From an uncultured Prevotella sp. (GTDB lineage: Bacteria; Bacteroidota; Bacteroidia; Bacteroidales; Bacteroidaceae), in assembly GCA_964386825.1 (NCBI GenBank), contig CAYLUI010000010.1, forward strand, positions 11,797 to 75,796: a DNA stretch of 64,000 nt. Direction: 5' to 3'. Under the pieces are notes generated by a model. That model saw only the letters and a list, made by a program, of their open reading frames with translations, was not told the origin of the DNA and made no database searches. This document shows, piece after piece, positions 1 through 64,000 of this stretch. How positions within the stretch are numbered: position 1 is the stretch's first letter; the number at the start of each line of letters is the position of its first letter. A program made the translations under genes and the position numbers.

Positions 1-105
1 GTGGGCTGCGTTAACATTATTGTCAATCGTGCCATCTTGAGGAGTCCATTTTCTTCTCTGTCATGCGCAAACTTTAGTTTATCAATAATACTTTTTCTAT
101 CCCCC

Positions 106-945
106 TTATCTCCAGCCCATGAACATTTTTGTCACCTCGCCGTCATGGTGATCGAAGAAAAGGCTCTTGCCCGTATCGAGAGTCCGAATGCGGGCCATGT
201 CGCTGGCAGTCAACTCAAAGTCGAGAATGTCAATGTTCTGCGCCATGCGTTCCTTATGAGTTGACTTCGGGATTATGATAACGCCACACTGCAACAACCA
301 GCGCAGGGCAACCTGTGGAATCGTCTTGCCGTACTTTGCGCCAATCTCTCCCAGCAATTCGTTTCGGAAAAAGTCGTTACGCCCTTCGGCCAACGGTCCC
401 CATGACATAATGCGGCAGTCCAACTCATCCATGTATTTCTGCGGAAGCACCTGCTGGTTGAACACATGAGTTTCCACCTGATTCACCATAGGCTTAATCT
501 CCACGTTCGATGCCAAGTCGATGAGATGGTCGGGATAAAAATTGCTCACGCCGATAGCCCTCAGCTTGCCCTCCCTGTAGGCTTCTTCAAGCGCGCGGTA
601 TGCTCCATAACGATCGCAGAACGGCTGGTGCAAAAGCATCAGGTCAACATAATCGGTCTGCAACCTGCGCAGGCTCTCGTCGATGGAAGCCTTCGCACGC
701 TCATAGCCATAGTTGGAAATCCAGACCTTTGTCACCAAGAAAACATCCTTGCGGTCAATGCCACTATTCTTCACGGCATTGCCCACTCCTTCCTCGTTAT
801 GGTAAGCCTGCGCCGTGTCAATCATGCGATAGCCCACCTCCAAGGCATCACTGACACAGCGTTCACACTCCTGCGGCGATACCTGATACACACCGTAACC
901 AATTTGTGGCATCTCAATGCCGTTTGCCAATCTCACAGTCTTCAT
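106..945 (-). CDS. aldo/keto reductase family oxidoreductase
   Basis: 279-aa ATG ORF. AKR blocks are readable in the translation: 'MPQIGYGVYQV', 'IDTAQAYHNEEGVG', 'IGVSNF', 'IIPKSTHKERMAQN'. Confidence 0.9.
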   Translation of the reverse strand: MKTVRLANGIEMPQIGYGVYQVSPQECERCVSDALEVGYRMIDTAQAYHNEEGVGNAVKNSGIDRKDVFLVTKVWISNYGYERAKASIDESLRRLQTDYVDLMLLHQPFCDRYGAYRALEEAYREGKLRAIGVSNFYPDHLIDLASNVEIKPMVNQVETHVFNQQVLPQKYMDELDCRIMSWGPLAEGRNDFFRNELLGEIGAKYGKTIPQVALRWLLQCGVIIIPKSTHKERMAQNIDILDFELTASDMARIRTLDTGKSLFFDHHDGEVTKMFMGWR

Positions 946-1219
946 AGCAGAAATACTTTTACTTGTTTATAGTTTCTTGTTCCCTTGAACACCAAAGCCT
1001 ATCGGACTTCTGCCAGCGACAAGCTCCACGAAGTGCCCAGTCGAAGCCACAGCATTTCTTGCCATAGCCTCATTCTTTATTTACGCTGCAAAAGTACAAC
1101 AATCCGCAGAAACTGTCGTTACACGATTTACGGGGATTTTTACCATTTTTTGAGATTTCATCCATGTTCCGCCTCAACATGCGGAACAGCCATCCATCTG
1201 CTTAGTTTATTTACCCAGG

Positions 1220-1591
1220 TCATCCTGGCAAATATTTTGCCCTGATAGCTTTCGGCAGTTTTGACGCAACAAGGCGGTAAGACTCGCTAACCCACTCCAT
1301 AACCTGCGCATCTTCCAACTTGTCATAACGCACGTCACTCCAATGCTTCTTGTTCCAATGCCAAGCAGGGGTAACAAAGGCGAACCGTTCACGAAGTTCC
1401 TGGTTTCTGTCAGGAGGCAGCTTCAAGGCAATCCTCGGTTCGCCGCCTTTATGTTCCTTCACTCCGCCAAGACACAGGCATGCGAATATTTTTCCTTCCA
1501 GGCGAAAGTTTATGATATCATCGCCAAAAGCCTGATCCTCCGTCACGCCCATAAGCGACAAAATGTATTCTCTCAATTGCTCCACATTCAT
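1220..1591 (-). CDS. MmcQ/YjbR family DNA-binding protein
   Basis: 123-aa ORF. The N-terminus 'MNVEQLREYILSLMGVTEDQAFGDDIINFRLEGKIFA' has the typical YjbR-family layout. Confidence 0.65.
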   Translation of the reverse strand: MNVEQLREYILSLMGVTEDQAFGDDIINFRLEGKIFACLCLGGVKEHKGGEPRIALKLPPDRNQELRERFAFVTPAWHWNKKHWSDVRYDKLEDAQVMEWVSESYRLVASKLPKAIRAKYLPG

Positions 1592-1635
1592 ACTCGAACC
1601 TTATCTGAAAAACACCTTGAAACTTACTTGAAAAA

Positions 1636-2343
1636 CTAAGCCTTACTCCCAGTGGGTTGACCGTTTTGTGGCACGCAATCCATTACGGTGAGCACTCCGT
1701 TTTCATCAACCTTGAAACGTATGTCCCAATCGGCAAATGGCATCCCGTAAACCTTGGAAGCAGAATTATGGTAATGGGGACGTGGGTCAAGCTCAAGCGT
1801 TTTGCGTAGCGCAGACAGCTGCGATGGCGTGAACAGTCCTTGCAGAGCCGCTGGCATCTCCACGCGCAGCTTCACTGTCGGGTTGGTGTCAACAAAGCCA
1901 GAACGTGCGCCAGGATGACAATCGGCATAAGCAATATAAGGTTTTATGTCATATATGGGAGTGCCGTCCATCAAGTCTGCCCCAAGGACATGCAACACCG
2001 GTCCGCAATGCGTTTCCCACTCTATGTGATGAAGGCGAACCGAAGACAATCCCAAAGGGTTGGGACGGAACGGTGAGCGAGTAGCGAACACGCCGACACG
2101 TGTGTTGCCTCCAAGCACGGGTGGCCGCACCACTGGGCTTGCTGAAGCATGGCGATTGGCAGAAAATCCCCATACAAGCCAAAGGTAATCGAACCCCTCC
2201 ATTCCCCTAAGCGCATCGGCATTGCGGTATTGCCCGTCAAAGACGACCTCACCTTGCAACTCTTCCACAAGGCCACTTTGCTTGGGAATGCCAAACTTGG
2301 AGGTGAATGGTGACCGAAAATGGGCTATGGGCGTTATTTCCAT
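1636..2343 (-). CDS. trmO: tRNA (N6-threonylcarbamoyladenosine37-N6)-methyltransferase TrmO (TsaA/YaeB family)
   Basis: 235-aa ORF with TsaA-type blocks 'IAHFRSPFTSKFGIPKQ' and 'TRSPFRPNPLGLSSVRL'. Confidence 0.75.
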   Translation of the reverse strand: MEITPIAHFRSPFTSKFGIPKQSGLVEELQGEVVFDGQYRNADALRGMEGFDYLWLVWGFSANRHASASPVVRPPVLGGNTRVGVFATRSPFRPNPLGLSSVRLHHIEWETHCGPVLHVLGADLMDGTPIYDIKPYIAYADCHPGARSGFVDTNPTVKLRVEMPAALQGLFTPSQLSALRKTLELDPRPHYHNSASKVYGMPFADWDIRFKVDENGVLTVMDCVPQNGQPTGSKA

Positions 2344-2417
2344 TGTAGTTCTTGGACAGGTTCCTTAAAGTGAAAAACATCGGCGAAACATTCTTCGCCA
2401 CAGAATTGTGAAATGCC

Positions 2418-3116
2418 TTAAAATGAGAAGCGCGTGAAAAACGCAAGAACAAGCATCATGGCTGTCAGCATGCCGCATGTTACCGCCGGCGTGTAGAGTT
2501 TTGGGGAATGACAAGCCGGCTTGAACGCCTCGGTTGTCTTTCGCATCGACTTTTGGAAGACGAAGTAAAGTGCGCTGGCATAAAGGAAGCCAATGAGCGT
2601 GCCAAACAGTATGTCGCCAAGGTAATGCACACCAAGGTAAATCCTCGACCAGCACATGAGCAATGCCCACAAGACAAGAACTGTCGAGAGAACACTACGA
2701 CGAAAAACGTAGAACACAAAAAAGGTTGCCCCCCAGCAGTTGGCGGCATGTGACGACGGGAAACCGTAATGCCCCCCACGATAGCCATCAACAATATGCA
2801 CAAGGGCAGATATCGGACTCTCTATATGAGCCGGACGGGGACGACAAAGCATTGGCCTGATGAGCGACGAGGATGTCTGGTCGATAATAGTAATAAGGAC
2901 AACTGAAAATATGAGGCACACAATGTTAACACGCAACGGGAAATTGCGCAACATGACAACAAACAAGCTGACATACAACGGTATCCACACAAAGCGCCCA
3001 CTGTACATCATCATGAAATTGTCGAGGTAGGCACAATGCAGTCCGTTGATAAACAGGGATGCCTGTATGTCCCAGTTGATAAGCGTTTGAAGAATTGTCA
3101 AAATCTGTGTCGGCAT
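2418..3116 (-). CDS. PAP2-family membrane phosphatase (LpxF-like size)
   Basis: 232-aa polytopic protein carrying the three acid-phosphatase motifs 'LCRPRP', 'PSSHAA' and 'SRIYLGVHYLGD'. Confidence 0.8.
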   Translation of the reverse strand: MPTQILTILQTLINWDIQASLFINGLHCAYLDNFMMMYSGRFVWIPLYVSLFVVMLRNFPLRVNIVCLIFSVVLITIIDQTSSSLIRPMLCRPRPAHIESPISALVHIVDGYRGGHYGFPSSHAANCWGATFFVFYVFRRSVLSTVLVLWALLMCWSRIYLGVHYLGDILFGTLIGFLYASALYFVFQKSMRKTTEAFKPACHSPKLYTPAVTCGMLTAMMLVLAFFTRFSF

Positions 3117-3123
3117 TTGCCTT

Positions 3124-5019
3124 TTACTTTTTTGCTATGTCGTCGAATATTACTTGCAGCAGCGCCTGACCATACTTAAGCCACTTGCCGCTTTCTTTTC
3201 CTCTACTAACGACAGTCTTATGCTGTTTATTGTCAAAAATCACCTCATTTTTGTTCGTTTTCACGCCAAAGCCATCGTTCATCATGAAAAGGGCATAATG
3301 CGGGGTAGCAGGGTCAAGCATGTCCTTGCTGAAAGGCATGTCGTTTGGATGCCCGAGTTCCCCATAAAGCGTTGCCGCAATGTCCTGCTGCGAGCCGTAG
3401 GTGTCCACAACCATCGGCTTCTTTATGGCACCGCCAACCCAAATCATTGGGATGTGGAAGCGGCATGACGCAAAGTTGTCCATGTCTTTAGGCCATGCGC
3501 CGAGATGGTCGGGCACGAGGATGACGAGTGTGCGCTCCCAGCGTGGCGACTTCTTCAGGAAGTCCATGAACTGCCCTATGCAGTGATCGGTGTAGGCAAA
3601 GGCATTGAGCACCTTGTCATTAAGGCGGTGGTAGGGCACGTCGAAAGGCTCATGCGAACTGCTTGTCTGTATGACGGTGAACGTTGGCTTCTGCGATTTG
3701 CCGGCGGCAATGTCTTTTTCGGCACGCTGGAAAAGAAGATGGTCGGGCACGCCCCATTTGCTGAGCCTGTCGCTGACGGGAAAATCAATGTCCTCTGTTA
3801 TCTTGCCGAAGCCCTGGTTCACGAGGAACGACCGCATGTTGGTGAAGTCGGCATCTCCGCCATAGTAATAATGTGAGCGTGAGCCATATCCGGAAGAGGC
3901 AAGCCCGGCGGTGATGGAAGCCATCCTGCTTGTCTTGCGCGGATATTTCATCAGGCTCAGCGCGCCTGGCGCAGGGTAACCGAGGAGAATGGAAACAAGC
4001 CCACGATCGGTGCGGAAGCCGTTGGCATAGAAGTTCTTGAAATAAACGCCTTCATCCTTCAGCCTGTTGAGGTTGGGCGTTACGTTGGGCTGCCTTGTCA
4101 GTGTGTCAGAGAAACTTTCCAATATTACGAGGTAAATGTCGGGGACATTCCTTTCGCCATTGACAAGGCAGGTTTCCCTAAGGCTTTCTTTTAAGATTTG
4201 CGACGGCCTTGGTGCGAAGTCCTTATTTCGCTTGCCGTAAATGCCGTTGACTTTTGGCAAGACCTGTTCCGACAGCCTGCGTGCCTCCTTGTCGTCCATG
4301 AAACGGTACATGTTTGCGAAGTCTTCCTGTCGGGTCATGCTCTCCATGAACGAGAACAAAGGGTTCACTGCCGCATGGTTGAATAGCATTACCGGAGAGT
4401 AATAGGCCTTGCCGGTGTTCATGGTCGAGACCGTTACGCCGCCACGAATGGGAAGGAAAAGCATGGCATCGACGAGAAGGAGAGGCAACCATTGTACCTT
4501 GGAGAACGTAACGGCGAAGACATCCTTGCCAAAGCGATTCCAAAGCACGTGAAACGCAAGAAGTATTATGCCCGTCGTCACCCCTACAGCCACGATGCCG
4601 AGCAGGGCTTGCCACCACTCCACGCTTGCCATTGCGGCGGCAGGGGAAGACGTTATGAAGAAAACGGGAGTGGAGTCAAGCGGGAAACTCCAGTAGCCAT
4701 AAAGCGCAAGGTTTGAGACAAACGCCAATGACACGATGACAGCGGCAATGACGAACCACGTCCTGACAATCCACCACAATGCCTTGTCGATGTTCAAATG
4801 GGGCACGGCACTTGCCAAAAGCGCCAGCCCGGGTATCACGGTGAGATAACCCGCCATGGAGAAATCCAATGGCAGGCCATGCCACATCACTTGGAAGATG
4901 TTTGACAGGGGGCTGTCGAAGCCCCCGCAATGGACCATAAAGAAGACGGGCTTCTGTAAAACAAAAAACAGTGTCCACAACAGGAATGTGGACACAAGAA
5001 TCTGTATTTTCTTTCTCAT
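3124..5019 (-). CDS. LTA-synthase/sulfatase-family membrane phosphotransferase
   Basis: An N-terminal multi-TM region is followed by an alkaline-phosphatase-type domain ('IYLVILESFSD', 'FRTDRG', 'TSSSHEPF', 'LVPDHLG'). The start is set at ATG M17 of track ORF 3124..5067, which leaves 29 nt to the upstream stop. Confidence 0.75.
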   Translation of the reverse strand: MRKKIQILVSTFLLWTLFFVLQKPVFFMVHCGGFDSPLSNIFQVMWHGLPLDFSMAGYLTVIPGLALLASAVPHLNIDKALWWIVRTWFVIAAVIVSLAFVSNLALYGYWSFPLDSTPVFFITSSPAAAMASVEWWQALLGIVAVGVTTGIILLAFHVLWNRFGKDVFAVTFSKVQWLPLLLVDAMLFLPIRGGVTVSTMNTGKAYYSPVMLFNHAAVNPLFSFMESMTRQEDFANMYRFMDDKEARRLSEQVLPKVNGIYGKRNKDFAPRPSQILKESLRETCLVNGERNVPDIYLVILESFSDTLTRQPNVTPNLNRLKDEGVYFKNFYANGFRTDRGLVSILLGYPAPGALSLMKYPRKTSRMASITAGLASSGYGSRSHYYYGGDADFTNMRSFLVNQGFGKITEDIDFPVSDRLSKWGVPDHLLFQRAEKDIAAGKSQKPTFTVIQTSSSHEPFDVPYHRLNDKVLNAFAYTDHCIGQFMDFLKKSPRWERTLVILVPDHLGAWPKDMDNFASCRFHIPMIWVGGAIKKPMVVDTYGSQQDIAATLYGELGHPNDMPFSKDMLDPATPHYALFMMNDGFGVKTNKNEVIFDNKQHKTVVSRGKESGKWLKYGQALLQVIFDDIAKK

Positions 5020-5048
5020 AAGGCACACTTGTGAAAAGAAGGCACACA

Positions 5049-5684
5049 CTATGCAAGGCCATTCCACAATGTGGTCTGCCCTTCCTTGGTAAGCTCAAAC
5101 CACGGTTCCTCGTCACGCAGCGAGATGTCGTCATACTCGAAAGGCAACACCACGGTGTCGCTTCCGTCGGGAAGCACAAGCCCCATCTTGCCATCTTTCT
5201 CTGCTATAACAGGCACAGACACGAGATCGTCAACATAAATCAACGGCGTGCGCAAGAAGTCGTATGAGGCACTGAGCATGACGTTCCCCTCATCGTCCCT
5301 GATGCCATACTTGCCATTTTCCTCAAAGACCTCATGGAAACGCATGTACTTTTTCTTCATCCGCTCCTCGTAAAAAGCCATGGTCTTCTCGTCGTCGACC
5401 ATCTTGCTGAAATAGCAAAAACTGTCACAGAAATTGGCCATCGACCTCGCTATGAGCATTTTCCAATCAAGGCTGGAAACAACCTTGCGGTTAAGGTCAA
5501 TGTATTTTGCCATTATCTCTTCGCGTTCGGCAATCGAAAGCTTGGCCATGCGAGCCTCAACCTTTTCCAACATCGTAATTGAGCCTCTCGCCTTGATATA
5601 GCGGTGAATCTGGCGCCCCATCTCATCGCAGAAGAACTTATCAATCTGCCTAACTTCTATTTCGTCTCTGAATATTCCTTCCAT
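5049..5684 (-). CDS. hypothetical protein with C-terminal WG-type repeats
   Basis: 211-aa ATG ORF. The C-terminal repeats 'NGKYGIRDDEGNVMLSASYDFL' and 'KDGKMGLVLPDGSDTVVLPFEYDDI' resemble WG/KWG repeats. Confidence 0.45.
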   Translation of the reverse strand: MEGIFRDEIEVRQIDKFFCDEMGRQIHRYIKARGSITMLEKVEARMAKLSIAEREEIMAKYIDLNRKVVSSLDWKMLIARSMANFCDSFCYFSKMVDDEKTMAFYEERMKKKYMRFHEVFEENGKYGIRDDEGNVMLSASYDFLRTPLIYVDDLVSVPVIAEKDGKMGLVLPDGSDTVVLPFEYDDISLRDEEPWFELTKEGQTTLWNGLA

Positions 5685-5728
5685 AATTGTACAAGTCGTT
5701 AGATTTAGGGGTTAAAGTATTAATAATG

Positions 5729-5736
5729 CAAATTTA
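5729..5736 (-). promoter_or_regulatory. candidate Bacteroidota -7 box (TAAATTTG on minus strand)
   Basis: Plus-strand CAAATTTA is the reverse complement of the TAnnTTTG consensus. It lies 45 nt upstream of the ATG at 5684. Confidence 0.3.
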
Positions 5737-5828
5737 CAAACTTTGCTTCTCTTCACCAAACTTTTTCCTCTTTTTTCTTTTTGCACTTCCACATGCGGAA
5801 GAAACGGGAGCGGCGTGTGGCATGGCGT

Positions 5829-8549
5829 TCAGAAATCGACCACGGTTATGCCCGCCCCACCAAACCTCACATCCTCATCGCGGAATGCCGTCACCGTTGG
5901 CTCTGACGCAAGGTACTGGCGCACGAGTTGCCTCAGTATGCCATTGCCCTTGCCATGGAGGATCCTGACACGCTGGGAACCCATGAGCACCGCGTCGTCA
6001 ACGAAATAGCGCACGGCCTGCAAAGCCTCATCGCCACGCATCCCACGCACGTCAAGGTCTTGGTGGAAGTTTTTCCGATGCCGGTCTATCGTGTCCTGCG
6101 TCATGTGGCTTATGTTGTAAGCCTGCAATCCCTCCTTTATCGCATCCTGTTTGCTCTTTTGTCGCACTGCCTTTGCGGCTTCATCGTCCATGCAATGCGC
6201 TGCATCCACGGCATGTTCCAAGCGGCTCAATGGCACCTTGGTGCGCATGCCACCAACAAGCAGCGTGGCGTTATTGCCCGAAATCTGCTCAACGGTTCCT
6301 TTCGAGCGCAAGCCTTTGAGCCGCACTTCGTCGCCAACGGCGATAGGTCGGTTTGGCTGGTGGGATGCCTTCGCCGCCGCATCGCGCAATGCCGAAGCCG
6401 CACGCTCCTCATCGCTCTTTTTCTTGCTGCGACGCTCTTCATGGCGGCGCTTGCGCGCCTGTATCTGCTCAACCTTCTTCTGGAACTCGTCATCGGAAAG
6501 ATAGCCTGAGGCCTTGCGCCCCTCTTTCCCCCAAGTGCCCTCCTCTACCTCCTGCTTGAAGTTGTCCAATTCGGCACGTATCTTGCGCGTTTCCTCCTTC
6601 TCAGCCTGCCGCTCGCGTATTTCCCTTATGGCATTCTCAATGCGGCGGTTACCTTCTTTTAGCAAGTCCTCAGCCTCTTGTCGCGCCCTGTTGATGACAT
6701 CCTTGCGCGCCCGCTCAACGTCGGACACCTCGTTCTCATATTGGGCAATGCGCTTCTGCAAGTCCTTTTCCTTTTGGTGTATTACCTGGCGCTTTTGCTC
6801 CCAATAACGCTTGTCGCGAACAATGTCTTGCAGGTATTTGTCACTTTGGATGTAATCGGAGCCAACTATCTCGGAAGCCTCGGCGATGACCGCCTCCGGC
6901 AAACCTATCTTCCTGGCAATCTCAATGGCAAAGCTGCTGCCCGGGCGGCCAATGGCAAGCTGAAACAGGGGGCGCATCTCATGCCTGTCATAAAGCATGG
7001 CTCCATTTGCCACGCCATCATGGGAATCCGCAAAATGCTTGAGGTTTTGATAATGGGTGGTGATTACGGCCCATGCGCCTCGTTTGCAAAACTGCCCAAG
7101 TACGCTTTCGGCTATCGCCCCACCTATCTGCGGCTCGGTGCCAGTGCCAAACTCGTCGATCAATATCAAGGTTTTCGACGACGCCTGCCGCATCATGTTT
7201 TTCATGTTGAGAAGATGCGAGGAATAAGTGGAGAGGTCATTCTCAAGGCTCTGCTCGTCGCCAATGTCAATCATTATGTCTTGGAAAACACCGCATTTGC
7301 TACGTGGATCAATCGGAATGGCAAGACCACACTGCAGCATGTATTGCAGCAAGCCCGTGGTCTTAAGGCAAACAGACTTTCCTCCGGCATTGGGACCGGA
7401 TATTATAAGGATGTGCTTTTCCTGGGTGAGCATTATGCCAAGCGGAACTATGGTCCTGGGAACATCGTTGCCAACACCACCCTCATCTCCATCCGCCAAG
7501 CCATTGCCGCCGTTGGGCAAGCTTGACAAAGCAAGGTGTTTCTCCAACAGCGGATGCCTTGCCCTTATCCAGTCAACATAAGGATGGTCGGCGACGGCAG
7601 GCTCAATGGCATCCATGTCCTTCGCCAACTTGGCTTTCGCCTGTATAAAGTCAATCTGGGCCAGGAAATGGTAAGAGTCCAAAATCTCACGCACATGCGG
7701 ACGGATGCGCTCCGCCATCTTTGTAAGTATGCGTATAATCTCTTGCCTTTCGTCGGCTTCAAGTTCCCGAATCTTGTTGTTAGCCTCAACCACCTCTGTC
7801 GGCTCAACGTAAACGGTTCGTCCCGTGGCACTCTCGTCGTGCACGATACCGGAGATTTTCCGTTTCAAGCCCGGAGCCACAGGTATGACCAGACGACCGT
7901 CACGCATTGCCGGAGCCACATCCTTGTCAACAATGCCCTCGCTCTGCGCAGAACGCAAAATATTGTTCAGGATTCGTGACACGGAAGATGACATGCGCGC
8001 CATCTCACGTCGTATATTCAGCAATTCAGGCGAAGCATTGTCGCGTATCTTGCCAAACTTGTCGATTATCTGATCTATTTGCTGTATGATAACAGGAAAC
8101 GTGGCTATGCCATCAGCAAGATTGTGAAGAGCAGGGTAATGCCATTTCCTCATCACCACCTCTCCAACGTAATCTTCGCTTTCCGCCATGGTCGCGCCAT
8201 TGTCCTCAATGTCGTCTCCCCTATACAGAAAAGCCACAAGGTCTGCTATGGTCTTCAATGAGCGACGAAGATCAAACAGCTCATCGGCATCAAGCCACGT
8301 GTTCTGCAAACGCACACGCTTTAGGCTGTCGCGCACGTCATAAAAATTGTCGAGCGGAAAATCCTCACCCTCCTCTATGCGCCGCATTTCGCCCAGTTCT
8401 TCAAGCCACGTGCTTATCTCGCCACTGTCAGCCGAGAAGCCCATCTCCCTCACAAGGCTTGCTCCCAATGTGGAAAGACACCTGTTTGTCAGCATGTCGC
8501 GTATCTCGCCGAAGCCCAATTTCGCTTCAAGATTTTTGGGATATATCAT
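5829..8549 (-). CDS. mutS2: endonuclease MutS2 (MutS domain V plus Smr)
   Basis: Walker A 'GPNAGGKS', a Lys/Glu-rich coiled-coil linker and a C-terminal Smr domain ('LDVRGMRGDEAL', 'ILHGKGNGILR'). The canonical N-terminus 'MIYPKNLEAKLGF' is ATG M22 of track ORF 5829..8612. Confidence 0.9.
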   Translation of the reverse strand: MIYPKNLEAKLGFGEIRDMLTNRCLSTLGASLVREMGFSADSGEISTWLEELGEMRRIEEGEDFPLDNFYDVRDSLKRVRLQNTWLDADELFDLRRSLKTIADLVAFLYRGDDIEDNGATMAESEDYVGEVVMRKWHYPALHNLADGIATFPVIIQQIDQIIDKFGKIRDNASPELLNIRREMARMSSSVSRILNNILRSAQSEGIVDKDVAPAMRDGRLVIPVAPGLKRKISGIVHDESATGRTVYVEPTEVVEANNKIRELEADERQEIIRILTKMAERIRPHVREILDSYHFLAQIDFIQAKAKLAKDMDAIEPAVADHPYVDWIRARHPLLEKHLALSSLPNGGNGLADGDEGGVGNDVPRTIVPLGIMLTQEKHILIISGPNAGGKSVCLKTTGLLQYMLQCGLAIPIDPRSKCGVFQDIMIDIGDEQSLENDLSTYSSHLLNMKNMMRQASSKTLILIDEFGTGTEPQIGGAIAESVLGQFCKRGAWAVITTHYQNLKHFADSHDGVANGAMLYDRHEMRPLFQLAIGRPGSSFAIEIARKIGLPEAVIAEASEIVGSDYIQSDKYLQDIVRDKRYWEQKRQVIHQKEKDLQKRIAQYENEVSDVERARKDVINRARQEAEDLLKEGNRRIENAIREIRERQAEKEETRKIRAELDNFKQEVEEGTWGKEGRKASGYLSDDEFQKKVEQIQARKRRHEERRSKKKSDEERAASALRDAAAKASHQPNRPIAVGDEVRLKGLRSKGTVEQISGNNATLLVGGMRTKVPLSRLEHAVDAAHCMDDEAAKAVRQKSKQDAIKEGLQAYNISHMTQDTIDRHRKNFHQDLDVRGMRGDEALQAVRYFVDDAVLMGSQRVRILHGKGNGILRQLVRQYLASEPTVTAFRDEDVRFGGAGITVVDF

Positions 8550-8697
8550 CAGTTCCTGTAACCTTATTCTTTGCTTATTCTCTTCTTCAAGTACAAAATT
8601 AGTTATTTTCACCCAGTTTTACCCTTTTGTTATGTTAATAATTGCTAACAAAGTTCATTTTTCACGTTTAAAATTTTCCGTTTCAAACTATTTTGCT

Positions 8698-8705
8698 TAA
8701 CTTTG
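8698..8705 (+). promoter_or_regulatory. candidate -7 box TAACTTTG upstream of tRNA-Ser
   Basis: Exact TAnnTTTG match about 110 nt upstream of the tRNA 5' end. No clean -33 TTTG was seen. Confidence 0.3.
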
Positions 8706-8721
8706 CACTCGCTTTCAGAAA

Positions 8722-8796
8722 GGCATTTGCCACAAGTCTTGAAAGAGGCTTTGGCACAAACCTTAAAGAGAGTTGGCACAAGCAAGTCACAAGAAC
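8722..8796 (+). repeat. about 2.5 copies of a 23-25-nt tandem repeat in the tRNA-Ser leader
   Basis: The units are r1 'ggcatttgccacaagtcttgaaagag', r2 'ggctttggcacaaaccttaaagagag' and r3 'ttggcacaagcaagtcacaagaac'. The shared core is TTGSCACAA. Confidence 0.6.
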
Positions 8797-8815
8797 TTCG
8801 CTTCTACCATTTTTT

Positions 8816-8900
8816 GGAGAGATGGTAGAGTGGTCGATTACAACGGTCTTGAAAACCGTCGTACCGAGAGGTACCGGGGGTTCGAATCCCTCTCTCTCCG
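8816..8900 (+). tRNA. tRNA-Ser (anticodon UGA)
   Basis: An 85-nt cloverleaf folded by hand. The acceptor stem is GGAGAGA/TCTCTCC. The anticodon stem is ACGGT/ACCGT with loop CTTGAAA. The long variable arm is GTACC-GAGA-GGTAC. The T arm is GGGGG-TTCGAAT-CCCTC. No CCA is encoded. Confidence 0.9.
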
Positions 8901-8904
8901 CTAA

Positions 8905-8948
8905 AATCAGCGTAACGAGTTGCGAAACAACAAGTTACGCTGATTTTT
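8905..8948 (+). terminator. rho-independent terminator after tRNA-Ser
   Basis: 12-bp stem 'aatcagcgtaac'/'gttacgctgatt' followed by TTTTT. Confidence 0.55.
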
Positions 8949-9045
8949 CGTTTAATGGTGCGCCAAATCTGCGCCATTTTTCGTTAAGTTGTCTAACGAA
9001 CGTCTTTCATCCACTGAAGAGGTGGCTCTAAAAGATGTTAAAAAA

Positions 9046-9590
9046 ATGTGCTCAAAATTTTGTAACGGTAATGCATCAGAACTTGTGGGCTACACACCTC
9101 CCACTCTTCACAAAGGTGTGCGCTGGTTCGTTGACTTCTCCGCCATCGACCCGGCTCGTGGCTTGATGCGCCGCAAGCGTTATTACATCAACGACAAACT
9201 TTCTATTTCTGCCAAGAAGCGTAGGGCAAATGAGATTATGGAGGTGCTCACCAAGCAACTCTCGCAAGGCTGGAACCCTTGGGTAAGAGCCGATGAGAGC
9301 CGTGGCTTTGTTGCTTTTGACAAGTGCTTAGAACGCTACGAGGACTACATTGACCGCATGGACAGAAAGAAAACACGCCAGAGTTATCACTCACGAGTTA
9401 ATATACTGCGAGAGTTTATCGCCTCACAGACCGTCGCCATCAAGTATGCCTATCAATTTGACATCACTTTCTGTACCGATTTCATTGATTGGATATTCCT
9501 TGATCGCGAGAGTTCCGTGCGAACAAGGAACAACTATCGTGGCTGGCTCTATGGCTTTGCCGAGTTCTTGGTGGCAAGAAAGTACCCCCC
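9046..9590 (+). pseudogene. tyrosine recombinase/integrase, N-terminal fragment interrupted by an IS
   Basis: The Arm-binding plus core-binding part of a Bacteroidota integrase is present ('GVRWFVDFSAIDPARGLMRRKRYYI', 'TRQSYHSRVNILREFI', 'RTRNNYRGWLYGFAEFLVARKY'). No catalytic R-H-R-Y domain follows. The frame runs into the IS end at 9591, and the track ORF tail 'PPDRPRTAFGRESQCAEPQ' is IS-derived. Confidence 0.7.
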
Positions 9591-11601
9591 AGACCGTCCG
9601 AGAACAGCATTTGGGCGTGAATCACAGTGTGCAGAACCACAATAGTGGCCCCACTTGAGTCCATCCAATGGTTTCATATTAAAATTTCCGGTTATGCCAA
9701 ATGCTTCCCTGCGAATGCTCAAAAAAGCGATATGGGCATTGACAAAGCGTGTCTTTCAATGGTTTTGCACTCCTCTGGGGCATTATCGGAGGGCGGCTAC
9801 AAGGGCAGGCACACCTTTGAGGTTTATGGCGCGGCGTAGATTGTAAGACAGGCAGAACAATCCCATCTCGGTCCCTACCTTGGCAAATCCTTTCAATAGG
9901 AAATAATATTGTCCAAGTGCACGTTTGATGGTTCCGAAAGGATGCTCGGAAAGGCATTTGCGATTGTCCATTTTCTCTTGGTCAAGATGAAGGACGTATT
10001 GTACCACCTTTCTGACAAGGGTTGTCTTTGGAGGCTTGGGATTATCCCAGTCCTCATCCTTCGGTTCTTGTTTCCTCCTTGCATCCACAGCCTTGATGAG
10101 CATGTCTTTGCTGAAGTCGGCTCCCTTGAATTTCGCGCTTGTACATTTGCACTTGCATCGCTTGCAGGCAAGTTTGTTGCAGTATCGGATATTGCCGTTG
10201 CGCTTGACCGACTTCTGGCGGAGAAGCTCTCCTTGCGGACAATAGACCAGATTGCGCACCGCATCCCTGACGAAGTAGCCGTCAGCAGCCTTGGCTCGCA
10301 TCTGTTCCGGTGCCATCCTCAGAATGTCTGAGTCAGGAATGTCGGCCATCCGTGTCTTGGCCTCCTTGATTTCCACATCGGAGAGTATGCCCTTGTAGGC
10401 ATCGGGAATGACGCATGCCTTCAGGTCTTCAGGCCTGGTGCTGGATTTCCGTTCATCGGTAATCTGCTGCTCGTTGTATTCAAACTCGACGATCTCCGTG
10501 CAGCCGCCGTCGCGCTGGATGACATGGGGCACGATACCCGAGGCAAGTGCGTCCGCATGATCCCCGGGGCATGCATAACCTTTGTCTGCTGTACTTTCAA
10601 GTATGTCAACATCGTAGTCGGCCTTCACCTCAGAAGCAACGCCTGTAATCTGCCCGTGGTCGGTAGGCTTGTTGGTGACCTGATAGCCGGCTATCAGGTG
10701 ACTTCCCGCATCGACCGCCGTCTGAACGTTATATCCAACGCAAAAGCCCTCGCTGGTCTTCATCAGCCGCGAATCGTGGTCGGTTGTCGACAGCTGGCTT
10801 TCCCCCGAGGCTTCCAGACGGTTGCGGTAATCTTCGTAGAGGGTCTTGCGCTCCTTGCAGACATCGAGCTTGCGCTGCAGCTCTTCCCTGAAAAGTTTGC
10901 GCCCTTCCTCGCAGTCACATGCGTCAAGATCCTCCATGTAGACGGCAATATGTTCGTCAAGGCGCCTGATGCGGTCGTCAAGCTTGTTCAGGGTGAAGTT
11001 GTTGTCCTTGGCATTCACGGCTTTGAACTTGCTTCCGTCAATGGAGATGTATGACTTCGAGAACAGCTTCATGCCCATGCAGAACTGGTTGAACGCCTTG
11101 AACACCCTGGCGACAGCCTCTTTGTTGTCCTTGCGGAAGTCGGAGATGGTACGGAAGTCCGGAGCAAGCTTGCCCAGAAGCCACATAACCTCGATGTTGC
11201 ACTTGCACTCGCGCGCAAGTTTGCGTGAGGAGCGGACCTGATAGAAATAGCCGTAGATGTAGAGCTTGAGCAAATCACGCGGGTCATAGCCGGGAGCCCC
11301 CGTCCCGGCAGGTATGCTGCGGAGGAATCCAAGTTCATCCATCTTGAGGCTGTCGACGAATGCGTCAAAGAGCCTGACCGGGGCATCTGACTCCACATAT
11401 TCCTCTCTGCAATCAGGGAATAACACTTTTTGCCTACGCTCTTCACCTTTTTTGTATGCCATATGCCATATGCTTTAATTTGCCCTTAAATTACGAAAAA
11501 AGACTGAGAACACAAAGCAAATATTGTTAAACCACATGAAATGGAAAATCATCATGACTGGTACTGTGGGCTGGTCTGCTTGTACGGTTTTCGGACAGCC
11601 T
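9591..11601 (-). mobile_element. IS1182-family insertion sequence (about 2.0 kb)
   Basis: Single transposase gene. The imperfect terminal inverted repeats are 'agaccgtccgagaac' (9591-9605) and the reverse complement of 'gttttcggacagcct' (11587-11601), matching at 12/15 positions. C-runs flank both ends (9585-9590 and 11602-11606). Confidence 0.6.
9783..11462 (-). CDS. IS1182-family transposase
   Basis: 559-aa ORF with the family-typical N-terminus 'APVRLFDAFVDSLKMDELGF...GAPGYDPRDLLKLYIYGYFYQVRSSRKLARECKCNIEVMWLLGKLAPDFRTISDFRK', followed by 'ISIDGSKFKAVNAKDNNF'. Confidence 0.85.
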   Translation of the reverse strand: MAYKKGEERRQKVLFPDCREEYVESDAPVRLFDAFVDSLKMDELGFLRSIPAGTGAPGYDPRDLLKLYIYGYFYQVRSSRKLARECKCNIEVMWLLGKLAPDFRTISDFRKDNKEAVARVFKAFNQFCMGMKLFSKSYISIDGSKFKAVNAKDNNFTLNKLDDRIRRLDEHIAVYMEDLDACDCEEGRKLFREELQRKLDVCKERKTLYEDYRNRLEASGESQLSTTDHDSRLMKTSEGFCVGYNVQTAVDAGSHLIAGYQVTNKPTDHGQITGVASEVKADYDVDILESTADKGYACPGDHADALASGIVPHVIQRDGGCTEIVEFEYNEQQITDERKSSTRPEDLKACVIPDAYKGILSDVEIKEAKTRMADIPDSDILRMAPEQMRAKAADGYFVRDAVRNLVYCPQGELLRQKSVKRNGNIRYCNKLACKRCKCKCTSAKFKGADFSKDMLIKAVDARRKQEPKDEDWDNPKPPKTTLVRKVVQYVLHLDQEKMDNRKCLSEHPFGTIKRALGQYYFLLKGFAKVGTEMGLFCLSYNLRRAINLKGVPALVAALR

Positions 11602-11881
11602 CCCCCAGTGGAACACATCACAAATGAGGATTCATAAGTCCTCACCATTTTGCCCAGTTGCATTCACAATCGTAAAACATTGTTATGTAATACAGGCCAT
11701 AGTTCTCGGATATCATAAACCAAACAGGCTTTTGAGCGGCCTTGTCAAAAGCATACATAGCAGCCATCTTGAACACATCATTAGAGACTTCCTCCGATGG
11801 TTTTTCCTGTTGCCCTTTTGTGTACCTTGAATAAATCAAGGACTCAAAAACATACAAAGCAACTACATAATGAATGTTCGT

Positions 11882-11931
11882 CAGTGCACGGTGCAAGTCA
11901 CTTCATATATAAGGACTTGCACCGTGCACTG
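11882..11931. repeat. perfect 18-bp inverted repeat (hairpin) with a 14-nt spacer
   Basis: 'cagtgcacggtgcaagtc' (11882-11899) pairs with 'gacttgcaccgtgcactg' (11914-11931). No U-tract follows on either strand. Confidence 0.7.
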
Positions 11932-12141
11932 AAAAATGTAGCCAAGAAGTTTATAATAACTTTCTATCAAAAAGTTTGGAGACGGTTCATTTTTATGCCC
12001 TTTTGAACCCACGAATTGCAAAGTGCAATTCTAACAGCAGAATCTATGAGTACGCTCAAAATACTCTCTAGTGGCTACAATATGGCTACACAAAAAAGTT
12101 TGAAACATATAAAATATTTCTTTATAGGGATTGCAGAGTTT

Positions 12142-12162
12142 AGTTCACAAACCTCTCTCCGC
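12142..12162 (+). repeat. degenerate direct repeat of the tRNA-Ser 3' end (attR-like)
   Basis: 'agttcacaaacctctctccgc' compared with tRNA positions 8879-8901 'ggttcgaatccctctctctccgc'. 16/21 positions are identical after a 2-nt gap, including an exact 'ctctctccgc'. Confidence 0.45.
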
Positions 12163-12189
12163 CAAAAATGATTTGTTTTTCTAAATTGA

Positions 12190-12226
12190 GCCGCCAAACT
12201 TTAAAAGTTTGGCGGCATTTTTGTTT
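12190..12226. terminator. hairpin terminator between the island remnant and the end of the PUL
   Basis: 11-bp stem 'gccgccaaact'/'agtttggcggc'. It is followed by 'atttttgttt' on the plus strand. On the minus strand it lies 60 nt downstream of the permease stop but has a poor U-tract. Confidence 0.45.
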
Positions 12227-12284
12227 AACAACAAGATCATTTATCTCTGAATAGGTTGATATATTATCCAAAGAGAAAACTTCT

Positions 12285-13295
12285 CTAATCACCAGCCGCC
12301 ACGATAAGCGACAAGCCTACTATAAAAAAGAAGAACATCAGTGCCAACAAGCGGTCAACAGTCTTGCCAGCTCCACGAAACTCTTTCCAAACGAATACGC
12401 CCCACAAAGCGGCAATCATAGGTGCACCCTGACCTAACGCATAAGATATGGCTGCACCCGCCTTACCAGCTGCAATGTAACTGAAAAGTGTGCCCACCCC
12501 CCAAATGACACCACCAAGCATTCCTATCAAATGAGTTTTTGTATTACCCTTAAAGTATTCACGGTAAGCCACCGGAGCACCATCCGCAGGATGGAGCATG
12601 AGTATTGTGTTGAATATGAAATTGCTTAGCAGTACTCCTATAGAAAAAATAAAGAAAGCTGTGTATGGCATAGCCTTTCCCACTATCGGATGCTCGAAGT
12701 TGTCAAGATCCATAGCAGCAGCTACAAAACGATAGAAGAAAGCCATCAATACGCCAGAGGCGATGGCAAGCACAATCCCCTTTCGGCTACGGCTCTTATC
12801 AACTTCAGTATCACCACCTTTCTTTGCGGAACATATTCCATTGAAAATCAGAGCTACAACGATTAATGCCACACCAAGGAACAGAAGTGAAGGATTGCCC
12901 TTAGGTGAGCCAAAATAGTTAACAAACACACCAATGACCAGCGCTAACCCCACACCCAACGGGAAAGCTACAGACATTCCAGCAAGGCTCATCGAGGCTG
13001 ACAACAAAATGTTGGAGCCATTAAAAATTATACCACCCATAAGGATGAAAACTATAGAAGTTGTAGAGACCTGCGCCATGTCTTCTGCAAAGCTTCGTCC
13101 ACTGTCACCTATACTACCAAGAGTAAATCCCATCAGTAGGGCAAAGGCTACCATTCCAATAACATAATCCCAATAGAACAATTCATAACGCCACGACTTA
13201 GCAGCCAGTTTCTGAGAGTTACCCCATGAACCCCAGCAAAGCATCGTGACAAAACAGAGTACAATGGCTAAATGATAACTATTTACTATAAACAT
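12285..13295 (-). CDS. DMT-superfamily (GRP/RhaT-like) sugar permease
   Basis: 336-aa protein that is hydrophobic throughout (about 10 TM segments). Readable blocks are 'CWGSWGNSQK' and 'GQGAPMIAALWGVFVWKEF'. It lies immediately downstream of the ribokinase. Confidence 0.6.
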   Translation of the reverse strand: MFIVNSYHLAIVLCFVTMLCWGSWGNSQKLAAKSWRYELFYWDYVIGMVAFALLMGFTLGSIGDSGRSFAEDMAQVSTTSIVFILMGGIIFNGSNILLSASMSLAGMSVAFPLGVGLALVIGVFVNYFGSPKGNPSLLFLGVALIVVALIFNGICSAKKGGDTEVDKSRSRKGIVLAIASGVLMAFFYRFVAAAMDLDNFEHPIVGKAMPYTAFFIFSIGVLLSNFIFNTILMLHPADGAPVAYREYFKGNTKTHLIGMLGGVIWGVGTLFSYIAAGKAGAAISYALGQGAPMIAALWGVFVWKEFRGAGKTVDRLLALMFFFFIVGLSLIVAAGD

Positions 13296-13333
13296 AACAC
13301 TCCATAATTTAAAGTTTTTTTTTTAAAAAAAAC

Positions 13334-14254
13334 TCACTGTATTTCATCCAAATGTGGCATAGACATCTGAGCACCTACCCTAGTGACAGATATTGACGAA
13401 ACATTATTTGCAAAAGCCAAAGCTGAGTGCATATCCAAACCTTTTATAAGTGCAGCACAAAGAGCGCCGCAGAAAGTATCGCCAGCCGCAGTTGTGTCTA
13501 CAGCATTTACTTTTACCGCAGGCACAGTCATGAGTTCACCGTTTATCATAGCCACGACACCTTTCGAGCCAACGGTGACAATAACATCCTTCACACCTGT
13601 CTTCTGAATACTCACAATTGCCTTTGATATTGACTTATCATCTGAAATAGTGCATCCTGATATAGCTACGGCCTCTGTCTCGTTAGGAATGAGCAAATCT
13701 ACATTCTGCAGCAACTCTTCAAGAATCGGAGTTTTAGGTGCAGGCGCAGGATTAAGCACTACATAGCATCCACACTTTTTTGCCATTTTAGCTGCCACTG
13801 CAAGCGCATTGACTGGGTTCTCTAATTGCATCAACACTATCGATGCACCAACAAACGCTTCACTCGCTTTCTCTATATCTTCTGCATTAATATCGTAATT
13901 TGCACCAGAGTTGACAACAATACTATTTTCGCCACCATCTACCGTCGTTATTAGTGCTACACCAGTAGGCTTGTCATCAGAAGTAAAAAGATAATTCACG
14001 TCTATGCCCTCCCATGATAAATGGGCTATCGTAGACTTGCCAAAATCGTCATCGCCAACTTTTCCTACAAAGGTTGTCGAAACACCAAGTCGTGCAGCTG
14101 CAACAGCTTGGTTTGCTCCCTTTCCACCAAAGTTAGTTATAAAACCATTGCCAATAACAGTCTCTCCAGGTTGTGGGAAATGCGGAGCATGGATTACCAA
14201 ATCCATATTTGTACTTCCAACCACAACCAACCTGCCATTCTTTATCCTTTCCAT
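13334..14254 (-). CDS. rbsK: ribokinase
   Basis: PfkB-family protein with ribokinase-type motifs 'VVVGSTNMDL', 'GGKGANQAVAAARLG' and 'DTTAAGDTFCGAL'. The start is set at ATG M13 because the track ORF begins with TTG at 14290. Confidence 0.85.
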   Translation of the reverse strand: MERIKNGRLVVVGSTNMDLVIHAPHFPQPGETVIGNGFITNFGGKGANQAVAAARLGVSTTFVGKVGDDDFGKSTIAHLSWEGIDVNYLFTSDDKPTGVALITTVDGGENSIVVNSGANYDINAEDIEKASEAFVGASIVLMQLENPVNALAVAAKMAKKCGCYVVLNPAPAPKTPILEELLQNVDLLIPNETEAVAISGCTISDDKSISKAIVSIQKTGVKDVIVTVGSKGVVAMINGELMTVPAVKVNAVDTTAAGDTFCGALCAALIKGLDMHSALAFANNVSSISVTRVGAQMSMPHLDEIQ

Positions 14255-14293
14255 ATAGTTTTTATTGTTATAGGATAATGAAGCCAACAAGAG

Positions 14294-15793
14294 CTACTTG
14301 TTTATATATTTTTTCCCCTTAGACAGGATTATGCCACGATATGTTATGCTTATCCTTTGACCAGAAAGATTATAAATGTCATTACCCGACTGATTAGTCT
14401 TATCAATATCAACATTGCTTATACCAGTACTTTCGTTGACTTGATAAGCACCGCAATCAACTCGTGTAGTACGCACCACACCATCCTTGTCATTCTGAGG
14501 TACACTATCAGTCAACTCACCAAAACCGATAGCAGGACTCGATGACTTAATATGGAAATCAGCTTCATCAGAAGGAGAAGACGGCATACGAACGAAAAGA
14601 GGATCTCCATTTCTGAAGTTGCCATTAGCGCCACTGAGCTGTCCATTGTAATACACATTATTTATATATGTTGCTCCACCATTCCTGCCAAAATTAGTAC
14701 ATTTGCCATTAGGTTTTGAGTACATAATATTATTGATGATAATATTATTACTACCGCTTTGCGAAAAAATCTCACCATAATCGCCATTATAGCGCTGCTC
14801 ATTCATGAAGGTTGTATTGTTGACAATATAAATATCATGAGATTTATACGCATGTATGCCCGAACCACCATTGAAATAGCTAACATTATTAGCAACCAAC
14901 GTCTTAGCTCTATAGCCTCCATCAGCAATGACCTCTTCCGTGCTGCTGGCATCCGGAGTGTTATTGACATCCATTATTATACCATTGCCGTCAGAATATC
15001 GTGGTGTGTTCGCTGTGTACCACTTAATCTTCGTATGGTTATTGTAAACGGTGTTGCCCACAACTATATTCTTAAACCCAGTTTCATCATCACTATTCAC
15101 GGGATTAAGAATGCTGATGCCACTACAACCATACATAGTAAACCATGCATTGTTGTAAACAGTGTTGTTCTCAAACGTGATGTAGTCAGATTGCTGGGTC
15201 CCAAGACCTCCACCAGGGAAATCATGCACTACACAGTTTCGTATGATGACATGGTTTGGAAAAGAAGTATTCTTTCCTCCTGCACCAATGCTGACACCAT
15301 TGGTATTGTACATGGCAATTGTGTTCCAATCACGAGAATTATTGTATTTATAATCGTAAGCGACCTTGTCAGCCGTAGCAGAATCGAGGCTTTGGTTGTT
15401 GCCCTCCATTTCAAGACCATCAATAATGATATAAGATGCTTTAATGTTAATGCACTGCCATACACCCTTTCCACCAGCTCTCAACTTAGGTTTGTTGTCT
15501 GGGTCGTAAGCCTTGAAAGTAATGTATCTGTCTTCCGCACCAGAATTTTCTTCCTTTAGATCTATAACAGGCTTATAGTTGTTGAGAGATGAATATGTTC
15601 CAGGCATAATATTAATCACATCTCCCGGCTGCATGTTTGCGAGCACCTTAGAGAAAGTCCTCCAAGGCTTGTCAGCAGACAAACCATCGTAAGTATCCCT
15701 TCCTTTGGTTGAGATGTATAGCTGTCGGCTCTCCTGTGCTACGGCAGAGAGTACCATAAAGGCATAAAGCACCACTAAAATTATCCTTTTCAT
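14294..15793 (-). CDS. secreted right-handed parallel beta-helix protein with a T9SS-like C-terminal tail
   Basis: Signal peptide 'MKRIILVVLYAFMVLSAVAQ'. Beta-helix blocks are 'ASYIIIDGLEMEG', 'HVIIRNCVVHDFPGGGLG', 'VYNNAWFTMYGCSGISIL', 'SDGNGIIMDV' and 'ANNVSYFNGGSGIHAY'. The C-terminus is 'DIYNLSGQRISITYRGIILSKGKKYINK'. Confidence 0.7.
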   Translation of the reverse strand: MKRIILVVLYAFMVLSAVAQESRQLYISTKGRDTYDGLSADKPWRTFSKVLANMQPGDVINIMPGTYSSLNNYKPVIDLKEENSGAEDRYITFKAYDPDNKPKLRAGGKGVWQCINIKASYIIIDGLEMEGNNQSLDSATADKVAYDYKYNNSRDWNTIAMYNTNGVSIGAGGKNTSFPNHVIIRNCVVHDFPGGGLGTQQSDYITFENNTVYNNAWFTMYGCSGISILNPVNSDDETGFKNIVVGNTVYNNHTKIKWYTANTPRYSDGNGIIMDVNNTPDASSTEEVIADGGYRAKTLVANNVSYFNGGSGIHAYKSHDIYIVNNTTFMNEQRYNGDYGEIFSQSGSNNIIINNIMYSKPNGKCTNFGRNGGATYINNVYYNGQLSGANGNFRNGDPLFVRMPSSPSDEADFHIKSSSPAIGFGELTDSVPQNDKDGVVRTTRVDCGAYQVNESTGISNVDIDKTNQSGNDIYNLSGQRISITYRGIILSKGKKYINK

Positions 15794-15805
15794 GTTGTTT
15801 TGTTT

Positions 15806-17062
15806 TCACCAGTGCATCAACTCTTTGATGTCGTTCGAACCGGCATCTATAAGTTTTGAAGCTGTTTTAATATTATTCGTTATAAGTTTATAAGCGGGTT
15901 CAGGATTGTTGTAAATATCAAGAAGACAATCAGAAAGTTGCTGACCATTTGTCTTGTCAACATCAAACACCCAATTGCCGAAGCCTAGATCGTAATACAT
16001 CTGTCCCTTAACTGTGTCCTCTGGCTGCCTGACATAAAAAGCTGGAGTGCCTTTGGCAAGTGCCATAATAACAGAATGGCATTCCAAACTAACTAGCGCA
16101 AAAGCATGAGTTAGGAAAGACGTAGCCTCGTCAGGCCACCAATAGTCATGTTTGTAAACATAAGGTTTTACGTCGGCAGGCAATTTGTCTATCAGAAGTT
16201 CATTAAACAAAGGCACCTGATACGTCATCTCTGCACACACCACAACCTTTTTATGAGTCTTCCTCACCCACTGCGTTATCATCTCACGCAACTTTGCATG
16301 ATCTTTCTCTTTACATGAATCGTTGAGGTGATTGATACGTGCCAACTCTTCCGACGAAAACTGCGGATAAGGTGTACGACGCAAGCGTGGTATAACACAG
16401 ATATAGCCTTTATCTTCTATATTATGAGCTTTCAACCATTTCTTGACTGGTTTCTCATTGCGCATTCTCAAAGCGAAAACTGCATCCGGAACAAAACGCA
16501 CTATATCCGGCTTATTGATGCCAAACCGTTTCAAGCTATCACAAGAAGCAGTCTCGCGGGTATAGATAAACTTGGCACCATTGAGCAACTTTGTCAATTG
16601 CGGAGTAGTCCATTGTATAGTAGCCCCAAATACGCCGTAAGGTTTGCCTGTGAGTTTTTTGAAAGCAGCAAGATGCTTATCGCCTAAAATCATAGGACCA
16701 GAGCCATGAATCATCAAATCGGCAGACAGCATACTTTTAATGACCTCATCACTTTTCACAGTCAGGTTATCACTGACATCTCCAGAGACAACTTTAACCT
16801 TTGGGAAATACTTCTTAATGAATCTGCCAACTGAAGCTGTTGTTGAGTCATTTTTCCATATCCATACCGTCATATCAGCATTAGGTATATTCTTATGTAA
16901 CGCAGACAGTATACCAGGGGTGTGGGCTATATCACCAACATTCTGGTTCTGCCATCCCGATACAATGAGAATATTGGGACGTTTCTTTGAAGCACTATTG
17001 CCCATTAATGGGTACAACAGTGCCAAAGTAAGGATGAATCTGCAAATAAATCTACTCTTCAT
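15806..17062 (-). CDS. polysaccharide pyruvyl-transferase-fold protein with an N-terminal export signal
   Basis: 418 aa. The hydrophobic N-terminus is 'MKSRFICRFILTLALLYPLMG'. The PS_pyruv_trans-like layout shows 'WQNQNVGDIAHTPG', 'IYTRETASCDSLKRFG', 'VPDAVFAL' and 'LECHSVIMALAKGTPAFYV'. Confidence 0.7.
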   Translation of the reverse strand: MKSRFICRFILTLALLYPLMGNSASKKRPNILIVSGWQNQNVGDIAHTPGILSALHKNIPNADMTVWIWKNDSTTASVGRFIKKYFPKVKVVSGDVSDNLTVKSDEVIKSMLSADLMIHGSGPMILGDKHLAAFKKLTGKPYGVFGATIQWTTPQLTKLLNGAKFIYTRETASCDSLKRFGINKPDIVRFVPDAVFALRMRNEKPVKKWLKAHNIEDKGYICVIPRLRRTPYPQFSSEELARINHLNDSCKEKDHAKLREMITQWVRKTHKKVVVCAEMTYQVPLFNELLIDKLPADVKPYVYKHDYWWPDEATSFLTHAFALVSLECHSVIMALAKGTPAFYVRQPEDTVKGQMYYDLGFGNWVFDVDKTNGQQLSDCLLDIYNNPEPAYKLITNNIKTASKLIDAGSNDIKELMHW

Positions 17063-18335
17063 AAGTAAAGTTTATTGCGCCAAATCCTGTAGCAGGACTG
17101 CCTTCGCGACCTCTGAAGTCGGCGAAGTTAAGATCTGTGTATGGAAACACGAATTGAGGGTCAGCAATGATGTCATGCTCTCCTCTTACAACTTTTTGGT
17201 CAACTGGATAAACATTATAATCCCATTGTATGTCTTGGTTTCTATTGTTAGATGTTACTCTGCCACCAGGACGCGGAACGATTATATTGTTTCTTACAAC
17301 AATATCATAGCTGGCATTCGCAAAAAGTTCCTCATAGTCAACACAGCCACCATTCCAATAAGTGGTATTATTAAGGATGTCGACATGGCATGTACGGAAA
17401 GTGTGGATTCCAGAACCGCCATTAAAAACACTGATGTTATTAGCAATCAGCGAACGGTTGTTCCAAACTGGTCTTAACGACTTACGCTTGCTATTATCAT
17501 CTTTATCTTTCTTTATTATGGCATCTCCGTCAGGATTAGTCGTAGACTGTCCGTCACGGTTGGTCACATCAAGCAGTATGCCATTGCCATCGCTCAGTTT
17601 TCCAATTTTCTCCCAAGGCACCAGCGTACGGTTGTTGCAAACACGGTTACGTTGTATAACGACATGATAGCCAGGTTTATTGTCAAACGCCCAAAGATTG
17701 AGAGTTGTAATACCCGAACCACCATAACGCATAAACCACGCATTGTTGTAAACATAACAATCCTCCACTGTAACGTAGTCGCACTCTATCATAGCTATGC
17801 CACCACCTGAACATTTGCCTACCTCGCAATTGCGTATTATAATGTGATGAGGCTTATTGTTGATAGGACAAGTTCTGCCTTCCACAAATATGCCATTGGT
17901 GTTGAAAGTAGGATTTGGAGTCTCATTCGCAGCATCTGCAATGGCATATTTCAAAGCAATAGAATCATTACAGCCAATCACTTTCAAGCCATCTATAATC
18001 TGATAGGAAGCCTCAATCCTTATACCAGCCCACAGATTAGGATGTAGAACAGGATGTTCTCCCTTGATGGCACGCCAGGTAATCCACTTCTTTGAAGTGC
18101 CTGATCTCTTGATAATCAAAATGCCATTCTTGTTGTCACTGGTATAAACACCATCACCAATCAGTACCACATCGCCAGGATTTACCCTGTCAGCAACATA
18201 CTGCAAAGTGCGCAGAGCCGTTTTCTCCGATCGACCGTCATTACCGTCATTACCATTGCCCCTGACATACCACTCTCTTGCATTGAGTGAAAGGCATGTC
18301 AGAGCCATAGCAAGACAAAACAGAATCCGTTTCAT
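17052..18335 (-). CDS. secreted right-handed parallel beta-helix protein (paralog of 14294..15793)
   Basis: Signal peptide 'MKRILFCLAMALTCLSLNA'. It shares blocks with its paralog: 'ASYQIIDGLKVIG', 'HIIIRNCEVGKCSGGGIA', 'VYNNAWFMRYGGSGITTL', 'SDGNGILLDV' and 'ANNISVFNGGSGIHTF'. It overlaps the next gene by 11 nt. Confidence 0.7.
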   Translation of the reverse strand: MKRILFCLAMALTCLSLNAREWYVRGNGNDGNDGRSEKTALRTLQYVADRVNPGDVVLIGDGVYTSDNKNGILIIKRSGTSKKWITWRAIKGEHPVLHPNLWAGIRIEASYQIIDGLKVIGCNDSIALKYAIADAANETPNPTFNTNGIFVEGRTCPINNKPHHIIIRNCEVGKCSGGGIAMIECDYVTVEDCYVYNNAWFMRYGGSGITTLNLWAFDNKPGYHVVIQRNRVCNNRTLVPWEKIGKLSDGNGILLDVTNRDGQSTTNPDGDAIIKKDKDDNSKRKSLRPVWNNRSLIANNISVFNGGSGIHTFRTCHVDILNNTTYWNGGCVDYEELFANASYDIVVRNNIIVPRPGGRVTSNNRNQDIQWDYNVYPVDQKVVRGEHDIIADPQFVFPYTDLNFADFRGREGSPATGFGAINFTYEE

Positions 18336-18341
18336 AGCTGT

Positions 18342-18920
18342 CTAGAGTTTTGATTTTATGAAATCAGTGTTAATGATTACAACCTGCGTTGCAAGTTTGT
18401 CGTTGATTTTAATAGACGAAGATGCCAATGTCACAGCAAAGGCAAGTTGTTTGCCTGCGTACTGAGGATCGTTAATAGTAGAGAGGTCAATCTCTGCTGT
18501 GAACGGAGCACTAACTCCACTAATCCTAACTTCATTAGGTATACTTACCTTATTATCAGGAAGAGCGATTACTGCATCATCAATAGTGCCATCTGCTATC
18601 TCCTTAGGTACTATAGTATCATTTAGCGCCAACTGAACATTGCCAGAACAGAACTCTATGCCAGACTGTACTACACCCATGTAGACAATAAGTTTTTGTT
18701 GTTGCTTGTCGATAGAGTAAAGTATCGGACCGCCTTTAGTAGGAGTTTCTGATGTCGACACGTCAGCACTGGAGTCAATGTGGAGTATGCCATCAGCTCG
18801 TGACTGATAAATCTCACTTGCCGGGTAATCCGCGTCAGCGTAATCATCGTAAGAACATGACGACATTAAGCCGATAACAGAAAGCAATGCACATAATATA
18901 AAATATAACCGTATCTTCAT
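18342..18920 (-). CDS. PUL-associated surface lipoprotein (DUF1735/Ig-like, SGBP position)
   Basis: Lipoprotein signal 'LLSVIGLMSSCSYDD'. It is 192 aa, beta-rich, and sits directly after a SusD gene. Confidence 0.45.
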   Translation of the reverse strand: MKIRLYFILCALLSVIGLMSSCSYDDYADADYPASEIYQSRADGILHIDSSADVSTSETPTKGGPILYSIDKQQQKLIVYMGVVQSGIEFCSGNVQLALNDTIVPKEIADGTIDDAVIALPDNKVSIPNEVRISGVSAPFTAEIDLSTINDPQYAGKQLAFAVTLASSSIKINDKLATQVVIINTDFIKSKL

Positions 18921-18990
18921 AATAGTATCTTCTAATTTTACTTATTAATAATTAATGAGTAGAAGCAATTTCTCTTGCAAGGATGGGATA

Positions 18991-20706
18991 TCACCATCCC
19001 GGATTCTGAAACATCACACCAGGGAGCTTGTTAATCTCAGCCTGAGGAATAGGATAGAAATACATTTTCTTGTCGAACACTCTATCTTCAACCTTGAACG
19101 GAGTGTATGAATAATCCTTGTCACCTGTCTTCTCAATTTTAACACCACGCAATGGCTCAGAAAGAGTATCTTCGTCCATCCAGCGGCGCACATCGAAATA
19201 ACGTTTGCCTTCGAAACACAACTCCACACGGCGTTCCTGACGTATCAATTTGCGAACTTCGTCTTGAGAAAGTCCATCAGGCAAGCCTGGCATCTTTACA
19301 CCTGTACGGTCACGAAGCTTGTCATAATACTTCTTTATATCAGGATTTCTGGGATCATATTCGTTGAGAGCCTCTATGTAGTTGAGGTAGATTTCTGCCA
19401 GTCGGAAGTATATCCAAGTATGGATTGCCTTTTGGTCACGGGTCAGGTCAAGTGAAGTATTGATAAATTTCTTAATGTAGTAGCCTGTCGGTGTACAGTT
19501 GCGAACGCCCTCACCGTCAAGTCCACCTTTCCAGCACTCCACGGTTCTTGACTTCATGCTGCTTCCATTGGTAACAATCCAAAGCTTCAGACGAGGGTCA
19601 CGTCTATTGTAAGGATCGGCAGCCATTTTAGGGTTGTTCCAATCAAACTGTTCTGACTTGGATGACTTCCCTGAGCCTTCCTTTGTCATGAAAGCATCGA
19701 CAAGATTCTGCGATGGGCAGTTACCACCTGTCACCAAATCGAAGCCCATAGGAAGATTGACCCTCTCAAACGTATTCGTCTGAGCGTCTCTACGACAAAA
19801 GATAACCTCTTTGCTCCTGTAACCATTGGCACCGAAAAGTGATGTGTAAGAGTCTAAAGCATAACCTGCCGGATTTTCTATATCAATAACAGCCTTAGCT
19901 GCATCAGCAGCTGCCTTCCAACGTGCTGCACGGTCGCCTGCCGGTAGGCTTATAAGTTCCGGATGAGAATAGCCAGATGCCCATGATGAATTATTCCACA
20001 AATCGCTTGCAGCAAAGAGAAGGACTTCGCTCTTAAGAGCCAATGCTGCACCCTTTGTAAGACGTCCAAGTTCCTCATTTGTTTGCTTATAAGGCAACTT
20101 TTCAGATATTTCATCACAAATGCGAACTATCTCATTCACACAATCTTCCAACGAACTGCGCTGAAGATTCACATCATCACCATAATTGATTTTACCCTGA
20201 ATAAGAGGTACACCACCATAACGCTTAATAAGTTCAAAGAGATAGAATCCTCTTAACAATGTAACTTCACTCTTAAGCTGATCAATGTCCTTTAGGCGCT
20301 TCTCGTAAGTGCCCGGCTGGTCAGGATTATCCTTCACATCATCGAAATTGATGTTATCGGCATTGTCAACAAAGTTATAAACTTTGCGAATCGCTGTATA
20401 ATACTTTGAGAATGGATTGTCTGGCATATCACTTGCCATCCACGCTCCATTGTTCATTTTCTGCACAGAGGCAGTCTGTATGGTGAACTCAGCTTCATCA
20501 CAAGCAGAAGCCATCATGGCAGAGCCACTAATTTCAGACAAACCGCGAGGAAGATCTCCATATACTGAATAAGCCACACTGATGGCATTGTCATAAGAGG
20601 AGAAAGTAATATCCTTATTGAGAGTTGTCGTGAGCTTTTTGTCGAGATAATCATCGCAAGCAAAGAGCGATAACACCATTATTGCTAATAAAACAAATTT
20701 CTTCAT
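18991..20706 (-). CDS. SusD/RagB-family outer-membrane lipoprotein
   Basis: Lipobox 'LSLFACDDY', TPR-like SusD body, and the typical C-terminus 'YFYPIPQAEINKLPGVMFQNPGW'. Confidence 0.9.
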   Translation of the reverse strand: MKKFVLLAIMVLSLFACDDYLDKKLTTTLNKDITFSSYDNAISVAYSVYGDLPRGLSEISGSAMMASACDEAEFTIQTASVQKMNNGAWMASDMPDNPFSKYYTAIRKVYNFVDNADNINFDDVKDNPDQPGTYEKRLKDIDQLKSEVTLLRGFYLFELIKRYGGVPLIQGKINYGDDVNLQRSSLEDCVNEIVRICDEISEKLPYKQTNEELGRLTKGAALALKSEVLLFAASDLWNNSSWASGYSHPELISLPAGDRAARWKAAADAAKAVIDIENPAGYALDSYTSLFGANGYRSKEVIFCRRDAQTNTFERVNLPMGFDLVTGGNCPSQNLVDAFMTKEGSGKSSKSEQFDWNNPKMAADPYNRRDPRLKLWIVTNGSSMKSRTVECWKGGLDGEGVRNCTPTGYYIKKFINTSLDLTRDQKAIHTWIYFRLAEIYLNYIEALNEYDPRNPDIKKYYDKLRDRTGVKMPGLPDGLSQDEVRKLIRQERRVELCFEGKRYFDVRRWMDEDTLSEPLRGVKIEKTGDKDYSYTPFKVEDRVFDKKMYFYPIPQAEINKLPGVMFQNPGW

Positions 20707-20727
20707 TTTAGTATGTTCTTTTAATGA

Positions 20728-23550
20728 TTAGAACTTTAACTGGAAACCAAGGCTGTAAGTACGCATTGCAGGCATACCGGAGAGACCCTCTGGGTCTGCA
20801 TTTTTCATTCCAGTCATACCGCATAGTCTGAACAGATTGGTGCCATTGAGGAAAACACGGACATTCTTCATAAGAATCTTGTTAGCAATTCTCTCAGGAA
20901 GAGTATAACCTATCTCCAAATAACGTATCTTTAGGAAAGAACCATCATGCTGCCAAAATGAACTAAACTGGGTGTTATTTGGATTAGCCATTGTTGACAA
21001 ACGTGGATAACTGGCGTTAGGATTATCTTCTGTCCAACGGTCTTCAGCAGAGATTGGAGCAGAATACTGATTCATAAATGCCCAATATGTATTACCAGAA
21101 AGGTAAACTGTGCGTCCTGCTACTCCATAGAGCATAGTCTCTGCATCAAATCCTTTGTACTTAGCACCAAGGACAAGACTGCCAGAGAATCGAGGCAAAG
21201 ATGTGTTGCCAATAGCAGTTACATCCTGATTATCGATTTGATTATCACCATTAACATCAAGATACTTAATGTCACCAGGCTTAACATCACCAAACGTCTG
21301 GACGGGCGAATTGTCGATATCAGCTTGGTCGTGGAACAAGCCAATAGCCTTTAGTCCGAATCCCTGATCAATACCATGACCTGTGCGGACGAGGTTTGGA
21401 TATGCCCGGGGCTCCTCTGCCTCATAGTCAATTCTGTCCTTAGCATACCATCCATTGAATTGAGCATAATACTCAAAGCCATTCTTTAGCTTGTCAGCAT
21501 AACGAGCTTGCGCTTCAAATCCCTTATTAGTGGTCTTGCCAAGGTTCATTGCTGTGTAAGATATACCGAACATAGCAGGAATCTCACCAGAGGGGCTAGT
21601 AAGAATATCGCTGCGTTTGTGGAGGAAGTAGTCGAAACTGATGCCCAGCTTGTCAAACATTGTAGCATCGAAACCTATGTTGAAACGTTTTTCCTTTTCC
21701 CACGTAAGATTTGGATTGGCAACAGAACCTTCGGCTATGCCTGACTGAGAAGCATTGGTTGTTCCCTTATAGTAACCCTCCGTATATCCATAGTCAGCCA
21801 AATAAGCGTAACGCTTGTTACCCATGACGGCGGCATTGCCGACCAATCCGTATGATGTGCGAAGTTTAAGATAAGAAATCACCTTGTTCTCTTTCAAGAA
21901 TTTCTCATTGGATGCCGTCCAACCTAATGATCCTGCCGGGAACCAGCCAAACCTATGCCCCGAAGCATAAAGATCAGTGCCCATATAAGAAGCAGCGAAG
22001 TCGGCTGTATAACGGTCATCGTAAGTATAGCTTACATGACCTCTCCCACCTATATATTTATATGGGAACTCACGGTCTTTAAGGCTTGTGTTACTGTTGA
22101 GGTCATTAAAATTTGTAATTTCATCGACGAACCATTCAGCAGTTGCATCAACAGCGTGCTTACCACCATAAACACTTGAAAGAGTGAGTCCGGCATTAGC
22201 CGAAGTGTTGCGCCATTGATCATTGCTATTCTCATTGATAGTCATATTCGTTTCCTCACTATGGGGATTGTACTGGAAAGAACCATCATCAAGTCCCTCA
22301 AGAGAGAAATACTGGTACTTGCGGCTCTTGTTGCGATAACCAATAAAGTAGTTATTGAAAGCCACTCCTCCATGAGCAGACAGACCCTTTGTAAGAGCAC
22401 TAAGGTCATAGCGCAATCTGAGTTGCATCTGCACATTTCTAGAATTGTAGGAATTTAGGCCCGTCTCAAGAAGGTCACCTACAGGATTGCTATAAGTGGC
22501 GTTGCCACCATAGGAACCATTTGGATTATAGACAGGGAAAGCATTAGGAGGCGTATTGGCAATCTTATTGTACATACTCCATGCGCCCGCAGCCGGCCCA
22601 ACCTGATTTTGAATAGCTGCACCCATGCGCATATAGGCAGAAAGCTCGTCTGTGATATCAACATCAATATTAGCCCTGAAGTTGTAGCTGGTGAAATGCG
22701 AGTTGGCATTTTTATCCTGCTTATGGTCAGTGTCCTTGAAGAAGCCTCTGTTGTCGGAGATGTTGACAAGCGCAAAATAGCGCATGACATTGTTGCCGCC
22801 CCGGAAGTTCAAGTCATAGTTCTGCACAAATGAAGTGTTTTTGAGCACTTCCTTTGTCCAATCGACATTAGGATACAAGTATGGATTAGAACCCGTACGA
22901 TATGCCTCAAGAGCCTTTTCATCATAATAAGGTGTAAGCCCGTCATTGGCACGCGCCTCATTGTAAAGAGTAGCATATCCATAGCTGTCGAGGATTTTAG
23001 GCATGCGCTGTGGAGTATTCAAGCCTAACTGGAAATTAAAATTAATCTCCAGAGGCTGTACTTTTCCACGCTTGGTAGTTACAAGGAGCACGCCATTAGC
23101 AGCCTTCATACCATAGATGGCTGTAGCCGCAGCATCTTTGAGTAGAGACACAGACTCTATCTCTTCCACATTGAGGTAGTCCATAGTGCTTTCGAAGCCA
23201 TCAACAATGACCAACACTTTTCTGTCAGAGCGAGAAGTGGCAGAGAAGGTGCCTATACCGCGGGCAGTCAACGTAGGGCTATCACTACCAGGTTCGCCAC
23301 TTCCTTGCATGACAGTAAGCCCAGGCAGTTCGCCATAGAGTGTATTGAGAACGTTTTGGGTAAACGACTTTCTAAGTTTTTCACCTTTGACCGTCGAACG
23401 GCTACTTGACAAGTGGCTCTGTTGAATCAACCCGAACAGACTCTCTACCAGAGAATCTCGCTCCATCCAACCAGAACCATCGTTCTGGGCGGAAACGTTT
23501 AGAACTATGATTCCCGCCAGCAACAAAGTCATTAAATATCTCTTTTTCAT
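20728..23550 (-). CDS. SusC-type TonB-dependent transporter (no N-terminal carboxypeptidase-like domain)
   Basis: 940 aa. The plug region 'GELPGLTVMQGSGEPGSDSPTLTARGIGTF' starts about 70 aa in. The C-terminal residue is the beta-barrel F ('SLGFQLKF'). Confidence 0.9.
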   Translation of the reverse strand: MKKRYLMTLLLAGIIVLNVSAQNDGSGWMERDSLVESLFGLIQQSHLSSSRSTVKGEKLRKSFTQNVLNTLYGELPGLTVMQGSGEPGSDSPTLTARGIGTFSATSRSDRKVLVIVDGFESTMDYLNVEEIESVSLLKDAAATAIYGMKAANGVLLVTTKRGKVQPLEINFNFQLGLNTPQRMPKILDSYGYATLYNEARANDGLTPYYDEKALEAYRTGSNPYLYPNVDWTKEVLKNTSFVQNYDLNFRGGNNVMRYFALVNISDNRGFFKDTDHKQDKNANSHFTSYNFRANIDVDITDELSAYMRMGAAIQNQVGPAAGAWSMYNKIANTPPNAFPVYNPNGSYGGNATYSNPVGDLLETGLNSYNSRNVQMQLRLRYDLSALTKGLSAHGGVAFNNYFIGYRNKSRKYQYFSLEGLDDGSFQYNPHSEETNMTINENSNDQWRNTSANAGLTLSSVYGGKHAVDATAEWFVDEITNFNDLNSNTSLKDREFPYKYIGGRGHVSYTYDDRYTADFAASYMGTDLYASGHRFGWFPAGSLGWTASNEKFLKENKVISYLKLRTSYGLVGNAAVMGNKRYAYLADYGYTEGYYKGTTNASQSGIAEGSVANPNLTWEKEKRFNIGFDATMFDKLGISFDYFLHKRSDILTSPSGEIPAMFGISYTAMNLGKTTNKGFEAQARYADKLKNGFEYYAQFNGWYAKDRIDYEAEEPRAYPNLVRTGHGIDQGFGLKAIGLFHDQADIDNSPVQTFGDVKPGDIKYLDVNGDNQIDNQDVTAIGNTSLPRFSGSLVLGAKYKGFDAETMLYGVAGRTVYLSGNTYWAFMNQYSAPISAEDRWTEDNPNASYPRLSTMANPNNTQFSSFWQHDGSFLKIRYLEIGYTLPERIANKILMKNVRVFLNGTNLFRLCGMTGMKNADPEGLSGMPAMRTYSLGFQLKF

Positions 23551-23587
23551 ATTGAATAGTCAGATTTAAAGTATCTAAAGTTTGTTA

Positions 23588-25372
23588 TCACCAACCTGGA
23601 TTCTGGAACATATATCCCTTGTTGAACTCTCCCTCAGGTATTGGGTGCAAGTACATATTGCGGTGGAAAATGCGAGTCTCAAAAGGAACAATACTGTAGT
23701 CGCACTCCTGGTCAAGCCCCGAACCGTTTGTTCTGTAGATAACTACCTTGCAGAATTTGCCTTGCATGACACCATCTTTCTCTGCGTCCATCCAGCGACG
23801 TATATCCCACATGCGATGATCCTCGAAAGCGAGTTCTACGTCACGCTCATTCTTAATGCGTTCACGCATCTGCTCTTTAGTAAGTCCTTGAGGCAAGTCA
23901 GGCATATCCGCTCTCTGACGGATTATGTTTATCGCATCGTAGACCTGCTGTGATGGTGAGGATTCGTACTCATTAAGAGCCTCTGCCAAATCGAGATAGA
24001 GTTCGCCAATGCGTAAAAGAATTCCACTAGGAGCCATCTGATAGTTGTTGCCAGTGCCAGAGAGCTGGGTTGGAATTAGTTTATGAAGGATGGCACCTGT
24101 GACGTTACACTTAGGCATAGGACTACCTGTGGCGCCTTCATAGAGCTGCACATCAGTGAAAGCATCGTTCCACTTTGAACCATTATAAGCCACTGTCTGA
24201 CGGAAACGAGGGTCGAGCTCAGCATATTTCTCCATAAGACCACTTGCACGGTTGCCGGTCTCGTCCCAAGTTTCTTTAGTACCATCCATCTTTTCATATT
24301 TGCGAATGAAATTGTGTGGTATGCAGACTGCTGTGCCCCAAGTATTCATTCCAAATCCTGTAGGCACCATGGTAGCCCACGGATGTGACCAGTTACCAAT
24401 CTTTGGCGCCCACTTCTCAGCAAGAATTATCTCTGAGTTGTCTGGTACCTCCCATAGTTTACGATAGTCGTTTTCGGGATCGCCCTCGTTGAGTATTTCA
24501 AATCCGTCGTTATGACAAGCATCAAGTGCTGCTTCGGCTGCATCGGCAGCAAGTTTCCAGCGATTAGCATCGTAGTTGCCATAGCAAACAAGTTCTGGAT
24601 GATCAGTAGAAAGATAAGGTGTGGCGGTATTGAACAAAGGACTAGCCGCATAGAGCAGAGTCTTTGCCTTGAGAGCAAGAGCAGCAGACTGAGTGATGCG
24701 CCCGCGCTGATTGGCAGGATATGTTACACCCTCAAGACGCTGAGCTGCATCGTCGCAGTCTTTGACAATGAAATTGACGAAGTCGGCTACTGATGCACGA
24801 GGAATCTTCATGTCTTCATCGATGGCAAAGCGATGATCTACGATAGGCATACCACCATAACGCTTGAACATTTCAAAATTGTTGAGGGCGCGGATAAAGA
24901 GAGCCTCACCTATCATGTCCTTTTTTTCCTCATCCGATACGGCTGTCGATTCAGGCAGGCGCTCAATCAGGATATTGCAAAGACGGATAGCCTTAAAACG
25001 CCTTGACCAACGCGAGTCCTCATTGGAAGTAATGTTACTCTTAAGTATTGCGCCAATATTCCACTGCTGTGAGGAGAACCAGGTTTCAGACATCTCGGCT
25101 TCATCTGTAATAGGCGCAGTCATACAGGATGTCGGATTAGGATTGTTTGATCCATTCTGCGAACTGTAAGGATAATATGAGTGCAACCCATACTGATAGC
25201 AACTAAAGAGCAAAGACTCTATATTCTTCTTAGTAGAGAATATGGTATCTTCATTAACCTCTGAGCCTTGCGGCTTCTCAAGGAAGTCTCCCATCATATC
25301 CTCGCAAGAAGACACAGTGGCTATGACTGCGAAACAGAGAGAGAGGTCCTTAATATATTTCCAGATATTCAT
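23588..25372 (-). CDS. SusD/RagB-family outer-membrane lipoprotein
   Basis: Lipobox 'VIATVSSCEDM' and C-terminus 'YLHPIPEGEFNKGYMFQNPGW'. Confidence 0.9.
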   Translation of the reverse strand: MNIWKYIKDLSLCFAVIATVSSCEDMMGDFLEKPQGSEVNEDTIFSTKKNIESLLFSCYQYGLHSYYPYSSQNGSNNPNPTSCMTAPITDEAEMSETWFSSQQWNIGAILKSNITSNEDSRWSRRFKAIRLCNILIERLPESTAVSDEEKKDMIGEALFIRALNNFEMFKRYGGMPIVDHRFAIDEDMKIPRASVADFVNFIVKDCDDAAQRLEGVTYPANQRGRITQSAALALKAKTLLYAASPLFNTATPYLSTDHPELVCYGNYDANRWKLAADAAEAALDACHNDGFEILNEGDPENDYRKLWEVPDNSEIILAEKWAPKIGNWSHPWATMVPTGFGMNTWGTAVCIPHNFIRKYEKMDGTKETWDETGNRASGLMEKYAELDPRFRQTVAYNGSKWNDAFTDVQLYEGATGSPMPKCNVTGAILHKLIPTQLSGTGNNYQMAPSGILLRIGELYLDLAEALNEYESSPSQQVYDAINIIRQRADMPDLPQGLTKEQMRERIKNERDVELAFEDHRMWDIRRWMDAEKDGVMQGKFCKVVIYRTNGSGLDQECDYSIVPFETRIFHRNMYLHPIPEGEFNKGYMFQNPGW

Positions 25373-25385
25373 GATTTCTCAGTTT

Positions 25386-28300
25386 TTAGAATTTAATGTT
25401 GAGACCAAAGTTGTAAATCTTGGTCAACGGATAAGCCTCATTGTTGGCTCCGAGGTTTGGAGTCTCGGGGTCAATGCCGCTAGGCAGGTCGCACCAAGTG
25501 ATAAGGTTTGTGCCATTAACGTAAACTCGCAAAGAACTTATGTGAAGTTTTGAAGTAACCTTCTTAGGCAATGTATATCCTATCTCTACGTTCTTCAATC
25601 TGAGATAGCTTGCATCGCGAACCCAGAAAGAAGAGCGCTGATAGTTATGCTTTTGCACTGCGTCTCCTTCTGAGAGATGGGGGTACTTGATAGGCAAGCC
25701 AGCATCATAACGCTCCTGGCTCCAACTCTCACGCAGGTTGACTGGTGCAGAAAAGTTCTCGCTGAAGCCTTTTTGATAGAGTCGGCTGAGTTCCAAAGAC
25801 ACATTGGAAGATCCTTGGAAGAGGACTGACAGATCGAAGCCTTTCCAGTCACCACCAAAGGAGAAGCCATAAGTGACTTCTGGGAAGTTGGAGTAACCGA
25901 TAGGCAAAGTGTCATCGTAATCTATGACTCCATCACCATTAATGTCTCTATATTTCAGGTCACCAGGTTGTATTTTATCGTTATTCCATGAAGATTTGGG
26001 GCGGCGGGGATCGTTAACTTCGTCCCATGTATTGTAGAAACCATCACAGATAAGTCCGAAGTACTGGTCAAGCCTTTGTCCTGTCTTGTTCTTGTAAGAA
26101 TACTGATTGGTAACCTCATCCATAAATTCGATCTTGTTGCGGGCGTATGTAAGGTTTGCCTTAGCCCACCAGTTGAGTGAATGGTTGATATCACCACGGA
26201 AAGTTATGTCACCATCAAATCCACTATTCTTCATACGTCCGAGATTCATGGCTGACGGAGTGCCTCCAAAGAGAACCGGTATGGTATTACGCAACGCAAG
26301 AATATTGTCACGTTTCTCAATGAAGTAGTCTGCGTCAAGCCTTATGTGGTTGTCCCAAAACGAAGCCTCAAGACCAATATTGGTTTTCCTGGCACGCTCC
26401 CATGTGACGTTTGGATTGCCGATAGTACCTTCAGAGACAGTGGAATATGTTGTCCAGTTACTGTTCATGTCTCCAAGATGATAGTCTCGGTCACCTACGA
26501 AAGCTGTTGGCATATACAGGAAACGCTCACCTCCAATTTTGTCATTACCGACTTCACCGTAGCTGCCACGGATCTTAAGGTATGTGACGACAGGTGTCTT
26601 GGGGAAGAAAGGCTCCTCGCTGACAGTCCATCCTCCTGAAAAAGCCGGGAAGAATCCAAATCGACGACCCTCGGCAAAGTTTTCTGTTCCATTGTATCCC
26701 ATATTGAACTCGAACATATACCTGCTCTTGTAATCGTATGTGAGTCGTCCTACTATGCCTTGATAAGCGTAAGGAACGTTGTACTTGGCGTTGGGTACAT
26801 TGCGCTTAGTCTGGTTATAAAGAAGGAGAGTTGTGAACTTATGGTCTTTGAAGAGAGTGAAGTCATAGTTGGCTCCAACTTCAAAATAGACCCTTCTGTT
26901 GCGACTGTATGACGATGACGTAGAGAATGGATTTTCTATGTTTGTTGCCTGGAAAACGAGATTGCCTTCATCGTTTCTACGAACGGTGTATCTTACAAAC
27001 GGATTCTTTACATATCGCTGAACGTGCTGATAGTAATTTTCATAGGATACCGTGCCCTTGAACGAAAATCCTTGTACGCCAGGGACTTTGAACTTAAAGC
27101 CAACAGCTCCTGTGAGATGGTTTCTGTAATCTGTACGATAACCATTCTCATAGAACGCCTGGAGAGGGTTATTGGTTGAAGTGCCTAACGTAACTATCTT
27201 GCCATCGACAATGCCTGGTGTAGACATCGGGTTGGTGATGGCAATTGAATTCATAATCTTTGTAGTCTGACCATCGGTACCAGCACCGTTACGCGTGCCC
27301 ATCTGTGAGGCGAGGTTTATATTGAAAGACAAATACTTGCTAGCATCAATATCTATATTGGAACGGAAATTGTATCGTTTATAGCTCGACTGTGTGTTGT
27401 AGCCTTCGACGACTTTAGTGGGCGCAAACATTCCATCCTGATAGTAATAGCCTAATGATGCGAAATAGCGAACCTTGTCCACACCTCCAGAGATATTGAC
27501 ATTGTGCTGTGTGGTGATAGAATGGTCCTTTAGCATCATGTCATACCAGTCGACGTCAGGATAAAGGATAGGATCTGCACCAGTGCGATACATTTCCAGT
27601 TCCTTATCGCTGAACCTAGGAGTGTAGGAGCCTGTGATATAGCTATCATATTTACGAGCCTCGTTGAAATTCTGCGCATACTCATAAGCACGCATATTTT
27701 CCCTTACCTCAGTAAACTTAGTCATTGCTATATTTCCTGAGTAAGAGAGCTGCGGCTTACCTTTTTCTCCTCGTTTTGTTGTGATGAGTACAACGCCATT
27801 AGCACCACGAACACCATAAACGGCTGTTGATGATGCATCTTTCAATATAGAGATGGACTCAATTTCGTTAGGGTCAATGCTGTTGAAATCACTTGTTTCG
27901 ATACCATCCACCATAACGAGTGGCTCGGCAGCGTCACCACCTGCAAACGTACCTACACCACGAATACGGAGTGTGGAAGCATCAGCTCCAGGCTCACCAC
28001 TTCTCTGTACAGCAAGAAGACCTGGCATACGACCGGTAAGCATATTACTAAGGTTTGCCTGCGGCGACTGCACAAGTTCTTTAGTCTGCACCATTGAGAT
28101 AGCACCAGTTACGGTCTCTTTTCTCTGAGTACCATATCCGACAACAAGAACCTCTTGCAACATAGCATTTTCTGGCTTGAGGGTGACACGAAGTGCATTC
28201 TGTCCCGACTTGACCTCTACAGACTGCGTTGTATAACCCACATAAGAGATTTCAAGAGTAAATGTCGATACAGGACCTTGGAAATGAAAGTTTCCATCTA

Positions 28301-28574
28301 AATCGGTAATGGTTCCTGTTGACTGCCCCTTGATTTTCACAGTAGCACCAATGACACCCTCACCATTCTCGTCAGTAACATGACCTTTAATGGTTCGATT
28401 ATTGGCAGGTGGAAGCTTACTGGCAAGGCTAACATTTTCACCGGCGGAACCACCTATGCTGGCTCCGGATGCCGTAATGGCTTGCCCCCCGCAGAACAGC
28501 GACAAAGACAAGAACAGCAATGCAGAGCGATAGCCCACCTTACTATCTTTGGTTCCAGTAACTTGCTTATTCAT
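25386..28574 (-). CDS. SusC-type TonB-dependent transporter
   Basis: CarboxypepD_reg-like 'IKGHVTDENGEGVIGATVKIKG', plug 'VVVGYGTQRKETVTGAIS' and C-terminal 'NFGLNIKF'. The ATG is at 28574; the track ORF starts with TTG at 28580. Confidence 0.9.
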   Translation of the reverse strand: MNKQVTGTKDSKVGYRSALLFLSLSLFCGGQAITASGASIGGSAGENVSLASKLPPANNRTIKGHVTDENGEGVIGATVKIKGQSTGTITDLDGNFHFQGPVSTFTLEISYVGYTTQSVEVKSGQNALRVTLKPENAMLQEVLVVGYGTQRKETVTGAISMVQTKELVQSPQANLSNMLTGRMPGLLAVQRSGEPGADASTLRIRGVGTFAGGDAAEPLVMVDGIETSDFNSIDPNEIESISILKDASSTAVYGVRGANGVVLITTKRGEKGKPQLSYSGNIAMTKFTEVRENMRAYEYAQNFNEARKYDSYITGSYTPRFSDKELEMYRTGADPILYPDVDWYDMMLKDHSITTQHNVNISGGVDKVRYFASLGYYYQDGMFAPTKVVEGYNTQSSYKRYNFRSNIDIDASKYLSFNINLASQMGTRNGAGTDGQTTKIMNSIAITNPMSTPGIVDGKIVTLGTSTNNPLQAFYENGYRTDYRNHLTGAVGFKFKVPGVQGFSFKGTVSYENYYQHVQRYVKNPFVRYTVRRNDEGNLVFQATNIENPFSTSSSYSRNRRVYFEVGANYDFTLFKDHKFTTLLLYNQTKRNVPNAKYNVPYAYQGIVGRLTYDYKSRYMFEFNMGYNGTENFAEGRRFGFFPAFSGGWTVSEEPFFPKTPVVTYLKIRGSYGEVGNDKIGGERFLYMPTAFVGDRDYHLGDMNSNWTTYSTVSEGTIGNPNVTWERARKTNIGLEASFWDNHIRLDADYFIEKRDNILALRNTIPVLFGGTPSAMNLGRMKNSGFDGDITFRGDINHSLNWWAKANLTYARNKIEFMDEVTNQYSYKNKTGQRLDQYFGLICDGFYNTWDEVNDPRRPKSSWNNDKIQPGDLKYRDINGDGVIDYDDTLPIGYSNFPEVTYGFSFGGDWKGFDLSVLFQGSSNVSLELSRLYQKGFSENFSAPVNLRESWSQERYDAGLPIKYPHLSEGDAVQKHNYQRSSFWVRDASYLRLKNVEIGYTLPKKVTSKLHISSLRVYVNGTNLITWCDLPSGIDPETPNLGANNEAYPLTKIYNFGLNIKF

Positions 28575-28660
28575 ACGCAATTATTATCTTTATTAGTTAG
28601 ATTTCATAATAGGACATGTCATAACAAAGTAAAAGATTCACTTTGTTTACATTGACGCTA

Positions 28661-28668
28661 CAAAATTA
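28661..28668 (-). promoter_or_regulatory. candidate -7 box (TAATTTTG on minus strand) for the susC operon
   Basis: Plus-strand CAAAATTA. It lies about 90 nt upstream of the SusC ATG and downstream of the HTCS terminator. Confidence 0.35.
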
Positions 28669-28751
28669 CTCGTTTTTAACCATATTAAGGATGTACTATT
28701 ATGGCTATAAAAATAGACAATTATTGCTAGATTATTACTATGCAATAATCT

Positions 28752-28797
28752 TCATAAAAGAAACAAATAGGAATGTCTTTAACAAGACATTCCTATT
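28752..28797 (-). terminator. rho-independent terminator of the HTCS gene
   Basis: 14-bp stem 'aataggaatgtctt'/'aagacattcctatt' containing the TAG stop, followed on the minus strand by 'tgtttcttttat'. Confidence 0.6.
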
Positions 28798-31700
28798 CGC
28801 CCTTATTATACTGCATAGGAGATTTGCCCCAATACTGGGTAAATGAGCGGCTGAAATTACTTACTTCCTGATAGCCACACCTGAAAGCTATCTCCGTAAT
28901 ATTCAGATTTGTCGTCTTTAACAGATTGACGGCGGTCTCCATACGCATTTTAATTATAAATTTGTATGGAGTAATCTCCATCAAAGCCTTAGCCTTACGG
29001 GTGAGCTGCTGGGAACTCATATTGAAATTAGAAGCAAGAGCATCTACGCCGAAGTCTGGCTCAGAAAGATGCTGGCTTACCACTTTCTCCATTTCAGCAA
29101 CAAAAGGATTAATCACTTTTTGCTGATATTTACTTTCTGCCTTACCAGTATGTTTCCACATTTCCTTGCGCTTTGCCAAAATATTAGCTACACGCGCCTT
29201 CAACATTGCCGCACTGAAAGGCTTGGTGATATAATCATCAACACCCTTCTCGTAGTTTTTCACGACATGTTGCTCGTCGTTGACAGCAGTCAACATAATC
29301 ACAGGGATGTAGTTGACGCGCTTGTCACTGCGCAAATGCCCGAAGAGCTGGAAGCCGTTCATCTCAGGCATCATAATGTCTGTGATAATAATGTCGGGCA
29401 TCTGCTCTATGGCAGCAGAGAGACCCTCAACACCATTCTTGGCAGTAATTATCTGATATTCACTGCCAAGAATAGTACGAATATAGTCACGCATGTCAGC
29501 ATTATCCTCCACTACGAGGATACAATCACACTGATCGTCCTTACTTACAGATTTTTCTTCTGTTACAGTTTCCTCTTCCTCCCCTTTATCTATTGCAGGC
29601 ATTTCATGACCAACCTCTTCTGTACTTTGCCCGGCATTTAATGAATCTGTGGGCAAAGTAATCGTGAAAACAGAACCATTACCAGGCAGACTGCTTACGG
29701 TGATGGTGCCATCCATTAGCGCCACCAGCTCTTTGGTCATATTAAGCCCTATCCCTACGCCACCATGACACTTATTCCCATTGTCTGAAGCCTGGAAGAA
29801 AATGTCGAAGATTTTCTGCTGGTCCTCTTCAGATATTCCATCTCCATTATCGCTGACCTTTATCGTAACAAATATTTTTTCGTCTCTTACGAAGCTATCC
29901 AGCAAAAGCGTCACTTTACCATTACTGGTATTTGTGTACTTGAAGGCATTGGTAAGAAGATTATACACAGACTTTTCAAGTTTATCTGCATCAAAGCTGA
30001 AAGAAAGGCTATCAATGGAAGATTCGAACGAATAATCAACATGTTGTTGAGTTGCTTCAAACAGGAATATATCAAAGACATTATGCATGAATGGCACAAT
30101 ATCCTGCATGGTCTTGTTAATTTTCATCTTATGCGCCTCAATCTTTCTGAAATCAAGGAACTGGTTTACAAGACGTGTTAATCTTACAGTATTATTATGT
30201 ATAATGCTCAAAAGTTTCTTATTGTCTCCATGCTGTTCTTTGGAATTAATAATCTGTTCTAATGGCCCAAGTATCAGAGTGAGACTCGTGCGGAACTCAT
30301 GCGAGATGTTGGTGAAGAACTTGAACTTCATCTCGTAGAGTTGCTTTTCCTGCTTTTCTTTTATTTTTTCTACCTCACGCTTATTCTTTTCCTGTTCACG
30401 CTTTACCCTTCTGCCAGAAAGGTAATAGATTAGCAATCCTGCAAGAACAACGTATGACGCATACGCCCACCATGTACGCCAAAAAGGAGGATGAACGACA
30501 ATAGTAAGCTCCGTAGGCTTTTCATTCCAAATGCCATCACTGTTACTAGCCTTTACTTTAAAAACATATTTCCCTGGTGCCAAATGCGCATACGTTGCCA
30601 AACGCTGATGAACATTAGCATAAATCCAGTCTTTGTCAACGCCTTCAAGTTTATAAGCATAAAAAATCTTTGCTGGAGAGTTGAATTCGTGCACTGCAAA
30701 CTGTAATGACAATGTTGACTGCCAGTAACTAAGGTCAATGCGCTTTGCATCAATTATACCAATCTTCAATGGGGTGCCCTCGCCAGGTTCTACAAGTTCA
30801 TTAAAAAGATAAAGTCCTTCTATATAAACTTTAGGTACAACGGAATCAAGGCGTATAGAGTCCGGATAAAATCGGTTAGCACCGCTTATACCACCGAAAA
30901 ACAACTCTCCGTCATATCCTTTCCAGGCTACTCTGGCACCGAACTCTCCTTTTTGCAATCCGTCGTTGGCATCAAACTTATGGAAAGTATTGTCATTGAA
31001 GGAATACCGTATTAAGCCAACGGTAGAACTCAGCCACAAATACCCACGTGAGTCTTCTTCGATAGCCATGACTGGAGCCGACTGTGCCTCACAGGGCATT
31101 GCAATAGTGGAAAAACTGTCTTGTTCATGACAGAAGCATGCAAGCCCTGCCATTGTTCCAATCCAAAGACGCTTATGCGAGTCTTCAAATATAGATGTAA
31201 CGTTGTTGTCAGGTAAAGAAGTAGAAACAGAGGGATTGTTTCTGTAGATTTTTTTGTGTCTGAGATCTTTGCTATATCTAAGCAACCCACCCTCTGTGCC
31301 AACCCATAAAGTGCCCGTCAAGTCACGATATATTGCTGTAACTTTCTGATCTGGGTAGATAAGTTCGGTGCTATGTATGAGCGCCTTTGACTGTCCTGTA
31401 ATAGGGTCAAAACGGAGGAGTCCGACTTCTGTACCTATCCAAAGGAAGCCGTCTGGGTCTTGACTAAATGTGGTGACAGTGCGGAATGGCTCGTAGTTAG
31501 GATTTGACGGATTGTTGAGTGTGAAATTGGTATATGTGTTGTTTTGGGGATTATATCGCGTGATGTTATCGTTGTGGTAGCCAATCCATACGTTACCCGA
31601 CCCATCCAGGAAGAGCGTCCTGACGGAAGGGTCAGGAAGAATTGGTGTAATATTTTCGAAGCCTTTACTGCCAGGGGGTATTCTCAATAGCCCATGGTTT

Positions 31701-32839
31701 GTCTGCATCCAAACATTATCCTTAAGATCCTTGATAACCGCCCGCACTATGAGATCTTGCCCAAACAGTGATGTATGCAGGATTTCCGCAAAATTTAGAT
31801 GCCGATAATAGTAATAGAAGAGTCCTTTTTCAGTCCCAATCCACACATCCCCAACATTGTCAAAATAGATTTTGCGGATATCGTCGCTGGTAAAGTCCAG
31901 TGATGCAGTGTTTGGATCAATATAGGTGAATGTGCGGGTATCTGGGTGATATATACTGATTCCTTTGCCTGTGCTTATCCATACATTGCCTTGCTTATCA
32001 CCAACTATGCTATATACACAATGCCCATGCAGACTAGTATTTGAGCTGTAGTTTTCTGGGAAATGTTTTATAGTGTTAGTAATTGGGTTAATACGGTAAG
32101 CACCACTGTGTGTAGAACCTACCCAAATATATCCTTGCTTGTCTTGGAAGAGACATGTATTATGAACACATACTTTTCTCTCCTGCTGATCAGGTTTGGA
32201 CAGGAAGTAGCTGAAACTGCGTGACCTAGGATTATACTTATTTAAACCTCCACCCCATGTTGTGAGCCACAAATTGCCTGCTTTATCGCAGATCATGTCT
32301 GTGACAGCGTTGTGCGTCAGCCCTCCTGAGCGTGCGTTCTGTACAAGAAGTATTTTACCGTTTTTTGGATTCATGCATACAAAACCAAATCTATCTACTG
32401 CTATCCAAAGGTTATGGTCTTTACCTTCAACGATAGCCGCAATGTCTCCACGTTTAGCACTGGCATGTGAGTAGCAAGAAAAGTTTTTGATTATGCCATT
32501 GCGCTGATCAATTCGGCTGATATTTCCATCGATTTGACCTACCCAAAGATTGTCATGACTATCCTCATAAATACACTTAATATTGTTGCTGTTTATTGAA
32601 TTATCAGAATTGAAATTTGACTTAAAGATTTTAAAATCATACCCGTTAAAGCGGTTTAGACCGTTGGAAGTGCCTATCCACAAATAGCCATAATGATCCT
32701 GCAATAATGCCGTGATGCTACTATTAGATAATCCATCAACAACATTATAGTAGTTTAGCTTTTGGGATAGTGCCTTAGAAAAGGACAAAAGCCCAACAAA
32801 GAACATCAGTAGCAATTTATGCGAATAGGTGATTGCCAT
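28793..32839 (-). CDS. hybrid two-component system sensor kinase/response regulator with AraC-type HTH (HTCS)
   Basis: 1348 aa. It has a periplasmic beta-propeller repeat region, a TM segment, H-box 'ISHEFRTSLTLILGP', an ATPase domain, receiver 'ILVVEDNADMRDY...DIMMPEMNG' and a C-terminal HTH 'FRCGYQEVSNFSRSFTQYWGKSP'. Confidence 0.92.
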   Translation of the reverse strand: MAITYSHKLLLMFFVGLLSFSKALSQKLNYYNVVDGLSNSSITALLQDHYGYLWIGTSNGLNRFNGYDFKIFKSNFNSDNSINSNNIKCIYEDSHDNLWVGQIDGNISRIDQRNGIIKNFSCYSHASAKRGDIAAIVEGKDHNLWIAVDRFGFVCMNPKNGKILLVQNARSGGLTHNAVTDMICDKAGNLWLTTWGGGLNKYNPRSRSFSYFLSKPDQQERKVCVHNTCLFQDKQGYIWVGSTHSGAYRINPITNTIKHFPENYSSNTSLHGHCVYSIVGDKQGNVWISTGKGISIYHPDTRTFTYIDPNTASLDFTSDDIRKIYFDNVGDVWIGTEKGLFYYYYRHLNFAEILHTSLFGQDLIVRAVIKDLKDNVWMQTNHGLLRIPPGSKGFENITPILPDPSVRTLFLDGSGNVWIGYHNDNITRYNPQNNTYTNFTLNNPSNPNYEPFRTVTTFSQDPDGFLWIGTEVGLLRFDPITGQSKALIHSTELIYPDQKVTAIYRDLTGTLWVGTEGGLLRYSKDLRHKKIYRNNPSVSTSLPDNNVTSIFEDSHKRLWIGTMAGLACFCHEQDSFSTIAMPCEAQSAPVMAIEEDSRGYLWLSSTVGLIRYSFNDNTFHKFDANDGLQKGEFGARVAWKGYDGELFFGGISGANRFYPDSIRLDSVVPKVYIEGLYLFNELVEPGEGTPLKIGIIDAKRIDLSYWQSTLSLQFAVHEFNSPAKIFYAYKLEGVDKDWIYANVHQRLATYAHLAPGKYVFKVKASNSDGIWNEKPTELTIVVHPPFWRTWWAYASYVVLAGLLIYYLSGRRVKREQEKNKREVEKIKEKQEKQLYEMKFKFFTNISHEFRTSLTLILGPLEQIINSKEQHGDNKKLLSIIHNNTVRLTRLVNQFLDFRKIEAHKMKINKTMQDIVPFMHNVFDIFLFEATQQHVDYSFESSIDSLSFSFDADKLEKSVYNLLTNAFKYTNTSNGKVTLLLDSFVRDEKIFVTIKVSDNGDGISEEDQQKIFDIFFQASDNGNKCHGGVGIGLNMTKELVALMDGTITVSSLPGNGSVFTITLPTDSLNAGQSTEEVGHEMPAIDKGEEEETVTEEKSVSKDDQCDCILVVEDNADMRDYIRTILGSEYQIITAKNGVEGLSAAIEQMPDIIITDIMMPEMNGFQLFGHLRSDKRVNYIPVIMLTAVNDEQHVVKNYEKGVDDYITKPFSAAMLKARVANILAKRKEMWKHTGKAESKYQQKVINPFVAEMEKVVSQHLSEPDFGVDALASNFNMSSQQLTRKAKALMEITPYKFIIKMRMETAVNLLKTTNLNITEIAFRCGYQEVSNFSRSFTQYWGKSPMQYNKGE

Positions 32840-32861
32840 TTAAATCATCAGATTTCTGACG

Positions 32862-32869
32862 CAAAGTTA
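32862..32869 (-). promoter_or_regulatory. candidate -7 box (TAACTTTG on minus strand) for the HTCS gene
   Basis: Plus-strand 'gCAAAGTTAa', 23 nt upstream of the ATG at 32839. Confidence 0.4.
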
Positions 32870-32919
32870 AACTATATTTATTACAACGTCAACATTAATA
32901 TAAAAAATATTTTTCCAAA

Positions 32920-33825
32920 TTATGCATATTCCCCTTTGTAGCGTTCACGATACTGTTTTGGTGAAAGTCCTGTATGCTTTTTAAAGAATCGGCTGAAATA
33001 GTAACTATCGTCAAATCCTACCTTTAAAGCTACCTGATTAACTTGCAAATATGTATCGCACAATAGGTCGCAAGCGCACTTGACCTTCATATTCATATAA
33101 TATGTCATAGGTGCCTGCTTGGTGTGTTTGTAGAACAAACGATAGAAATAAGAATCTGAATACCCAAGTTCACTTGCCATATCAGAGACGTTGAGTTTAA
33201 CATCCAGATGACAATTCATATAACTTAATACCTTACTGAGAAATGGCGTATTTTCTTGTTTAGCCTTAGGAAACTTTGCTTCACGATAAGAGTTAACGAA
33301 ACAGAAAGAAGCTATGACATGGTTAAAACACATATTGACATAAGCCATACTTTGTAAGTTGGTCTCACTTTCCATGAGGTTGAGCATATCATCGAGCATT
33401 GACGTGCGATCAACAAAACGTGCGTTCTCAGCCTCAGCAAGTTGATGTGGAGTCTTCATCATGTTGTAAATATACTCTGACTTAGAGCCTCGGAATGTAA
33501 TGGTGTAAAGATGCCAAGGATGTGTTTCGCTACTGCCATATTGATAAGGAGCATTGGGAGGAAGCACGACATACTGTTGCTCACCAATCGCATGATGTTC
33601 ACCGTTAATATTGTAGAATCCACGACCTTTATAGCAATATAGAAGGATAAAACTATTACTGCCATTTTGAGAAGACACATAATGGTATTTTGCATTTGGG
33701 AAATAACCCATCGCCTCTACCACCAAATCGCTGGTAAGCGTATGAGAGAGTGCCAAGCTGACCATATTTAAAGGATAAATGACAAGTCTTTCTCCTTTAA
33801 ATCCGTTCTTAATCTTCAATTGCAT
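32920..33825 (-). CDS. AraC-family transcriptional regulator (cupin sensor plus HTH)
   Basis: C-terminal 'GFDDSYYFSRFFKKHTGLSPKQYR' and an N-terminal cupin-like half. The start is set at ATG M11 because the upstream part of the track ORF overlaps a -7 box. Confidence 0.85.
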   Translation of the reverse strand: MQLKIKNGFKGERLVIYPLNMVSLALSHTLTSDLVVEAMGYFPNAKYHYVSSQNGSNSFILLYCYKGRGFYNINGEHHAIGEQQYVVLPPNAPYQYGSSETHPWHLYTITFRGSKSEYIYNMMKTPHQLAEAENARFVDRTSMLDDMLNLMESETNLQSMAYVNMCFNHVIASFCFVNSYREAKFPKAKQENTPFLSKVLSYMNCHLDVKLNVSDMASELGYSDSYFYRLFYKHTKQAPMTYYMNMKVKCACDLLCDTYLQVNQVALKVGFDDSYYFSRFFKKHTGLSPKQYRERYKGEYA

Positions 33826-33852
33826 AGTTTTTAGTTTCCATTTTGACTGATG

Positions 33853-33860
33853 CAAAGTTA
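33853..33860 (-). promoter_or_regulatory. candidate -7 box (TAACTTTG on minus strand) for the AraC gene
   Basis: Plus-strand 'gCAAAGTTAa', 28 nt upstream of the ATG at 33825. Confidence 0.4.
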
Positions 33861-33970
33861 ACGACTAAGGAGTAGTGGGTTGTTATCAAAAAGACTTATA
33901 GTTTTATCATTTTACCTCCGTTTATCATTTTCCATAATTAGTTTATAAAAATCAATTATTATTTTACTAG

Positions 33971-35944
33971 TTATTTCCATCTTATGACTTGTACTTCACC
34001 AGGACATAAAGTCATCGGGGTTGATTTACTTTGCGCATATAGCATTTTTGGACTCACCTTAGCAGGAAGATTCATTAACCTCACGTTCTGTGTAGATGAA
34101 GAATTATTTATGATAATTGTCACAATTTGGCTACCATTATACATAATGCGCAACAGAACATCTTTATGATAGCTGTCAAACTGTATAGCCTTACTTTGAG
34201 GTAGTTGATTGCAAATGAAATCCGACAATGGCTCATAATTGTCAGTTTCCCAAGCTCCAAGAGAAATGCAAGATGGTATGAAAAATACCTTACCCTTACC
34301 ATTTTTATGTATCTGATATTGTTTTGAGCTATGTGCTATTATCCCTTGCTGCCAAAGAGCCGGCAATCTGTATCCATCTATATCGAGATAGAATGTATTC
34401 TCATGACAGATGTACTGACCAATTTCACCACCAATAAGTTCTTTCCATTGCGAATTATTTGGAATAGTATTTGTATTGTGCAAGTTCTCATCGAAATATC
34501 CAGTCAACCCTTCAACAATAAGAGTGCCTCCATTTTCCACGAATCGCTGTAGCTTTGGAAGTGCATAATGTGGCAAACATATTTGATTGGCAAGAATGAT
34601 TGTACGACCATTATAACTTTGCTCAGTGAAATTGTAATTATCAAATTGAGTGATATTCGCCTGTATTCCACACTCTGACAGTGACCGATATGCGGAGGCA
34701 ATGGACTTAAAGACTGATCCCACCTGAGGGCCGGTACTACCTGCTTGAGTTTCACCGGATTTGCCAACTACCCGTTCTGCCCAAAATGACTCTTTAGTAT
34801 AAACAATATCAACTCCCGCCTCCTCCTGCCTTACTTTTGCAAAGAAGTTACTATTCTGATATATGCAACTGGCTACACTTGCAGCAGCTTTCATACGTGA
34901 GGTGGCTTGTCCCTGATAATCGAGCAAAGCCCACTCACCTGATTCTATGCCAGAGGAACGTGGGTTAAGCATCCAGAAAATTGCACCCTTACCTCCTGTA
35001 CCTATCACTGTCCAAAGCCACTGTGCTATTTCGTGAGAAGTAGGACAAAAAGGTTTACTTCCACTCCAAATATTGTTTCCACCTTGTATTTCCGTCATAA
35101 ACCATGGTAAAGTTGCGGCTCCATTCTTTATTATTTCACTTTCTATAGCCATTGCCAACGTGAATTGCGGACGATTGAATGAAGTATAATGCCATGAAGG
35201 ATGAGCGGAACCGCCTAGACTTGTTAGGAAAGTACGCCAAGAAGTCCAGTCGTACTCTCCTATATTACCGAACACATTAGCTGGATTGACATGGATATCA
35301 TGATTCCTGTCATACTTTCTTACTTCTGAGGCTATCCAGTTCAAATACTGAGCTGTAAAATCGTAAATAAAAGCTTGTCGACGTGGAGAAGTTAGAATTG
35401 GGTATCCGTTTTCGGCTAGCATGTTGTCAGGATGCTTTTCCTGCCACAGCTTCCATGCATCATTTATGTATTTTGAAGACAAGTTCTTTCCATCTGTCCC
35501 CGGCTCATTGATTATGACCCAACCTTTAAGAGCCTCATTGCTTCTATAATGAGACACCAATGCCTTAATAAAGTTAGCAAAATCAGCTTGTTGTACATTG
35601 TCTTTAGGAAACTTCCAACCTCCGATATCAGTCTTAAGCGTTGTTGGGAATAGTGTACAATAGACTTTTATATGATGTCGCTTTGCAGCATCAAAGGCTG
35701 TGTCGAAGAGAGAAAAATCGTAAGTGCCATCCGGACGCTCCATATATTGTTGAAACATACGGATTCTACAAACTGTCATACCACACTTCTGCATCTGCGC
35801 AAACCAACCCTCAATATCATTTTTTGTCTGACCTGGTTCGATGAAGACCTGTGCTCCAATGAAAGGAAGGTCATCTTTGCTCAAATGCTGTGCTCCGATG
35901 TTCAATGCAAAGAGAAGGAACAGAATGGAAAGAAAGTTTTTCAT
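33971..35944 (-). CDS. GH42-like beta-galactosidase-type glycoside hydrolase (clan GH-A)
   Basis: Signal peptide. The block 'CRIRMFQQYMERPDGTYDFSLFDTAFDAAKRHHIKV' resembles the GH42 N-terminus. 'WVIINEPG' is a candidate acid/base block and 'PWFMTEIQGGNNIW' a candidate nucleophile block. Confidence 0.55.
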   Translation of the reverse strand: MKNFLSILFLLFALNIGAQHLSKDDLPFIGAQVFIEPGQTKNDIEGWFAQMQKCGMTVCRIRMFQQYMERPDGTYDFSLFDTAFDAAKRHHIKVYCTLFPTTLKTDIGGWKFPKDNVQQADFANFIKALVSHYRSNEALKGWVIINEPGTDGKNLSSKYINDAWKLWQEKHPDNMLAENGYPILTSPRRQAFIYDFTAQYLNWIASEVRKYDRNHDIHVNPANVFGNIGEYDWTSWRTFLTSLGGSAHPSWHYTSFNRPQFTLAMAIESEIIKNGAATLPWFMTEIQGGNNIWSGSKPFCPTSHEIAQWLWTVIGTGGKGAIFWMLNPRSSGIESGEWALLDYQGQATSRMKAAASVASCIYQNSNFFAKVRQEEAGVDIVYTKESFWAERVVGKSGETQAGSTGPQVGSVFKSIASAYRSLSECGIQANITQFDNYNFTEQSYNGRTIILANQICLPHYALPKLQRFVENGGTLIVEGLTGYFDENLHNTNTIPNNSQWKELIGGEIGQYICHENTFYLDIDGYRLPALWQQGIIAHSSKQYQIHKNGKGKVFFIPSCISLGAWETDNYEPLSDFICNQLPQSKAIQFDSYHKDVLLRIMYNGSQIVTIIINNSSSTQNVRLMNLPAKVSPKMLYAQSKSTPMTLCPGEVQVIRWK

Positions 35945-35948
35945 ATTC

Positions 35949-37568
35949 TTACTTATCTTTTACGAAATAAGGTAAACGATTAATAGAAGCCGTTATGACG
36001 TATGTCCTTCCGCCTTTATAGCGTTTTCCTTGATCGTCAGTCCATTTACCTTTTGGCAATGTGACTTTTCTTTTTCCACCTTTATTTATAATAGGAGTCA
36101 CAAGGTACTTAGTGCCCAACATGTACTGATCACGGCAATGCTCTAAACCCTGATGAGGAAACACATATTCCATATGGCGCACTATTGGCTCTCCGTCTTT
36201 AGCTGCTTGGAGTGCCATCAGATATATCTCATTACCCAAAGCTGAATGACGTTGGGCATCGACTCGACAGATATCGAGATGTTGCTTGTCAAGGACTCGC
36301 CATGGTGCTGCTGAGAACTGCATCATTGGCATCATAACCTGAGCCTGAGCTGATCGAATAAAAAGTTCTTGGTCAAGATGATAGTTTTTATCCCAAAAAG
36401 TAGATAACAATCCACCTCCTATCATATCTGGACAAGTAAATGGCAAGCCAATAAGTCCTGCCGAAATCATATCTGGCACGATGAGTTGCAAGTCATCCCA
36501 CGAAGCCCCCTTATCTTGCAAGCGTTGTGAGACCGGTATATTCCCGCCCTTCCAGCATGCACGAAGTTCACTTAGAGGGAATTCCTCTGCAAGTTTTGTA
36601 TAAAGTTGGCATTGCTCCTGTGCAGATGCCTTAACTGCGTCATTAGGAAATACATGAGATTTGTCAGAATAAAAATCAAAGTCAACAGCATCCATTTTGA
36701 AACCATCAATTCCATAAGCTGATTGAAGATGCTTCAATTTGGAGCGGAACCATTCCATACCCTGGGGTTTGGCAAGATCGACGCAAGCACTGTATCCATT
36801 CCACCAACGGATGCGTGCTGGCTCGCCGTCAGAGACCCTGGTAATAAGTCCACCTTTGCCCTTTAATGAACGAAACTCTGGGCTGTCAGATGTAATAAAC
36901 GGCGACACCCAAACCATAACCTTAAAGCCCATGCGATGCATCTCATCGACCATTGCCTTTGGATTGGGGAATTTCTGTCTGTCGAAATCAAGGTCACCAT
37001 AATACTTGGCCCACTGGTCATCTATCATGAAGACACCCACTGGGAATCCATTGTTTATGATGTCCTTGCAATAGCGCAAGACATCATCCTGATTTTGATG
37101 ATAGTTTAGCTCTATCCACGTGTTGTACTGTGGTTGCGTGAAGAGTTCCTTAGCAGGTGTGCGACCGGCAGGTGGGAAATGGAGACGCATTGCTGCTAGG
37201 TAAGCATCACGAAGCGTCTTGCCAGTACTGACCGGATTTATTGATTCATTATCTGATACAAGATATAAATTACCCTGATGTAAAGAAAAAGCAAAAGGGT
37301 AATCGCTCCAGATGTAGCGCCCCATATTAGAGAGCAAGAAAGGTGCTGCCTGATTACTATTGTTGTCGTACCGCAGGTCTTTCCGTGCATATTCTGCAGG
37401 GTACGGTTGGAAAACTATCTTGCTCAGAGGCGTACCATTGAAAGCCTCTGCTGTATAAGCTCCATACCACACCTCACCAGGAAGAGACTTGATAAAGCTG
37501 GTAATCTCTTTAGCAGAAACAGAAAGAGATAAAGCTACTACAAGTAATAGAAATGATAATATACGCAT
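35949..37568 (-). CDS. clan GH-D (GH31/GH36/GH27-like) alpha-glycosidase
   Basis: Signal peptide 'MRILSFLLLVVALSLSVSA'. The TIM-barrel blocks are 'VFMIDDQWAKYYGDLDFDRQKFPNPKAMVDEMHRMGFKVMVWVSPF' and 'YGIDGFKMDAVD'. The ATG at 37568 is used because the track ORF starts with TTG. Confidence 0.5.
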   Translation of the reverse strand: MRILSFLLLVVALSLSVSAKEITSFIKSLPGEVWYGAYTAEAFNGTPLSKIVFQPYPAEYARKDLRYDNNSNQAAPFLLSNMGRYIWSDYPFAFSLHQGNLYLVSDNESINPVSTGKTLRDAYLAAMRLHFPPAGRTPAKELFTQPQYNTWIELNYHQNQDDVLRYCKDIINNGFPVGVFMIDDQWAKYYGDLDFDRQKFPNPKAMVDEMHRMGFKVMVWVSPFITSDSPEFRSLKGKGGLITRVSDGEPARIRWWNGYSACVDLAKPQGMEWFRSKLKHLQSAYGIDGFKMDAVDFDFYSDKSHVFPNDAVKASAQEQCQLYTKLAEEFPLSELRACWKGGNIPVSQRLQDKGASWDDLQLIVPDMISAGLIGLPFTCPDMIGGGLLSTFWDKNYHLDQELFIRSAQAQVMMPMMQFSAAPWRVLDKQHLDICRVDAQRHSALGNEIYLMALQAAKDGEPIVRHMEYVFPHQGLEHCRDQYMLGTKYLVTPIINKGGKRKVTLPKGKWTDDQGKRYKGGRTYVITASINRLPYFVKDK

Positions 37569-37610
37569 GTTATAAAGTGTTAAGTTGTACAATACCGAAA
37601 GAAGGAGATG

Positions 37611-39125
37611 TTAATCCTTATCTTTATACAATGTTGCAACATTACAGTGGAGATTACCGCCTGCAACAGGATTGAGCCATGTGACACGAACGGTATGTGA
37701 AGAAGAAGGTAATTGATAAGCCCAACAAAGTTCCTGGCTACGCTTCTTGAAATCTACAGGGAGAGACATTGTACGCACGTCTTCACCATCTATATTGACT
37801 TTAAGTTTGGCGCAATAATTCTTATCCCCCACATTGTTTATACTACCAGTGAGGGCAAAGCCCGTACCTGTAAAAGAAAACTCAACATCGGGGTTGGCAA
37901 ACTTATTGATTGACATACGACGGAATGGCACCATATTGACAAAGCCTTGCTCATAGCGGACTGGAGCAGGCTCTTGCAATTTGATAATGACATCATTTTT
38001 CTTAATCTTACCCCCACCCCGCTTTATCATCTCTAAGGCATGTTTGAAACTCATGTTATAAGTATCGATAAGTGAAGAATGGGTATAGGTAAATTTGATA
38101 TTTTCTGCCTCTTTTAGATTGTCAAGATACTTGTCGGGAATGTTGGCATAACCAAGCAATGTGCCCAGAATGCCGCAAGCAGAGCTGGGATTGCAATCGG
38201 AGTCCTGACCACAACGTGTGGCAATATCCATAGTGCGGAAGAAATCACCATTACCATAAAGGAGTGCAATGGTAATATATGCGCTGTTTATGACGGCATC
38301 GATATCGTAAGGCATAAGAGCACCCTCTGGGCAACCGACATCTTCACTCCACTTGCATTGGCACTCAAACCATGTCTGTTTCCAATTGTTTGGATACTGT
38401 TTATGCCACTTAATGACATCCTCCATGCAACTGCGGAAACGTGTACCTTGAGGAATAGCCTTTATAGCCTTGTTGACCAAGGTCTTTACATCGGTGTTGA
38501 CGAAAGCAAGGGAGTAAAGCGTACTGACATATACTCCACCATACCATCCATCGCCATAACACATAATGTGACCGATACGGTCGGCAATGTGTGATGCAGA
38601 AATAGGCATGGCTGGAGACATTAGTCCGGCAAAGTCTGACTCAATCTGAAAATCCAGATCATCAGCATGTGGATTGTTTAGCCAAGAGCCAGATTCGGGA
38701 GGCATGACACCATTGAGAATATTATAACGTGCAGCCTGGTTGGCATGCCACAATTCATAATCGGCATTGGCAAAAGCTTCAGCGAAAGAATCCACCGGAG
38801 CATCAATGCCAAGTCTATCGATGACTTCAACAAAAGTTAAATCCATGTAAATATCATCGAAGAGTCCGACTCCATTTTCTATCTGATGCTTGATATTGCC
38901 TTTTTCCCAGCGAATAGGAACGTAATCCTGAATCATGGTACCTCGCCACTTAAACTCAGTAGGTCCGCCATACTGGCAACCTATGGTTTGTCCAGCCCAT
39001 CCTCCCTTTATCTTGTCTAAGAGGCAGTCTTTGCTTAATGTTATGTTTTGAGACTGCGAGTATGCAGGTAGGGAGAGTAGAGTGATTATGGCAAATGTAA
39101 AGATTTTAACAATGTTTTTTTTCAT
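37611..39125 (-). CDS. exported ADP-ribosylglycohydrolase-fold protein with a C-terminal beta-sandwich extension
   Basis: Signal peptide 'MKKNIVKIFTFAIITLLSLPAYSQ'. ARH-family blocks are 'DKIKGGWAGQTIGCQYGGPTEF' and 'ATRCGQDSDCNPSSACGILG'. About 150 extra beta-rich residues lie at the C-terminus. Confidence 0.7.
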   Translation of the reverse strand: MKKNIVKIFTFAIITLLSLPAYSQSQNITLSKDCLLDKIKGGWAGQTIGCQYGGPTEFKWRGTMIQDYVPIRWEKGNIKHQIENGVGLFDDIYMDLTFVEVIDRLGIDAPVDSFAEAFANADYELWHANQAARYNILNGVMPPESGSWLNNPHADDLDFQIESDFAGLMSPAMPISASHIADRIGHIMCYGDGWYGGVYVSTLYSLAFVNTDVKTLVNKAIKAIPQGTRFRSCMEDVIKWHKQYPNNWKQTWFECQCKWSEDVGCPEGALMPYDIDAVINSAYITIALLYGNGDFFRTMDIATRCGQDSDCNPSSACGILGTLLGYANIPDKYLDNLKEAENIKFTYTHSSLIDTYNMSFKHALEMIKRGGGKIKKNDVIIKLQEPAPVRYEQGFVNMVPFRRMSINKFANPDVEFSFTGTGFALTGSINNVGDKNYCAKLKVNIDGEDVRTMSLPVDFKKRSQELCWAYQLPSSSHTVRVTWLNPVAGGNLHCNVATLYKDKD

Positions 39126-41335
39126 TTCTTTAGTGGTTTAGTGGTTTCTTTCAATTTATAATAACAATAAAGTGGCCAAGTGTGTGGGTGTGAGCAGAGT
39201 CCCTGAAACCCTTGACGCGGATTGGGTACTGGTGCCCATTGAGTATAAAGTCCTGGCCGATAGAGAGAGGAATTGATCTCGTCGGGTGCTGTCCACTGTC
39301 CAATCCAGTATTTGGGATAACGACGTGCGAAGTTGTGGAATGATAACTTACGCATGAGTCGCCATGCTTGACCAGTGTCTATAGTTGCAACTCCGAGTAG
39401 ATAAGGATATTCTAGGGCAAACCATATTCCTCCGTCTTCTCCGTCGCCATGGTTACTCCATAGTGGTCGTTGGCGTGTGCGTATTCCTATGAGTTCGGGT
39501 GCTTCAAGACGGGAACCAACATAGTCGCTGATTTGGCGTTTGCGTTCAGGGGAGAGTGCAGGCGAGAGAAGAAGGAATCCCTGTGGTTCGAGGCAGACAT
39601 CGTCAAGACCGAACTTGTGGTCTTTGTCGAGATATGCCCTTGCCGCAAATGGACGGTCGCCAAGGTCACGAAGCATCGCCGTGGTTATCTCGTCAGTGTA
39701 CTCATTGAGAGCCTTGAGAAATTGTTGTGGGGCATGTCCTTGCAGCTGTTGAATGAATGACGGAAGTACTGCCATTGCCATAGCTGTGTTGAGCTGTGAC
39801 TCTGCTGTCCAATTGAAGACATTGGGTGAATACTTATGGAGAAATGAATCTGACCAGTCAGAGTTTTGGAGCTTGATTAGCCCGTTCTCCCCTCGCCCAA
39901 TCTCATCGCGTAGGTAGATGAATTGCTGTTGGAGTAGTTGGAGGACTGTTGATTTAATATGTGCCTCTGCCGGGTAGCAAATGATGGTGTCGCTGAGAAA
40001 CTTGCAGTCATGGGTTACTCGTAGGTATTCGGCAACAGCCATGAACATATATAGCTGCTGGTCGCTTTCCTTGTAGATTGTTGGAGGTGCATATCCATAG
40101 CCAACGTTCCATCTTGTAATCTGTCCGTTGGGGCGGGTCTGCTTGAGGACATAGCGTAGGGCTGACCTGGCAAGAGCCGGATTGGTGTAAATGGCTGGAA
40201 GCAGAGCCTGAAGGTGGTCGCGATTGGCGGCGTTTTCACCATAATGATATGAATATACGGAGCCTTGTGGTATGAAGGTCTCGTGAAAATATTCACTATA
40301 CTTGGCCGATGCTTCGACGAAGTAGGCGTTCCATAGCATCTCGGAGCGCATTTCGCTGTCAGTTTCATGGCTGAGGTCAGGAAGAACATTGCGCCATGCC
40401 TGCTCGCCAGGAAGATTGAGTGCGGGACGCTGTTCTCCGAAGCCTATAGCTACCTTTATTGTTTTAGACTCTGAAGGATTGAGAGTGAGGGTATCAGTGG
40501 CAGAAAGCTGATTGTAACTATTGCTGACTACTGCTGTAGAAGCTATCGACACGGATGGTGGGAGAGTTTCATAATAGGTAGCCTGCTCTGGATTGGGAAC
40601 AACGAGGAAGCGTTGCTGCCTTGCCCTTACTGCGACTGTGGCGTTATGAATGTCTGTTTGTGCCTTTGGTGCAGCCGTGTAGACATAATTCAATTGCGCT
40701 CTGTCGGTCTGCTGAAACCACATTGGTTGGAAATTGACGGGCATAACTTCACTATAAACAATATGGTGTTGGCGTTGGCTGTTGTTTGTAATAGTAACCG
40801 TGATGAGAAAAGATGGGCTTCCCTCTCCTACAGTCTGAGATGGTGCTACTGTCAAGACACGCTTAACAGTTATGTCTTGAGGTAGCTGATAATCGTATCT
40901 AGCGAATCCCACACCAAATCTGCGACGGCACAGCCTTGGATTAGCAGCGATGGATTTGATGCCTACCAAACTGTGTTGTTGTCCATCAACATCAATCGAA
41001 GCAGAATTTTGCCCATAGTTAGGTCCATCTGAGGATGCGTTCATTCGCGCCCATACCCTCTTTGCTGTAATAAGTTGATAAATGCCGCTGACATGGGTGA
41101 TAAGGGTAATGCGATGGTTGCCGAGGAGGAAGTATGGGTCCTCTGGGAGTTGTGAGTCTTTGCCGTGCTCATCAAGAGCTACGAAAGGCAGTGCTCCTGT
41201 ATATTCATAAGCAGGATGTTGGTTCTCAGTCCAATACCATAAGCCCAAGGCACTACCCTGCTGTCCTTTGGCTTGGACACCTAAGGACAGCAGACTGCAT
41301 AATATTATTAGTAACGAAGAGAATCGGATACTCAT
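39122..41335 (-). CDS. large secreted protein of unknown function (possible (alpha/alpha)6-barrel glycosidase/phosphorylase-like)
   Basis: Signal peptide 'MSIRFSSLLIILCSLLSLGVQA', taken from ATG M33 of the track ORF, which leaves 28 nt to the GH92 stop. The helical-repeat C-terminal half shows 'NSDWSDSF' and 'HGDGEDGGIWFALEYPYLLG'. No family could be assigned by eye. Confidence 0.35.
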   Translation of the reverse strand: MSIRFSSLLIILCSLLSLGVQAKGQQGSALGLWYWTENQHPAYEYTGALPFVALDEHGKDSQLPEDPYFLLGNHRITLITHVSGIYQLITAKRVWARMNASSDGPNYGQNSASIDVDGQQHSLVGIKSIAANPRLCRRRFGVGFARYDYQLPQDITVKRVLTVAPSQTVGEGSPSFLITVTITNNSQRQHHIVYSEVMPVNFQPMWFQQTDRAQLNYVYTAAPKAQTDIHNATVAVRARQQRFLVVPNPEQATYYETLPPSVSIASTAVVSNSYNQLSATDTLTLNPSESKTIKVAIGFGEQRPALNLPGEQAWRNVLPDLSHETDSEMRSEMLWNAYFVEASAKYSEYFHETFIPQGSVYSYHYGENAANRDHLQALLPAIYTNPALARSALRYVLKQTRPNGQITRWNVGYGYAPPTIYKESDQQLYMFMAVAEYLRVTHDCKFLSDTIICYPAEAHIKSTVLQLLQQQFIYLRDEIGRGENGLIKLQNSDWSDSFLHKYSPNVFNWTAESQLNTAMAMAVLPSFIQQLQGHAPQQFLKALNEYTDEITTAMLRDLGDRPFAARAYLDKDHKFGLDDVCLEPQGFLLLSPALSPERKRQISDYVGSRLEAPELIGIRTRQRPLWSNHGDGEDGGIWFALEYPYLLGVATIDTGQAWRLMRKLSFHNFARRYPKYWIGQWTAPDEINSSLYRPGLYTQWAPVPNPRQGFQGLCSHPHTWPLYCYYKLKETTKPLKK

Positions 41336-41363
41336 GTCGCTCCTTTTTGATTTGATTAATGTT

Positions 41364-43562
41364 CTACTTTCCCCAAGATGTGGGCTGGCTGCTAAGCTGG
41401 AAAATAATAGTTCCGCCATTGGCAATATCACTGTGGCTTATGAAAGGCTTGGTGATTGCCTTAGAACTGCTTTCCCTTGACCCGTCGGTTGCAGGAATGA
41501 ACTTGCATGACTTGACATATTCATTTTCCTTGCTTGCATTAGCAATGATGGAGAGTGTCTTGCCATTGCTGAGATGGAGCACTGCCTTGTCGACTGTAGG
41601 AGCAAATAGGTAATAAAAGTCCTGACCGGCATTGGGGAAGAACCCCATTGCGGCAAATACATACCAAGAGGCTAGTGAGCCTGTATCATCGTTACCTGGA
41701 TAGCCAGTGAGGTCGAATCCATTTTTCAACAACTGGCGCACCCAGTAGCTAGTCTTATCGGGTCTGCCTGCATGACAGAATCCAAAAGGCGCAAGGAAAC
41801 CCGGCTCGTTATCGTACTTCACCAGGTTGTTCTTGAAGCCATAATCGAGTCGTTCAACAAACTTCTTATTGCCTCCCATCAACTGGATGAGCTTTTTAAA
41901 GTCGTGAGGTACATAGTAACTATAAGTCCATGGACTTGCCTCATAAAACGCTTGTGACCATGAGCCTCCATACTTCTCTGCATTGAAGAAGGCGAATGTC
42001 CCATCTTTCTTACGGGCATCTATGAATCCTTTGTAACCTCGGCTTTCCATATTCGGATTCCATATATTCTGCCAATTCGCACTACGCTTCATGTATCGAG
42101 TATAGTCATCTTTAAATCCTAACTTTTGTGCCATTAGGGCAGCCGAGTAATCGTTATAGGCGAATTCCAATGTTTGCGAACTGCTCATTACACCTTCAGG
42201 TATATATCCCATTTGGCGATAATAGCTTACGGTAGCCCTATGTCCAATGCGGCAAGAGTCAGCATGATGCTTGACTATGGCGTAAGCCTTCTGCCAGTCC
42301 ACTCCTGGTATGTTTTTCAGGCAAGCCTCAGCAATGACATGGTCAATATCATTGCCGCCTTGCTCTGCCATACGTGCTCTGCCACAGATGTAACCATCTG
42401 TAACATTGCCATCACGGGAATAGACATCAATGGCAGTGTTGATGTTACCGGCAGCAACGGAATCATCAACAAGCATAAACAATGGATATACAGAACGATA
42501 GGTGTCCCAATAAGCATAGTTATCATCATAATAAGGTCTGTCATAATGGGAATCATGTGGATTATCGAGAGTACGGTCAGATATAGCCGTGAAAGCTCTG
42601 AAGAGAGAGGAATAGAAAATAGTTTTGCAATCATCGTCAGGTGTTTCGACTTCTATCTTTGACAATTGCTTATCCCAATTCTGGCGGGCTATATTCTTTT
42701 GATTATCAAAATCCCAACCTGGAATTTCATTATTAAGCAGAACTTCTGCACGATCACAACTTACAAATGATACAGCCAATTTGACCACAACTTGTTTGGC
42801 ACCTTGCACCCTGCAATAGGCACCAGCGTGAAGAGTGTCACCTTGTGATGTCTCAACAACTTTCTGATGTGGTGCAGTGGTATTGCCATGCCAAGTTCCC
42901 CAATCGGCAAATGGTTGCTCGCACTTCGCCACACAAAAGACATCATACTGTCCATTGATCCATCCGCCCTGATAACGGAGATGCATTCTTATTGTTCGTG
43001 TATCTGGATTGATATCTGTAGATGTAAGTATCACCTTGCCGTGCATGGTTGGCTCGATATCAGTAGCCAATGACTGCACAGCGTCGAACAATACAGACAT
43101 ATCTCCCGTGCCATCATTAGTAAACCTGTAGATAGCACTATGATGTGTAGGCACAAGCTCCACACGAGTATTGTAACGGTCAAGGTGTGTGCTGTAATAG
43201 TATGCCTTCGTCACGTCTTGGCTATGAGGAGAGAGATGATTTCGCAGCATTGTCTCCAACTTTCCGGTTTGTGGAGAAATGAGGAAATGACCATAGCTGC
43301 CCCATCCAGTTCCACTAACATGGAGCTGACCGAAGCCCATGATAGGCTGAGTTGGGTTATAGCAGTCCATATTTCCTTTTGGTGTCTGTGGAGATGGAGA
43401 TATGCTGCTGAAAGGCATACGGGGACCTACAACACAGTTGTTGTAGCGTTTATCGGTAAGCCCTACGCTTGTATTGACATAATCCGCAAGGTGTTTTACG
43501 GTTTGTCCGAAAGACGCCAATGAAAATAATATTCCTATGGCAAGTAAAGAAGTTTTTTTCAT
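41364..43562 (-). CDS. GH92-family alpha-mannosidase
   Basis: Signal peptide. GH92 blocks are 'VGPRMPFSSISPSPQT', 'HVSGTGWGSYGHFLISPQ' and 'YPGNDDTGSLASWYVFAAMGFFP'. Confidence 0.88.
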   Translation of the reverse strand: MKKTSLLAIGILFSLASFGQTVKHLADYVNTSVGLTDKRYNNCVVGPRMPFSSISPSPQTPKGNMDCYNPTQPIMGFGQLHVSGTGWGSYGHFLISPQTGKLETMLRNHLSPHSQDVTKAYYYSTHLDRYNTRVELVPTHHSAIYRFTNDGTGDMSVLFDAVQSLATDIEPTMHGKVILTSTDINPDTRTIRMHLRYQGGWINGQYDVFCVAKCEQPFADWGTWHGNTTAPHQKVVETSQGDTLHAGAYCRVQGAKQVVVKLAVSFVSCDRAEVLLNNEIPGWDFDNQKNIARQNWDKQLSKIEVETPDDDCKTIFYSSLFRAFTAISDRTLDNPHDSHYDRPYYDDNYAYWDTYRSVYPLFMLVDDSVAAGNINTAIDVYSRDGNVTDGYICGRARMAEQGGNDIDHVIAEACLKNIPGVDWQKAYAIVKHHADSCRIGHRATVSYYRQMGYIPEGVMSSSQTLEFAYNDYSAALMAQKLGFKDDYTRYMKRSANWQNIWNPNMESRGYKGFIDARKKDGTFAFFNAEKYGGSWSQAFYEASPWTYSYYVPHDFKKLIQLMGGNKKFVERLDYGFKNNLVKYDNEPGFLAPFGFCHAGRPDKTSYWVRQLLKNGFDLTGYPGNDDTGSLASWYVFAAMGFFPNAGQDFYYLFAPTVDKAVLHLSNGKTLSIIANASKENEYVKSCKFIPATDGSRESSSKAITKPFISHSDIANGGTIIFQLSSQPTSWGK

Positions 43563-43575
43563 ATTCTGAGTTGTA

Positions 43576-44823
43576 TTATTTTTCCTTAAAGTCTGCTATA
43601 TAGACGCTTCTTGTACTATCGACCAAAGCATTGAATACCACTTTACGCCCATCACGCGTCCATGCCGGATGTGCGTCAACCCTAAACTCAAAGTTAGTGA
43701 TTGGAGGCAAATACACCTCAGCAAGATGATATTCTGTCTGATCTTTAAGATTAATGATACGTATAGGTATCATTCCATTAGGGAGATTCATTTCGTAAGG
43801 ATAGGCATCAGTAACCATATAAGGAATGCCTCGCGGATTTGCTGACGGATGTCCTGAACCGACAGGATAGATTTGTTTCAGTTCGGTGCCGTCATAACGC
43901 ACGCTAATAATCTCATTGCCTGGTTTACCATCAATATTAAGATTCATGGACAGATTCACTCCATCGGGCATCCAGTTTACATGATGTCCGCCCTTAGCCC
44001 ACTGGTCAGGAGTGATAGCTGTGTGCATATCAGTCCCATCTGGCTTCATGGTGATTACAGCGCGTCTGCGTTCTCCACCTGTCAATGGTGTCCACTGAAT
44101 GGTTGTAAGAAGACGAGTGCACTGCGGATTCCATTTGACCTGAAAACAATAGTATTCGTAGTTCTGGGGATCATCAATTTTTATAGACGGTGTTGTATGC
44201 TGATATATGTCGGCCACAGATGCTATCATCTTGCATGTATTCGTCTTAAGATCTGTCAGATATAAGCCGTCATTGCTGACTGGACCAATATTGTGAATCA
44301 GCAAAGAGTCAGGTATGACAACTCCATAGCCCACCTGTGCAAGGCGTGATTTCACCAGATTATAACTCAATAGCGACTTTCCATCAGGAGAAGCCATAAA
44401 TACAGTGCCGGCACAACGACGCTTATGCCCCGTGCGAAAATCCACCTCCACAGCATAAGGAAACCACGTCTTGGTATCCACGTCATTATAATAGAGTTGT
44501 TTGTCCGTCTTGCCCCACTGGACGTTAGCACCCAACTGCATTTCCCAGCCACGAGTAGGAGTACTGTAAACTTCCTTTCCTGTTTTAAGGTCGATAACTA
44601 TTACATCGCCAGTATCACCAGGAATAGGCGAATGGCTTTCATAGGGGAAACGAAACAAAGCAATATATTTGCCCGACGGACTAATAGGTGATGTATCAAA
44701 AAAACGATGTATGGTGGCACCCTTAGCAATAAGGCACAAGCCATTGTCACCCGAATGGCTACGGGCAAACAAAGATGTTACTGCAAAAGCAAGCAATAAA
44801 AATGACAATAATCTTTTCATCAT
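43576..44823 (-). CDS. TolB-like beta-propeller protein, PL22 (oligogalacturonate lyase)-like
   Basis: Signal peptide. The C-terminal part 'IRIINLKDQTEYHLAEV...RVDAHPAWTRDGRKVVFNALVDSTRSVYIADFKE' parallels, from memory, the Ogl tail '...HPHPSFTPDDKQILFTSDVEGKPALFIADLPE'. Confidence 0.4.
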   Translation of the reverse strand: MMKRLLSFLLLAFAVTSLFARSHSGDNGLCLIAKGATIHRFFDTSPISPSGKYIALFRFPYESHSPIPGDTGDVIVIDLKTGKEVYSTPTRGWEMQLGANVQWGKTDKQLYYNDVDTKTWFPYAVEVDFRTGHKRRCAGTVFMASPDGKSLLSYNLVKSRLAQVGYGVVIPDSLLIHNIGPVSNDGLYLTDLKTNTCKMIASVADIYQHTTPSIKIDDPQNYEYYCFQVKWNPQCTRLLTTIQWTPLTGGERRRAVITMKPDGTDMHTAITPDQWAKGGHHVNWMPDGVNLSMNLNIDGKPGNEIISVRYDGTELKQIYPVGSGHPSANPRGIPYMVTDAYPYEMNLPNGMIPIRIINLKDQTEYHLAEVYLPPITNFEFRVDAHPAWTRDGRKVVFNALVDSTRSVYIADFKEK

Positions 44824-44850
44824 ATGTGGTCATATTATTTATACATGATA

Positions 44851-44858
44851 CAAAGTTA
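44851..44858 (-). promoter_or_regulatory. candidate -7 box (TAACTTTG on minus strand) for the six-gene operon 44823->33971
   Basis: Plus-strand CAAAGTTA, 28 nt upstream of the ATG at 44823, inside the only sizeable gap (125 nt) in this part of the array. Confidence 0.4.
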
Positions 44859-44948
44859 GATAATATTTACCACATCATAATGGAAATTGTTTACAGATAA
44901 AATGGATTATTATTGCTAGCTTTCACAGGAACCTTTTGAAAAGAACAA

Positions 44949-46889
44949 TTATCTATTTGAAGAGTAAATACTGTTCAGTTTGTCATAAGACACGCCTCTT
45001 ATGTTTTCACTCCATTTGCTGAAAGGCTGCAATCTGGGGTCTCCGCTCCAGCCTGCTCCAACATAATAGACAATAGGTTCACTATTTTTCACTCGCAAGA
45101 TGAGATATTCATCATTCCCCTCTTTCTGATAGCCGTCTGTCTTTGCAGGGTCTGCCACGACACATGTTCCTATCTGTCCGTCTTTATCACTGACAGTCTC
45201 TATAAGAGAAAGCAAACATAACGATTGTTTTTTCTCTACAATTGCCTTGCCAAAATCAGCAAGACCCACTGCCAACAGAACATCCTTTCCATCAGAAGTC
45301 TCTATAGTTTGAGAGACACGATAGAACGGCGTCCCATTAACCATTGAGATTACTTTACTTTCATAGATAGTCTGCGCCCCTGCCTTATAAGGCTGATAAT
45401 CTAGCCTAAAGGCAATATGGTCCTCATCATTTTGAATAATTCGATAATTAGCATAAGGCTCAGAAACATACATTTTCCCATCTTTCCAGATGGCAGTACC
45501 TCCACAGCCTCTGTCTTTACCTACAGTATAAAAGTCATATCCTTCACCTCGATCACTATGATAATCCTTGCCCTGATCATTCAGCGCATACCAACCATCG
45601 ATAACAGAATAGGCTACAGACTTTGCCCAAAGATCTACGCCACTACCGACTTTATCTTTTACCAATCGTGAATAGACTCTGAAAGCAATCCTGTCGTTCT
45701 CCCAGGCTATATCATTGCTACGTTCTGGAACAAAACGAACATTAGTTCTCGGCAATCTTTGTGTTATGGATGATCCCAACTGATGCTGGAGTTTTACTTC
45801 CCTTATGCCTAGCCGTAACGCTTGAGAAAAAGCTAAAACAATTGGACCAAAGGCATGAGCATCGTTGAGATAAGTAGGATGTTTACGATAATCCTCCTTT
45901 GTTCCTTTATTCGGGCACAAACAGCTCCAACAAGCATTACCGACAGAGCCTTCACTAGAAACATAGCCAGCCAAGCCCTCAAGTCCTTTATAGAAAGCCT
46001 TGACGTATTCCTTTCCTAAAATTTTTGCCTCAATTGCTTTGCCCATACCATAAAGCAATAGCCCTGTCCCTGATGATTCTGGGTAAGAGGTGAAATCTGT
46101 CATTTCTTGATGCCACATCCCATTACTGTCCTGATATTTCAGTACACAGGCATAGAATTGTTTTATCAATGATTCCACTTCCTTACGGCGCAGGTGATTT
46201 CTCGGCAAATCGACAGCCAAAGCGCCCAAAGCCAGGGTTCCCCAACCATTGCCACGACTCCAGCAATCCTGAGAGACACTACCTTTACCATTAAAACCTC
46301 TTCCTTGATGTATCAGTCCTGTCTTGGAGTCATAGAGAATATGGAACAAATCAACAGTTTCCTTTACAGCCATATCAATATAGCTTTCATTGTGATCAAT
46401 TAGGCCTGCATACAGCATAAAAGGAGTCACAGCGAAAGCCATATCTATGAATACCTGTTCATTTTCCTTCGACACCCATGATGGAACCATAAGCCCTTCT
46501 CCTGAACGGTTTTGCTCTTTCATCATACGGGCAGCAGCTCGTAACACTTGTGGCCTTAATGAGTTTTCACCATGATAAGCCATAAAAGCAGCACCACTTC
46601 CACCAGCTTCATAAGAAATAAAACTGCCTCCTCCTTTTATTTCTCCGGTACCAAATTGACGCAATATCTCGACAGCCTCAGCATATAAAGAGTCCGATTT
46701 GGAAGCTAAGGATAATTCACACATTCCTTGTAACAACAAGCATCCTTCGTATCCTTTGATATCAGATTTTTGAATACCCTTTTTAAAAGCCAATTCCGCA
46801 ATATGCTGCGTGCTTACGTTAATGGTAGGTCTTGACAATGCACGCCCTACCACTAACAGCAGCAAGAAACATAATAATCTTACCTTCAT
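44949..46889 (-). CDS. GH105/GH88-type unsaturated uronyl hydrolase fused to a DUF4861-like domain
   Basis: The N-terminal (alpha/alpha)6 half shows 'DCWSRGNGWGTLALGALAVDLP', 'QDSNGMWHQ' and 'YPESSGTGLLLYGMGKA'. The C-terminal half shows 'IAWENDRIAFRVYS', 'VDLWAKS', 'DYHSDRGEGYDFYTVGKDRGCGGTAIW'. Confidence 0.7.
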   Translation of the reverse strand: MKVRLLCFLLLLVVGRALSRPTINVSTQHIAELAFKKGIQKSDIKGYEGCLLLQGMCELSLASKSDSLYAEAVEILRQFGTGEIKGGGSFISYEAGGSGAAFMAYHGENSLRPQVLRAAARMMKEQNRSGEGLMVPSWVSKENEQVFIDMAFAVTPFMLYAGLIDHNESYIDMAVKETVDLFHILYDSKTGLIHQGRGFNGKGSVSQDCWSRGNGWGTLALGALAVDLPRNHLRRKEVESLIKQFYACVLKYQDSNGMWHQEMTDFTSYPESSGTGLLLYGMGKAIEAKILGKEYVKAFYKGLEGLAGYVSSEGSVGNACWSCLCPNKGTKEDYRKHPTYLNDAHAFGPIVLAFSQALRLGIREVKLQHQLGSSITQRLPRTNVRFVPERSNDIAWENDRIAFRVYSRLVKDKVGSGVDLWAKSVAYSVIDGWYALNDQGKDYHSDRGEGYDFYTVGKDRGCGGTAIWKDGKMYVSEPYANYRIIQNDEDHIAFRLDYQPYKAGAQTIYESKVISMVNGTPFYRVSQTIETSDGKDVLLAVGLADFGKAIVEKKQSLCLLSLIETVSDKDGQIGTCVVADPAKTDGYQKEGNDEYLILRVKNSEPIVYYVGAGWSGDPRLQPFSKWSENIRGVSYDKLNSIYSSNR

Positions 46890-46901
46890 CTGTATGAAAA
46901 A

Positions 46902-47081
46902 TTAGAAGTTACGCTTTTCCAGATAACGTTTCAACTCATCACGAGACATAGGGAGTTTTCCTTTGTAGTTGTCAATCCAATTGAGGAAATCATTCTTTAT
47001 CTCCGTTAACCATACGCTGTCTATCTCGCCAGCTGTGTACTTTTTCTCTTTGATACGCAGTTGTCCAAACTCATCAGTCAT
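46902..47081 (-). CDS. 59-aa ORF translationally coupled (ATGA) to the RraA-like lipoprotein gene
   Basis: Hand translation: MTDEFGQLRIKEKKYTAGEIDSVWLTEIKNDFLNWIDNYKGKLPMSRDELKRYLEKRNF. Its ATG (47081-47079) overlaps the upstream TGA (47080-47078). It is 180 nt long, which is below the 60-aa cut-off of the supplied track. Confidence 0.4.
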   Translation of the reverse strand: MTDEFGQLRIKEKKYTAGEIDSVWLTEIKNDFLNWIDNYKGKLPMSRDELKRYLEKRNF

Positions 47082-47815
47082 AGCAGTAAACTCTGAAGTA
47101 CATTCTTTTTAGCAAGCACAGCATCGCCTGGCAATACAGTAGCATGTCCTATGCGGATAGGAACGTTTATACCCGTCAACAAGGTCTTACGCATGTAAGA
47201 AGGATCTGTGCCTTTCACCCAGCCATTAAATCCTTTTATCTTTTGCAAGCCTTCCCAGTCACGGACGTGACCATAGGCAATGATTCCACGCTTGGAATTG
47301 GAATAGACTCCATTACCTAAATTGGAGCCTATCACTGTACCATACGATTCTTTGCCATAACAGTCAGCTACATAGACATCACCTTCCACTAAGGTCGTAA
47401 TTGCCCAGGAAACGGTACGCTTCTGCCGCCAGTTGCGACCTTCTTTCTTTCCTTCCTCGATGATTTGATTCTCCAGGTCAGGGCGTGCCGGCATAAATTG
47501 TGCCGTCACTGCCCTACCGGTCATTACCGCATCATCTGTGTCATGAATGAGAGCCCAGTCTCCTTCATATTGATTATCGTAGCCCAGCTCTATTAGTTCC
47601 GCCCAAGCTTCCTCAAGCGTCACTTTCTTCAACCGTTCCAATAAATCGTCAGACACTCTTGGCCTGCCATCTGCCATTCTCTCCCCTGTCCATTCTGAAG
47701 TCAGAGCTTTTATGTACTCTGGCGAAGCTCCTACTGTTTGAGCTAACACTGAAGAACAAGACATGCCACAAAGGAGTAGAAAGGCAAATCTAATAAAGAA
47801 ACTGGTTCTTTTCAT
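47078..47815 (-). CDS. RraA-family (class II aldolase/decarboxylase fold) protein with a lipoprotein-type signal peptide
   Basis: Signal 'MKRTSFFIRFAFLLLCGMSCSS'. RraA blocks are 'GDVYVADCYG', 'IIAYGHVRDWEGL' and 'VPIRIGHATVLPGDAVLAKK'. It ends before the usual 'DGVV.VP' strand. Confidence 0.65.
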   Translation of the reverse strand: MKRTSFFIRFAFLLLCGMSCSSVLAQTVGASPEYIKALTSEWTGERMADGRPRVSDDLLERLKKVTLEEAWAELIELGYDNQYEGDWALIHDTDDAVMTGRAVTAQFMPARPDLENQIIEEGKKEGRNWRQKRTVSWAITTLVEGDVYVADCYGKESYGTVIGSNLGNGVYSNSKRGIIAYGHVRDWEGLQKIKGFNGWVKGTDPSYMRKTLLTGINVPIRIGHATVLPGDAVLAKKNVLQSLLL

Positions 47816-47843
47816 GACACAAACATTTTTTAATCTATAGATT

Positions 47844-49715
47844 CTAATTTGACTTATAACCCGGATTTTGCTTCAGTTGCGGGTTCAGGACAAGTTCCTT
47901 TATAGGAATTGGATAGAGGTAATAGTAATCGAGGAAGCTTTTAGGCTTCAGACGATGCACTACATATCCTTCCTGATTAGCACTGGAAGCAACGTCATTA
48001 TAACCCAATATCTGGAGGGTATTCTTGTATTCAGAATTCTTCACATAGCAACCAGTCATCTGTTTATCAAGATAGTTACATTTCTTCCATCTGCGCAAGT
48101 CGTCAAAAGCGAAGTTCTCTGCAAACAGTTCTACAGACCGCTCACGACGAATCTCCCACAACAATGGAGGAACCGTCTGGTCACGATTAGGGTCAAAGCT
48201 ATCATTAATATCAGATACCACCATATTGGCCACGCCTGCACGCGGACGCAACTTATTGATTGTAATGTCTGCCACCGACTGGTCGAACTGGTCGAACTTG
48301 CCGAGCTCACACATTGCCTCTGCATAGTTAAGCATAGTTTCCTCAATGCGGAACTTTGCTATATCAGTAGTGTTCTGAGCATGTTTATTGAGACAGTCTG
48401 CGGTATTATAGTATTTCCAGAACCAATAACCATGATATCCTGTCATAGGATTTCCTCCCCTCTCCGGGTCAAGACGGAAACGAGGTGCATAGCCATTCAC
48501 AGTAGAGTTGTTCCATGCAAATCCAGGAAGAGTCTTTGTCCCATTAGAGATTTTCTGCATCAGATCAATATTCCCTGTATAGTCTATACTGTCCTGATAA
48601 GTCACAACATGAGTATCATTGCCAATAGTGATTTGCTCACCTACGCGATAACGTTTGTAATTACGGTCGTTGTTGCCTGTAACATTAAGTCTGTACGGAG
48701 GCAATATTGAGAAGAAGAGGCGAAGATCACGATTACGGAACTCCTTGTAAGGAGTCTTGTCTCCCTCATAAAGAGGACTTGCACCTATAGGTTTGCCATC
48801 ACTGCAAAGGTAAAGGTTTACAAGGTCTTTGGTTCCTTCGTAGCTATTGCCGGATGCTCCAGCCTGACGTCCGCCCTGGTGCCATAATCCAGCTTCATCA
48901 GAGTACTCAAAATAAAGCAGAACACCGGGAACCCCTGACAAACTCTCTGATGTAAAAAGTCTGCCATAGTTATCTGAGATATTAGGAACTGCGTCTATGA
49001 GTTTCTTAGAGTAGTTGGCACATTCATTGAGATATGTATCTGCACCATCAAGATCATGATACTTACGCCACGTACCTTCAAACAGAGTGAAACGAGAGAT
49101 GAGTGCCTGTACTACCTTCTGATTGATAGTGTTGTTGCCATCACCATCAGGTTTGATGTTCTCCTCTGCATATTTCAAGTCACGCAGAATATTCTCCGCA
49201 GTTTCGTCACGTGAAGCACGAGGTCCATAAAGAACATATTTGTCTCCCTCTCCAATGACATGTTCAACCCATGGCACGCCTCCATACTTAGAAAGCAGGT
49301 CGAAATACTTCAGCGAACGGAAGAAGAGTCCAACACTCCTCCAGTGAGCCTTATCAGCGTCTGTCATATTCGAGCCGTCTATATTGTCAAGCATTGTATT
49401 GACCTGACGAATGTAGCTATAGTCCCAATTGGAATTGCCTGTTTCCTCTGTAACGGTCTGATAAGCCCATGGATTGTTATTGGTGCCATTGTTGTTGACC
49501 ATCAAGTTGGAGTTGATGTCGGCATCCCAAGCACTTGTTGACGTAGAGCTGAATATGCTGTATAATCCCCAAGCATAAGTCTTGAAATTCTGATATGTCT
49601 TGAAAGCTGTTGTAGTGGTCTGCCTATCCTTTGGTTCTATTTCAAGATCGCTTGCGCAAGATACCAACATCAGACAAACGACAGCCAATATTGCACTTAT
49701 TTTATTCATTGTCAT
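47844..49715 (-). CDS. SusD/RagB-family outer-membrane lipoprotein
   Basis: Lipobox 'CLMLVSCASD' and C-terminus 'YLYPIPIKELVLNPQLKQNPGY'. Confidence 0.9.
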   Translation of the reverse strand: MTMNKISAILAVVCLMLVSCASDLEIEPKDRQTTTTAFKTYQNFKTYAWGLYSIFSSTSTSAWDADINSNLMVNNNGTNNNPWAYQTVTEETGNSNWDYSYIRQVNTMLDNIDGSNMTDADKAHWRSVGLFFRSLKYFDLLSKYGGVPWVEHVIGEGDKYVLYGPRASRDETAENILRDLKYAEENIKPDGDGNNTINQKVVQALISRFTLFEGTWRKYHDLDGADTYLNECANYSKKLIDAVPNISDNYGRLFTSESLSGVPGVLLYFEYSDEAGLWHQGGRQAGASGNSYEGTKDLVNLYLCSDGKPIGASPLYEGDKTPYKEFRNRDLRLFFSILPPYRLNVTGNNDRNYKRYRVGEQITIGNDTHVVTYQDSIDYTGNIDLMQKISNGTKTLPGFAWNNSTVNGYAPRFRLDPERGGNPMTGYHGYWFWKYYNTADCLNKHAQNTTDIAKFRIEETMLNYAEAMCELGKFDQFDQSVADITINKLRPRAGVANMVVSDINDSFDPNRDQTVPPLLWEIRRERSVELFAENFAFDDLRRWKKCNYLDKQMTGCYVKNSEYKNTLQILGYNDVASSANQEGYVVHRLKPKSFLDYYYLYPIPIKELVLNPQLKQNPGYKSN

Positions 49716-49737
49716 AACGATAAAAAATTATGATTAT

Positions 49738-52700
49738 TTAGAACGTTAAGTTAATGCCAAGCGTAAACTTACGCATTACCGGATAAATAGAGCCACCTTC
49801 ACTAACTCCTACCGCATAGCCACGTATCTGACTATCGGGATGGAGCCCGTCCGGCATATGATTTAGTGAGAACAAGTTCTCACCACCAATGAATACTGAG
49901 GCTGCGCCAATACCACACTTGGCAAGCAACTGATGAGGCAGACTATAGGAAAGCACGAGACTCTTCAAATCAATATAAGCACCATTGAGCAGATATCGAG
50001 TCTGTACTTGTGTGTTTGCAGAAGTATTATATCCATTCTTCGAATAAAGTCGTGGATAGAAAGCATTCTGTTTGTCTGCTCTCCAGTAGTTAAGCAAGTC
50101 GGTATATAAAGCATAATCATTAGCACTTGGAAGCGGTGCTGAATAGCTATTCCACATCCACAGATCACGCTTGCCAACTCCTGAGAACAAGAATGTTAGA
50201 TTCCAGCCCTTCCAACTTACGTTACCGTTAATACCAAAAGTATAGCGTGGGGTGGAATTACCAATGATACGGCGTGATCCTGGGTCATCAACAGTATTAA
50301 GTGATTTCCATACCTTACCGTCAGCATCAGCATTCTTATACATCATATCACCAGGATTAGGTGCAGCACCCTCGAAGTAAGGGATGCCTGGTTTCAACGT
50401 TCCACCAGTCAATTCTCCTGCACCAGTTGTTTTGAGCGTTCCTTCCACGAAATCGTCTACAGTATAGAGTCTGTCACTGACATAACCCCATATCTCACCT
50501 AACTTCATGCCTTCATAATATGGCATGTCAAGGCTCTTGGTAGGGTTGTTATACTTCATTATCTTCGACTGGGCATCACTCAGATTGAAACCGATGCTAT
50601 AAGCTACTTCACCTACCACATCACGCCAATTCATTTGCAATTCCCATCCATACGTACGCATATTGGCGGCATTCTGCAATGGAGCTGCAGCTCCTAGTAC
50701 AACAGGATAGTCTGCACCTGGGCCAAGCATATCAAGAGTTTCACGTCGGAAAATATCAAAGCTACCAGAGAGCCTGTCATCGAACAGTCCCCAATCAAGA
50801 CCGAAATTGGTTGTACGGACTTTCTCCCAAGTGAAGTTTGAACGTACAAGCACAGGAGTAGTGAGTGTAATAGGTCTCTCACCGTTAATTCCCCACATTG
50901 CCCTTGTTGAGTTCATAGTCGGCAAGTATGAATACTCTGCTATATTCTGATTACCTATACTTCCCCAGGATGCACGAATTTTCAAATTAGATATCCACTT
51001 GACATTTCTCAGGAAAGCCTCCTGATTGATACGCCAGCCAGCTGAGAAAGAAGGGAAGAATCCCCAACGGTGACCTTTAGGGAACTTGGAAGAACCATCA
51101 TATCTTCCCGATGCTTCAAGTAGATAGCGATCCATAAATGAGTAGTTAGCACGGTAGAACCATCCCCAGATAGCACTGTCTACATAACTATCATTTGTGG
51201 TAATCAATCCAGTAGCCTGACTGAGTGATGGCAAATTGTCATTAATCATCTCATTGCGGCTCGTAGAAAGCAATTCATATTCGGAGCGCTCAAAATTGGT
51301 ACCGCCGACAAAGGTAAAGTCATGCTCGCCCCACTTATTCTTGTATGTACCAAAAAGATTCAATGCATCATAATCGGTATCTGCCTTTTGAAGACGATAT
51401 ACAGAATAAGGTGTATTTGAAGGAACTAGAGTATTATCACGTGTGTCGGCAAAATCATCAAGTTTCTTATTATACGTCTTATTGGTATAGAATGTCTTAT
51501 TGATAGAGTATTCACCCGTAATGGTAAGTTGCTTGAAAGGCTTTATCAAGACACGTCCTATCATATTTGTCCTGTCATAGCGATTTTTCGCAGGAACAAT
51601 TCTTCTTAAAAAGTTCGCGGGAGTATAGTACTCATAGTAAGTGCCATTTATTGTAGTTCCGTCAGTTGGAGCAAAAGAAGGCTGGAAAATGGTCTGAGCC
51701 CAAATATCTCGGCCATTATTTCCCGATGCATCAGGGTCTGTTTTGTTGCTGTGGGTATACAGTACTGTCAGATCTGTAGTTAACCAATTAGTTATGTCGG
51801 CACTAACAAAAGAACTAATATTGTATCTTCTGAAGTAATCCTTGTTGGTTATAAGTATTCCATTCTGATCCAAATAACCGGCAGAAAAACGGTATTTCAC
51901 CTTTTCACCGCCACCGCTTACTGCCATGTCATAGATTTGCTGGAAACCTGTAGTAAGCATATCTTTTGTGGCATCAGTCTGCTTAAGGAAATAAGGGAAG
52001 CCATCCACCTCTGCATAACCATCTGGATAAGCTGACGGATCAGCCTTATATTTATCCAACAAATCTAGCCATGTGTCATAATCCTGTCCACCTTGGAACA
52101 CCTTATCACCTCTGCTCTTCAATGCGACGATAGTTTCATAAGGTGTTGCACGGGTAGGCAGCTCCTGAGGATTGCTCATCGACAACTTCGTTGACAAAGT
52201 CACAGTAGGCTTGCGTCCATGTTCTGATTTCTTCGTTGTAATAAGTATAACGCCAAATGCTGCACACGCACCATATATAGCTGAGGCAGAAGCATCTTTC
52301 AGTACGGAGACGGATTCTATGTCGTTAGGATTAATTGCAGAAATATCCATAGAGATTCCATCAACGAGTACTAATGGAGAGCCACCGTTGATACTTGAAG
52401 TTCCTCGGATTTGGAAGTTATAGCCAGAACCTGGCTCACCACTATTGCCGGTAAGTACCAAGCCTGGTACGTTGCCTACCAGAGCTTCGGCTATAGAGTT
52501 TACAGGACGGTCGGCTGCTATATCATCCATCTTCACCTGACTGACTGAACCGGTAAGATTGACTTTCTTTTGTGAGCCATAACCTACGACAACAACTTCG
52601 TTTAGCTCTTTCAAGTCGTCTGATAATGCTACGTCTATCGTTGTCAGATTATTAACTACTACCTCTTTAGGGGTATATCCTACGTAGGTAAACACCAGAG

Positions 52701-52911
52701 TTGTACCAGGCGAAGCCTTTACGCTGAATTTTCCATCAATGTCAGTGACACCTACAGTCGTACCATCACTTTTTTTCGTTACACTGACGCCAATTAACGG
52801 GTCATTGTTTTTCTTGTCTATTACATGACCGGTAATAGTCTTGAGGTTCTGTGCCCACAACATAGCAGGCATAAAAACCATCAAGAGAAATAATATTTTT
52901 AGTTTGGGCAT
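49738..52911 (-). CDS. SusC-type TonB-dependent transporter
   Basis: Start at ATG M40 ('MPKLKILFLLMVFMPAMLWAQ'). CarboxypepD_reg 'ITGHVIDKKNNDPLIGVSV', plug 'VVVGYGSQKKVNLTGSVS' and C-terminal 'TLGINLTF'. Confidence 0.9.
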   Translation of the reverse strand: MPKLKILFLLMVFMPAMLWAQNLKTITGHVIDKKNNDPLIGVSVTKKSDGTTVGVTDIDGKFSVKASPGTTLVFTYVGYTPKEVVVNNLTTIDVALSDDLKELNEVVVVGYGSQKKVNLTGSVSQVKMDDIAADRPVNSIAEALVGNVPGLVLTGNSGEPGSGYNFQIRGTSSINGGSPLVLVDGISMDISAINPNDIESVSVLKDASASAIYGACAAFGVILITTKKSEHGRKPTVTLSTKLSMSNPQELPTRATPYETIVALKSRGDKVFQGGQDYDTWLDLLDKYKADPSAYPDGYAEVDGFPYFLKQTDATKDMLTTGFQQIYDMAVSGGGEKVKYRFSAGYLDQNGILITNKDYFRRYNISSFVSADITNWLTTDLTVLYTHSNKTDPDASGNNGRDIWAQTIFQPSFAPTDGTTINGTYYEYYTPANFLRRIVPAKNRYDRTNMIGRVLIKPFKQLTITGEYSINKTFYTNKTYNKKLDDFADTRDNTLVPSNTPYSVYRLQKADTDYDALNLFGTYKNKWGEHDFTFVGGTNFERSEYELLSTSRNEMINDNLPSLSQATGLITTNDSYVDSAIWGWFYRANYSFMDRYLLEASGRYDGSSKFPKGHRWGFFPSFSAGWRINQEAFLRNVKWISNLKIRASWGSIGNQNIAEYSYLPTMNSTRAMWGINGERPITLTTPVLVRSNFTWEKVRTTNFGLDWGLFDDRLSGSFDIFRRETLDMLGPGADYPVVLGAAAPLQNAANMRTYGWELQMNWRDVVGEVAYSIGFNLSDAQSKIMKYNNPTKSLDMPYYEGMKLGEIWGYVSDRLYTVDDFVEGTLKTTGAGELTGGTLKPGIPYFEGAAPNPGDMMYKNADADGKVWKSLNTVDDPGSRRIIGNSTPRYTFGINGNVSWKGWNLTFLFSGVGKRDLWMWNSYSAPLPSANDYALYTDLLNYWRADKQNAFYPRLYSKNGYNTSANTQVQTRYLLNGAYIDLKSLVLSYSLPHQLLAKCGIGAASVFIGGENLFSLNHMPDGLHPDSQIRGYAVGVSEGGSIYPVMRKFTLGINLTF

Positions 52912-52948
52912 AATTGTGATTATATTTTTTAAGGTAATTAATAAAGAA

Positions 52949-53788
52949 TCATAGACCAGAATCACTAAGGAAACCTCCGTCAACAGGAACTGTGATGCCA
53001 GTAACAAAACTTGCCTTCGCATCGTCAATCAGCCAATCTATGCATCCTACCAGTTCATCAGCCTCGCCGAAACGTCCCATTGGGGTGTTATGAATAATAT
53101 TAGCACCACGACTACTGTAGCTACCATCAGAGGTGAGAAGTAACTTACGACTACGGTCGTTGAGAATAAAGCCCGGAGCAACCGCATTAACGCGGATGTT
53201 TGCCGGAGCCAGATAGGCAGCCAGCCATTGCGTGAAGTTGGATATACCAGCCTTGCTCAGAGCATACGCCGGCACTCGCGAAAGAGGACGATAGGTATTC
53301 ATCGAGGCAAAGTTGATGATATTGCCGCCACCTGCTTCTATCATGTCCTGAGCAAAGAGTTGTGATGGTATCACTGTTCCCATTATATTTACATTTATGA
53401 CATCAAGGAAACGCTCTGTGTCAAGATTGAAGAAACCTCGGACTCCTTCTGCGCCTTGCAGCTCTTTCTGGTCATAACGGTTAATGGTACAGACTGCATC
53501 AGGCTGATTGCCTCCAGCTCCATTGATGAGCACCGTGCACAGCCCTACCTCAGAGCGTACCCTATTGCGAAGAGCCTCAACCTGCTTGCGGTCTTTAACA
53601 TCGCAAGTCATTGGTATGCACTTGCCTCCATCCTTGAGGATGTTGGCTTCTGTTATCTTAAGTTTCTCTAGGCTGCGGCCTACCAGTACCACAGTATATC
53701 CTCTATTTGCCAGCACACGTGCAACTACGGAGCAAATAGTACCCCCAGCACCAGTTACTACTACAATTTTGTTTTCCATAAGTTTCAT
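52949..53788 (-). CDS. SDR-family oxidoreductase (UxuB-type fructuronate/D-mannonate oxidoreductase candidate)
   Basis: Cofactor motif 'VVTGAGGTICS' and catalytic 'YALSKAG'. No signal peptide. It is adjacent to uxaC. Confidence 0.75.
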   Translation of the reverse strand: MKLMENKIVVVTGAGGTICSVVARVLANRGYTVVLVGRSLEKLKITEANILKDGGKCIPMTCDVKDRKQVEALRNRVRSEVGLCTVLINGAGGNQPDAVCTINRYDQKELQGAEGVRGFFNLDTERFLDVINVNIMGTVIPSQLFAQDMIEAGGGNIINFASMNTYRPLSRVPAYALSKAGISNFTQWLAAYLAPANIRVNAVAPGFILNDRSRKLLLTSDGSYSSRGANIIHNTPMGRFGEADELVGCIDWLIDDAKASFVTGITVPVDGGFLSDSGL

Positions 53789-53811
53789 CTTCAAATGTTG
53801 GTATAAATAAG

Positions 53812-55182
53812 TTATCTTTCAAAACACCATTGTTTTGGATTGTCATAGCATATAGCTTTAATTAGATGTCCTATCCACTTCTCATCACAAGGGAATATTC
53901 CAGACTGCATTTTCTCTGTCACAAAAGAGCAAAGTATGCGACGAAAATAATCGTGACGCGAATATGATAACAAGCTACGCGAATCTGTCGTCATGCCTAC
54001 AAAGTGACTCAAGAGTCCATAGCTTGCGAGAGTGCGGAGCTGGCTTGTAATTCCCAGCAAGTGATCATTCCACCACCAGGCTGGTCCCAACTGTATCTTT
54101 CCAGAAACGCCATCTTCTGCAAACGAGCCAGTCAGCGTTGCTAAAGCTGCATAATCTGACGGATTGAGCGAATAGAGTATAATCTTTGGCAGTGTACCTG
54201 CCTTCTCTGCATCATCAAGCAATTGCACTATACTGCCAATATCGCAAGGACTGCCTATAGTAGCATAGCCGCCTGCCGCTCCAGTAAGTGTACGCAATCG
54301 GCTGCTTGTATAGCGTTGCGCCCCTATGTGCAGTTGCACTACCCAATGGCGTTTAGCATACATTTGCAGAAGTTTGTGGAGCACGTATGAGCGCAACTGC
54401 ATAAGTTCCGTTTCCGTAACTTGTTGGTCTTTCAACAGACGGTCAAAGATTCCTGACGCCAATGAAGGCTCTGGCAGCTCATAACGATAGCCTGCATCGA
54501 GAGCATGGTCAGTTATACGGCAGTTAACCGAATGGAAATCGTCAATACGTTGTTCTACTGCTGCGAGGTAAGACAGAAGGTCATCAAACCGCAACTGTGC
54601 CATCCAGTCTTTGCGGAATGCCAGTATACTATCGCCTCGCAGTGATGGTCGAACCTCAATACCAGACTTCAGACTTGCCTTATGATGCAGGCTGACATCA
54701 CTGAGCAAATCATCTGATGTGCAAGCAGTCTCCACATTCCAGAACTTCAACAGTGATATTGGAGTGACTGAGCGTTCAGCAAGCTGCCGGTTGCACTCAT
54801 TCCATACAGCCTCACCATTATCTGCCGACAGAAGTTCATCAATGCCAAAGCCCCTTTTCAATTCCATTGCTGACCAGTGAAACAATGGATTGCCCAATGT
54901 GTAAGGGCACGTCTCAGCCCACGCCATAAACTTGTCATGAGTAGAGGCATTTCCTGTAATGCAGCTTTCTGGCAAGCCATGTATACGCATTGCCCTATGC
55001 TTATACGGATCAGCAGCAACCCAAATAGCACCAATATCAGTAAGAGGATTGTTGTCAGCCAGACCATGAGGGTCAATATGACTGTGATAGTCCACTATTG
55101 GCAACGCCTTGGCATAGTTCTCATAGAGACTGGCTGCCAGATCGCTCGTGAGCATGAAACGCTCTGTTATAAACTCACTCAT
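53812..55182 (-). CDS. uxaC: glucuronate isomerase
   Basis: 456 aa. The N-terminus 'FITERFMLTSDLAASLYENYAKALPIVDYHSHIDP' matches the UxaC pattern, including the 'DYH.H' metal motif. Confidence 0.9.
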   Translation of the reverse strand: MSEFITERFMLTSDLAASLYENYAKALPIVDYHSHIDPHGLADNNPLTDIGAIWVAADPYKHRAMRIHGLPESCITGNASTHDKFMAWAETCPYTLGNPLFHWSAMELKRGFGIDELLSADNGEAVWNECNRQLAERSVTPISLLKFWNVETACTSDDLLSDVSLHHKASLKSGIEVRPSLRGDSILAFRKDWMAQLRFDDLLSYLAAVEQRIDDFHSVNCRITDHALDAGYRYELPEPSLASGIFDRLLKDQQVTETELMQLRSYVLHKLLQMYAKRHWVVQLHIGAQRYTSSRLRTLTGAAGGYATIGSPCDIGSIVQLLDDAEKAGTLPKIILYSLNPSDYAALATLTGSFAEDGVSGKIQLGPAWWWNDHLLGITSQLRTLASYGLLSHFVGMTTDSRSLLSYSRHDYFRRILCSFVTEKMQSGIFPCDEKWIGHLIKAICYDNPKQWCFER

Positions 55183-55194
55183 AGTAGTAACAGC

Positions 55195-55923
55195 TTAAAA
55201 ATAGCCCCCGTTCTTTACCATTTCAACAGCTGAGAAGCCTGGGCTAACCCATCCGCGCATCTCACGTTCATTGCGTTTTATCTCCTCTGCCCTTAGCAGC
55301 ACGTCGTAGGCTATTGCACGCGGCACTACCACTACTCCATCAATGTCTCCAAAGATGACATCTCCCGGTTTAATGTAAACCTTGCCTATGCGCAAAGGCA
55401 CCTGATAGCCGGTAATCTTAGTACGGCCTAAAGAGCCATTTGATGAACGGTAGCGGTAGAACACAGGAAAGTTCAGAGCCAACACCTGCAAGGTGTCACG
55501 CAGACCTCCGTTGATGACAGCGCAGCGCGCTCCACGTGCGATAGCCGATGCCGTCATAACCTCGCCCCAGTGGGCTGCCTCTACTTCTTCACCGGCATCC
55601 CACACAACGCAGCAGCCTTTAGGCATGGCATCTAACATCTGTGCACGGTAGTCCATCTCACCATCTACTGTCGGGTCTGGATTACTTCTGATGGTAAATG
55701 CAATGCCACATGTAGGCTTTTCCGTGCGAAGAGGTATAATATTGACGGGTAATGCCTGATCCATGAAAGTAAACTCACGCAAAACATCATTCACTGCACC
55801 GGTATAAAGTTTCTCATAGCGGTCGCACAATTCACTTTCAGAGATAGGAAACTCTGTATTGTCTACCTTATCAAGCTTTTCGCGGAGCTTGTCAAGATTC
55901 ATCATATTCTTGTTCTGACTCAT
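55195..55923 (-). CDS. RraA-family protein (putative 4-hydroxy-2-oxoacid aldolase/oxaloacetate decarboxylase fold), cytoplasmic
   Basis: Blocks 'CVVWDAGEEVEAAHWGEVM', 'VINGGLRDT', 'NFPVFYRY' and 'VPLRIGKVYIKPGDVIFGDIDGVVVVP'. No signal peptide. Confidence 0.8.
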   Translation of the reverse strand: MSQNKNMMNLDKLREKLDKVDNTEFPISESELCDRYEKLYTGAVNDVLREFTFMDQALPVNIIPLRTEKPTCGIAFTIRSNPDPTVDGEMDYRAQMLDAMPKGCCVVWDAGEEVEAAHWGEVMTASAIARGARCAVINGGLRDTLQVLALNFPVFYRYRSSNGSLGRTKITGYQVPLRIGKVYIKPGDVIFGDIDGVVVVPRAIAYDVLLRAEEIKRNEREMRGWVSPGFSAVEMVKNGGYF

Positions 55924-55936
55924 TTTGTATAATGTT

Positions 55937-56905
55937 TTATTTTACATTGCTTTTTTCCATTAATCCTTTCAGGTAACCTGTGGCAAAGATGTGTCCCAGC
56001 ATCTCGTATGCCGGATTGTCTCCGCTCTCTCCTGCCATGACAGGGGCATGATCTGTTCTGACGATACCGTTAAAACCTACTTCATCATAAGCCTCAACAC
56101 AAGCTTTCATGTCTGTCATGCCCTCATCATGGAATGTTTCCTGAAACTTCTCTGCCGTTCCCTTAAGGTCTCGGAAGTGCACAAAGAATATTTTCTTCAT
56201 TTTTCCATAGTGACGAATCACTTCCGGGATATTTTCACCCATTGCGGCAAAGGAGCCTTGGCAGAGCGTTATACCGTTGTATTCACTGGGATAGAGTTCA
56301 AGGGCTTTATCGATATTCTCCACACTACGGAAGATGCGAGCCACACCTTGCAGTTTTGGAACTGGCGGATCGTCTGGATGCAACGCAAGTTTAACCTTGC
56401 AATCTTCTGCCACAGGCAGTATCCGGTCCATAAACCACTTGTAGTTATCCCATATTTTCTCATCGCTGACATCTTCCGCTTCAGTGCGTAAAGGTGCTTT
56501 ATCAACAAGTGAAGCATCGAAGGCTGTCACCAAGGCTCCGCCTCTTCCTCGCTTTGAAAATGAAGTACGAAACCAGCCTGACTGTGGCATGAAGTTGTAG
56601 CACATTGTGGATATATGGAGTGCCGACATATTTTTGAGCACTTGCTTGAAATGCTCCAGTTCCTCCTCACGGCCGGGGAGTCCGAGTTTTATGTGGTAGT
56701 GTGGCGGCGCTGGCTCAATGACCTGAAGGTCTAAGCCTGCATCCGCCAGGCTTTGTTTGGAATAGAGCATCGCCTTGAAGTCCCACGGCTTCATGTAGTA
56801 TTTCTCTGGAGGCAAGGCCGCAACGGCATAGTCTACTCCCAACTGCTTTGCCACCTGCCACTTAATGCTGGGCAATGTGGGCAAATACCATGCTATTTTC
56901 ATCAT
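55937..56905 (-). CDS. uxuA: mannonate dehydratase (short form lacking the insertion domain)
   Basis: It aligns by eye to E. coli UxuA at 'STMCYNFMP' (compare 'RTVCYNFMP'), 'LALHPDDPPVP' (compare 'MAVHPDDPPRP'), 'ITLCQGSF', 'IFFVHFR' and 'IVRTDHAP' (compare 'IPMRPDHGH'). Confidence 0.82.
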   Translation of the reverse strand: MMKIAWYLPTLPSIKWQVAKQLGVDYAVAALPPEKYYMKPWDFKAMLYSKQSLADAGLDLQVIEPAPPHYHIKLGLPGREEELEHFKQVLKNMSALHISTMCYNFMPQSGWFRTSFSKRGRGGALVTAFDASLVDKAPLRTEAEDVSDEKIWDNYKWFMDRILPVAEDCKVKLALHPDDPPVPKLQGVARIFRSVENIDKALELYPSEYNGITLCQGSFAAMGENIPEVIRHYGKMKKIFFVHFRDLKGTAEKFQETFHDEGMTDMKACVEAYDEVGFNGIVRTDHAPVMAGESGDNPAYEMLGHIFATGYLKGLMEKSNVK

Positions 56906-58575
56906 GATTTTAGAATTTTCTTTTTTGTTTTACGCTGTTTTAAATACAATAGTAATGAGAATATCAGGCACATCACTCCGGCTATCTCACCATACAGTCC
57001 ACCTGTCTCATGGATTGACGGAATGCTGATACCGCAGAACATTAATCCTGAAACGAGCATTGCAAAGACAAAGACATGCGACAGTGTGTACTTATAACTT
57101 TCTGAAATGACTGGTTTGTCTGCTTCAGCAATAGGTTTGGCAAGCTTCTCAAAGAAGGCATCACGTTCAGGAGTATGTTTCTCTTTCTCACCAATCCAGA
57201 GAGGATATAAGTATATTACGAAGCAGATCACTATCTCTATGCAGGTAGCCATCTCCCAAGAGAGTTGAGGCAACAGGTTAAGCACTATGCCAGAAGCAAT
57301 GCCAATGCTCATAGTGAGCACCACCGAGGTTTGGCTAGGACGACGACATACAATGCCCAGCACCAAAGGTATGCCTATTGGTATGGCGAGGATGCCTGTA
57401 AACAACTTATTAGCTTCAAAAGCTCCACCAAAGCCTCGTATGCCTATAGCACCTATAATAATCAGTATGCCTACGAGTACAGTTGACAGACGACCTACTA
57501 CTAGCAGACGGTTTTTGCTTGCTTTGCAGTCCATCATACGGGCATACACATCATTGGTAAGCACACTTGCCATGATGTTATACTCTGAATTGAGTGATGA
57601 CATTGTAGCTGCAAACATCGAAGAGAACATGATTCCCATTAGTCCGACAGGCAGCAACATTGATGAAACCGCAACGTACGACATTTCAGGGTCTGCTATC
57701 TTTGGAATGATGAGAGGCGAGGCTACAGCTGGCAAAAGGAATATAGGTGTGAATACAAAGAACAGGACACCACTCCAAAAGCCAACGTTTGACGCTGATT
57801 TCTCGTCACGAACACAATAGAACTTCTGTATGAATGTCCAGTTCTCATTGTATTTTATAATTGTCATAATGCCGTAAATCGTCAGCCAGAACCATCTTCC
57901 GTCCGGTCCGTTAAACCATGTCATGTGGTCAGGCATCTGTGCTTGCAAAGACCCAATGCCCCCAACCTGACCCAATGTCAGCGGTAGCAATATTAGGGTA
58001 ATGAGTATGAGTATGATAAACTGTACAGTACTCATGATAGTCACAGTCCAGATTCCACCTATGAAATTGAAGGCTGTCACCACAATACCTGAAATCACTA
58101 TAGCCCACTCCAAAGACAATGGCGTGACAACCGTAATGAAGACTCCTATGGCATACAGTCTGACCATATTGTCAAGGAAGCGCATAAATAGTCCGGCAAA
58201 GGTCATAAACTTCCTCACTCCATAGCCATAGCGCACCTCAAGATACTGCATAGGCGTGGAGTGGCCGGTGCGACGCCAATAGCGTCCAAAGAACACACCG
58301 CCAATGACGCAGGCTGGCACTGTTGTCCAGAACACAGTACATGCCACAAGTCCCCACTTATAGGCTATGCCGGCATAGGCTACGAAGACGAAGGTACTGA
58401 AAAGCCCCATAAAGTTGGTGATGGTTGCCATTACCCAAGGAATGGCACCTCCTCCATTAAAATAGGAACCAACATCCTTGACCAATCTGCCAAAAGAAAA
58501 GCTGATGACTCCCATCAAGACTATGTAGATGAAGACAGCTACATAGTCTAGTTGCTGAAGCATTAAACTGTCCAT
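56902..58575 (-). CDS. sodium:solute symporter family (SSF) transporter
   Basis: 557-aa polytopic protein (about 13-14 TM segments) with an SSF-like N-terminal half. Its stop overlaps the uxuA start by 4 nt. Confidence 0.8.
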   Translation of the reverse strand: MDSLMLQQLDYVAVFIYIVLMGVISFSFGRLVKDVGSYFNGGGAIPWVMATITNFMGLFSTFVFVAYAGIAYKWGLVACTVFWTTVPACVIGGVFFGRYWRRTGHSTPMQYLEVRYGYGVRKFMTFAGLFMRFLDNMVRLYAIGVFITVVTPLSLEWAIVISGIVVTAFNFIGGIWTVTIMSTVQFIILILITLILLPLTLGQVGGIGSLQAQMPDHMTWFNGPDGRWFWLTIYGIMTIIKYNENWTFIQKFYCVRDEKSASNVGFWSGVLFFVFTPIFLLPAVASPLIIPKIADPEMSYVAVSSMLLPVGLMGIMFSSMFAATMSSLNSEYNIMASVLTNDVYARMMDCKASKNRLLVVGRLSTVLVGILIIIGAIGIRGFGGAFEANKLFTGILAIPIGIPLVLGIVCRRPSQTSVVLTMSIGIASGIVLNLLPQLSWEMATCIEIVICFVIYLYPLWIGEKEKHTPERDAFFEKLAKPIAEADKPVISESYKYTLSHVFVFAMLVSGLMFCGISIPSIHETGGLYGEIAGVMCLIFSLLLYLKQRKTKKKILKS

Positions 58576-58581
58576 TGATAT

Positions 58582-61500
58582 TTAGAGAACTCCTTTATCA
58601 ACAATCATAATTGGAGAATCATAGACTGGCACCTTGCCGATGATAGTTTTATTACTACTTGTTGTTACCAGTGATGAAGGTATCTCATATACGTTACCCG
58701 TTAGGACATCAACACATACAGGCTGCTGCATGGCTGCGTTTATCGTCAATGTGGTATAGCTCATGCTGTTGGTATTCTGTGGTATTTTGCTACCATCCCA
58801 ATAGAGGACACTGATATTGCCTTTAGCGTCAGAGTATGTATTCACACACATCCCTTCACCATTCTTGCCAATAACAGAAGTTCTGGCAGGTTGCAGGTTC
58901 TTGAAATGATGGAAGAGTGATGCATAGTTCTGCACGGCACGGTATGCCACCTTAGGACGTACAGCCTCCTTAAGTGGACTCGACTGCAACAATCCCTTCA
59001 CATTGATTGTTGACACATATTTGTTTTCGCCATTTGGATAGACCATATCAATGATTGAGAACACACTAGATTCCACTCCATGAGCATGGTCACCAGAGAG
59101 ACGGCGCAAATCCCATTTAGCCTGAGAGAGTTCTGTCCAGTCATAGTCCGTCAAAGCTCCACCTTTATGACCTTGTGATGGTGCACCATTCTCGCCCTGT
59201 CGAAGTTTAAGTCCTGGTGCTTTCTCACTTATGATGGTCTTGAATGCTTCCACATCTTTATATGCGTCTTCCGGCCGGTAAGTATAGCCGTGATAAGAAA
59301 TCCAATGGAACAATCCCAACTTGTCTGTCGCCTTGATCTTGTCAAGACACTCAGTCAAAAGTTCCTTGTTGAGTACACAGAAAGCCAATCCTGCTATGCG
59401 GCACTGTGGGTCAACAGACTTAAGCATAGATGCTGTACGGACATTCATGTCCACAATGGCATCTGCGTCTATCTTTCCGCTCAAGTCCGGCTCATTCCAA
59501 ATCTCCCAATCGCTCACTCTGCCACGGAAGTGCTCTGCAAGGGCTTTCACCCAGTTGTCCCAAGCCTTCTTTGCTTCCGCCGACACAGGCATTCCACCAC
59601 CGAGGTTGGCATTGCCACCACCTTCATATATTGGATTGCCGTAGCTCGTCTGCAACCAGATGCGATGACCGCGTGCAATGGCATCATCAACAATATGGTC
59701 AAGCCATGAGAAATCGTAAACGCCTTTCTGACGCTCTGTTTTTGCCCAACCTGCCTGCATGCGCAGATTCTTAATACCAAGTTTCGGAAGATATGCCTTA
59801 TAAGCATCATAATCTGTATAATCACGGTCGAAAGTCTCACATCCCACTGTCAGAAGGTCTGTTCTAGCCTGGTTAACGTTCAATGGCTTTACACTGTCCA
59901 CTTTATTATATCCATTGGCAAGTATAAATTTCGGAGTCATCTGCACAAGAACTGTTGTGCCTTCTTTCAAGAGATTGGCAGTAGTATTGACAGTAATACC
60001 ATTATAAGAGACTGTGATGTCATACTCGCCAAGATGCGCCTTGCCTGTAACATCACCATTCCTGTCACTCTTCTTTTCCCATTTTGTAGTCCATTCGCCA
60101 CAAACCAACTGCTGCCACGCACGCCCGTTGGCTTTCAATGTCCAATCGCTTCTGAACAAAGCAGCATTTGGTTTCCAATGGCGTTTCTGCCAAAAGCCCC
60201 AAAGGTTGACACCATGCACTGCCGGATGACTGTAAGCTGCAATGAGGAAGTCGCGAGTGTAATCTGCCTGCAAATCCTCATCATCGGTATTAATGTCAAA
60301 CTCCGTTATCTGCACGGGTATATTTTCCTTGTAGAACATATCCAGGTCAGAGAGCACCTGGATAGGGCTTCGAGGCTGTGCGCCTACATGTCCCTGTACT
60401 CCTGCAGCCTCAACAGGTGCGCCTTTAGAGCGAAGATCCTTGATGATATTAATGTACTGGCTGATGACCAACGGACTCTGAGTTCCGTTGAGCATGCCAT
60501 AGTCGTTTATGAACAACTGTGCGTCAGGGTCAAGCTTCTTAGCCTCTTTAAACCACTCTACGGCCACATCCTTTGGTAAATACTTGAAGAAGTCCTTCTC
60601 ATGCATCATCTCATTAACCACATCCCAGGCTATGACCTTACCCTTGGTGTATGCCATTCGCTCATAAAACTGTGCCTGAATGAACTTTCGGAACACCGCC
60701 GTATCCCGCTCGGCTATGAGACGCATATATCGAGGATTGAACTTCCAGCCAGGCCATACGAGATTGTGGCCACGCTGACGCATTCCGTTTTTATAGAGCC
60801 AGTCGAAAGCTTTCAGCGTCTGCTGCTTATGCTTGTCGTCCCACGACCAGCCATAAGTTTTGAATCCGTTCTCCATAACGGCTGTATTGAAGAATTGCAA
60901 CAGCTTTTGCTTATAGGTCTTTGCATCAGCATCGTCTGAAGCCAATGTTTCCTCATTGACCGCCGTTCCCCAGATGAATGCAGAGCGACGCATCTTGATT
61001 TTCACATCAGCTCCTTTTATTTCATTTCCTTTGGCATTTACAACATGCACCATAAGTGGAGCTGTACGAAGTTGGTCTATTCGCTTCAATGCCTCTGTAC
61101 GCCAAGCGGCTCCTTCCTCTCGACCTGCATAAGTAAGACGGGTCTTGGGCAAATCTTTAGCCTCAAGGCTATGATGGTAATTGCGAATTTCCACGCCACC
61201 GACTTGTACTTTCTGTGTTAATGTTGCGAAAGCCAACACAGCAACAGCCTCACCAGCGCGAAGGTCAGTAGAAGCGGTAAACGGGAATGTGAAGGTCTTC
61301 CATTCTGCACCATCATTGACTTGTGTGACAATGCTCTTCTCCCAGGGGCTCACGGCCCTCTGGAAATAGAACTGTATCGAAGACTCGCCAGTCTCCTGCC
61401 TGGCATAGACGGTGCGAACTGTTACGACAGCCTGCAGAACATCGCCTTTCTTGACATCAGATGTTGAGCGGAACTTAAGTTCACAATTGTAATAATCGCT

Positions 61501-61716
61501 AGATGCTTTAGTGTTTTCAACTTCCAAAGCCTTCTTTCCATCTTCTGTAATGATAAGGCGGCACGATGATAATAGTCCGCCATTGCGGCTGTCCTGAAAT
61601 ATATAGTCCTTCCCCATACCATTCATTGCCGCCACTATGTCGTATGACTTTTTCTGAGCCCATACTGTCAATGAAAGCATCAGACAAACAAGAGAGAATA
61701 GTGTTTTTTTAATCAT
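58582..61716 (-). CDS. multidomain secreted glycoside hydrolase: CBM4_9/22-like, GH10 xylanase, beta-sandwich, second clan GH-A catalytic domain
   Basis: Signal peptide. The GH10 blocks are 'RGHNLVWPGW', 'WDVVNEMMHE', 'INDYGM', 'GVQGH' and 'ITEFDINT'. The C-terminal roughly 440 aa show 'LRMQAGWAKTERQKGVYDFSWLD' and 'WEIWNEPD' (GH5/GH30/GH39-like). Confidence 0.8.
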   Translation of the reverse strand: MIKKTLFSLVCLMLSLTVWAQKKSYDIVAAMNGMGKDYIFQDSRNGGLLSSCRLIITEDGKKALEVENTKASSDYYNCELKFRSTSDVKKGDVLQAVVTVRTVYARQETGESSIQFYFQRAVSPWEKSIVTQVNDGAEWKTFTFPFTASTDLRAGEAVAVLAFATLTQKVQVGGVEIRNYHHSLEAKDLPKTRLTYAGREEGAAWRTEALKRIDQLRTAPLMVHVVNAKGNEIKGADVKIKMRRSAFIWGTAVNEETLASDDADAKTYKQKLLQFFNTAVMENGFKTYGWSWDDKHKQQTLKAFDWLYKNGMRQRGHNLVWPGWKFNPRYMRLIAERDTAVFRKFIQAQFYERMAYTKGKVIAWDVVNEMMHEKDFFKYLPKDVAVEWFKEAKKLDPDAQLFINDYGMLNGTQSPLVISQYINIIKDLRSKGAPVEAAGVQGHVGAQPRSPIQVLSDLDMFYKENIPVQITEFDINTDDEDLQADYTRDFLIAAYSHPAVHGVNLWGFWQKRHWKPNAALFRSDWTLKANGRAWQQLVCGEWTTKWEKKSDRNGDVTGKAHLGEYDITVSYNGITVNTTANLLKEGTTVLVQMTPKFILANGYNKVDSVKPLNVNQARTDLLTVGCETFDRDYTDYDAYKAYLPKLGIKNLRMQAGWAKTERQKGVYDFSWLDHIVDDAIARGHRIWLQTSYGNPIYEGGGNANLGGGMPVSAEAKKAWDNWVKALAEHFRGRVSDWEIWNEPDLSGKIDADAIVDMNVRTASMLKSVDPQCRIAGLAFCVLNKELLTECLDKIKATDKLGLFHWISYHGYTYRPEDAYKDVEAFKTIISEKAPGLKLRQGENGAPSQGHKGGALTDYDWTELSQAKWDLRRLSGDHAHGVESSVFSIIDMVYPNGENKYVSTINVKGLLQSSPLKEAVRPKVAYRAVQNYASLFHHFKNLQPARTSVIGKNGEGMCVNTYSDAKGNISVLYWDGSKIPQNTNSMSYTTLTINAAMQQPVCVDVLTGNVYEIPSSLVTTSSNKTIIGKVPVYDSPIMIVDKGVL

Positions 61717-61723
61717 CGATTTG

Positions 61724-63934
61724 TCAATTATCTAATGTTATTTTTATTTTCTTATCTTTTACCATTATGTAGTAGTCACCCGACTCCAATATTTTTTCTC
61801 CTTTATCGTTGACATAAGACAGATTATCCTCCGGCACCAAGTTGAAGACAAACGTCTCTGTTGTACCTTTGCGGATGTTGCGTTTCTCGAAATGCAGCAA
61901 CTCCTTGATTGGTCTCGTTATGCTGCTCACAGGGTCGCGAACATACCACAGTACGGTTTCCTTGCCATCCATGGCACCGTTGTTGGTAACGTCAACACTT
62001 AGTCTGAGCGTATCACCGCGATGTACTGTCAAACTTGGGACATTTATATCTGAATAATCATACCTGGTATAACTCTATCCATAACCAAAATCGTATAATG
62101 GCTTACTGTTAATATCCTGATAAAGTCCCATAGTAGGACGACTGCTCTGCCGTGCATTATAATAAATAGGTATCTGCCGAGTGTCAAGTGGGAAGGTAAT
62201 GTTCAATCGTCCGGAAGGGTTGACCTTGCCTGATATGATGTTTGCCATAGCCGTACCTCCACATATTCCCGGTTGCCAAATCTCCAATATAGAATTGCAC
62301 AATGGTTCCAGGCGCACCAGCTCTGTAGGTCTGCCTGCTGATAGTACGAGAACAATAGGCTTGCCTGTTTTTGCAATTGCTACTACCAGTTCTTCCTGTA
62401 TCTGAGGCAATGCAATAGAAGCCCGCGAAGCATTCTCGCCACTCCAAGCAGCTCTCTCGCCCATCATCATAACCACTACATCAGCCTGCCTTGCAACTTT
62501 TTCTGCCTCTGCAAAGCCTGAACGGTCAATTGAATCGAAGTCGCAGCCACGGGCATAAAGCAGTTTCTCTTTACCAAAGACTTTTTCCATGCCTTCATAA
62601 AGTGTCTCGGCATCCTTGTCGCAACCGAAGCAACGCCACGAACCGATTATCTCATGCAGGTCTTTTACCATAGGACCGATGAGTGCTATGCGCTTATTAC
62701 TACCCAGAGGCAACAAGTTATTGCTGTTTTTCAACAAAACCATACTCTCCTCTGCCATACGCTCAGCCAAAGCTTTATATTCTGGCTTCAACACTCGCTG
62801 ACTTTCGGGAAGTTCCTTAGTATAGGGATTTTCAAAGAGTCCAAGTTCAAACTTCACCTTTAAGATGCGGCTTACAGCAGTGTCAACAGTTTGCATGGAT
62901 ACTTTGCCTTCATTGATTAGCTTTGGAAGATAGTCAAGAAAGCATCTGTCAAGCATATCCATGTCCAGTCCTGCATTAAGAGCCAATCGGGCACAGTCCT
63001 TACGATCGGCAGCATAGCCCTGTGATATAAGTTGAAAGACTGCCATCCAGTCGCTCACCACAAAGCCAGGCATCCCCAACTGTCCTCTCAACACATCGGT
63101 AAGATAATGGTGGTTTGCTGTTGCCGGCACACCATTGATGTCATTGAAAGAACTCATCACCGTCCTGGCACCTGCCTTTATTGTAGCAACGTAAGGCGGG
63201 AGATAGGTATCCCACATGGATTGGTCAGCAATCTGCGTGGCTGTGTAGTCACGACCTCCTTCACTCATGCCATAGCCCACAAAATGTTTGAGGCAAGCCA
63301 CAACCCTGTCTGGCGCAGAAATTGTATCACCTTGATAACCACGAAGTTCAGCCACACCAAGTGTAGAGACAAGATAAGGGTCTTCACCAAATCCTTCCGA
63401 CACACGTCCCCAACGAGGGTCATGGGTGATGTCGAGCATTGGTGAGAACACCCATTCTGTGCCCGAGGCACGCGCCTCTTTTGCTGCCATATGAGCAAGT
63501 TGCTCTACAAGCTCAGGATTCCACGAACAACCTTGAGCAAGGGGAATAGGATAAACAGTGCGGAAACCATGAATGACATCGTAGCCGAAGAGTACCGGAA
63601 TACCAAGACGTGTCTGCATGGCACGCCTCTGCAGCCGGTTGCGCTCTACGGCATTGTCATTGAAATTAATAACAGAACCAACCAACGGAGAAAGTTCATT
63701 CTCCCTGCCATAACTTATGTTGTTGATATTGATGTTTGAGCCTATCAGGAACTGGTTGAGTTGATAAACCTTTTCTTCCACAGTCATGCGTGAGAGCAAA
63801 TCAGCCACTCTCTCATCGACAGGCAGGTCAGCGCGCTGATAAGGCAGTACGCTCTTCTTAGGTTGGGCAGCAAACACAGATAAGCTCAAAGCAAAAGATA
63901 GCAGTAATGCAATGCAATTTGTTGATTGTCCCAT
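61724..63934 (-). pseudogene. GH3 beta-glucosidase/xylosidase interrupted by one in-frame TAG (62075-62077)
   Basis: The GH3 catalytic part shows 'GFVVSDW' and ends '...PLYDFGYG*'. The same frame continues 'SYTRYDYSDINVPSLTVHRGDTLRLSVDVTNNG...', which is the Fn3-like GH3 C-terminal domain (track ORF 61724..62032). The TAG sits where GH3 enzymes have Leu ('GYGLSYT'). Confidence 0.8.
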
Positions 63935-64000
63935 TATATCAAAATTATTTCACTTCAAATGTTTCGGTAGCCCTTATGTCCTGCGATGAAGCCGCTGCAT

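What the first reader, a model, noticed from the sequence alone, without database searches (positions are those of the whole stretch)
14294..18335. Exported pyruvyl-transferase-fold protein flanked by two paralogous beta-helix proteins inside a PUL (candidate depyruvylase/lyase module)
Seen: three back-to-back minus-strand genes (a 12-nt gap and an 11-nt overlap) lie directly downstream of the SusC/D pairs. The flanking proteins (499 and 427 aa) are clear paralogs. They share ordered blocks 'ASY(I/Q)IIDGL', 'H(V/I)IIRNC', 'VYNNAWF..YG.SGI', 'SDGNGI', 'ANN(V/I)S.FNGGSGIH' and 'NNTT', typical of right-handed parallel beta-helix carbohydrate-active enzymes. I cannot place them in a numbered PL/GH family by eye. 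The middle 418-aa protein has the PS_pyruv_trans (CsaB/WcaK/Pvg1-type) layout, yet it begins with a hydrophobic export signal. Established: this fold normally adds ketal-pyruvate from PEP during polysaccharide biosynthesis. PEP is not available outside the cytoplasm, and PULs are catabolic. Inference: the trio may bind, cleave or remove pyruvate ketals from a pyruvylated glycan (bacterial EPS/CPS, fungal pyruvylated galactomannan, algal galactan). The GH92, GH42-like and clan-D-like genes upstream would fit a Gal/Man-containing target. I know of no depyruvylase with this fold.
Basis: partly seen in the sequence, partly recalled or inferred. Interest (0 to 1): 0.78.

Follow-up and report, generated by a model that had tools for sequence, protein, structure and literature searches.

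The report
Secreted pyruvyl-transferase look-alike for glycan breakdown
A protein built like the cytoplasmic enzymes that add pyruvate to sugars is here exported and wired into a sugar-eating gene cluster, as are its hundreds of relatives, which makes the family the best available candidate for the still-unknown enzyme that removes pyruvate from polysaccharides.

Summary
Three minus-strand genes lie at the stated coordinates, with a 12-nt gap and an 11-nt overlap. The two flanking beta-helix proteins are paralogs (34% identity, E 4e-69). The middle protein is a PF04230 member with a GT-B fold.

New evidence:
- Its relatives (about 1,580 clusters, at least 317 species) almost all carry Tat, lipoprotein or Sec export leaders.
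- They usually sit directly after SusC/SusD. No polysaccharide-biosynthesis families appeared among their commonest neighbours.
- Distant members are fused to heparinase-like lyase, CBM6 and GDSL-esterase domains.
- Four residues mapped to the canonical donor/acceptor site are kept. The PEP-contacting Arg of the R-x-H motif is Glu/Asp in 103 of 103 copies.

Best reading (about 0.45): a periplasmic enzyme that removes ketal pyruvate. Nothing here shows pyruvate specificity.

- The beta-helix proteins are distantly PL9-like and are the core depolymerases of a separate, conserved PUL type that often lacks the pyruvyl-transferase-like gene. The trio is therefore not an obligate module.
- The operon ends in ribokinase plus a permease (rus-type), and hexuronate catabolism genes lie nearby.
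- Some gene callers start the middle gene at M20, which would remove the leader.

No depyruvylase turned up in ten full-text literature searches.

The parts
15806..17062 (-). Exported pyruvyl-transferase-like (PT-like) protein, 418 aa. It has a GT-B fold and is the candidate enzyme for removing ketal pyruvate in the periplasm.
   Evidence: PF04230 at 63.2 bits. AlphaFold model with pLDDT 92.9 and two Rossmann-like domains. Foldseek gives only generic GT-B matches. About 1,580 homolog clusters with export leaders. hhalign against canonical pyruvyl transferases gives Prob 99.1. D44, R169, R228 and H329 are kept; the Arg of the R-x-H motif is E327.
17052..18335 (-). Beta-helix protein BH427, with a Sec-type leader and no C-terminal tail. 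Probably a periplasmic depolymerase, either a lyase or a hydrolase.
   Evidence: PF13229 at E 3.4e-7. 773 homologs, with orthologs 55-80% identical across Bacteroidota. Model pLDDT 88.8. Best fold matches are Pel9A (PL9), a PL9 rhamnogalacturonan lyase, PL6, GH136 and GH141. A profile of the family hits Pel9A at E 2e-9.
14294..15793 (-). Beta-helix protein BH499, a paralog of BH427. It has a Sec-type leader, a choice-of-anchor-Q domain and a short C-terminal tail that by eye resembles a T9SS sorting signal. Possibly surface-located or secreted.
   Evidence: Paralogy at E 4e-69. choice_anch_Q at 27.7 bits when the C-terminal piece is scanned alone. The tail sequence is shown. Hymenobacter paralogs carry Por_Secre_tail. 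Orthologs 47-50% identical occur in L084, L085-87 and L001.
18342..18920 (-). 192-aa lipoprotein of the DUF1735 / BT_3987-like_N kind. Probably an accessory glycan-binding protein.
   Evidence: Lipobox LMSSC. It clusters with family c10, whose representative matches PF08522 plus PKD. The ortholog in L101 has a weak PF08522 hit.
18991..28580 (-). Two SusC/SusD pairs: SusC 25386-28580, SusD 23588-25372, SusC 20728-23550, SusD 18991-20706.
   Evidence: Pfam Plug, TonB_dep_Rec and SusD_RagB.
28793..32839 (-). Hybrid two-component sensor/regulator (HTCS), followed by a 19-pair hairpin at 28761-28802.
   Evidence: Reg_prop, Y_Y_Y, HisKA, HATPase_c, Response_reg and HTH_18. Hairpin.
13334..14290 (-). 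Ribokinase.
   Evidence: TIGR02152 at 344.9 bits against a cut-off of 299.65.
12285..13295 (-). Sugar permease of the RhaT/GlcU type (RusT-like). It is the last gene of the unit. A 12-pair GC-rich hairpin follows at 12190-12216.
   Evidence: PF06800, PF07168 and TIGR00776. Hairpin.
33971..46889 (-). Upstream CAZyme block: GH42-like, GH31, ADP-ribosylglycohydrolase-family protein, GH94-superfamily-like protein, GH92, a conserved 415-aa unknown, and GH88+DUF4861.
   Evidence: GH92 and the 415-aa unknown are conserved in L001 and L085.
47078..63934 (-). Third SusC/SusD pair plus hexuronate catabolism genes and further glycoside hydrolases: exported RraA-like protein, SusD, SusC, SDR, UxaC, RraA-like, UxuA, SSF transporter, GH10+GH42-like, GH3.
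   Evidence: The set SSF-UxuA-RraA-UxaC-SDR-unknown-GH92 follows the PT-like gene in L001 and L085-87.

Best explanation
Throughout, PT-like means the exported pyruvyl-transferase-like protein (15806-17062), and BH427 and BH499 are the two beta-helix proteins.

What the unit is. The three genes are part of one roughly 16-kb PUL transcription unit: SusC-SusD-SusC-SusD-lipoprotein-BH427-PT-like-BH499-ribokinase-permease. It lies downstream of an HTCS regulator. It belongs to a larger catabolic region for an acidic glycan that contains mannose and uronic acid.

Shown by sequence and comparison:
- All three proteins have export leaders.
- BH427 and BH499 are old paralogs of an unclassified, distantly PL9/PL6-like beta-helix family.
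- The middle protein is a true homolog of ketal-pyruvyl transferases.
- It belongs to a distinct clade that is exported, sits next to SusC/SusD, and has an acidic residue where the canonical enzymes have a PEP-contacting arginine.

Inferred mechanism:
- BH499 cuts the polymer, perhaps at the cell surface.
- The SusC/SusD pairs import the fragments.
- In the periplasm, BH427 cuts them further.
- The PT-like enzyme binds a 4,6-O-(1-carboxyethylidene) sugar through the retained Arg/His(/Lys) carboxylate site and the N-x-G-D acceptor loop.
- It hydrolyses the ketal to free pyruvate and an unblocked sugar. E327 would act as the general acid, opening the ketal to an oxocarbenium ion that water attacks.
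- The unblocked sugar becomes accessible to the exo-glycosidases (GH92, GH31, GH3, GH88 and others).
- Running the transferase backwards to make PEP is thermodynamically excluded, and PEP is not available outside the cytoplasm.

Role in the wider family. The PT-like gene is a portable accessory added to many different PUL types. The beta-helix pair is the core depolymerase set of this PUL type and is not itself linked to pyruvate.
For: Export. Of the 120 closest homologs, 78 have Tat-like RR leaders, 19 a lipobox and 17 Sec-like leaders. The conserved core starts a median of 39 residues in. In six canonical pyruvyl transferases the N-x-G-D (or N-x-G-V) motif starts at residue 12-15.

Context. 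317 GTDB species genomes encode a relative. In 80 fetched loci the gene is mostly immediately after SusD, often as sigma/anti-sigma-SusC-SusD-PT(-PT-PT-PT). The 86 de-duplicated neighbours match 115 Pfam families. The 25 commonest are glycoside hydrolases (GH29, GH97, GH106, GH3, GH127), FAD and Gfo/Idh/MocA oxidoreductases, beta-helix proteins and transporters, with no biosynthesis families among them.

Fusions. The PT-like domain is joined to Hepar_II_III/DUF4962 lyase-like domains in three proteins. It is joined to Golvesin_C+CBM6+GDSL esterase in a tandem pair of roughly 1,450-aa secreted proteins.

Active site. hhalign of the clade against seven canonical pyruvyl transferases gives Prob 99.1, E 5e-18, over the full length. 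D44, R169, R228 and H329 align with Pvg1p D106, R217, R266 and H339 (CsaB R148, R207 and H308 for the last three). The Arg of T-R-[LFM]-H-S (Pvg1p R337, CsaB R306), described as a PEP contact in PMC4872226 and PMC10435577, is E in 101 and D in 2 of 103 copies.

Conservation. There are 67 invariant positions among 88 sequences that are about 46% identical to the window protein. The conserved motifs lie at the C-terminal ends of beta-strands of both domains, which is the GT-B cleft.

Acidic substrate. The window holds GH88, UxaC, UxuA and an SDR. The same catabolic set follows the PT-like gene in L001 and L085-87. CE15-like esterases adjoin it in L013, L025 and L079.

Operon. The only two long stem-loops in the 18-kb scan (12 and 19 pairs) lie at its two ends, 12190-12216 and 28761-28802; the other terminator-like hits are weak and no more frequent than in shuffled sequence.

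Literature. No enzyme that removes ketal pyruvate was found in the held paper library. PMC6090015 states that enzymes degrading pyruvylated glycans are poorly known.
Against: - No assay, structure with ligand or expression data exists. Nothing computed here shows pyruvate specificity.
- Foldseek finds only generic GT-B relatives, with TM-scores of 0.5-0.6.
- Many close homologs use Tat leaders. This is unexplained for an enzyme expected to need no cofactor.
- Distant members with the same E-x-H-S motif lack any leader. About 22 of 98 full-length 50%-identity representatives are of this kind. One, P0281, sits after an exported beta-helix gene. The acidic substitution is therefore not strictly tied to export.
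- A few members keep the Arg (P0286, P0292, P0296).
- Several PULs contain PT-like genes as their only exported enzymes. This requires that removing pyruvate alone makes the imported substrate usable.
- In this ortholog an M20 start would give a cytoplasmic protein.
- The mapping of the Lys equivalent (K352) is offset by two residues in the alignment.
Confidence: 0.45

Rival explanations
1. The pyruvyl-transferase-like (PT-like) clade is a periplasmic catabolic enzyme with a different substrate that also carries a carboxylate. Examples are a ketosidase for ulosonic acids (Kdo/DHA-type ketosides are chemically close to a pyruvate ketal), an etherase for lactyl or 1-carboxyethyl ethers, and a uronate-directed glycosidase or lyase.
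For: The retained Arg/His(/Lys) site would bind any alpha-carboxylate. The gene recurs next to uronate-related genes: GH88, UxaC/UxuA, CE15-like esterases and heparinase-like fusions. It also recurs next to ribose-related genes: ribokinase and an ADP-ribosylglycohydrolase-family protein in the window, and exported nucleoside-hydrolase-like neighbours in L055, L060 and L041. Capsules built of ribose and Kdo exist (my own knowledge). In some PULs PT-like genes are the only exported enzymes, which fits a glycosidase better than an enzyme that only removes a substituent.
Against: The only detectable sequence family is PF04230. Homology to genuine ketal-pyruvyl transferases extends over the full length, and the acceptor loop and donor-site residues are conserved. 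No known ketosidase or etherase has this fold. The extreme diversity of partner glycoside hydrolases (115 Pfam families among 86 neighbours) fits a common substituent better than a specific glycosidic linkage.
Confidence: 0.25
2. The pyruvyl-transferase-like (PT-like) protein is a non-catalytic binding protein or pseudoenzyme. It would recognise pyruvylated or acidic oligosaccharides in the periplasm, for example to hand them to transporters or sensors.
For: It has lost one canonical catalytic or PEP-binding Arg. It is placed directly after SusD, where accessory binding proteins often lie. Tandem copies occur, as is seen for binding proteins.
Against: There are 67 invariant positions, many of them charged or polar and located in cleft loops, among sequences about 46% identical to the window protein. 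Tat and periplasmic targeting argues against a surface location. The domain is fused to catalytic lyase-like and esterase domains in the manner of a catalytic module, alongside a separate CBM6.
Confidence: 0.08
3. It is a genuine pyruvyl transferase. Either it is cytoplasmic, starting at M20, and decorates the cell's own glycans, or it is periplasmic and uses an unknown donor. On this view it sits in the PUL by chance.
For: It scores above the PF04230 threshold. Gene callers pick M20 in three near-identical contigs. Leaderless relatives exist. In E. coli, wcaK lies two genes from wcaM, which I recall to be a beta-helix protein, in a biosynthetic cluster.
Against: The long open reading frame is intact in every strain examined, with conservative changes. 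Every more distant ortholog has a leader at the same position, of three different kinds. The gene overlaps its exported upstream neighbour (BH427) by 11 nt and is followed 12 nt downstream by another exported gene (BH499), inside a SusC/SusD operon. No biosynthesis families appear among the commonest neighbours. The PEP-contact Arg is replaced. PEP is absent from the periplasm (established knowledge). WcaM shows no homology to the beta-helix family here.
Confidence: 0.07

Closest known systems
Ketal-pyruvyl transferases of PF04230 (E. coli WcaK, Paenibacillus alvei CsaB, S. pombe Pvg1p, Xanthomonas GumL)
   Same: Homologous over the full length (hhalign Prob 99.1). GT-B-like two-domain fold. 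The N-x-G-D acceptor loop, the R-[DE]-x-x-S arginine, the loop-1 arginine and the His of R-x-H are all kept.
   Different: This clade has Tat, lipoprotein or Sec leaders, whereas the canonical enzymes have a leaderless cytoplasmic N-terminus. It lies in PULs rather than biosynthesis clusters. The Arg of R-x-H is Glu or Asp. It has clade-specific invariant motifs (SGWQ..N.GDI.HTPG, HGSGP, P-R-x-R-x-TPY, KGQMYYDL). The expected reaction runs the opposite way, as hydrolysis, with no PEP involved.
Known ways of dealing with pyruvylated termini: PL8 xanthan lyase, which releases whole pyruvylated mannose, and Bacillus PvGal-ase, which releases pyruvylated galactose (PMC6090015)
   Same: A catabolic, extracytoplasmic response to a ketal-pyruvate cap that blocks exo-glycosidases. 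An association with GH88, alpha-mannosidases and uronate catabolism, as in xanthan loci.
   Different: Those enzymes remove the whole pyruvylated sugar and leave the ketal intact, and they have unrelated folds. The protein here would remove only the pyruvate. No such activity appears in the searched literature.
Ribose utilisation (rus) PULs of Bacteroidota (Glowacki et al., bioRxiv 10.1101/574913)
   Same: Ribokinase plus a RusT-like permease joined to SusC/SusD and a variable enzyme set. An ADP-ribosylglycohydrolase-family gene lies nearby. That paper reports 70 configurations of up to 36 genes.
   Different: The regulator here is an HTCS, and no RusR homolog was seen. There is no nucleoside hydrolase in the window. 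Pyruvyl-transferase-like and beta-helix genes are not among the enzyme classes named in the passages of that paper that I read, and it has no hit for 'pyruvyl transferase'. Ribokinase and permease accompany the PT-like gene only rarely elsewhere.
PL9 lyases (Dickeya Pel9A, PDB 1ru4; B. thetaiotaomicron rhamnogalacturonan lyase, PDB 5olq) and PL6 lyases
   Same: Right-handed parallel beta-helix fold. These are the best fold matches and there is a significant profile match (E 2e-9 and 4e-8), mainly over the N-terminal cap. The context points to acidic glycans, with GH88 present.
   Different: Identity is only 13-16% and TM-scores are about 0.5. The central catalytic region does not align, so the Ca2+ site and the Lys base cannot be mapped. 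Beta-helix hydrolases (GH136, GH141, GH120) score almost as well. The conserved motifs SDGNGI and NGGSGIH are family-specific.
GT-B-fold enzymes that carry out elimination or hydrolysis rather than transfer: hydrolysing and non-hydrolysing UDP-GlcNAc 2-epimerases, and GT80 sialyltransferases with sialidase activity (my own knowledge)
   Same: The same fold class. The epimerases are the top Foldseek matches. They are precedents for chemistry through oxocarbenium or enol-ether intermediates in this fold.
   Different: There is no sequence relationship. Those enzymes are cytoplasmic and use nucleotide-sugar substrates.

Membership tests
PS_pyruv_trans (PF04230) polysaccharide pyruvyl transferases | Match to the family HMM above the curated threshold | tested here: met
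   63.2 bits against a cut-off of 25.3, residues 41-344. Profile-profile comparison with 7 canonical members gives Prob 99.1.
PS_pyruv_trans (PF04230) polysaccharide pyruvyl transferases | GT-B-like two-Rossmann-domain fold | tested here: met
   AlphaFold model with pLDDT 92.9. Foldseek gives GT-B hits only.
PS_pyruv_trans (PF04230) polysaccharide pyruvyl transferases | Acceptor-loop Asp (Pvg1p D106) and the first PEP-binding Arg (Pvg1p R217 / CsaB R148) | tested here: met
   N41-x-G43-D44 and R169 are invariant in 88 sequences and align to WcaK N-R-G-D and L-R-E-S.
PS_pyruv_trans (PF04230) polysaccharide pyruvyl transferases | The R-x-H motif: the second PEP-contacting Arg (Pvg1p R337 / CsaB R306) with the His (H339 / H308) | tested here: not met
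   The His is kept (H329). The Arg is Glu in 101 and Asp in 2 of 103 copies, whereas 5 of 7 canonical sequences have T/G-R-[LFM]-H. Residue roles are taken from PMC4872226 and PMC10435577.
PS_pyruv_trans (PF04230) polysaccharide pyruvyl transferases | Cytoplasmic location with access to PEP | tested here: not met
   An n-h-c leader in the window protein. 114 of 120 homologs have Tat, lipobox or Sec-type leaders by my heuristic. No SignalP or experiment was available, and the M20 alternative start is a caveat.
PS_pyruv_trans (PF04230) polysaccharide pyruvyl transferases | Location in a glycan biosynthesis cluster (glycosyltransferases, flippase, polymerase) | tested here: not met
   PUL context in the window and in 47 of 80 loci. 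No biosynthesis families among the 25 commonest neighbour families.
PS_pyruv_trans (PF04230) polysaccharide pyruvyl transferases | PEP-dependent ketal-pyruvyl transfer activity | not testable with these tools
   Needs a phosphate-release assay with PEP and candidate acceptors.
Polysaccharide utilisation locus (Sus-like system) | Adjacent SusC-like TonB-dependent transporter and SusD-like genes, with a regulator and carbohydrate-active enzymes on the same strand | tested here: met
   Three SusC/SusD pairs, an HTCS, an AraC regulator, and GH31, GH92, GH88, GH3, a GH10-domain protein and a GH42-like protein.
rus-type (ribose utilisation) PUL | Ribokinase and a RusT-like permease adjacent to SusC/SusD | tested here: met
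   Ribokinase TIGR02152 above its cut-off. The permease is of the RhaT/GlcU type at family level only. Both are the last two genes of the unit. The definition comes from bioRxiv 10.1101/574913.
rus-type (ribose utilisation) PUL | RusR-type regulator; induction by ribose | not tested
   An HTCS is present instead. No comparison with RusR was made, and there are no expression data.
PL9 polysaccharide lyases (for the two beta-helix proteins) | Right-handed beta-helix with detectable homology to Pel9A | tested here: met
   Foldseek top hit is 1ru4. Profile hit to 1ru4 at E 2e-9 and to 5olq at 4e-8, mostly over the N-terminal 110 residues. A precomputed PF22842 hit is listed but was not reproduced by my own Pfam scan.
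PL9 polysaccharide lyases (for the two beta-helix proteins) | Catalytic Lys base and the Ca2+-binding Asp cluster on the helix face; beta-elimination activity | tested here: inconclusive
   The central region does not align in the sequence profile, and no residue-level structural alignment was available. GH136, GH141 and GH120 hydrolases are also among the hits.
T9SS cargo (for BH499) | C-terminal sorting domain (PF18962 / TIGR04183) | tested here: not met
   No HMM hit even at relaxed thresholds. There is only a resemblance by eye in the last 40 or so residues. Paralogs in Hymenobacter do carry PF18962.

The most novel reading that the evidence does not exclude
The exported clade of pyruvyl-transferase-like proteins is the missing depyruvylase. 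On this reading a transferase fold was turned into a ketal-pyruvate hydrolase (or ketal-opening lyase) by export and by an Arg-to-Glu switch in the donor site. Hundreds of Bacteroidota species would use it, often as the only enzyme of a SusC/SusD locus, to strip pyruvate caps from bacterial, fungal or algal glycans. It would found a new class of carbohydrate-active enzyme.
Probability: 0.4. Interest if true: 0.85.

Novelty: new variant of a known kind. Interest (0 to 1): 0.68.

Why it matters
Ketal pyruvate caps many abundant glycans. From my own knowledge and the review PMC6801904, these include xanthan, succinoglycan, colanic acid, many capsules and O-antigens, secondary cell wall polymers, S. 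pombe galactomannan and algal galactans. The cap blocks exo-glycosidases.

The only routes described remove the whole pyruvylated sugar. How the ketal itself is opened in nature is an open question (PMC6090015).

This work defines a large and well-bounded family. It comprises about 1,580 clusters at 90% identity, about 280 representatives at E<=1e-30, and at least 317 species. It supplies a clear hypothesis, named candidate catalytic residues (E327, H329, R169, R228, D44), and culturable hosts such as Dyadobacter, Runella, Spirosoma and Parabacteroides. The question becomes directly testable.

If confirmed, the family would:
- add a new activity class to carbohydrate-active enzyme annotation;
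- explain dozens of PULs whose only non-transport, non-regulatory genes are members of this family;
- provide a tool for tailoring xanthan-type gums and for glycan analytics.

If refuted, the family is still an uncharacterised and very common PUL enzyme that deserves an assay.

Tried and rejected
- Sequence searches of the PDB with the pyruvyl-transferase-like (PT-like) protein, its family profile and WcaK found nothing usable.
- Foldseek of the PT-like model gave only generic GT-B neighbours. No pyruvyl transferase or hydrolase stood out.
- I tested whether the beta-helix proteins are relatives of E. coli WcaM, which I recall to be a beta-helix protein and which lies near wcaK. No homology was found (Prob 0.6), so I dropped the idea that the pairing of a pyruvyl transferase with a beta-helix protein is inherited from biosynthesis clusters.
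- I considered that the region is a xanthan-oligosaccharide PUL like that of B. intestinalis, because GH88, GH92 and GH3 are present. The passages of that paper that I read name its enzymes (two lyase candidates called PL-only and PL-CE, GH88, GH92, GH3, GH5) and no pyruvyl-transferase-like gene. The window also has GH31, GH10-like and GH42-like genes and ribose genes. I kept it only as an analogy.
- Phosphorolysis of the ketal to PEP was rejected on thermodynamic grounds (established energetics of PEP).
- I tried to map the PL9 catalytic residues onto the beta-helix family. The central region does not align.
- A T9SS tail in BH499 is not supported by HMMs.
- I tested whether the trio is an obligate module from the beta-helix side. 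Three of three further beta-helix orthologs lack a PT-like gene within 9 kb, so the idea was rejected.
- Ten literature searches for any enzyme that removes ketal pyruvate, or any mention of this family in PULs, found none.
- The organism could not be named. The exact proteins exist only in an unnamed 81-kb NCBI contig and in Logan assemblies. The closest GTDB species locus is 51% identical.

Full report
Abbreviations. PT-like is the exported pyruvyl-transferase-like protein (15806-17062). BH427 and BH499 are the two beta-helix proteins that flank it.

**1. The observation**

This gives a 12-nt gap and an 11-nt overlap.

The flanking proteins are clear paralogs, at 34% identity over 444 columns and E 4e-69.

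The middle protein matches PF04230 PS_pyruv_trans at 63.2 bits, against a gathering score of 25.3. The 427-aa protein matches PF13229 Beta_helix, and the 499-aa one matches it only weakly.

All three begin with n-h-c leaders:
- BH499: MKRIILVVLYAFMVLSAVAQ|E
- PT-like: MKSRFICRFILTLALLYPLMGNSA|S
- BH427: MKRILFCLAMALTCLSLNA|R

**2. The surroundings**

Every gene from 12285 to 63934 is on the minus strand. Around the trio the order is as follows:
- HTCS (28793-32839)
- SusC, SusD, SusC, SusD (18991-28580)
- a 192-aa lipoprotein
- BH427, PT-like, BH499
- ribokinase (TIGR02152, above its cut-off)
- a RhaT/GlcU-type permease

The only two long stem-loops in the 18-kb scan bracket this block, at 28761-28802 and 12190-12216. 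Weaker terminator-like hits inside it are no more numerous than in shuffled sequence. I therefore read it as one unit of about 16 kb. A DDE transposase (9783-11462) lies beyond it.

Further upstream lie these genes:
- an AraC regulator, a GH42-like gene and GH31
- an ADP-ribosylglycohydrolase-family protein
- a GH94-superfamily-like protein and GH92
- a conserved 415-aa unknown
- GH88+DUF4861
- an RraA-like protein with an export leader
- a third SusC/SusD pair
- an SDR, UxaC, a second RraA-like protein, UxuA and an SSF transporter
- a GH10+GH42-like protein and GH3

Ribokinase plus a permease next to SusC/SusD, with an ADP-ribosylglycohydrolase nearby, fits the published definition of the enzyme-diversified rus (ribose utilisation) PULs. 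That family has 70 configurations of up to 36 genes (bioRxiv 10.1101/574913).

**3. The PT-like protein is a member of a large exported clade**

Size. A homolog search returned 1,579 clusters. The best 120 are all 399-457 aa long and mostly 45-50% identical to the window protein. An exhaustive profile search of 1.84 billion representatives found 1,508 at E<=1e-3, 720 at E<=1e-10 and 280 at E<=1e-30.

Export leaders. The N-termini of the 120 are leaders of three different kinds. By a simple heuristic, 78 are Tat-type (for example MNRRKFIxQ, SRRNWIKQ), 19 have a lipobox (LALTGC and similar) and 17 are Sec-like. Six are unclear.

The conserved core begins with SGWQ..N.GDI.HTPG, a median of 39 residues into the protein. 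In six canonical transferases that I extracted, the homologous N-x-G-D (N-x-G-V in one) starts at residue 12-15, which leaves no room for a leader. These are E. coli and Salmonella WcaK and proteins from Rhizobium, L. plantarum, Novosphingobium and Priestia.

Three independent signal types at the same position across a clade are strong evidence for export.

The start-codon caveat. For this particular ortholog there is a real ambiguity. Gene callers start three near-identical copies at M20 (MGNSASKK..., 399 aa). In one of the two contigs I checked the upstream DNA is identical to the window. In the other the upstream ATG and open frame are kept, with the changes K2N, I10V, T12S and one synonymous substitution. 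The position of leaders in all other orthologs favours the long form. I put that at about 0.8.

**4. Genomic context of the clade**

A scan of one genome per GTDB species found 317 species with a relative. I fetched 80 loci with 10-kb flanks. They include Parabacteroides, Dyadobacter, Runella, Spirosoma, Fibrella, Telluribacter, Chitinophaga, Haliscomenobacter, Prolixibacteraceae and Flagellimonas.

My own ORF calling and clustering shows the following:
- SusC/SusD occur in 47 of the 80 loci.
- The PT-like gene is typically the first gene after SusD.
- A very common layout is ECF sigma, FecR anti-sigma, SusC, SusD, PT-like.
- Up to four tandem PT-like copies occur (Runella L009, L011).
- In many Dyadobacter loci there is no other same-strand gene after the PT-like copies.

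A Pfam scan of 86 de-duplicated same-strand neighbours hit 115 families. The commonest are FAD oxidoreductases (PF12831), beta-helix proteins, T9SS-tailed proteins, GH29, GH97, GH106, GH3, GH127, Gfo/Idh/MocA, sugar transporters and PfkB kinases. No biosynthesis family is in the top 25.

**5. Domain fusions**

Among more distant representatives, the PT-like domain is fused to other domains:
- Heparinase II/III-type lyase domains in P0262, P0265 and P0296.
- Golvesin_C+CBM6+GDSL esterase in P0293. This protein is one of a tandem pair of roughly 1,450-aa secreted proteins, next to a CBM6 protein that also has a faint SLH-domain hit.

An enzyme fused to a lyase-like domain, a carbohydrate-binding module and a deacylase is what one expects of a module that removes a substituent during degradation of an acidic polysaccharide.

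**6. The active site**

The AlphaFold model is confident (pLDDT 92.9) and shows a two-Rossmann-domain GT-B fold. Foldseek finds only generic GT-B relatives: UDP-GlcNAc 2-epimerases and UGT-type glycosyltransferases, with TM-scores of 0.5-0.6 and 10-15% identity.

Profile-profile alignment of the clade with seven canonical transferases is significant over the whole length (Prob 99.1, E 5e-18). I used the published residue roles for Pvg1p and CsaB (PMC4872226, PMC10435577). The clade keeps four of the mapped residues:
- the acceptor-loop Asp (D44, in N-x-G-D);
- the first PEP-binding Arg (R169, in T-R-E-T-x-S), which corresponds to Pvg1p R217 and CsaB R148;
- the loop-1 Arg (R228), which corresponds to CsaB R207;
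- the His of the R-x-H motif (H329), which corresponds to H339 and H308.

A Lys (K352) lies two residues from the canonical Lys position. Its mapping is uncertain.

The Arg of R-x-H (Pvg1p R337, CsaB R306) is a different matter. It is Glu in 101 and Asp in 2 of the 103 copies in the 80 loci (ECHS 79, EMHS 11, EPHS 10, DCHS 2, EQHS 1). Five of the seven canonical sequences have T/G-R-[LFM]-H.

The 88-sequence alignment has 67 invariant positions, although the sequences are only about 46% identical to the window protein. The conserved motifs sit at the C-terminal ends of the beta-strands of both domains, which is the inter-domain cleft.

I take this as evidence that the protein is an enzyme, that it still recognises a pyruvyl-type carboxylate, and that its donor chemistry has changed. 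An acidic residue where a phosphate-binding Arg used to be is a natural general acid for opening a ketal. That last step is inference.

**7. The beta-helix proteins**

BH427 has 773 homologs. Its orthologs are 55-80% identical across Bacteroidota (Spirosoma, Fibrella, Flavobacterium, Hymenobacter and others).

The model (pLDDT 88.8) is a right-handed beta-helix. Its best solved neighbours are Pel9A (PL9), GH136 lacto-N-biosidase, the AlgE4 epimerase, the B. thetaiotaomicron PL9 rhamnogalacturonan lyase, PL6 lyases and GH141. All have TM-scores of about 0.5 or below and 10-16% identity.

A family profile hits Pel9A (E 2e-9) and 5olq (E 4e-8), but mostly through the N-terminal cap. The catalytic face does not align. 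The proteins are therefore unclassified and distantly PL9/PL6-like. Lyase is somewhat more likely than hydrolase because of GH88 and the uronate catabolism genes, but this is not shown.

Both paralog lineages are old. Orthologs of each co-occur in L084, L001/L085-87 and L079.

BH499 has a choice-of-anchor-Q domain (27.7 bits). Its last 40 or so residues look by eye like a T9SS tail, with no HMM support. Paralogs in Hymenobacter do carry Por_Secre_tail.

**8. Is the trio a module?**

Only partly.
- From the PT-like side, a beta-helix gene is within 10 kb in 11 of 80 loci. It is also present in all the close-relative loci (L083-L087), although the gene order differs: BH-PT-GH2-BH in L084 and BH-BH-Big2-Big2-PT in L085.
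- From the beta-helix side, three of three further BH427 orthologs lack a PT-like gene within 9 kb (Flavobacterium L099, Hymenobacter L100, a Bacteroidales MAG L101). All three sit in recognisably the same PUL type.

That PUL type draws on two SusC/SusD pairs, a DUF1735 lipoprotein, beta-helix paralogs, GH39-like genes, SSF, SDR, RraA-like, GH10, alpha-mannosidases (GH125, GH38, GH92), GH2 and DUF4861.

The beta-helix pair is therefore the core depolymerase set of one PUL type, aimed at an acidic glycan rich in mannose and uronic acid. The PT-like gene is a portable accessory found in this and in many other PUL types. This is the behaviour expected of an enzyme for a variable substituent.

**9. 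Mechanism and rivals**

PEP is cytoplasmic. Running the transferase backwards, from ketal and phosphate to PEP, is strongly uphill given the energetics of PEP (established knowledge). An exported homolog can therefore only plausibly bind or cleave.

My best explanation is a periplasmic ketal-pyruvate hydrolase that unblocks imported oligosaccharides for the exo-glycosidases. I give it 0.45. I give about 0.85 to the broader statement that this is an exported catabolic enzyme of PULs.

Rivals:
- Another carboxylate-directed activity, such as an ulosonic-acid ketosidase, a carboxyethyl etherase or a uronide-directed enzyme (0.25). Recurring ribose and uronate neighbours encourage this view, as do PULs in which PT-like genes are the only exported enzymes.
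- A non-catalytic binder (0.08).
- A genuine transferase (0.07).

Points against my reading:
- The high use of Tat leaders is unexplained.
- Distant relatives with the same E-x-H-S motif have no leader. P0281, for example, lies after an exported beta-helix gene.
- A few members keep the Arg.

**10. Comparison with what is known, and novelty**

By homology and fold the protein is a PF04230 member. It fails three features that define the functional family: the R-x-H arginine, cytoplasmic location and biosynthetic context.

The locus is a PUL and, by the published definition, a rus-type PUL.

Ten full-text searches found no enzyme that removes ketal pyruvate and no discussion of this clade in PULs. 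A 2018 paper states that enzymes degrading pyruvylated glycans are poorly known (PMC6090015). The 2019 review of pyruvylation that surveyed PF04230 discussed only transferases in the passages I read (PMC6801904). CAZy itself could not be consulted.

I rate the finding a new variant of a known kind: a PUL carrying a repurposed transferase fold. If the activity is confirmed, it would be a new enzyme class.

Noticed in passing
window 47078-47815 (-): An RraA-like protein (the fold of HMG/CHA pyruvate aldolases and oxaloacetate decarboxylases; PF03737, E 4e-18) carries an N-terminal export or lipoprotein-like leader, MKRTSFFIRFAFLLLCGMSCSSVLAQ. It sits directly after a SusD gene. This fold is normally cytoplasmic. 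A second, leaderless RraA-like gene (55195-55923) lies between UxaC and UxuA and is 80% identical to its counterparts in L001, L085 and L086.
   Followed up: partly
window 14294-14430 (-), C-terminus of BH499: The last 40 or so residues (GISNVDIDKTNQSGNDIYNLSGQRISITYRGIILSKGKKYINK) look by eye like a short T9SS sorting tail. The L084 ortholog ends similarly. No HMM supports this, but BH paralogs in Hymenobacter (L100) carry PF18962. BH499 may therefore be the surface or secreted paralog and BH427 the periplasmic one.
   Followed up: partly
window 17003-17062 (-); L097 and L098: Gene callers start the pyruvyl-transferase-like (PT-like) gene at M20 (399 aa, no leader) in three near-identical assemblies. 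Of the two contigs I checked, L097 has upstream DNA identical to the window and L098 keeps the upstream ATG and an open frame. This start-site annotation inconsistency could hide the export signal in databases.
   Followed up: yes
window 12285-14290 (-) and 37611-39125 (-): Ribokinase plus a RusT-like permease end the operon, and an exported ADP-ribosylglycohydrolase-family protein lies upstream. The locus therefore qualifies as a rus-type (ribose utilisation) PUL. Elsewhere, PT-like genes adjoin exported inosine-uridine nucleoside-hydrolase-like proteins (L055, L060, L041).
   Followed up: partly
L009, L011, L035 (Runella): These PULs consist of sigma/anti-sigma, SusC, SusD and two to four tandem PT-like genes. 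A leaderless GH88-like protein, an Old-Yellow-Enzyme-type flavin reductase and an SDR follow. GH88-type enzymes hydrate vinyl ethers, so a two-step route is conceivable: the ketal is opened to an enolpyruvyl ether, which is then hydrated.
   Followed up: no
L013, L025, L079: CE15-like glucuronoyl esterases (PF22244) lie next to PT-like genes. This is another link to glucuronic-acid-containing substrates.
   Followed up: no
L096 (GCA_045637525.1 contig): Two tandem secreted proteins of about 1,450 aa have the architecture PT-like + Golvesin_C + CBM6 + GDSL esterase. A CBM6 protein with a faint SLH-domain hit is next to them, which is the only hint that the host might be Gram-positive. This shows an extracellular PT-like domain outside Bacteroidota.
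   Followed up: partly
window 43576-44823 (-): A 415-aa exported protein has no family assignment apart from a weak PD40/TolB-like beta-propeller repeat. It is conserved at 63-64% identity next to GH92 in L001 and L085. It may be an uncharacterised carbohydrate-active enzyme of this PUL type.
   Followed up: no
window 9783-11462 (-): A DDE transposase (DUF772 + DDE_Tnp_1) lies about 0.8 kb beyond the end of the PUL unit. It is also present at the same place in the Logan contigs L081 and L082.
   Followed up: no
homologs P0001-P0120; loci L001-L080: About two thirds of the close PT-like homologs use twin-arginine (Tat) leaders. That is unusual for a fold not known to carry a cofactor. It may mean a tightly bound ligand or a need to fold in the cytoplasm.
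   Followed up: no

Follow-up and report, generated by a model that had tools for sequence, protein, structure and literature searches.

A PUL-linked paralogous sugar-acid cassette in an uncultured Prevotella sp. and its RraA-like protein, a candidate kinase-free aldolase

The window, a 64-kb stretch of DNA from an uncultured Prevotella sp., carries a five-gene cassette between a secreted GH10-containing enzyme and SusC. This cassette is a divergent, PUL-linked paralogous module beside the canonical hexuronate route of the same genome, and not a hexuronate pathway in which one step has been swapped. We give even credence to the reading that the RraA-like protein of the cassette is a metal-dependent 2-keto-3-deoxy-aldonate aldolase, which would act without a kinase and in parallel to KdgK/Eda. 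Genes were called from an ORF listing together with Pfam and NCBIfam scans at curated cut-offs.

49738-53028: SusC, flanking the five-gene cassette
52949..53794, minus strand: UxuB-type SDR (fructuronate/mannonate oxidoreductase class); NF006132, D-mannonate oxidoreductase
53812..55182, minus strand: UxaC-type uronate isomerase, cassette paralogue; PF02614, 486 bits; NF002794
55195..55923, minus strand: RraA-like protein gene, 242 aa; PF03737, E 4e-30
55937..56905, minus strand: short UxuA-type dehydratase, 322 aa; PF03786 in two stretches; NF003027
56902..58575, minus strand: SSF sodium:solute symporter; PF00474, E 5e-30
58582..61716, minus strand: secreted GH10-containing enzyme, 1044 aa; PF00331; PDB 7D88

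As the original prediction had described, the five genes are packed tightly on the minus strand between the GH10 enzyme and SusC. Intergenic gaps run from -4 to about 20 nt, the symporter gene overlapping the start of UxuA by 4 nt, and the likely ATG start of the SDR is at 53788. The NCBIfam scan placed the SDR above the NF006132 cut-off (339 bits, cut-off 281) and the cassette UxaC above that of NF002794 (406 bits, cut-off 387). The short UxuA exceeded the cut-off of NF003027 (224, cut-off 191) and fell below that of the equivalog TIGR00695 (155 vs 199.6). It aligns to the UxuA proteins of S. suis and E. faecalis (3BAN, 1TZ9), relative to which it lacks about 30 internal residues and N-terminal residues, and it shares 80% identity with its B. 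uniformis cassette counterpart. Inspection of the N-termini revealed no signal peptide in any of the four cassette enzymes (RraA-like, UxuA, UxaC, SDR); the RraA-like protein is therefore cytoplasmic. The SSF symporter is presumed to be the inner-membrane importer of the cassette substrate.

The GH10 domain covers about residues 200-585 of the secreted enzyme (PDB 7D88, E 8e-57), and a GH39-like domain is fused C-terminally to it (residues 603-1044, nt 58585-59910). This second domain shares 58% identity with a stand-alone secreted GH39-like protein whose gene lies immediately upstream of the cassette genes in loci of Bacteroides; a PDB search gave weak GH39 beta-xylosidase and PslG matches, and the nearest ESM Atlas clusters are named GH39. 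The GH10/GH39-like enzyme is the glycosidase partner of the cassette. L-iduronate, 4-O-methyl-glucuronate, an unsaturated uronate (DKI) and glucuronoxylomannan-type glycans were considered as substrates, and by stereochemical reasoning L-iduronate and 4-O-methyl-glucuronate would still yield KDG.

The window was correctly predicted to encode neither KdgK nor Eda, and its sole PfkB gene (13334-14290) is a ribokinase, as had been claimed (TIGR02152, 345 bits vs 300). Whole-genome searches located kdgK-eda on contig 16 only, where they adjoin kduI-kduD; their presence elsewhere in the genome was the first half of what the original prediction had named as its refutation. A canonical UxaC was found on contig 36 (658 bits) and a full-length canonical UxuA of 421 aa on contig 20, to which the cassette copies are 37% and about 30% identical, respectively. 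The cassette genes are therefore deep paralogues, and the canonical genes on other contigs rule out the cassette as the only hexuronate route. Eda was also surveyed by PF01081 search in 23 cassette genomes and 30 oxidative-context genomes carrying the RraA-like family, and all 53 encode it. The claim that the RraA-like protein stands in for a missing KdgK/KdgA is thus not supported, and an obligate genome-level replacement of Eda is unsupported, as every genome searched has Eda. Since this genome and the 53 others encode Eda, a pathway with KDG as its product could be completed without an RraA-like aldolase. The Prevotella genome encodes a glycerate kinase. No convincing aldehyde dehydrogenase was found there (PF00171 gave a 27-bit partial match only), which leaves the fate of a glyceraldehyde product unexplained.

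The RraA-like protein belongs to the RraA-like superfamily by its PF03737 match (105.6 bits vs a gathering threshold of 24.5, residues 43-199), and no NCBIfam model passes its cut-off. Its alignment to PDB 5IR2 is gapless over residues 6-221 (E 1e-75); that to PDB 3NOJ is distant (E 9e-12). 5IR2 is HLB5 of Parabacteroides johnsonii DSM 18315, a hexamer of HMG/CHA-aldolase fold that binds tartrate in the pyruvate site (bioRxiv 10.1101/516542). The tartrate-binding residues of HLB5 correspond to W119, G120, V122, M123, R142, G163 and S164 of the window protein. R142, D143 and E219 align to Arg-123, Asp-124 and Glu-199 of 3NOJ, the last in both profile and single-sequence alignments. In the P. 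putida HMG/CHA aldolase, for which two motifs exist, Arg-123 is essential and Asp-124 and Glu-199 are the metal ligands (PMC5065237). The original prediction had called for a check of the catalytic Arg and metal ligands, and these proved to be conserved: R142, D143 and E219 are invariant in 81/81 family sequences, as are W119, G120, M123 and G163, and S164 is kept in 78/81. The protein thus has the catalytic Arg-Asp pair and the second acidic metal ligand of HMG/CHA-type enzymes.

The motif, reportedly given by Mazurkewich in 2014 as D-x20-R-D or G-x20-R-D-x2-E/D, is not reproduced literally. The window protein reads E121-x20-R142-D143, with Glu replacing Asp (Asp-102 in 3NOJ), and has Gln, not Glu or Asp, at position 146; about half of the family has Gly at 121 but Q146 at the expected E/D position. 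The two halves of the family are distinguished as 'HWGE' (the window protein, with His-118 and Glu-121) and 'LWGG' (HLB5). Scores for the LigK/PcmE orthologous group lay far below the cut-offs (TIGR02798, 83.9 bits vs 304.5; NF006731, 86.9 vs 179), as did that for the PRK08245 subfamily (NF006093, 104.4 bits vs 208). Judged in this way, the protein would at most work like the HMG/CHA aldolases and is not a member of the LigK/PcmE group.

In 80 loci carrying the family, tblastn was used to count neighbours up to 6 kb away from the RraA-like gene. All five cassette genes occur together in 26 of the 80, in several different gene orders, spanning Bacteroidales, Cytophagales, Flavobacterium, Neolewinella, Prolixibacteraceae, one Rhodospirillales MAG and one Lentisphaeria MAG; an arrangement that recurs in this way is not due to chance. 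The SSF symporter co-occurs with the cassette in at least 23 loci, and the GH39-like protein is found in 20/80. An acid-sugar dehydratase lies near the RraA-like gene in 62/80 loci, and four mutually unrelated types are represented (short UxuA, IlvD/EDD and two subgroups of the enolase superfamily). No partner is more constant than the SDR (65/80); a lactonase was found in 6/80, and KdgK/Eda in a single locus, L033, where kdgK-eda sit next to the cassette with a divergent IclR gene between. IclR-family regulators accompany many of the loci. KdgR, the sensor of KDG, is a member of the IclR family. Around the constant RraA the upstream steps vary, being either UxaC with a reductase or a dehydrogenase with or without a lactonase, and proteins from the isomerase-type and oxidative-type clusters intermix on the family tree. 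No other aldolase family was present among the annotated recurrent neighbours, and no alpha-ketoglutarate-semialdehyde dehydrogenase recurs in the clusters. In a haloarchaeal mannan cluster, manD is likewise paired with an RraA gene (PMC10963439).

We infer the reaction, substrate and flux direction of the cassette route as follows. The periplasmic GH10/GH39-like enzyme would free an acidic sugar, which the SSF symporter would bring into the cell. UxaC would isomerise the uronate, the UxuB-type SDR would reduce the resulting keto-uronate to a mannonate-type aldonate, and the short UxuA would dehydrate the aldonate to KDG or a closely related 2-keto-3-deoxy-aldonate. This compound would then be cleaved by the RraA-like protein to pyruvate and an aldehyde, D-glyceraldehyde if the substrate is KDG. 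The protein would work as a class II pyruvate aldolase in which Asp-143 and Glu-219 bind a divalent metal and Arg-142 stabilises the enolate of pyruvate. The branch would run without phosphorylation, parallel to the canonical UxaC/UxuA and KdgK/Eda genes of the genome. The active site, the tartrate site of 5IR2, the dehydratase neighbours and the intermixing on the tree support this putative aldolase activity. The IclR-family regulators, the haloarchaeal manD-RraA pair and the precedent of FlDet, another RraA-fold protein with a 2-keto-3-deoxy sugar acid as substrate, also speak for it. Kinase-free, dehydratase-adjacent clusters with no other aldolase are, moreover, the expected appearance of a non-phosphorylative 2-keto-3-deoxy-acid aldolase. 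Of the non-phosphorylative branch originally proposed, the part that rests on the active site and the dehydratase neighbours is supported, and the replacement of the canonical terminal steps is not.

The protein may instead act on the same 2-keto-3-deoxy sugar acid in another way, which we consider fairly unlikely: as a FlDet-like dehydratase/decarboxylase, as a C4 epimerase working via an enolate, or as a hydrolase of a 2,4-diketo-3-deoxy acid that the partner SDR would make, with pyruvate and glycerate or lactate as products. FlDet of Flavobacterium sp. UMI-01 is an RraA-fold enzyme (PMC8563752); it catalyses the dehydration and decarboxylation of 2-keto-3-deoxy-glucarate and leaves KDG uncleaved. 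The predominance of the SDR over the lactonase among the neighbours favours such a role, and so do lutABC (lactate utilisation), which immediately follow the RraA-like gene in a Cytophagales locus, a 2-hydroxyacid dehydrogenase nearby in Victivallis loci, and the FAH-family/RraA-like fusion model NF009399 listed in NCBIfam. An acid product would also suit the Prevotella genome, with its glycerate kinase and no clear aldehyde dehydrogenase, better than an aldehyde. However, the only SDR of the isomerase cassette scores above the cut-off for a mannonate oxidoreductase, and since the UxaC route depends on it, none remains to serve as a 4-dehydrogenase; nor does an alpha-ketoglutarate-semialdehyde dehydrogenase recur in the clusters. 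The PRK08245 score and an N-terminus that differs from the one published for FlDet leave orthology to FlDet unsupported. The metal-site motif, which is not literal, and the capacity of the FlDet fold for dehydration and decarboxylation do count against an aldolase, as do kdgK-eda in the same genome, Eda in the 53 others, locus L033 and the missing clear aldehyde dehydrogenase.

It is unlikely, in our estimation, that the cassette amounts to no more than a second Ashwell-type route to KDG, finished by KdgK/Eda elsewhere, with the RraA-like protein as an accessory (for oxaloacetate decarboxylation, side-product removal, or as a regulator or chaperone of the short UxuA). Such a route would agree with Eda in every family-carrying genome searched, with kdgK-eda adjoining the cassette in L033, and with the scores of UxaC, SDR and UxuA, each above an NCBIfam threshold for its canonical activity; oxaloacetate decarboxylation is a further activity of HMG/CHA aldolases (PMC5065237). 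Yet the RraA-like gene is retained in 26/26 cassette loci despite the reshuffled gene order, and its substrate-site residues are invariant. It also accompanies unrelated enolase-superfamily and IlvD/EDD dehydratases in clusters without UxuA, so it is not a UxuA-specific helper; a two-subunit UxuA-RraA dehydratase was set aside for the same reason. Two further readings start from annotation. Activity on CMC and pretreated Miscanthus was reported for HLB5, which was deposited as 'Cellulase', but a non-canonical cellulase or glycosidase is highly improbable here: the protein is cytoplasmic, no glycoside hydrolase domain was found by Pfam or NCBIfam and the N-terminus is hydrophilic, the genomic partners are sugar-acid enzymes, and the crystal shows a single ligand site, the pyruvate site of the aldolases with tartrate in it, the authors having been unable to identify catalytic residues. 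These points on location, domains and ligand site led us to reject the cellulase reading. That the protein is an RraA-type inhibitor of an RNase, present by chance, is scarcely credible. The PF03737 fold would allow it, but the score for the RNase-E regulator RraA equivalog NF006875 (34.9 bits vs 136) led to its rejection; the protein has 242 aa against about 160, the surplus of roughly 80 aa lying in added segments at both termini, and in several phyla its gene stays linked to those of sugar-acid enzymes.

For the aldolase reading, we found no account of the RraA-like family in that role in the literature on RraA/PF03737, 5IR2, non-phosphorylative pathways and mannonate dehydratase. Somewhat more tentatively than for the single protein, we propose that the RraA-fold family may be an unrecognised, widespread class II 2-keto-3-deoxy-aldonate aldolase closing kinase-free routes in at least six phyla. 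These would be routes of glycan-degrading bacteria, fed by uronate isomerisation, as in the cassette, or by aldose oxidation. If this is true, the family would be a third structural family of 2-keto-3-deoxy-sugar-acid aldolases beside DHDPS/NAL and HpcH/HpaI, and the structural-genomics annotation of PDB 5IR2 as a 'cellulase' would be a mis-assignment to be corrected. Gut Bacteroides (B. uniformis, B. intestinalis, B. timonensis) would then possess a uronate branch without phosphorylation, linked to one particular GH39-like glycosidase and to an acidic glycan, in the form of a portable five-gene module attached to particular PULs, and the module could mark the acidic glycan targeted by those loci. 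Should the aldolase reading prove wrong, the family would still mark an undescribed step after sugar-acid dehydration in many bacteria.

Among known systems, HLB5 is of the same family as the window protein: it is RraA-like, has no signal peptide, conserves the Arg/Asp pair and the tartrate-binding residues, and is encoded in a glycan-utilisation cluster with xylanases, much like the window locus. It differs in its annotation as a cellulase, which came from crude activity assays, none of them on sugar acids. The HMG/CHA aldolase (LigK/ProA/GalC; P. putida F1, 3NOJ) shares the fold, the catalytic Arg and the metal Asp and Glu, its Gly-144/Thr-145 corresponding to G163/S164, and is a class II pyruvate aldolase, as is proposed for the window protein. 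Unlike the latter, it serves aromatic (protocatechuate/gallate) catabolism on tricarboxylic substrates, and its phosphate-site Arg-195 is Ile-215 in the window protein. FlDet resembles the window protein as a Bacteroidota RraA-fold enzyme of uronate-glycan catabolism stimulated by divalent metals, whereas it is a dehydratase/decarboxylase specific for 2-keto-3-deoxy-hexarate, inactive on KDG, of a different subfamily and not clustered with UxaC, UxuB or UxuA.

The Ashwell pathway (UxaC-UxuB-UxuA-KdgK-KdgA/Eda) has its first three steps as recognisable homologues in the cassette, above curated thresholds (UxuA below TIGR00695), with KDG as the expected intermediate; the terminal KdgK and KdgA/Eda are encoded neither with nor near it. 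In contrast to that pathway, the cassette consists of paralogue genes with a shortened UxuA, and it has an SSF transporter and an RraA-fold enzyme as integral and conserved parts. The non-phosphorylative routes (archaeal non-phosphorylative Entner-Doudoroff, Dahms YagE/YjhH, LRA1-4 YfaU/LRA4) share its proposed logic of a dehydratase followed by kinase-free aldol cleavage to pyruvate and an aldehyde, and the oxidative-context clusters of the RraA-like family, with a dehydrogenase, a dehydratase and sometimes a lactonase, resemble them. To our knowledge, the aldolases of those routes are of the DHDPS/NAL (class I) or HpcH/HpaI (class II TIM-barrel) type, and none has the RraA fold.

The original prediction described five tightly packed genes between a GH10 enzyme and SusC, and the ORF listing with Pfam and NCBIfam scans bore this out. 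The closely spaced genes of this cassette and their flanks are as follows (NCBIfam scores in brackets).

49738-53028, minus strand: SusC, one flank of the cassette
52949-53794, minus strand: SDR, NCBIfam D-mannonate oxidoreductase (339 vs 281)
53812-55182, minus strand: UxaC, NCBIfam glucuronate isomerase (406 bits vs 387)
55195-55923, minus strand: RraA-like protein, 242 aa, Pfam PF03737
55937-56905, minus strand: UxuA homologue, 322 aa, NCBIfam mannonate dehydratase at subfamily level (224 vs 191)
56902-58575, minus strand: SSF symporter
58582-61716, minus strand: GH10-containing enzyme, 1044 aa, the other flank
58585-59910, minus strand: GH39-like C-terminal domain of the GH10 protein, residues 603-1044

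Curated NCBIfam thresholds were met by three of the five cassette genes (UxaC, SDR and UxuA), while the short UxuA did not pass the equivalog-level mannonate dehydratase model. PF03737 was the only Pfam or NCBIfam model that the RraA-like protein passed; it scored under the cut-off in every NCBIfam model, including those for RraA itself, the LigK/PcmE aldolase and PRK08245. The sole PfkB gene within the window is a ribokinase.

A profile of the RraA-like family was used to fetch 80 loci, and all five cassette genes occurred together in 26 of them, in at least four gene orders. These 26 loci belong to Bacteroidales, Prolixibacteraceae, Flexithrix, Flavobacterium, a Cytophagales MAG, Neolewinella, a Rhodospirillales MAG and a Lentisphaeria MAG. 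Contigs of B. uniformis carry all five genes in this order, within a PUL that contains SusC/D, a secreted GH39-like enzyme, GH3, GH92 and a GH42-like gene; the B. uniformis RraA-like orthologue shares 84% identity with the window protein. The family is sporadic in the order of the source organism (4 of 301 evenly sampled genomes), and it is probably mobile together with PULs. The window UxaC (53812-55182, minus strand) shares only ~50-53% identity with the Bacteroides cassette UxaC (L008 8729-10126), as against 71-84% for the other four genes, which suggests that the isomerase gene was swapped inside an otherwise conserved cassette.

A GH39-like enzyme was found near the cassette in 20 loci. 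Because residues 603-1044 of the window GH10 protein are 58% identical to this partner, the window enzyme is, as judged from sequence, a GH10 fused to the usual glycosidase partner of the cassette. The Bacteroides GH39-like protein is stand-alone, secreted, 477-691 aa long and encoded immediately upstream of the cassette; related Lentisphaerota clusters instead have signal-less GH10-like genes next to the RraA-like gene. Beyond the GH10 gene, two minus-strand ORFs (61724-62032 and 62075-63934, coordinates 351 nt apart) share one frame, with both the N-terminal and C-terminal GH3 domains in the upstream ORF. This is consistent with the in-frame stop previously proposed to split a GH3 gene.

The argument that the RraA-like gene occupies the place expected for KdgK/KdgA failed at the level of the whole genome (2.85 Mb, 95% complete, with the window as its contig 10). 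Both kdgK and eda were found on contig 16, where eda (NF005499, 369 bits) directly adjoins a PfkB gene of the KDG-kinase type, and kduI and a kduD-like SDR lie on the other side of a transporter gene. In this locus (L007 6066-12891), the SDR is kduD/idnO-like and the transporter is a lone membrane protein resembling a galactitol-type PTS EIIC (TIGR00827, score below cut-off), which is unusual for a Bacteroidota uronate locus. Contig 36 encodes a second UxaC with a much better fit to the family model than the cassette UxaC (658 vs 486 bits), and contig 20 a full-length UxuA. Since these canonical genes lie elsewhere and the cassette copies share only 37% (UxaC) and ~30% (UxuA) identity with them, the cassette is a divergent paralogous module, not the hexuronate pathway of the organism with a missing end. 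Such deep paralogy also points to a substrate that is neither of the usual two, glucuronate and galacturonate. The genome has only two PF03737 genes. The second (47078-47815, minus strand; 245 aa; PF03737 66 bits; PRK08245 73 bits, below cut-off) directly follows SusD, has a lipoprotein-type signal and resembles the cytoplasmic protein only marginally (30 bits by BLASTP).

Beyond the isomerase cassette, RraA-like proteins with 56-71% identity occur in IclR-headed clusters of Lentisphaerota, Kiritimatiellota, Verrucomicrobiota, Planctomycetota, Spirochaetota, Bacillota-labelled MAGs, Rikenellaceae and Cytophagales. Here the dehydratase is of the enolase-superfamily acid-sugar type (two subgroups) or IlvD/EDD, and the SDR of the glucose-1-dehydrogenase/Lra1 type; a lactonase (SGL or metallo-beta-lactamase fold) is present at times, and a signal-less GH10-like enzyme often. 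By tblastn, a dehydratase lay within 6 kb of the RraA-like gene in 62 of the 80 loci, an SDR in 65, UxaC in 26, a lactonase in six and KdgK/Eda in one (L033), where a divergent IclR gene stands between them and the cassette. No other aldolase family or sugar kinase was found among the annotated recurrent neighbours. In a maximum-likelihood tree, the RraA-like proteins clustered by taxon rather than by gene context: one Lentisphaeria protein from a UxaC locus fell inside the group from enolase-superfamily loci, and Rikenellaceae and Cytophagales proteins of the latter context were sister to the Bacteroidales cassette clade. Most simply, the family would have a single conserved activity, exerted on the 2-keto-3-deoxy sugar acid that the dehydratase of each locus produces.

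Several of these loci had further features. In a Cytophagales MAG (L099 10707-13488), lutA-lutB-lutC (lactate utilisation) lie directly 3' of a 71%-identical RraA-like gene; the cluster, which hints at a 6-deoxyhexose substrate in this MAG, further includes MFS and IclR genes, a dehydratase of the enolase superfamily, an SDR and an SGL lactonase. In four Victivallis loci (L053, L054, L062 and L086), a single IclR-headed cluster contains two dehydratases, one of the enolase superfamily and the other a short UxuA; its further genes encode a signal-less GH10-like protein, the RraA-like protein, a D-2-hydroxyacid dehydrogenase and an SDR. In L063, a GH38 alpha-mannosidase accompanies the trio of short UxuA, RraA-like gene and SDR.

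The catalytic Arg and metal ligands of HMG/CHA aldolase have aligned counterparts in the RraA-like protein. R142, D143 and E219 align with Arg-123, Asp-124 and Glu-199 of the P. putida HMG/CHA aldolase (3NOJ), in which Arg-123 is essential and Asp-124 is a metal ligand (PMC5065237); G120 aligns with Gly-101, and G163/S164 with Gly-144/Thr-145. R142, D143, E219, W119, G120, M123 and G163 were invariant in 81 of 81 sequences, and S164 was conserved in 78. Among solved structures, the nearest is that of HLB5 from Parabacteroides johnsonii (5IR2; gapless alignment, E 1e-75), a hexamer of the HMG/CHA-aldolase fold with tartrate in its pyruvate pocket (bioRxiv 10.1101/516542). Its tartrate-binding residues correspond to W119, G120, V122, M123, R142, G163 and S164. 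The family divides into an 'HWGE' half (window protein) and an 'LWGG' half (HLB5), and UxaC cassettes include both.

In the proposed route, the SSF symporter would import the sugar acid, UxaC would act on the uronate, the UxuB-type SDR on the UxaC product, and the short UxuA would yield a 2-keto-3-deoxy-aldonate, which the RraA-like enzyme would cleave by metal-dependent retro-aldol reaction to pyruvate and an aldehyde. We regard this whole route as an even prospect. By stereochemical reasoning, D-glucuronate, D-galacturonate, D-mannuronate, L-iduronate and L-guluronate would all reach KDG via a D-mannonate-type reductase, so the identity of the uronate is not readable from the pathway.

The presence of Eda in all 53 other tested genomes with the family counts against the aldolase and favours an accessory role, with KdgK/Eda taking the KDG, although we consider such a role improbable. 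The genome encodes no convincing aldehyde dehydrogenase (PF00171 gave one 27-bit partial match, contig 12), which counts against an aldolase producing glyceraldehyde, although it does encode a GarK-type glycerate kinase (contig 29). Other chemistry on the same acid is likewise rather unlikely in our estimate. It is favoured by FlDet, the Flavobacterium sp. UMI-01 RraA-fold enzyme, a dehydratase/decarboxylase with no action on KDG (PMC8563752). A diketo-acid hydrolase with an acid product would suit the lutABC genes of the Cytophagales locus and the 2-hydroxyacid dehydrogenases near the Victivallis genes, but the isomerase cassette does not have the second SDR that such a route requires.

We found no paper giving the RraA-like family a sugar-acid role; a haloarchaeal mannan cluster has been drawn with an RraA gene next to manD (PMC10963439). 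The family is a candidate class II pyruvate aldolase fold recruited for sugar-acid catabolism, an assignment on which we are evenly balanced. The cassette represents the isomerase-route (UxaC/UxuB/UxuA) version of an RraA-dehydratase cluster, with one RraA clade serving both isomerase-route and dehydrogenase-route clusters and linked to PDB 5IR2. The nearest literature is the HLB5 preprint and the FlDet paper. HLB5 was named a cellulase on the basis of crude assays (bioRxiv 10.1101/516542), which is unlikely because of its cytoplasmic location, lack of a GH domain and carboxylate-binding aldolase pocket. Of the RraA-fold enzymes, FlDet alone has been characterised with a 2-keto-3-deoxy sugar acid as substrate.
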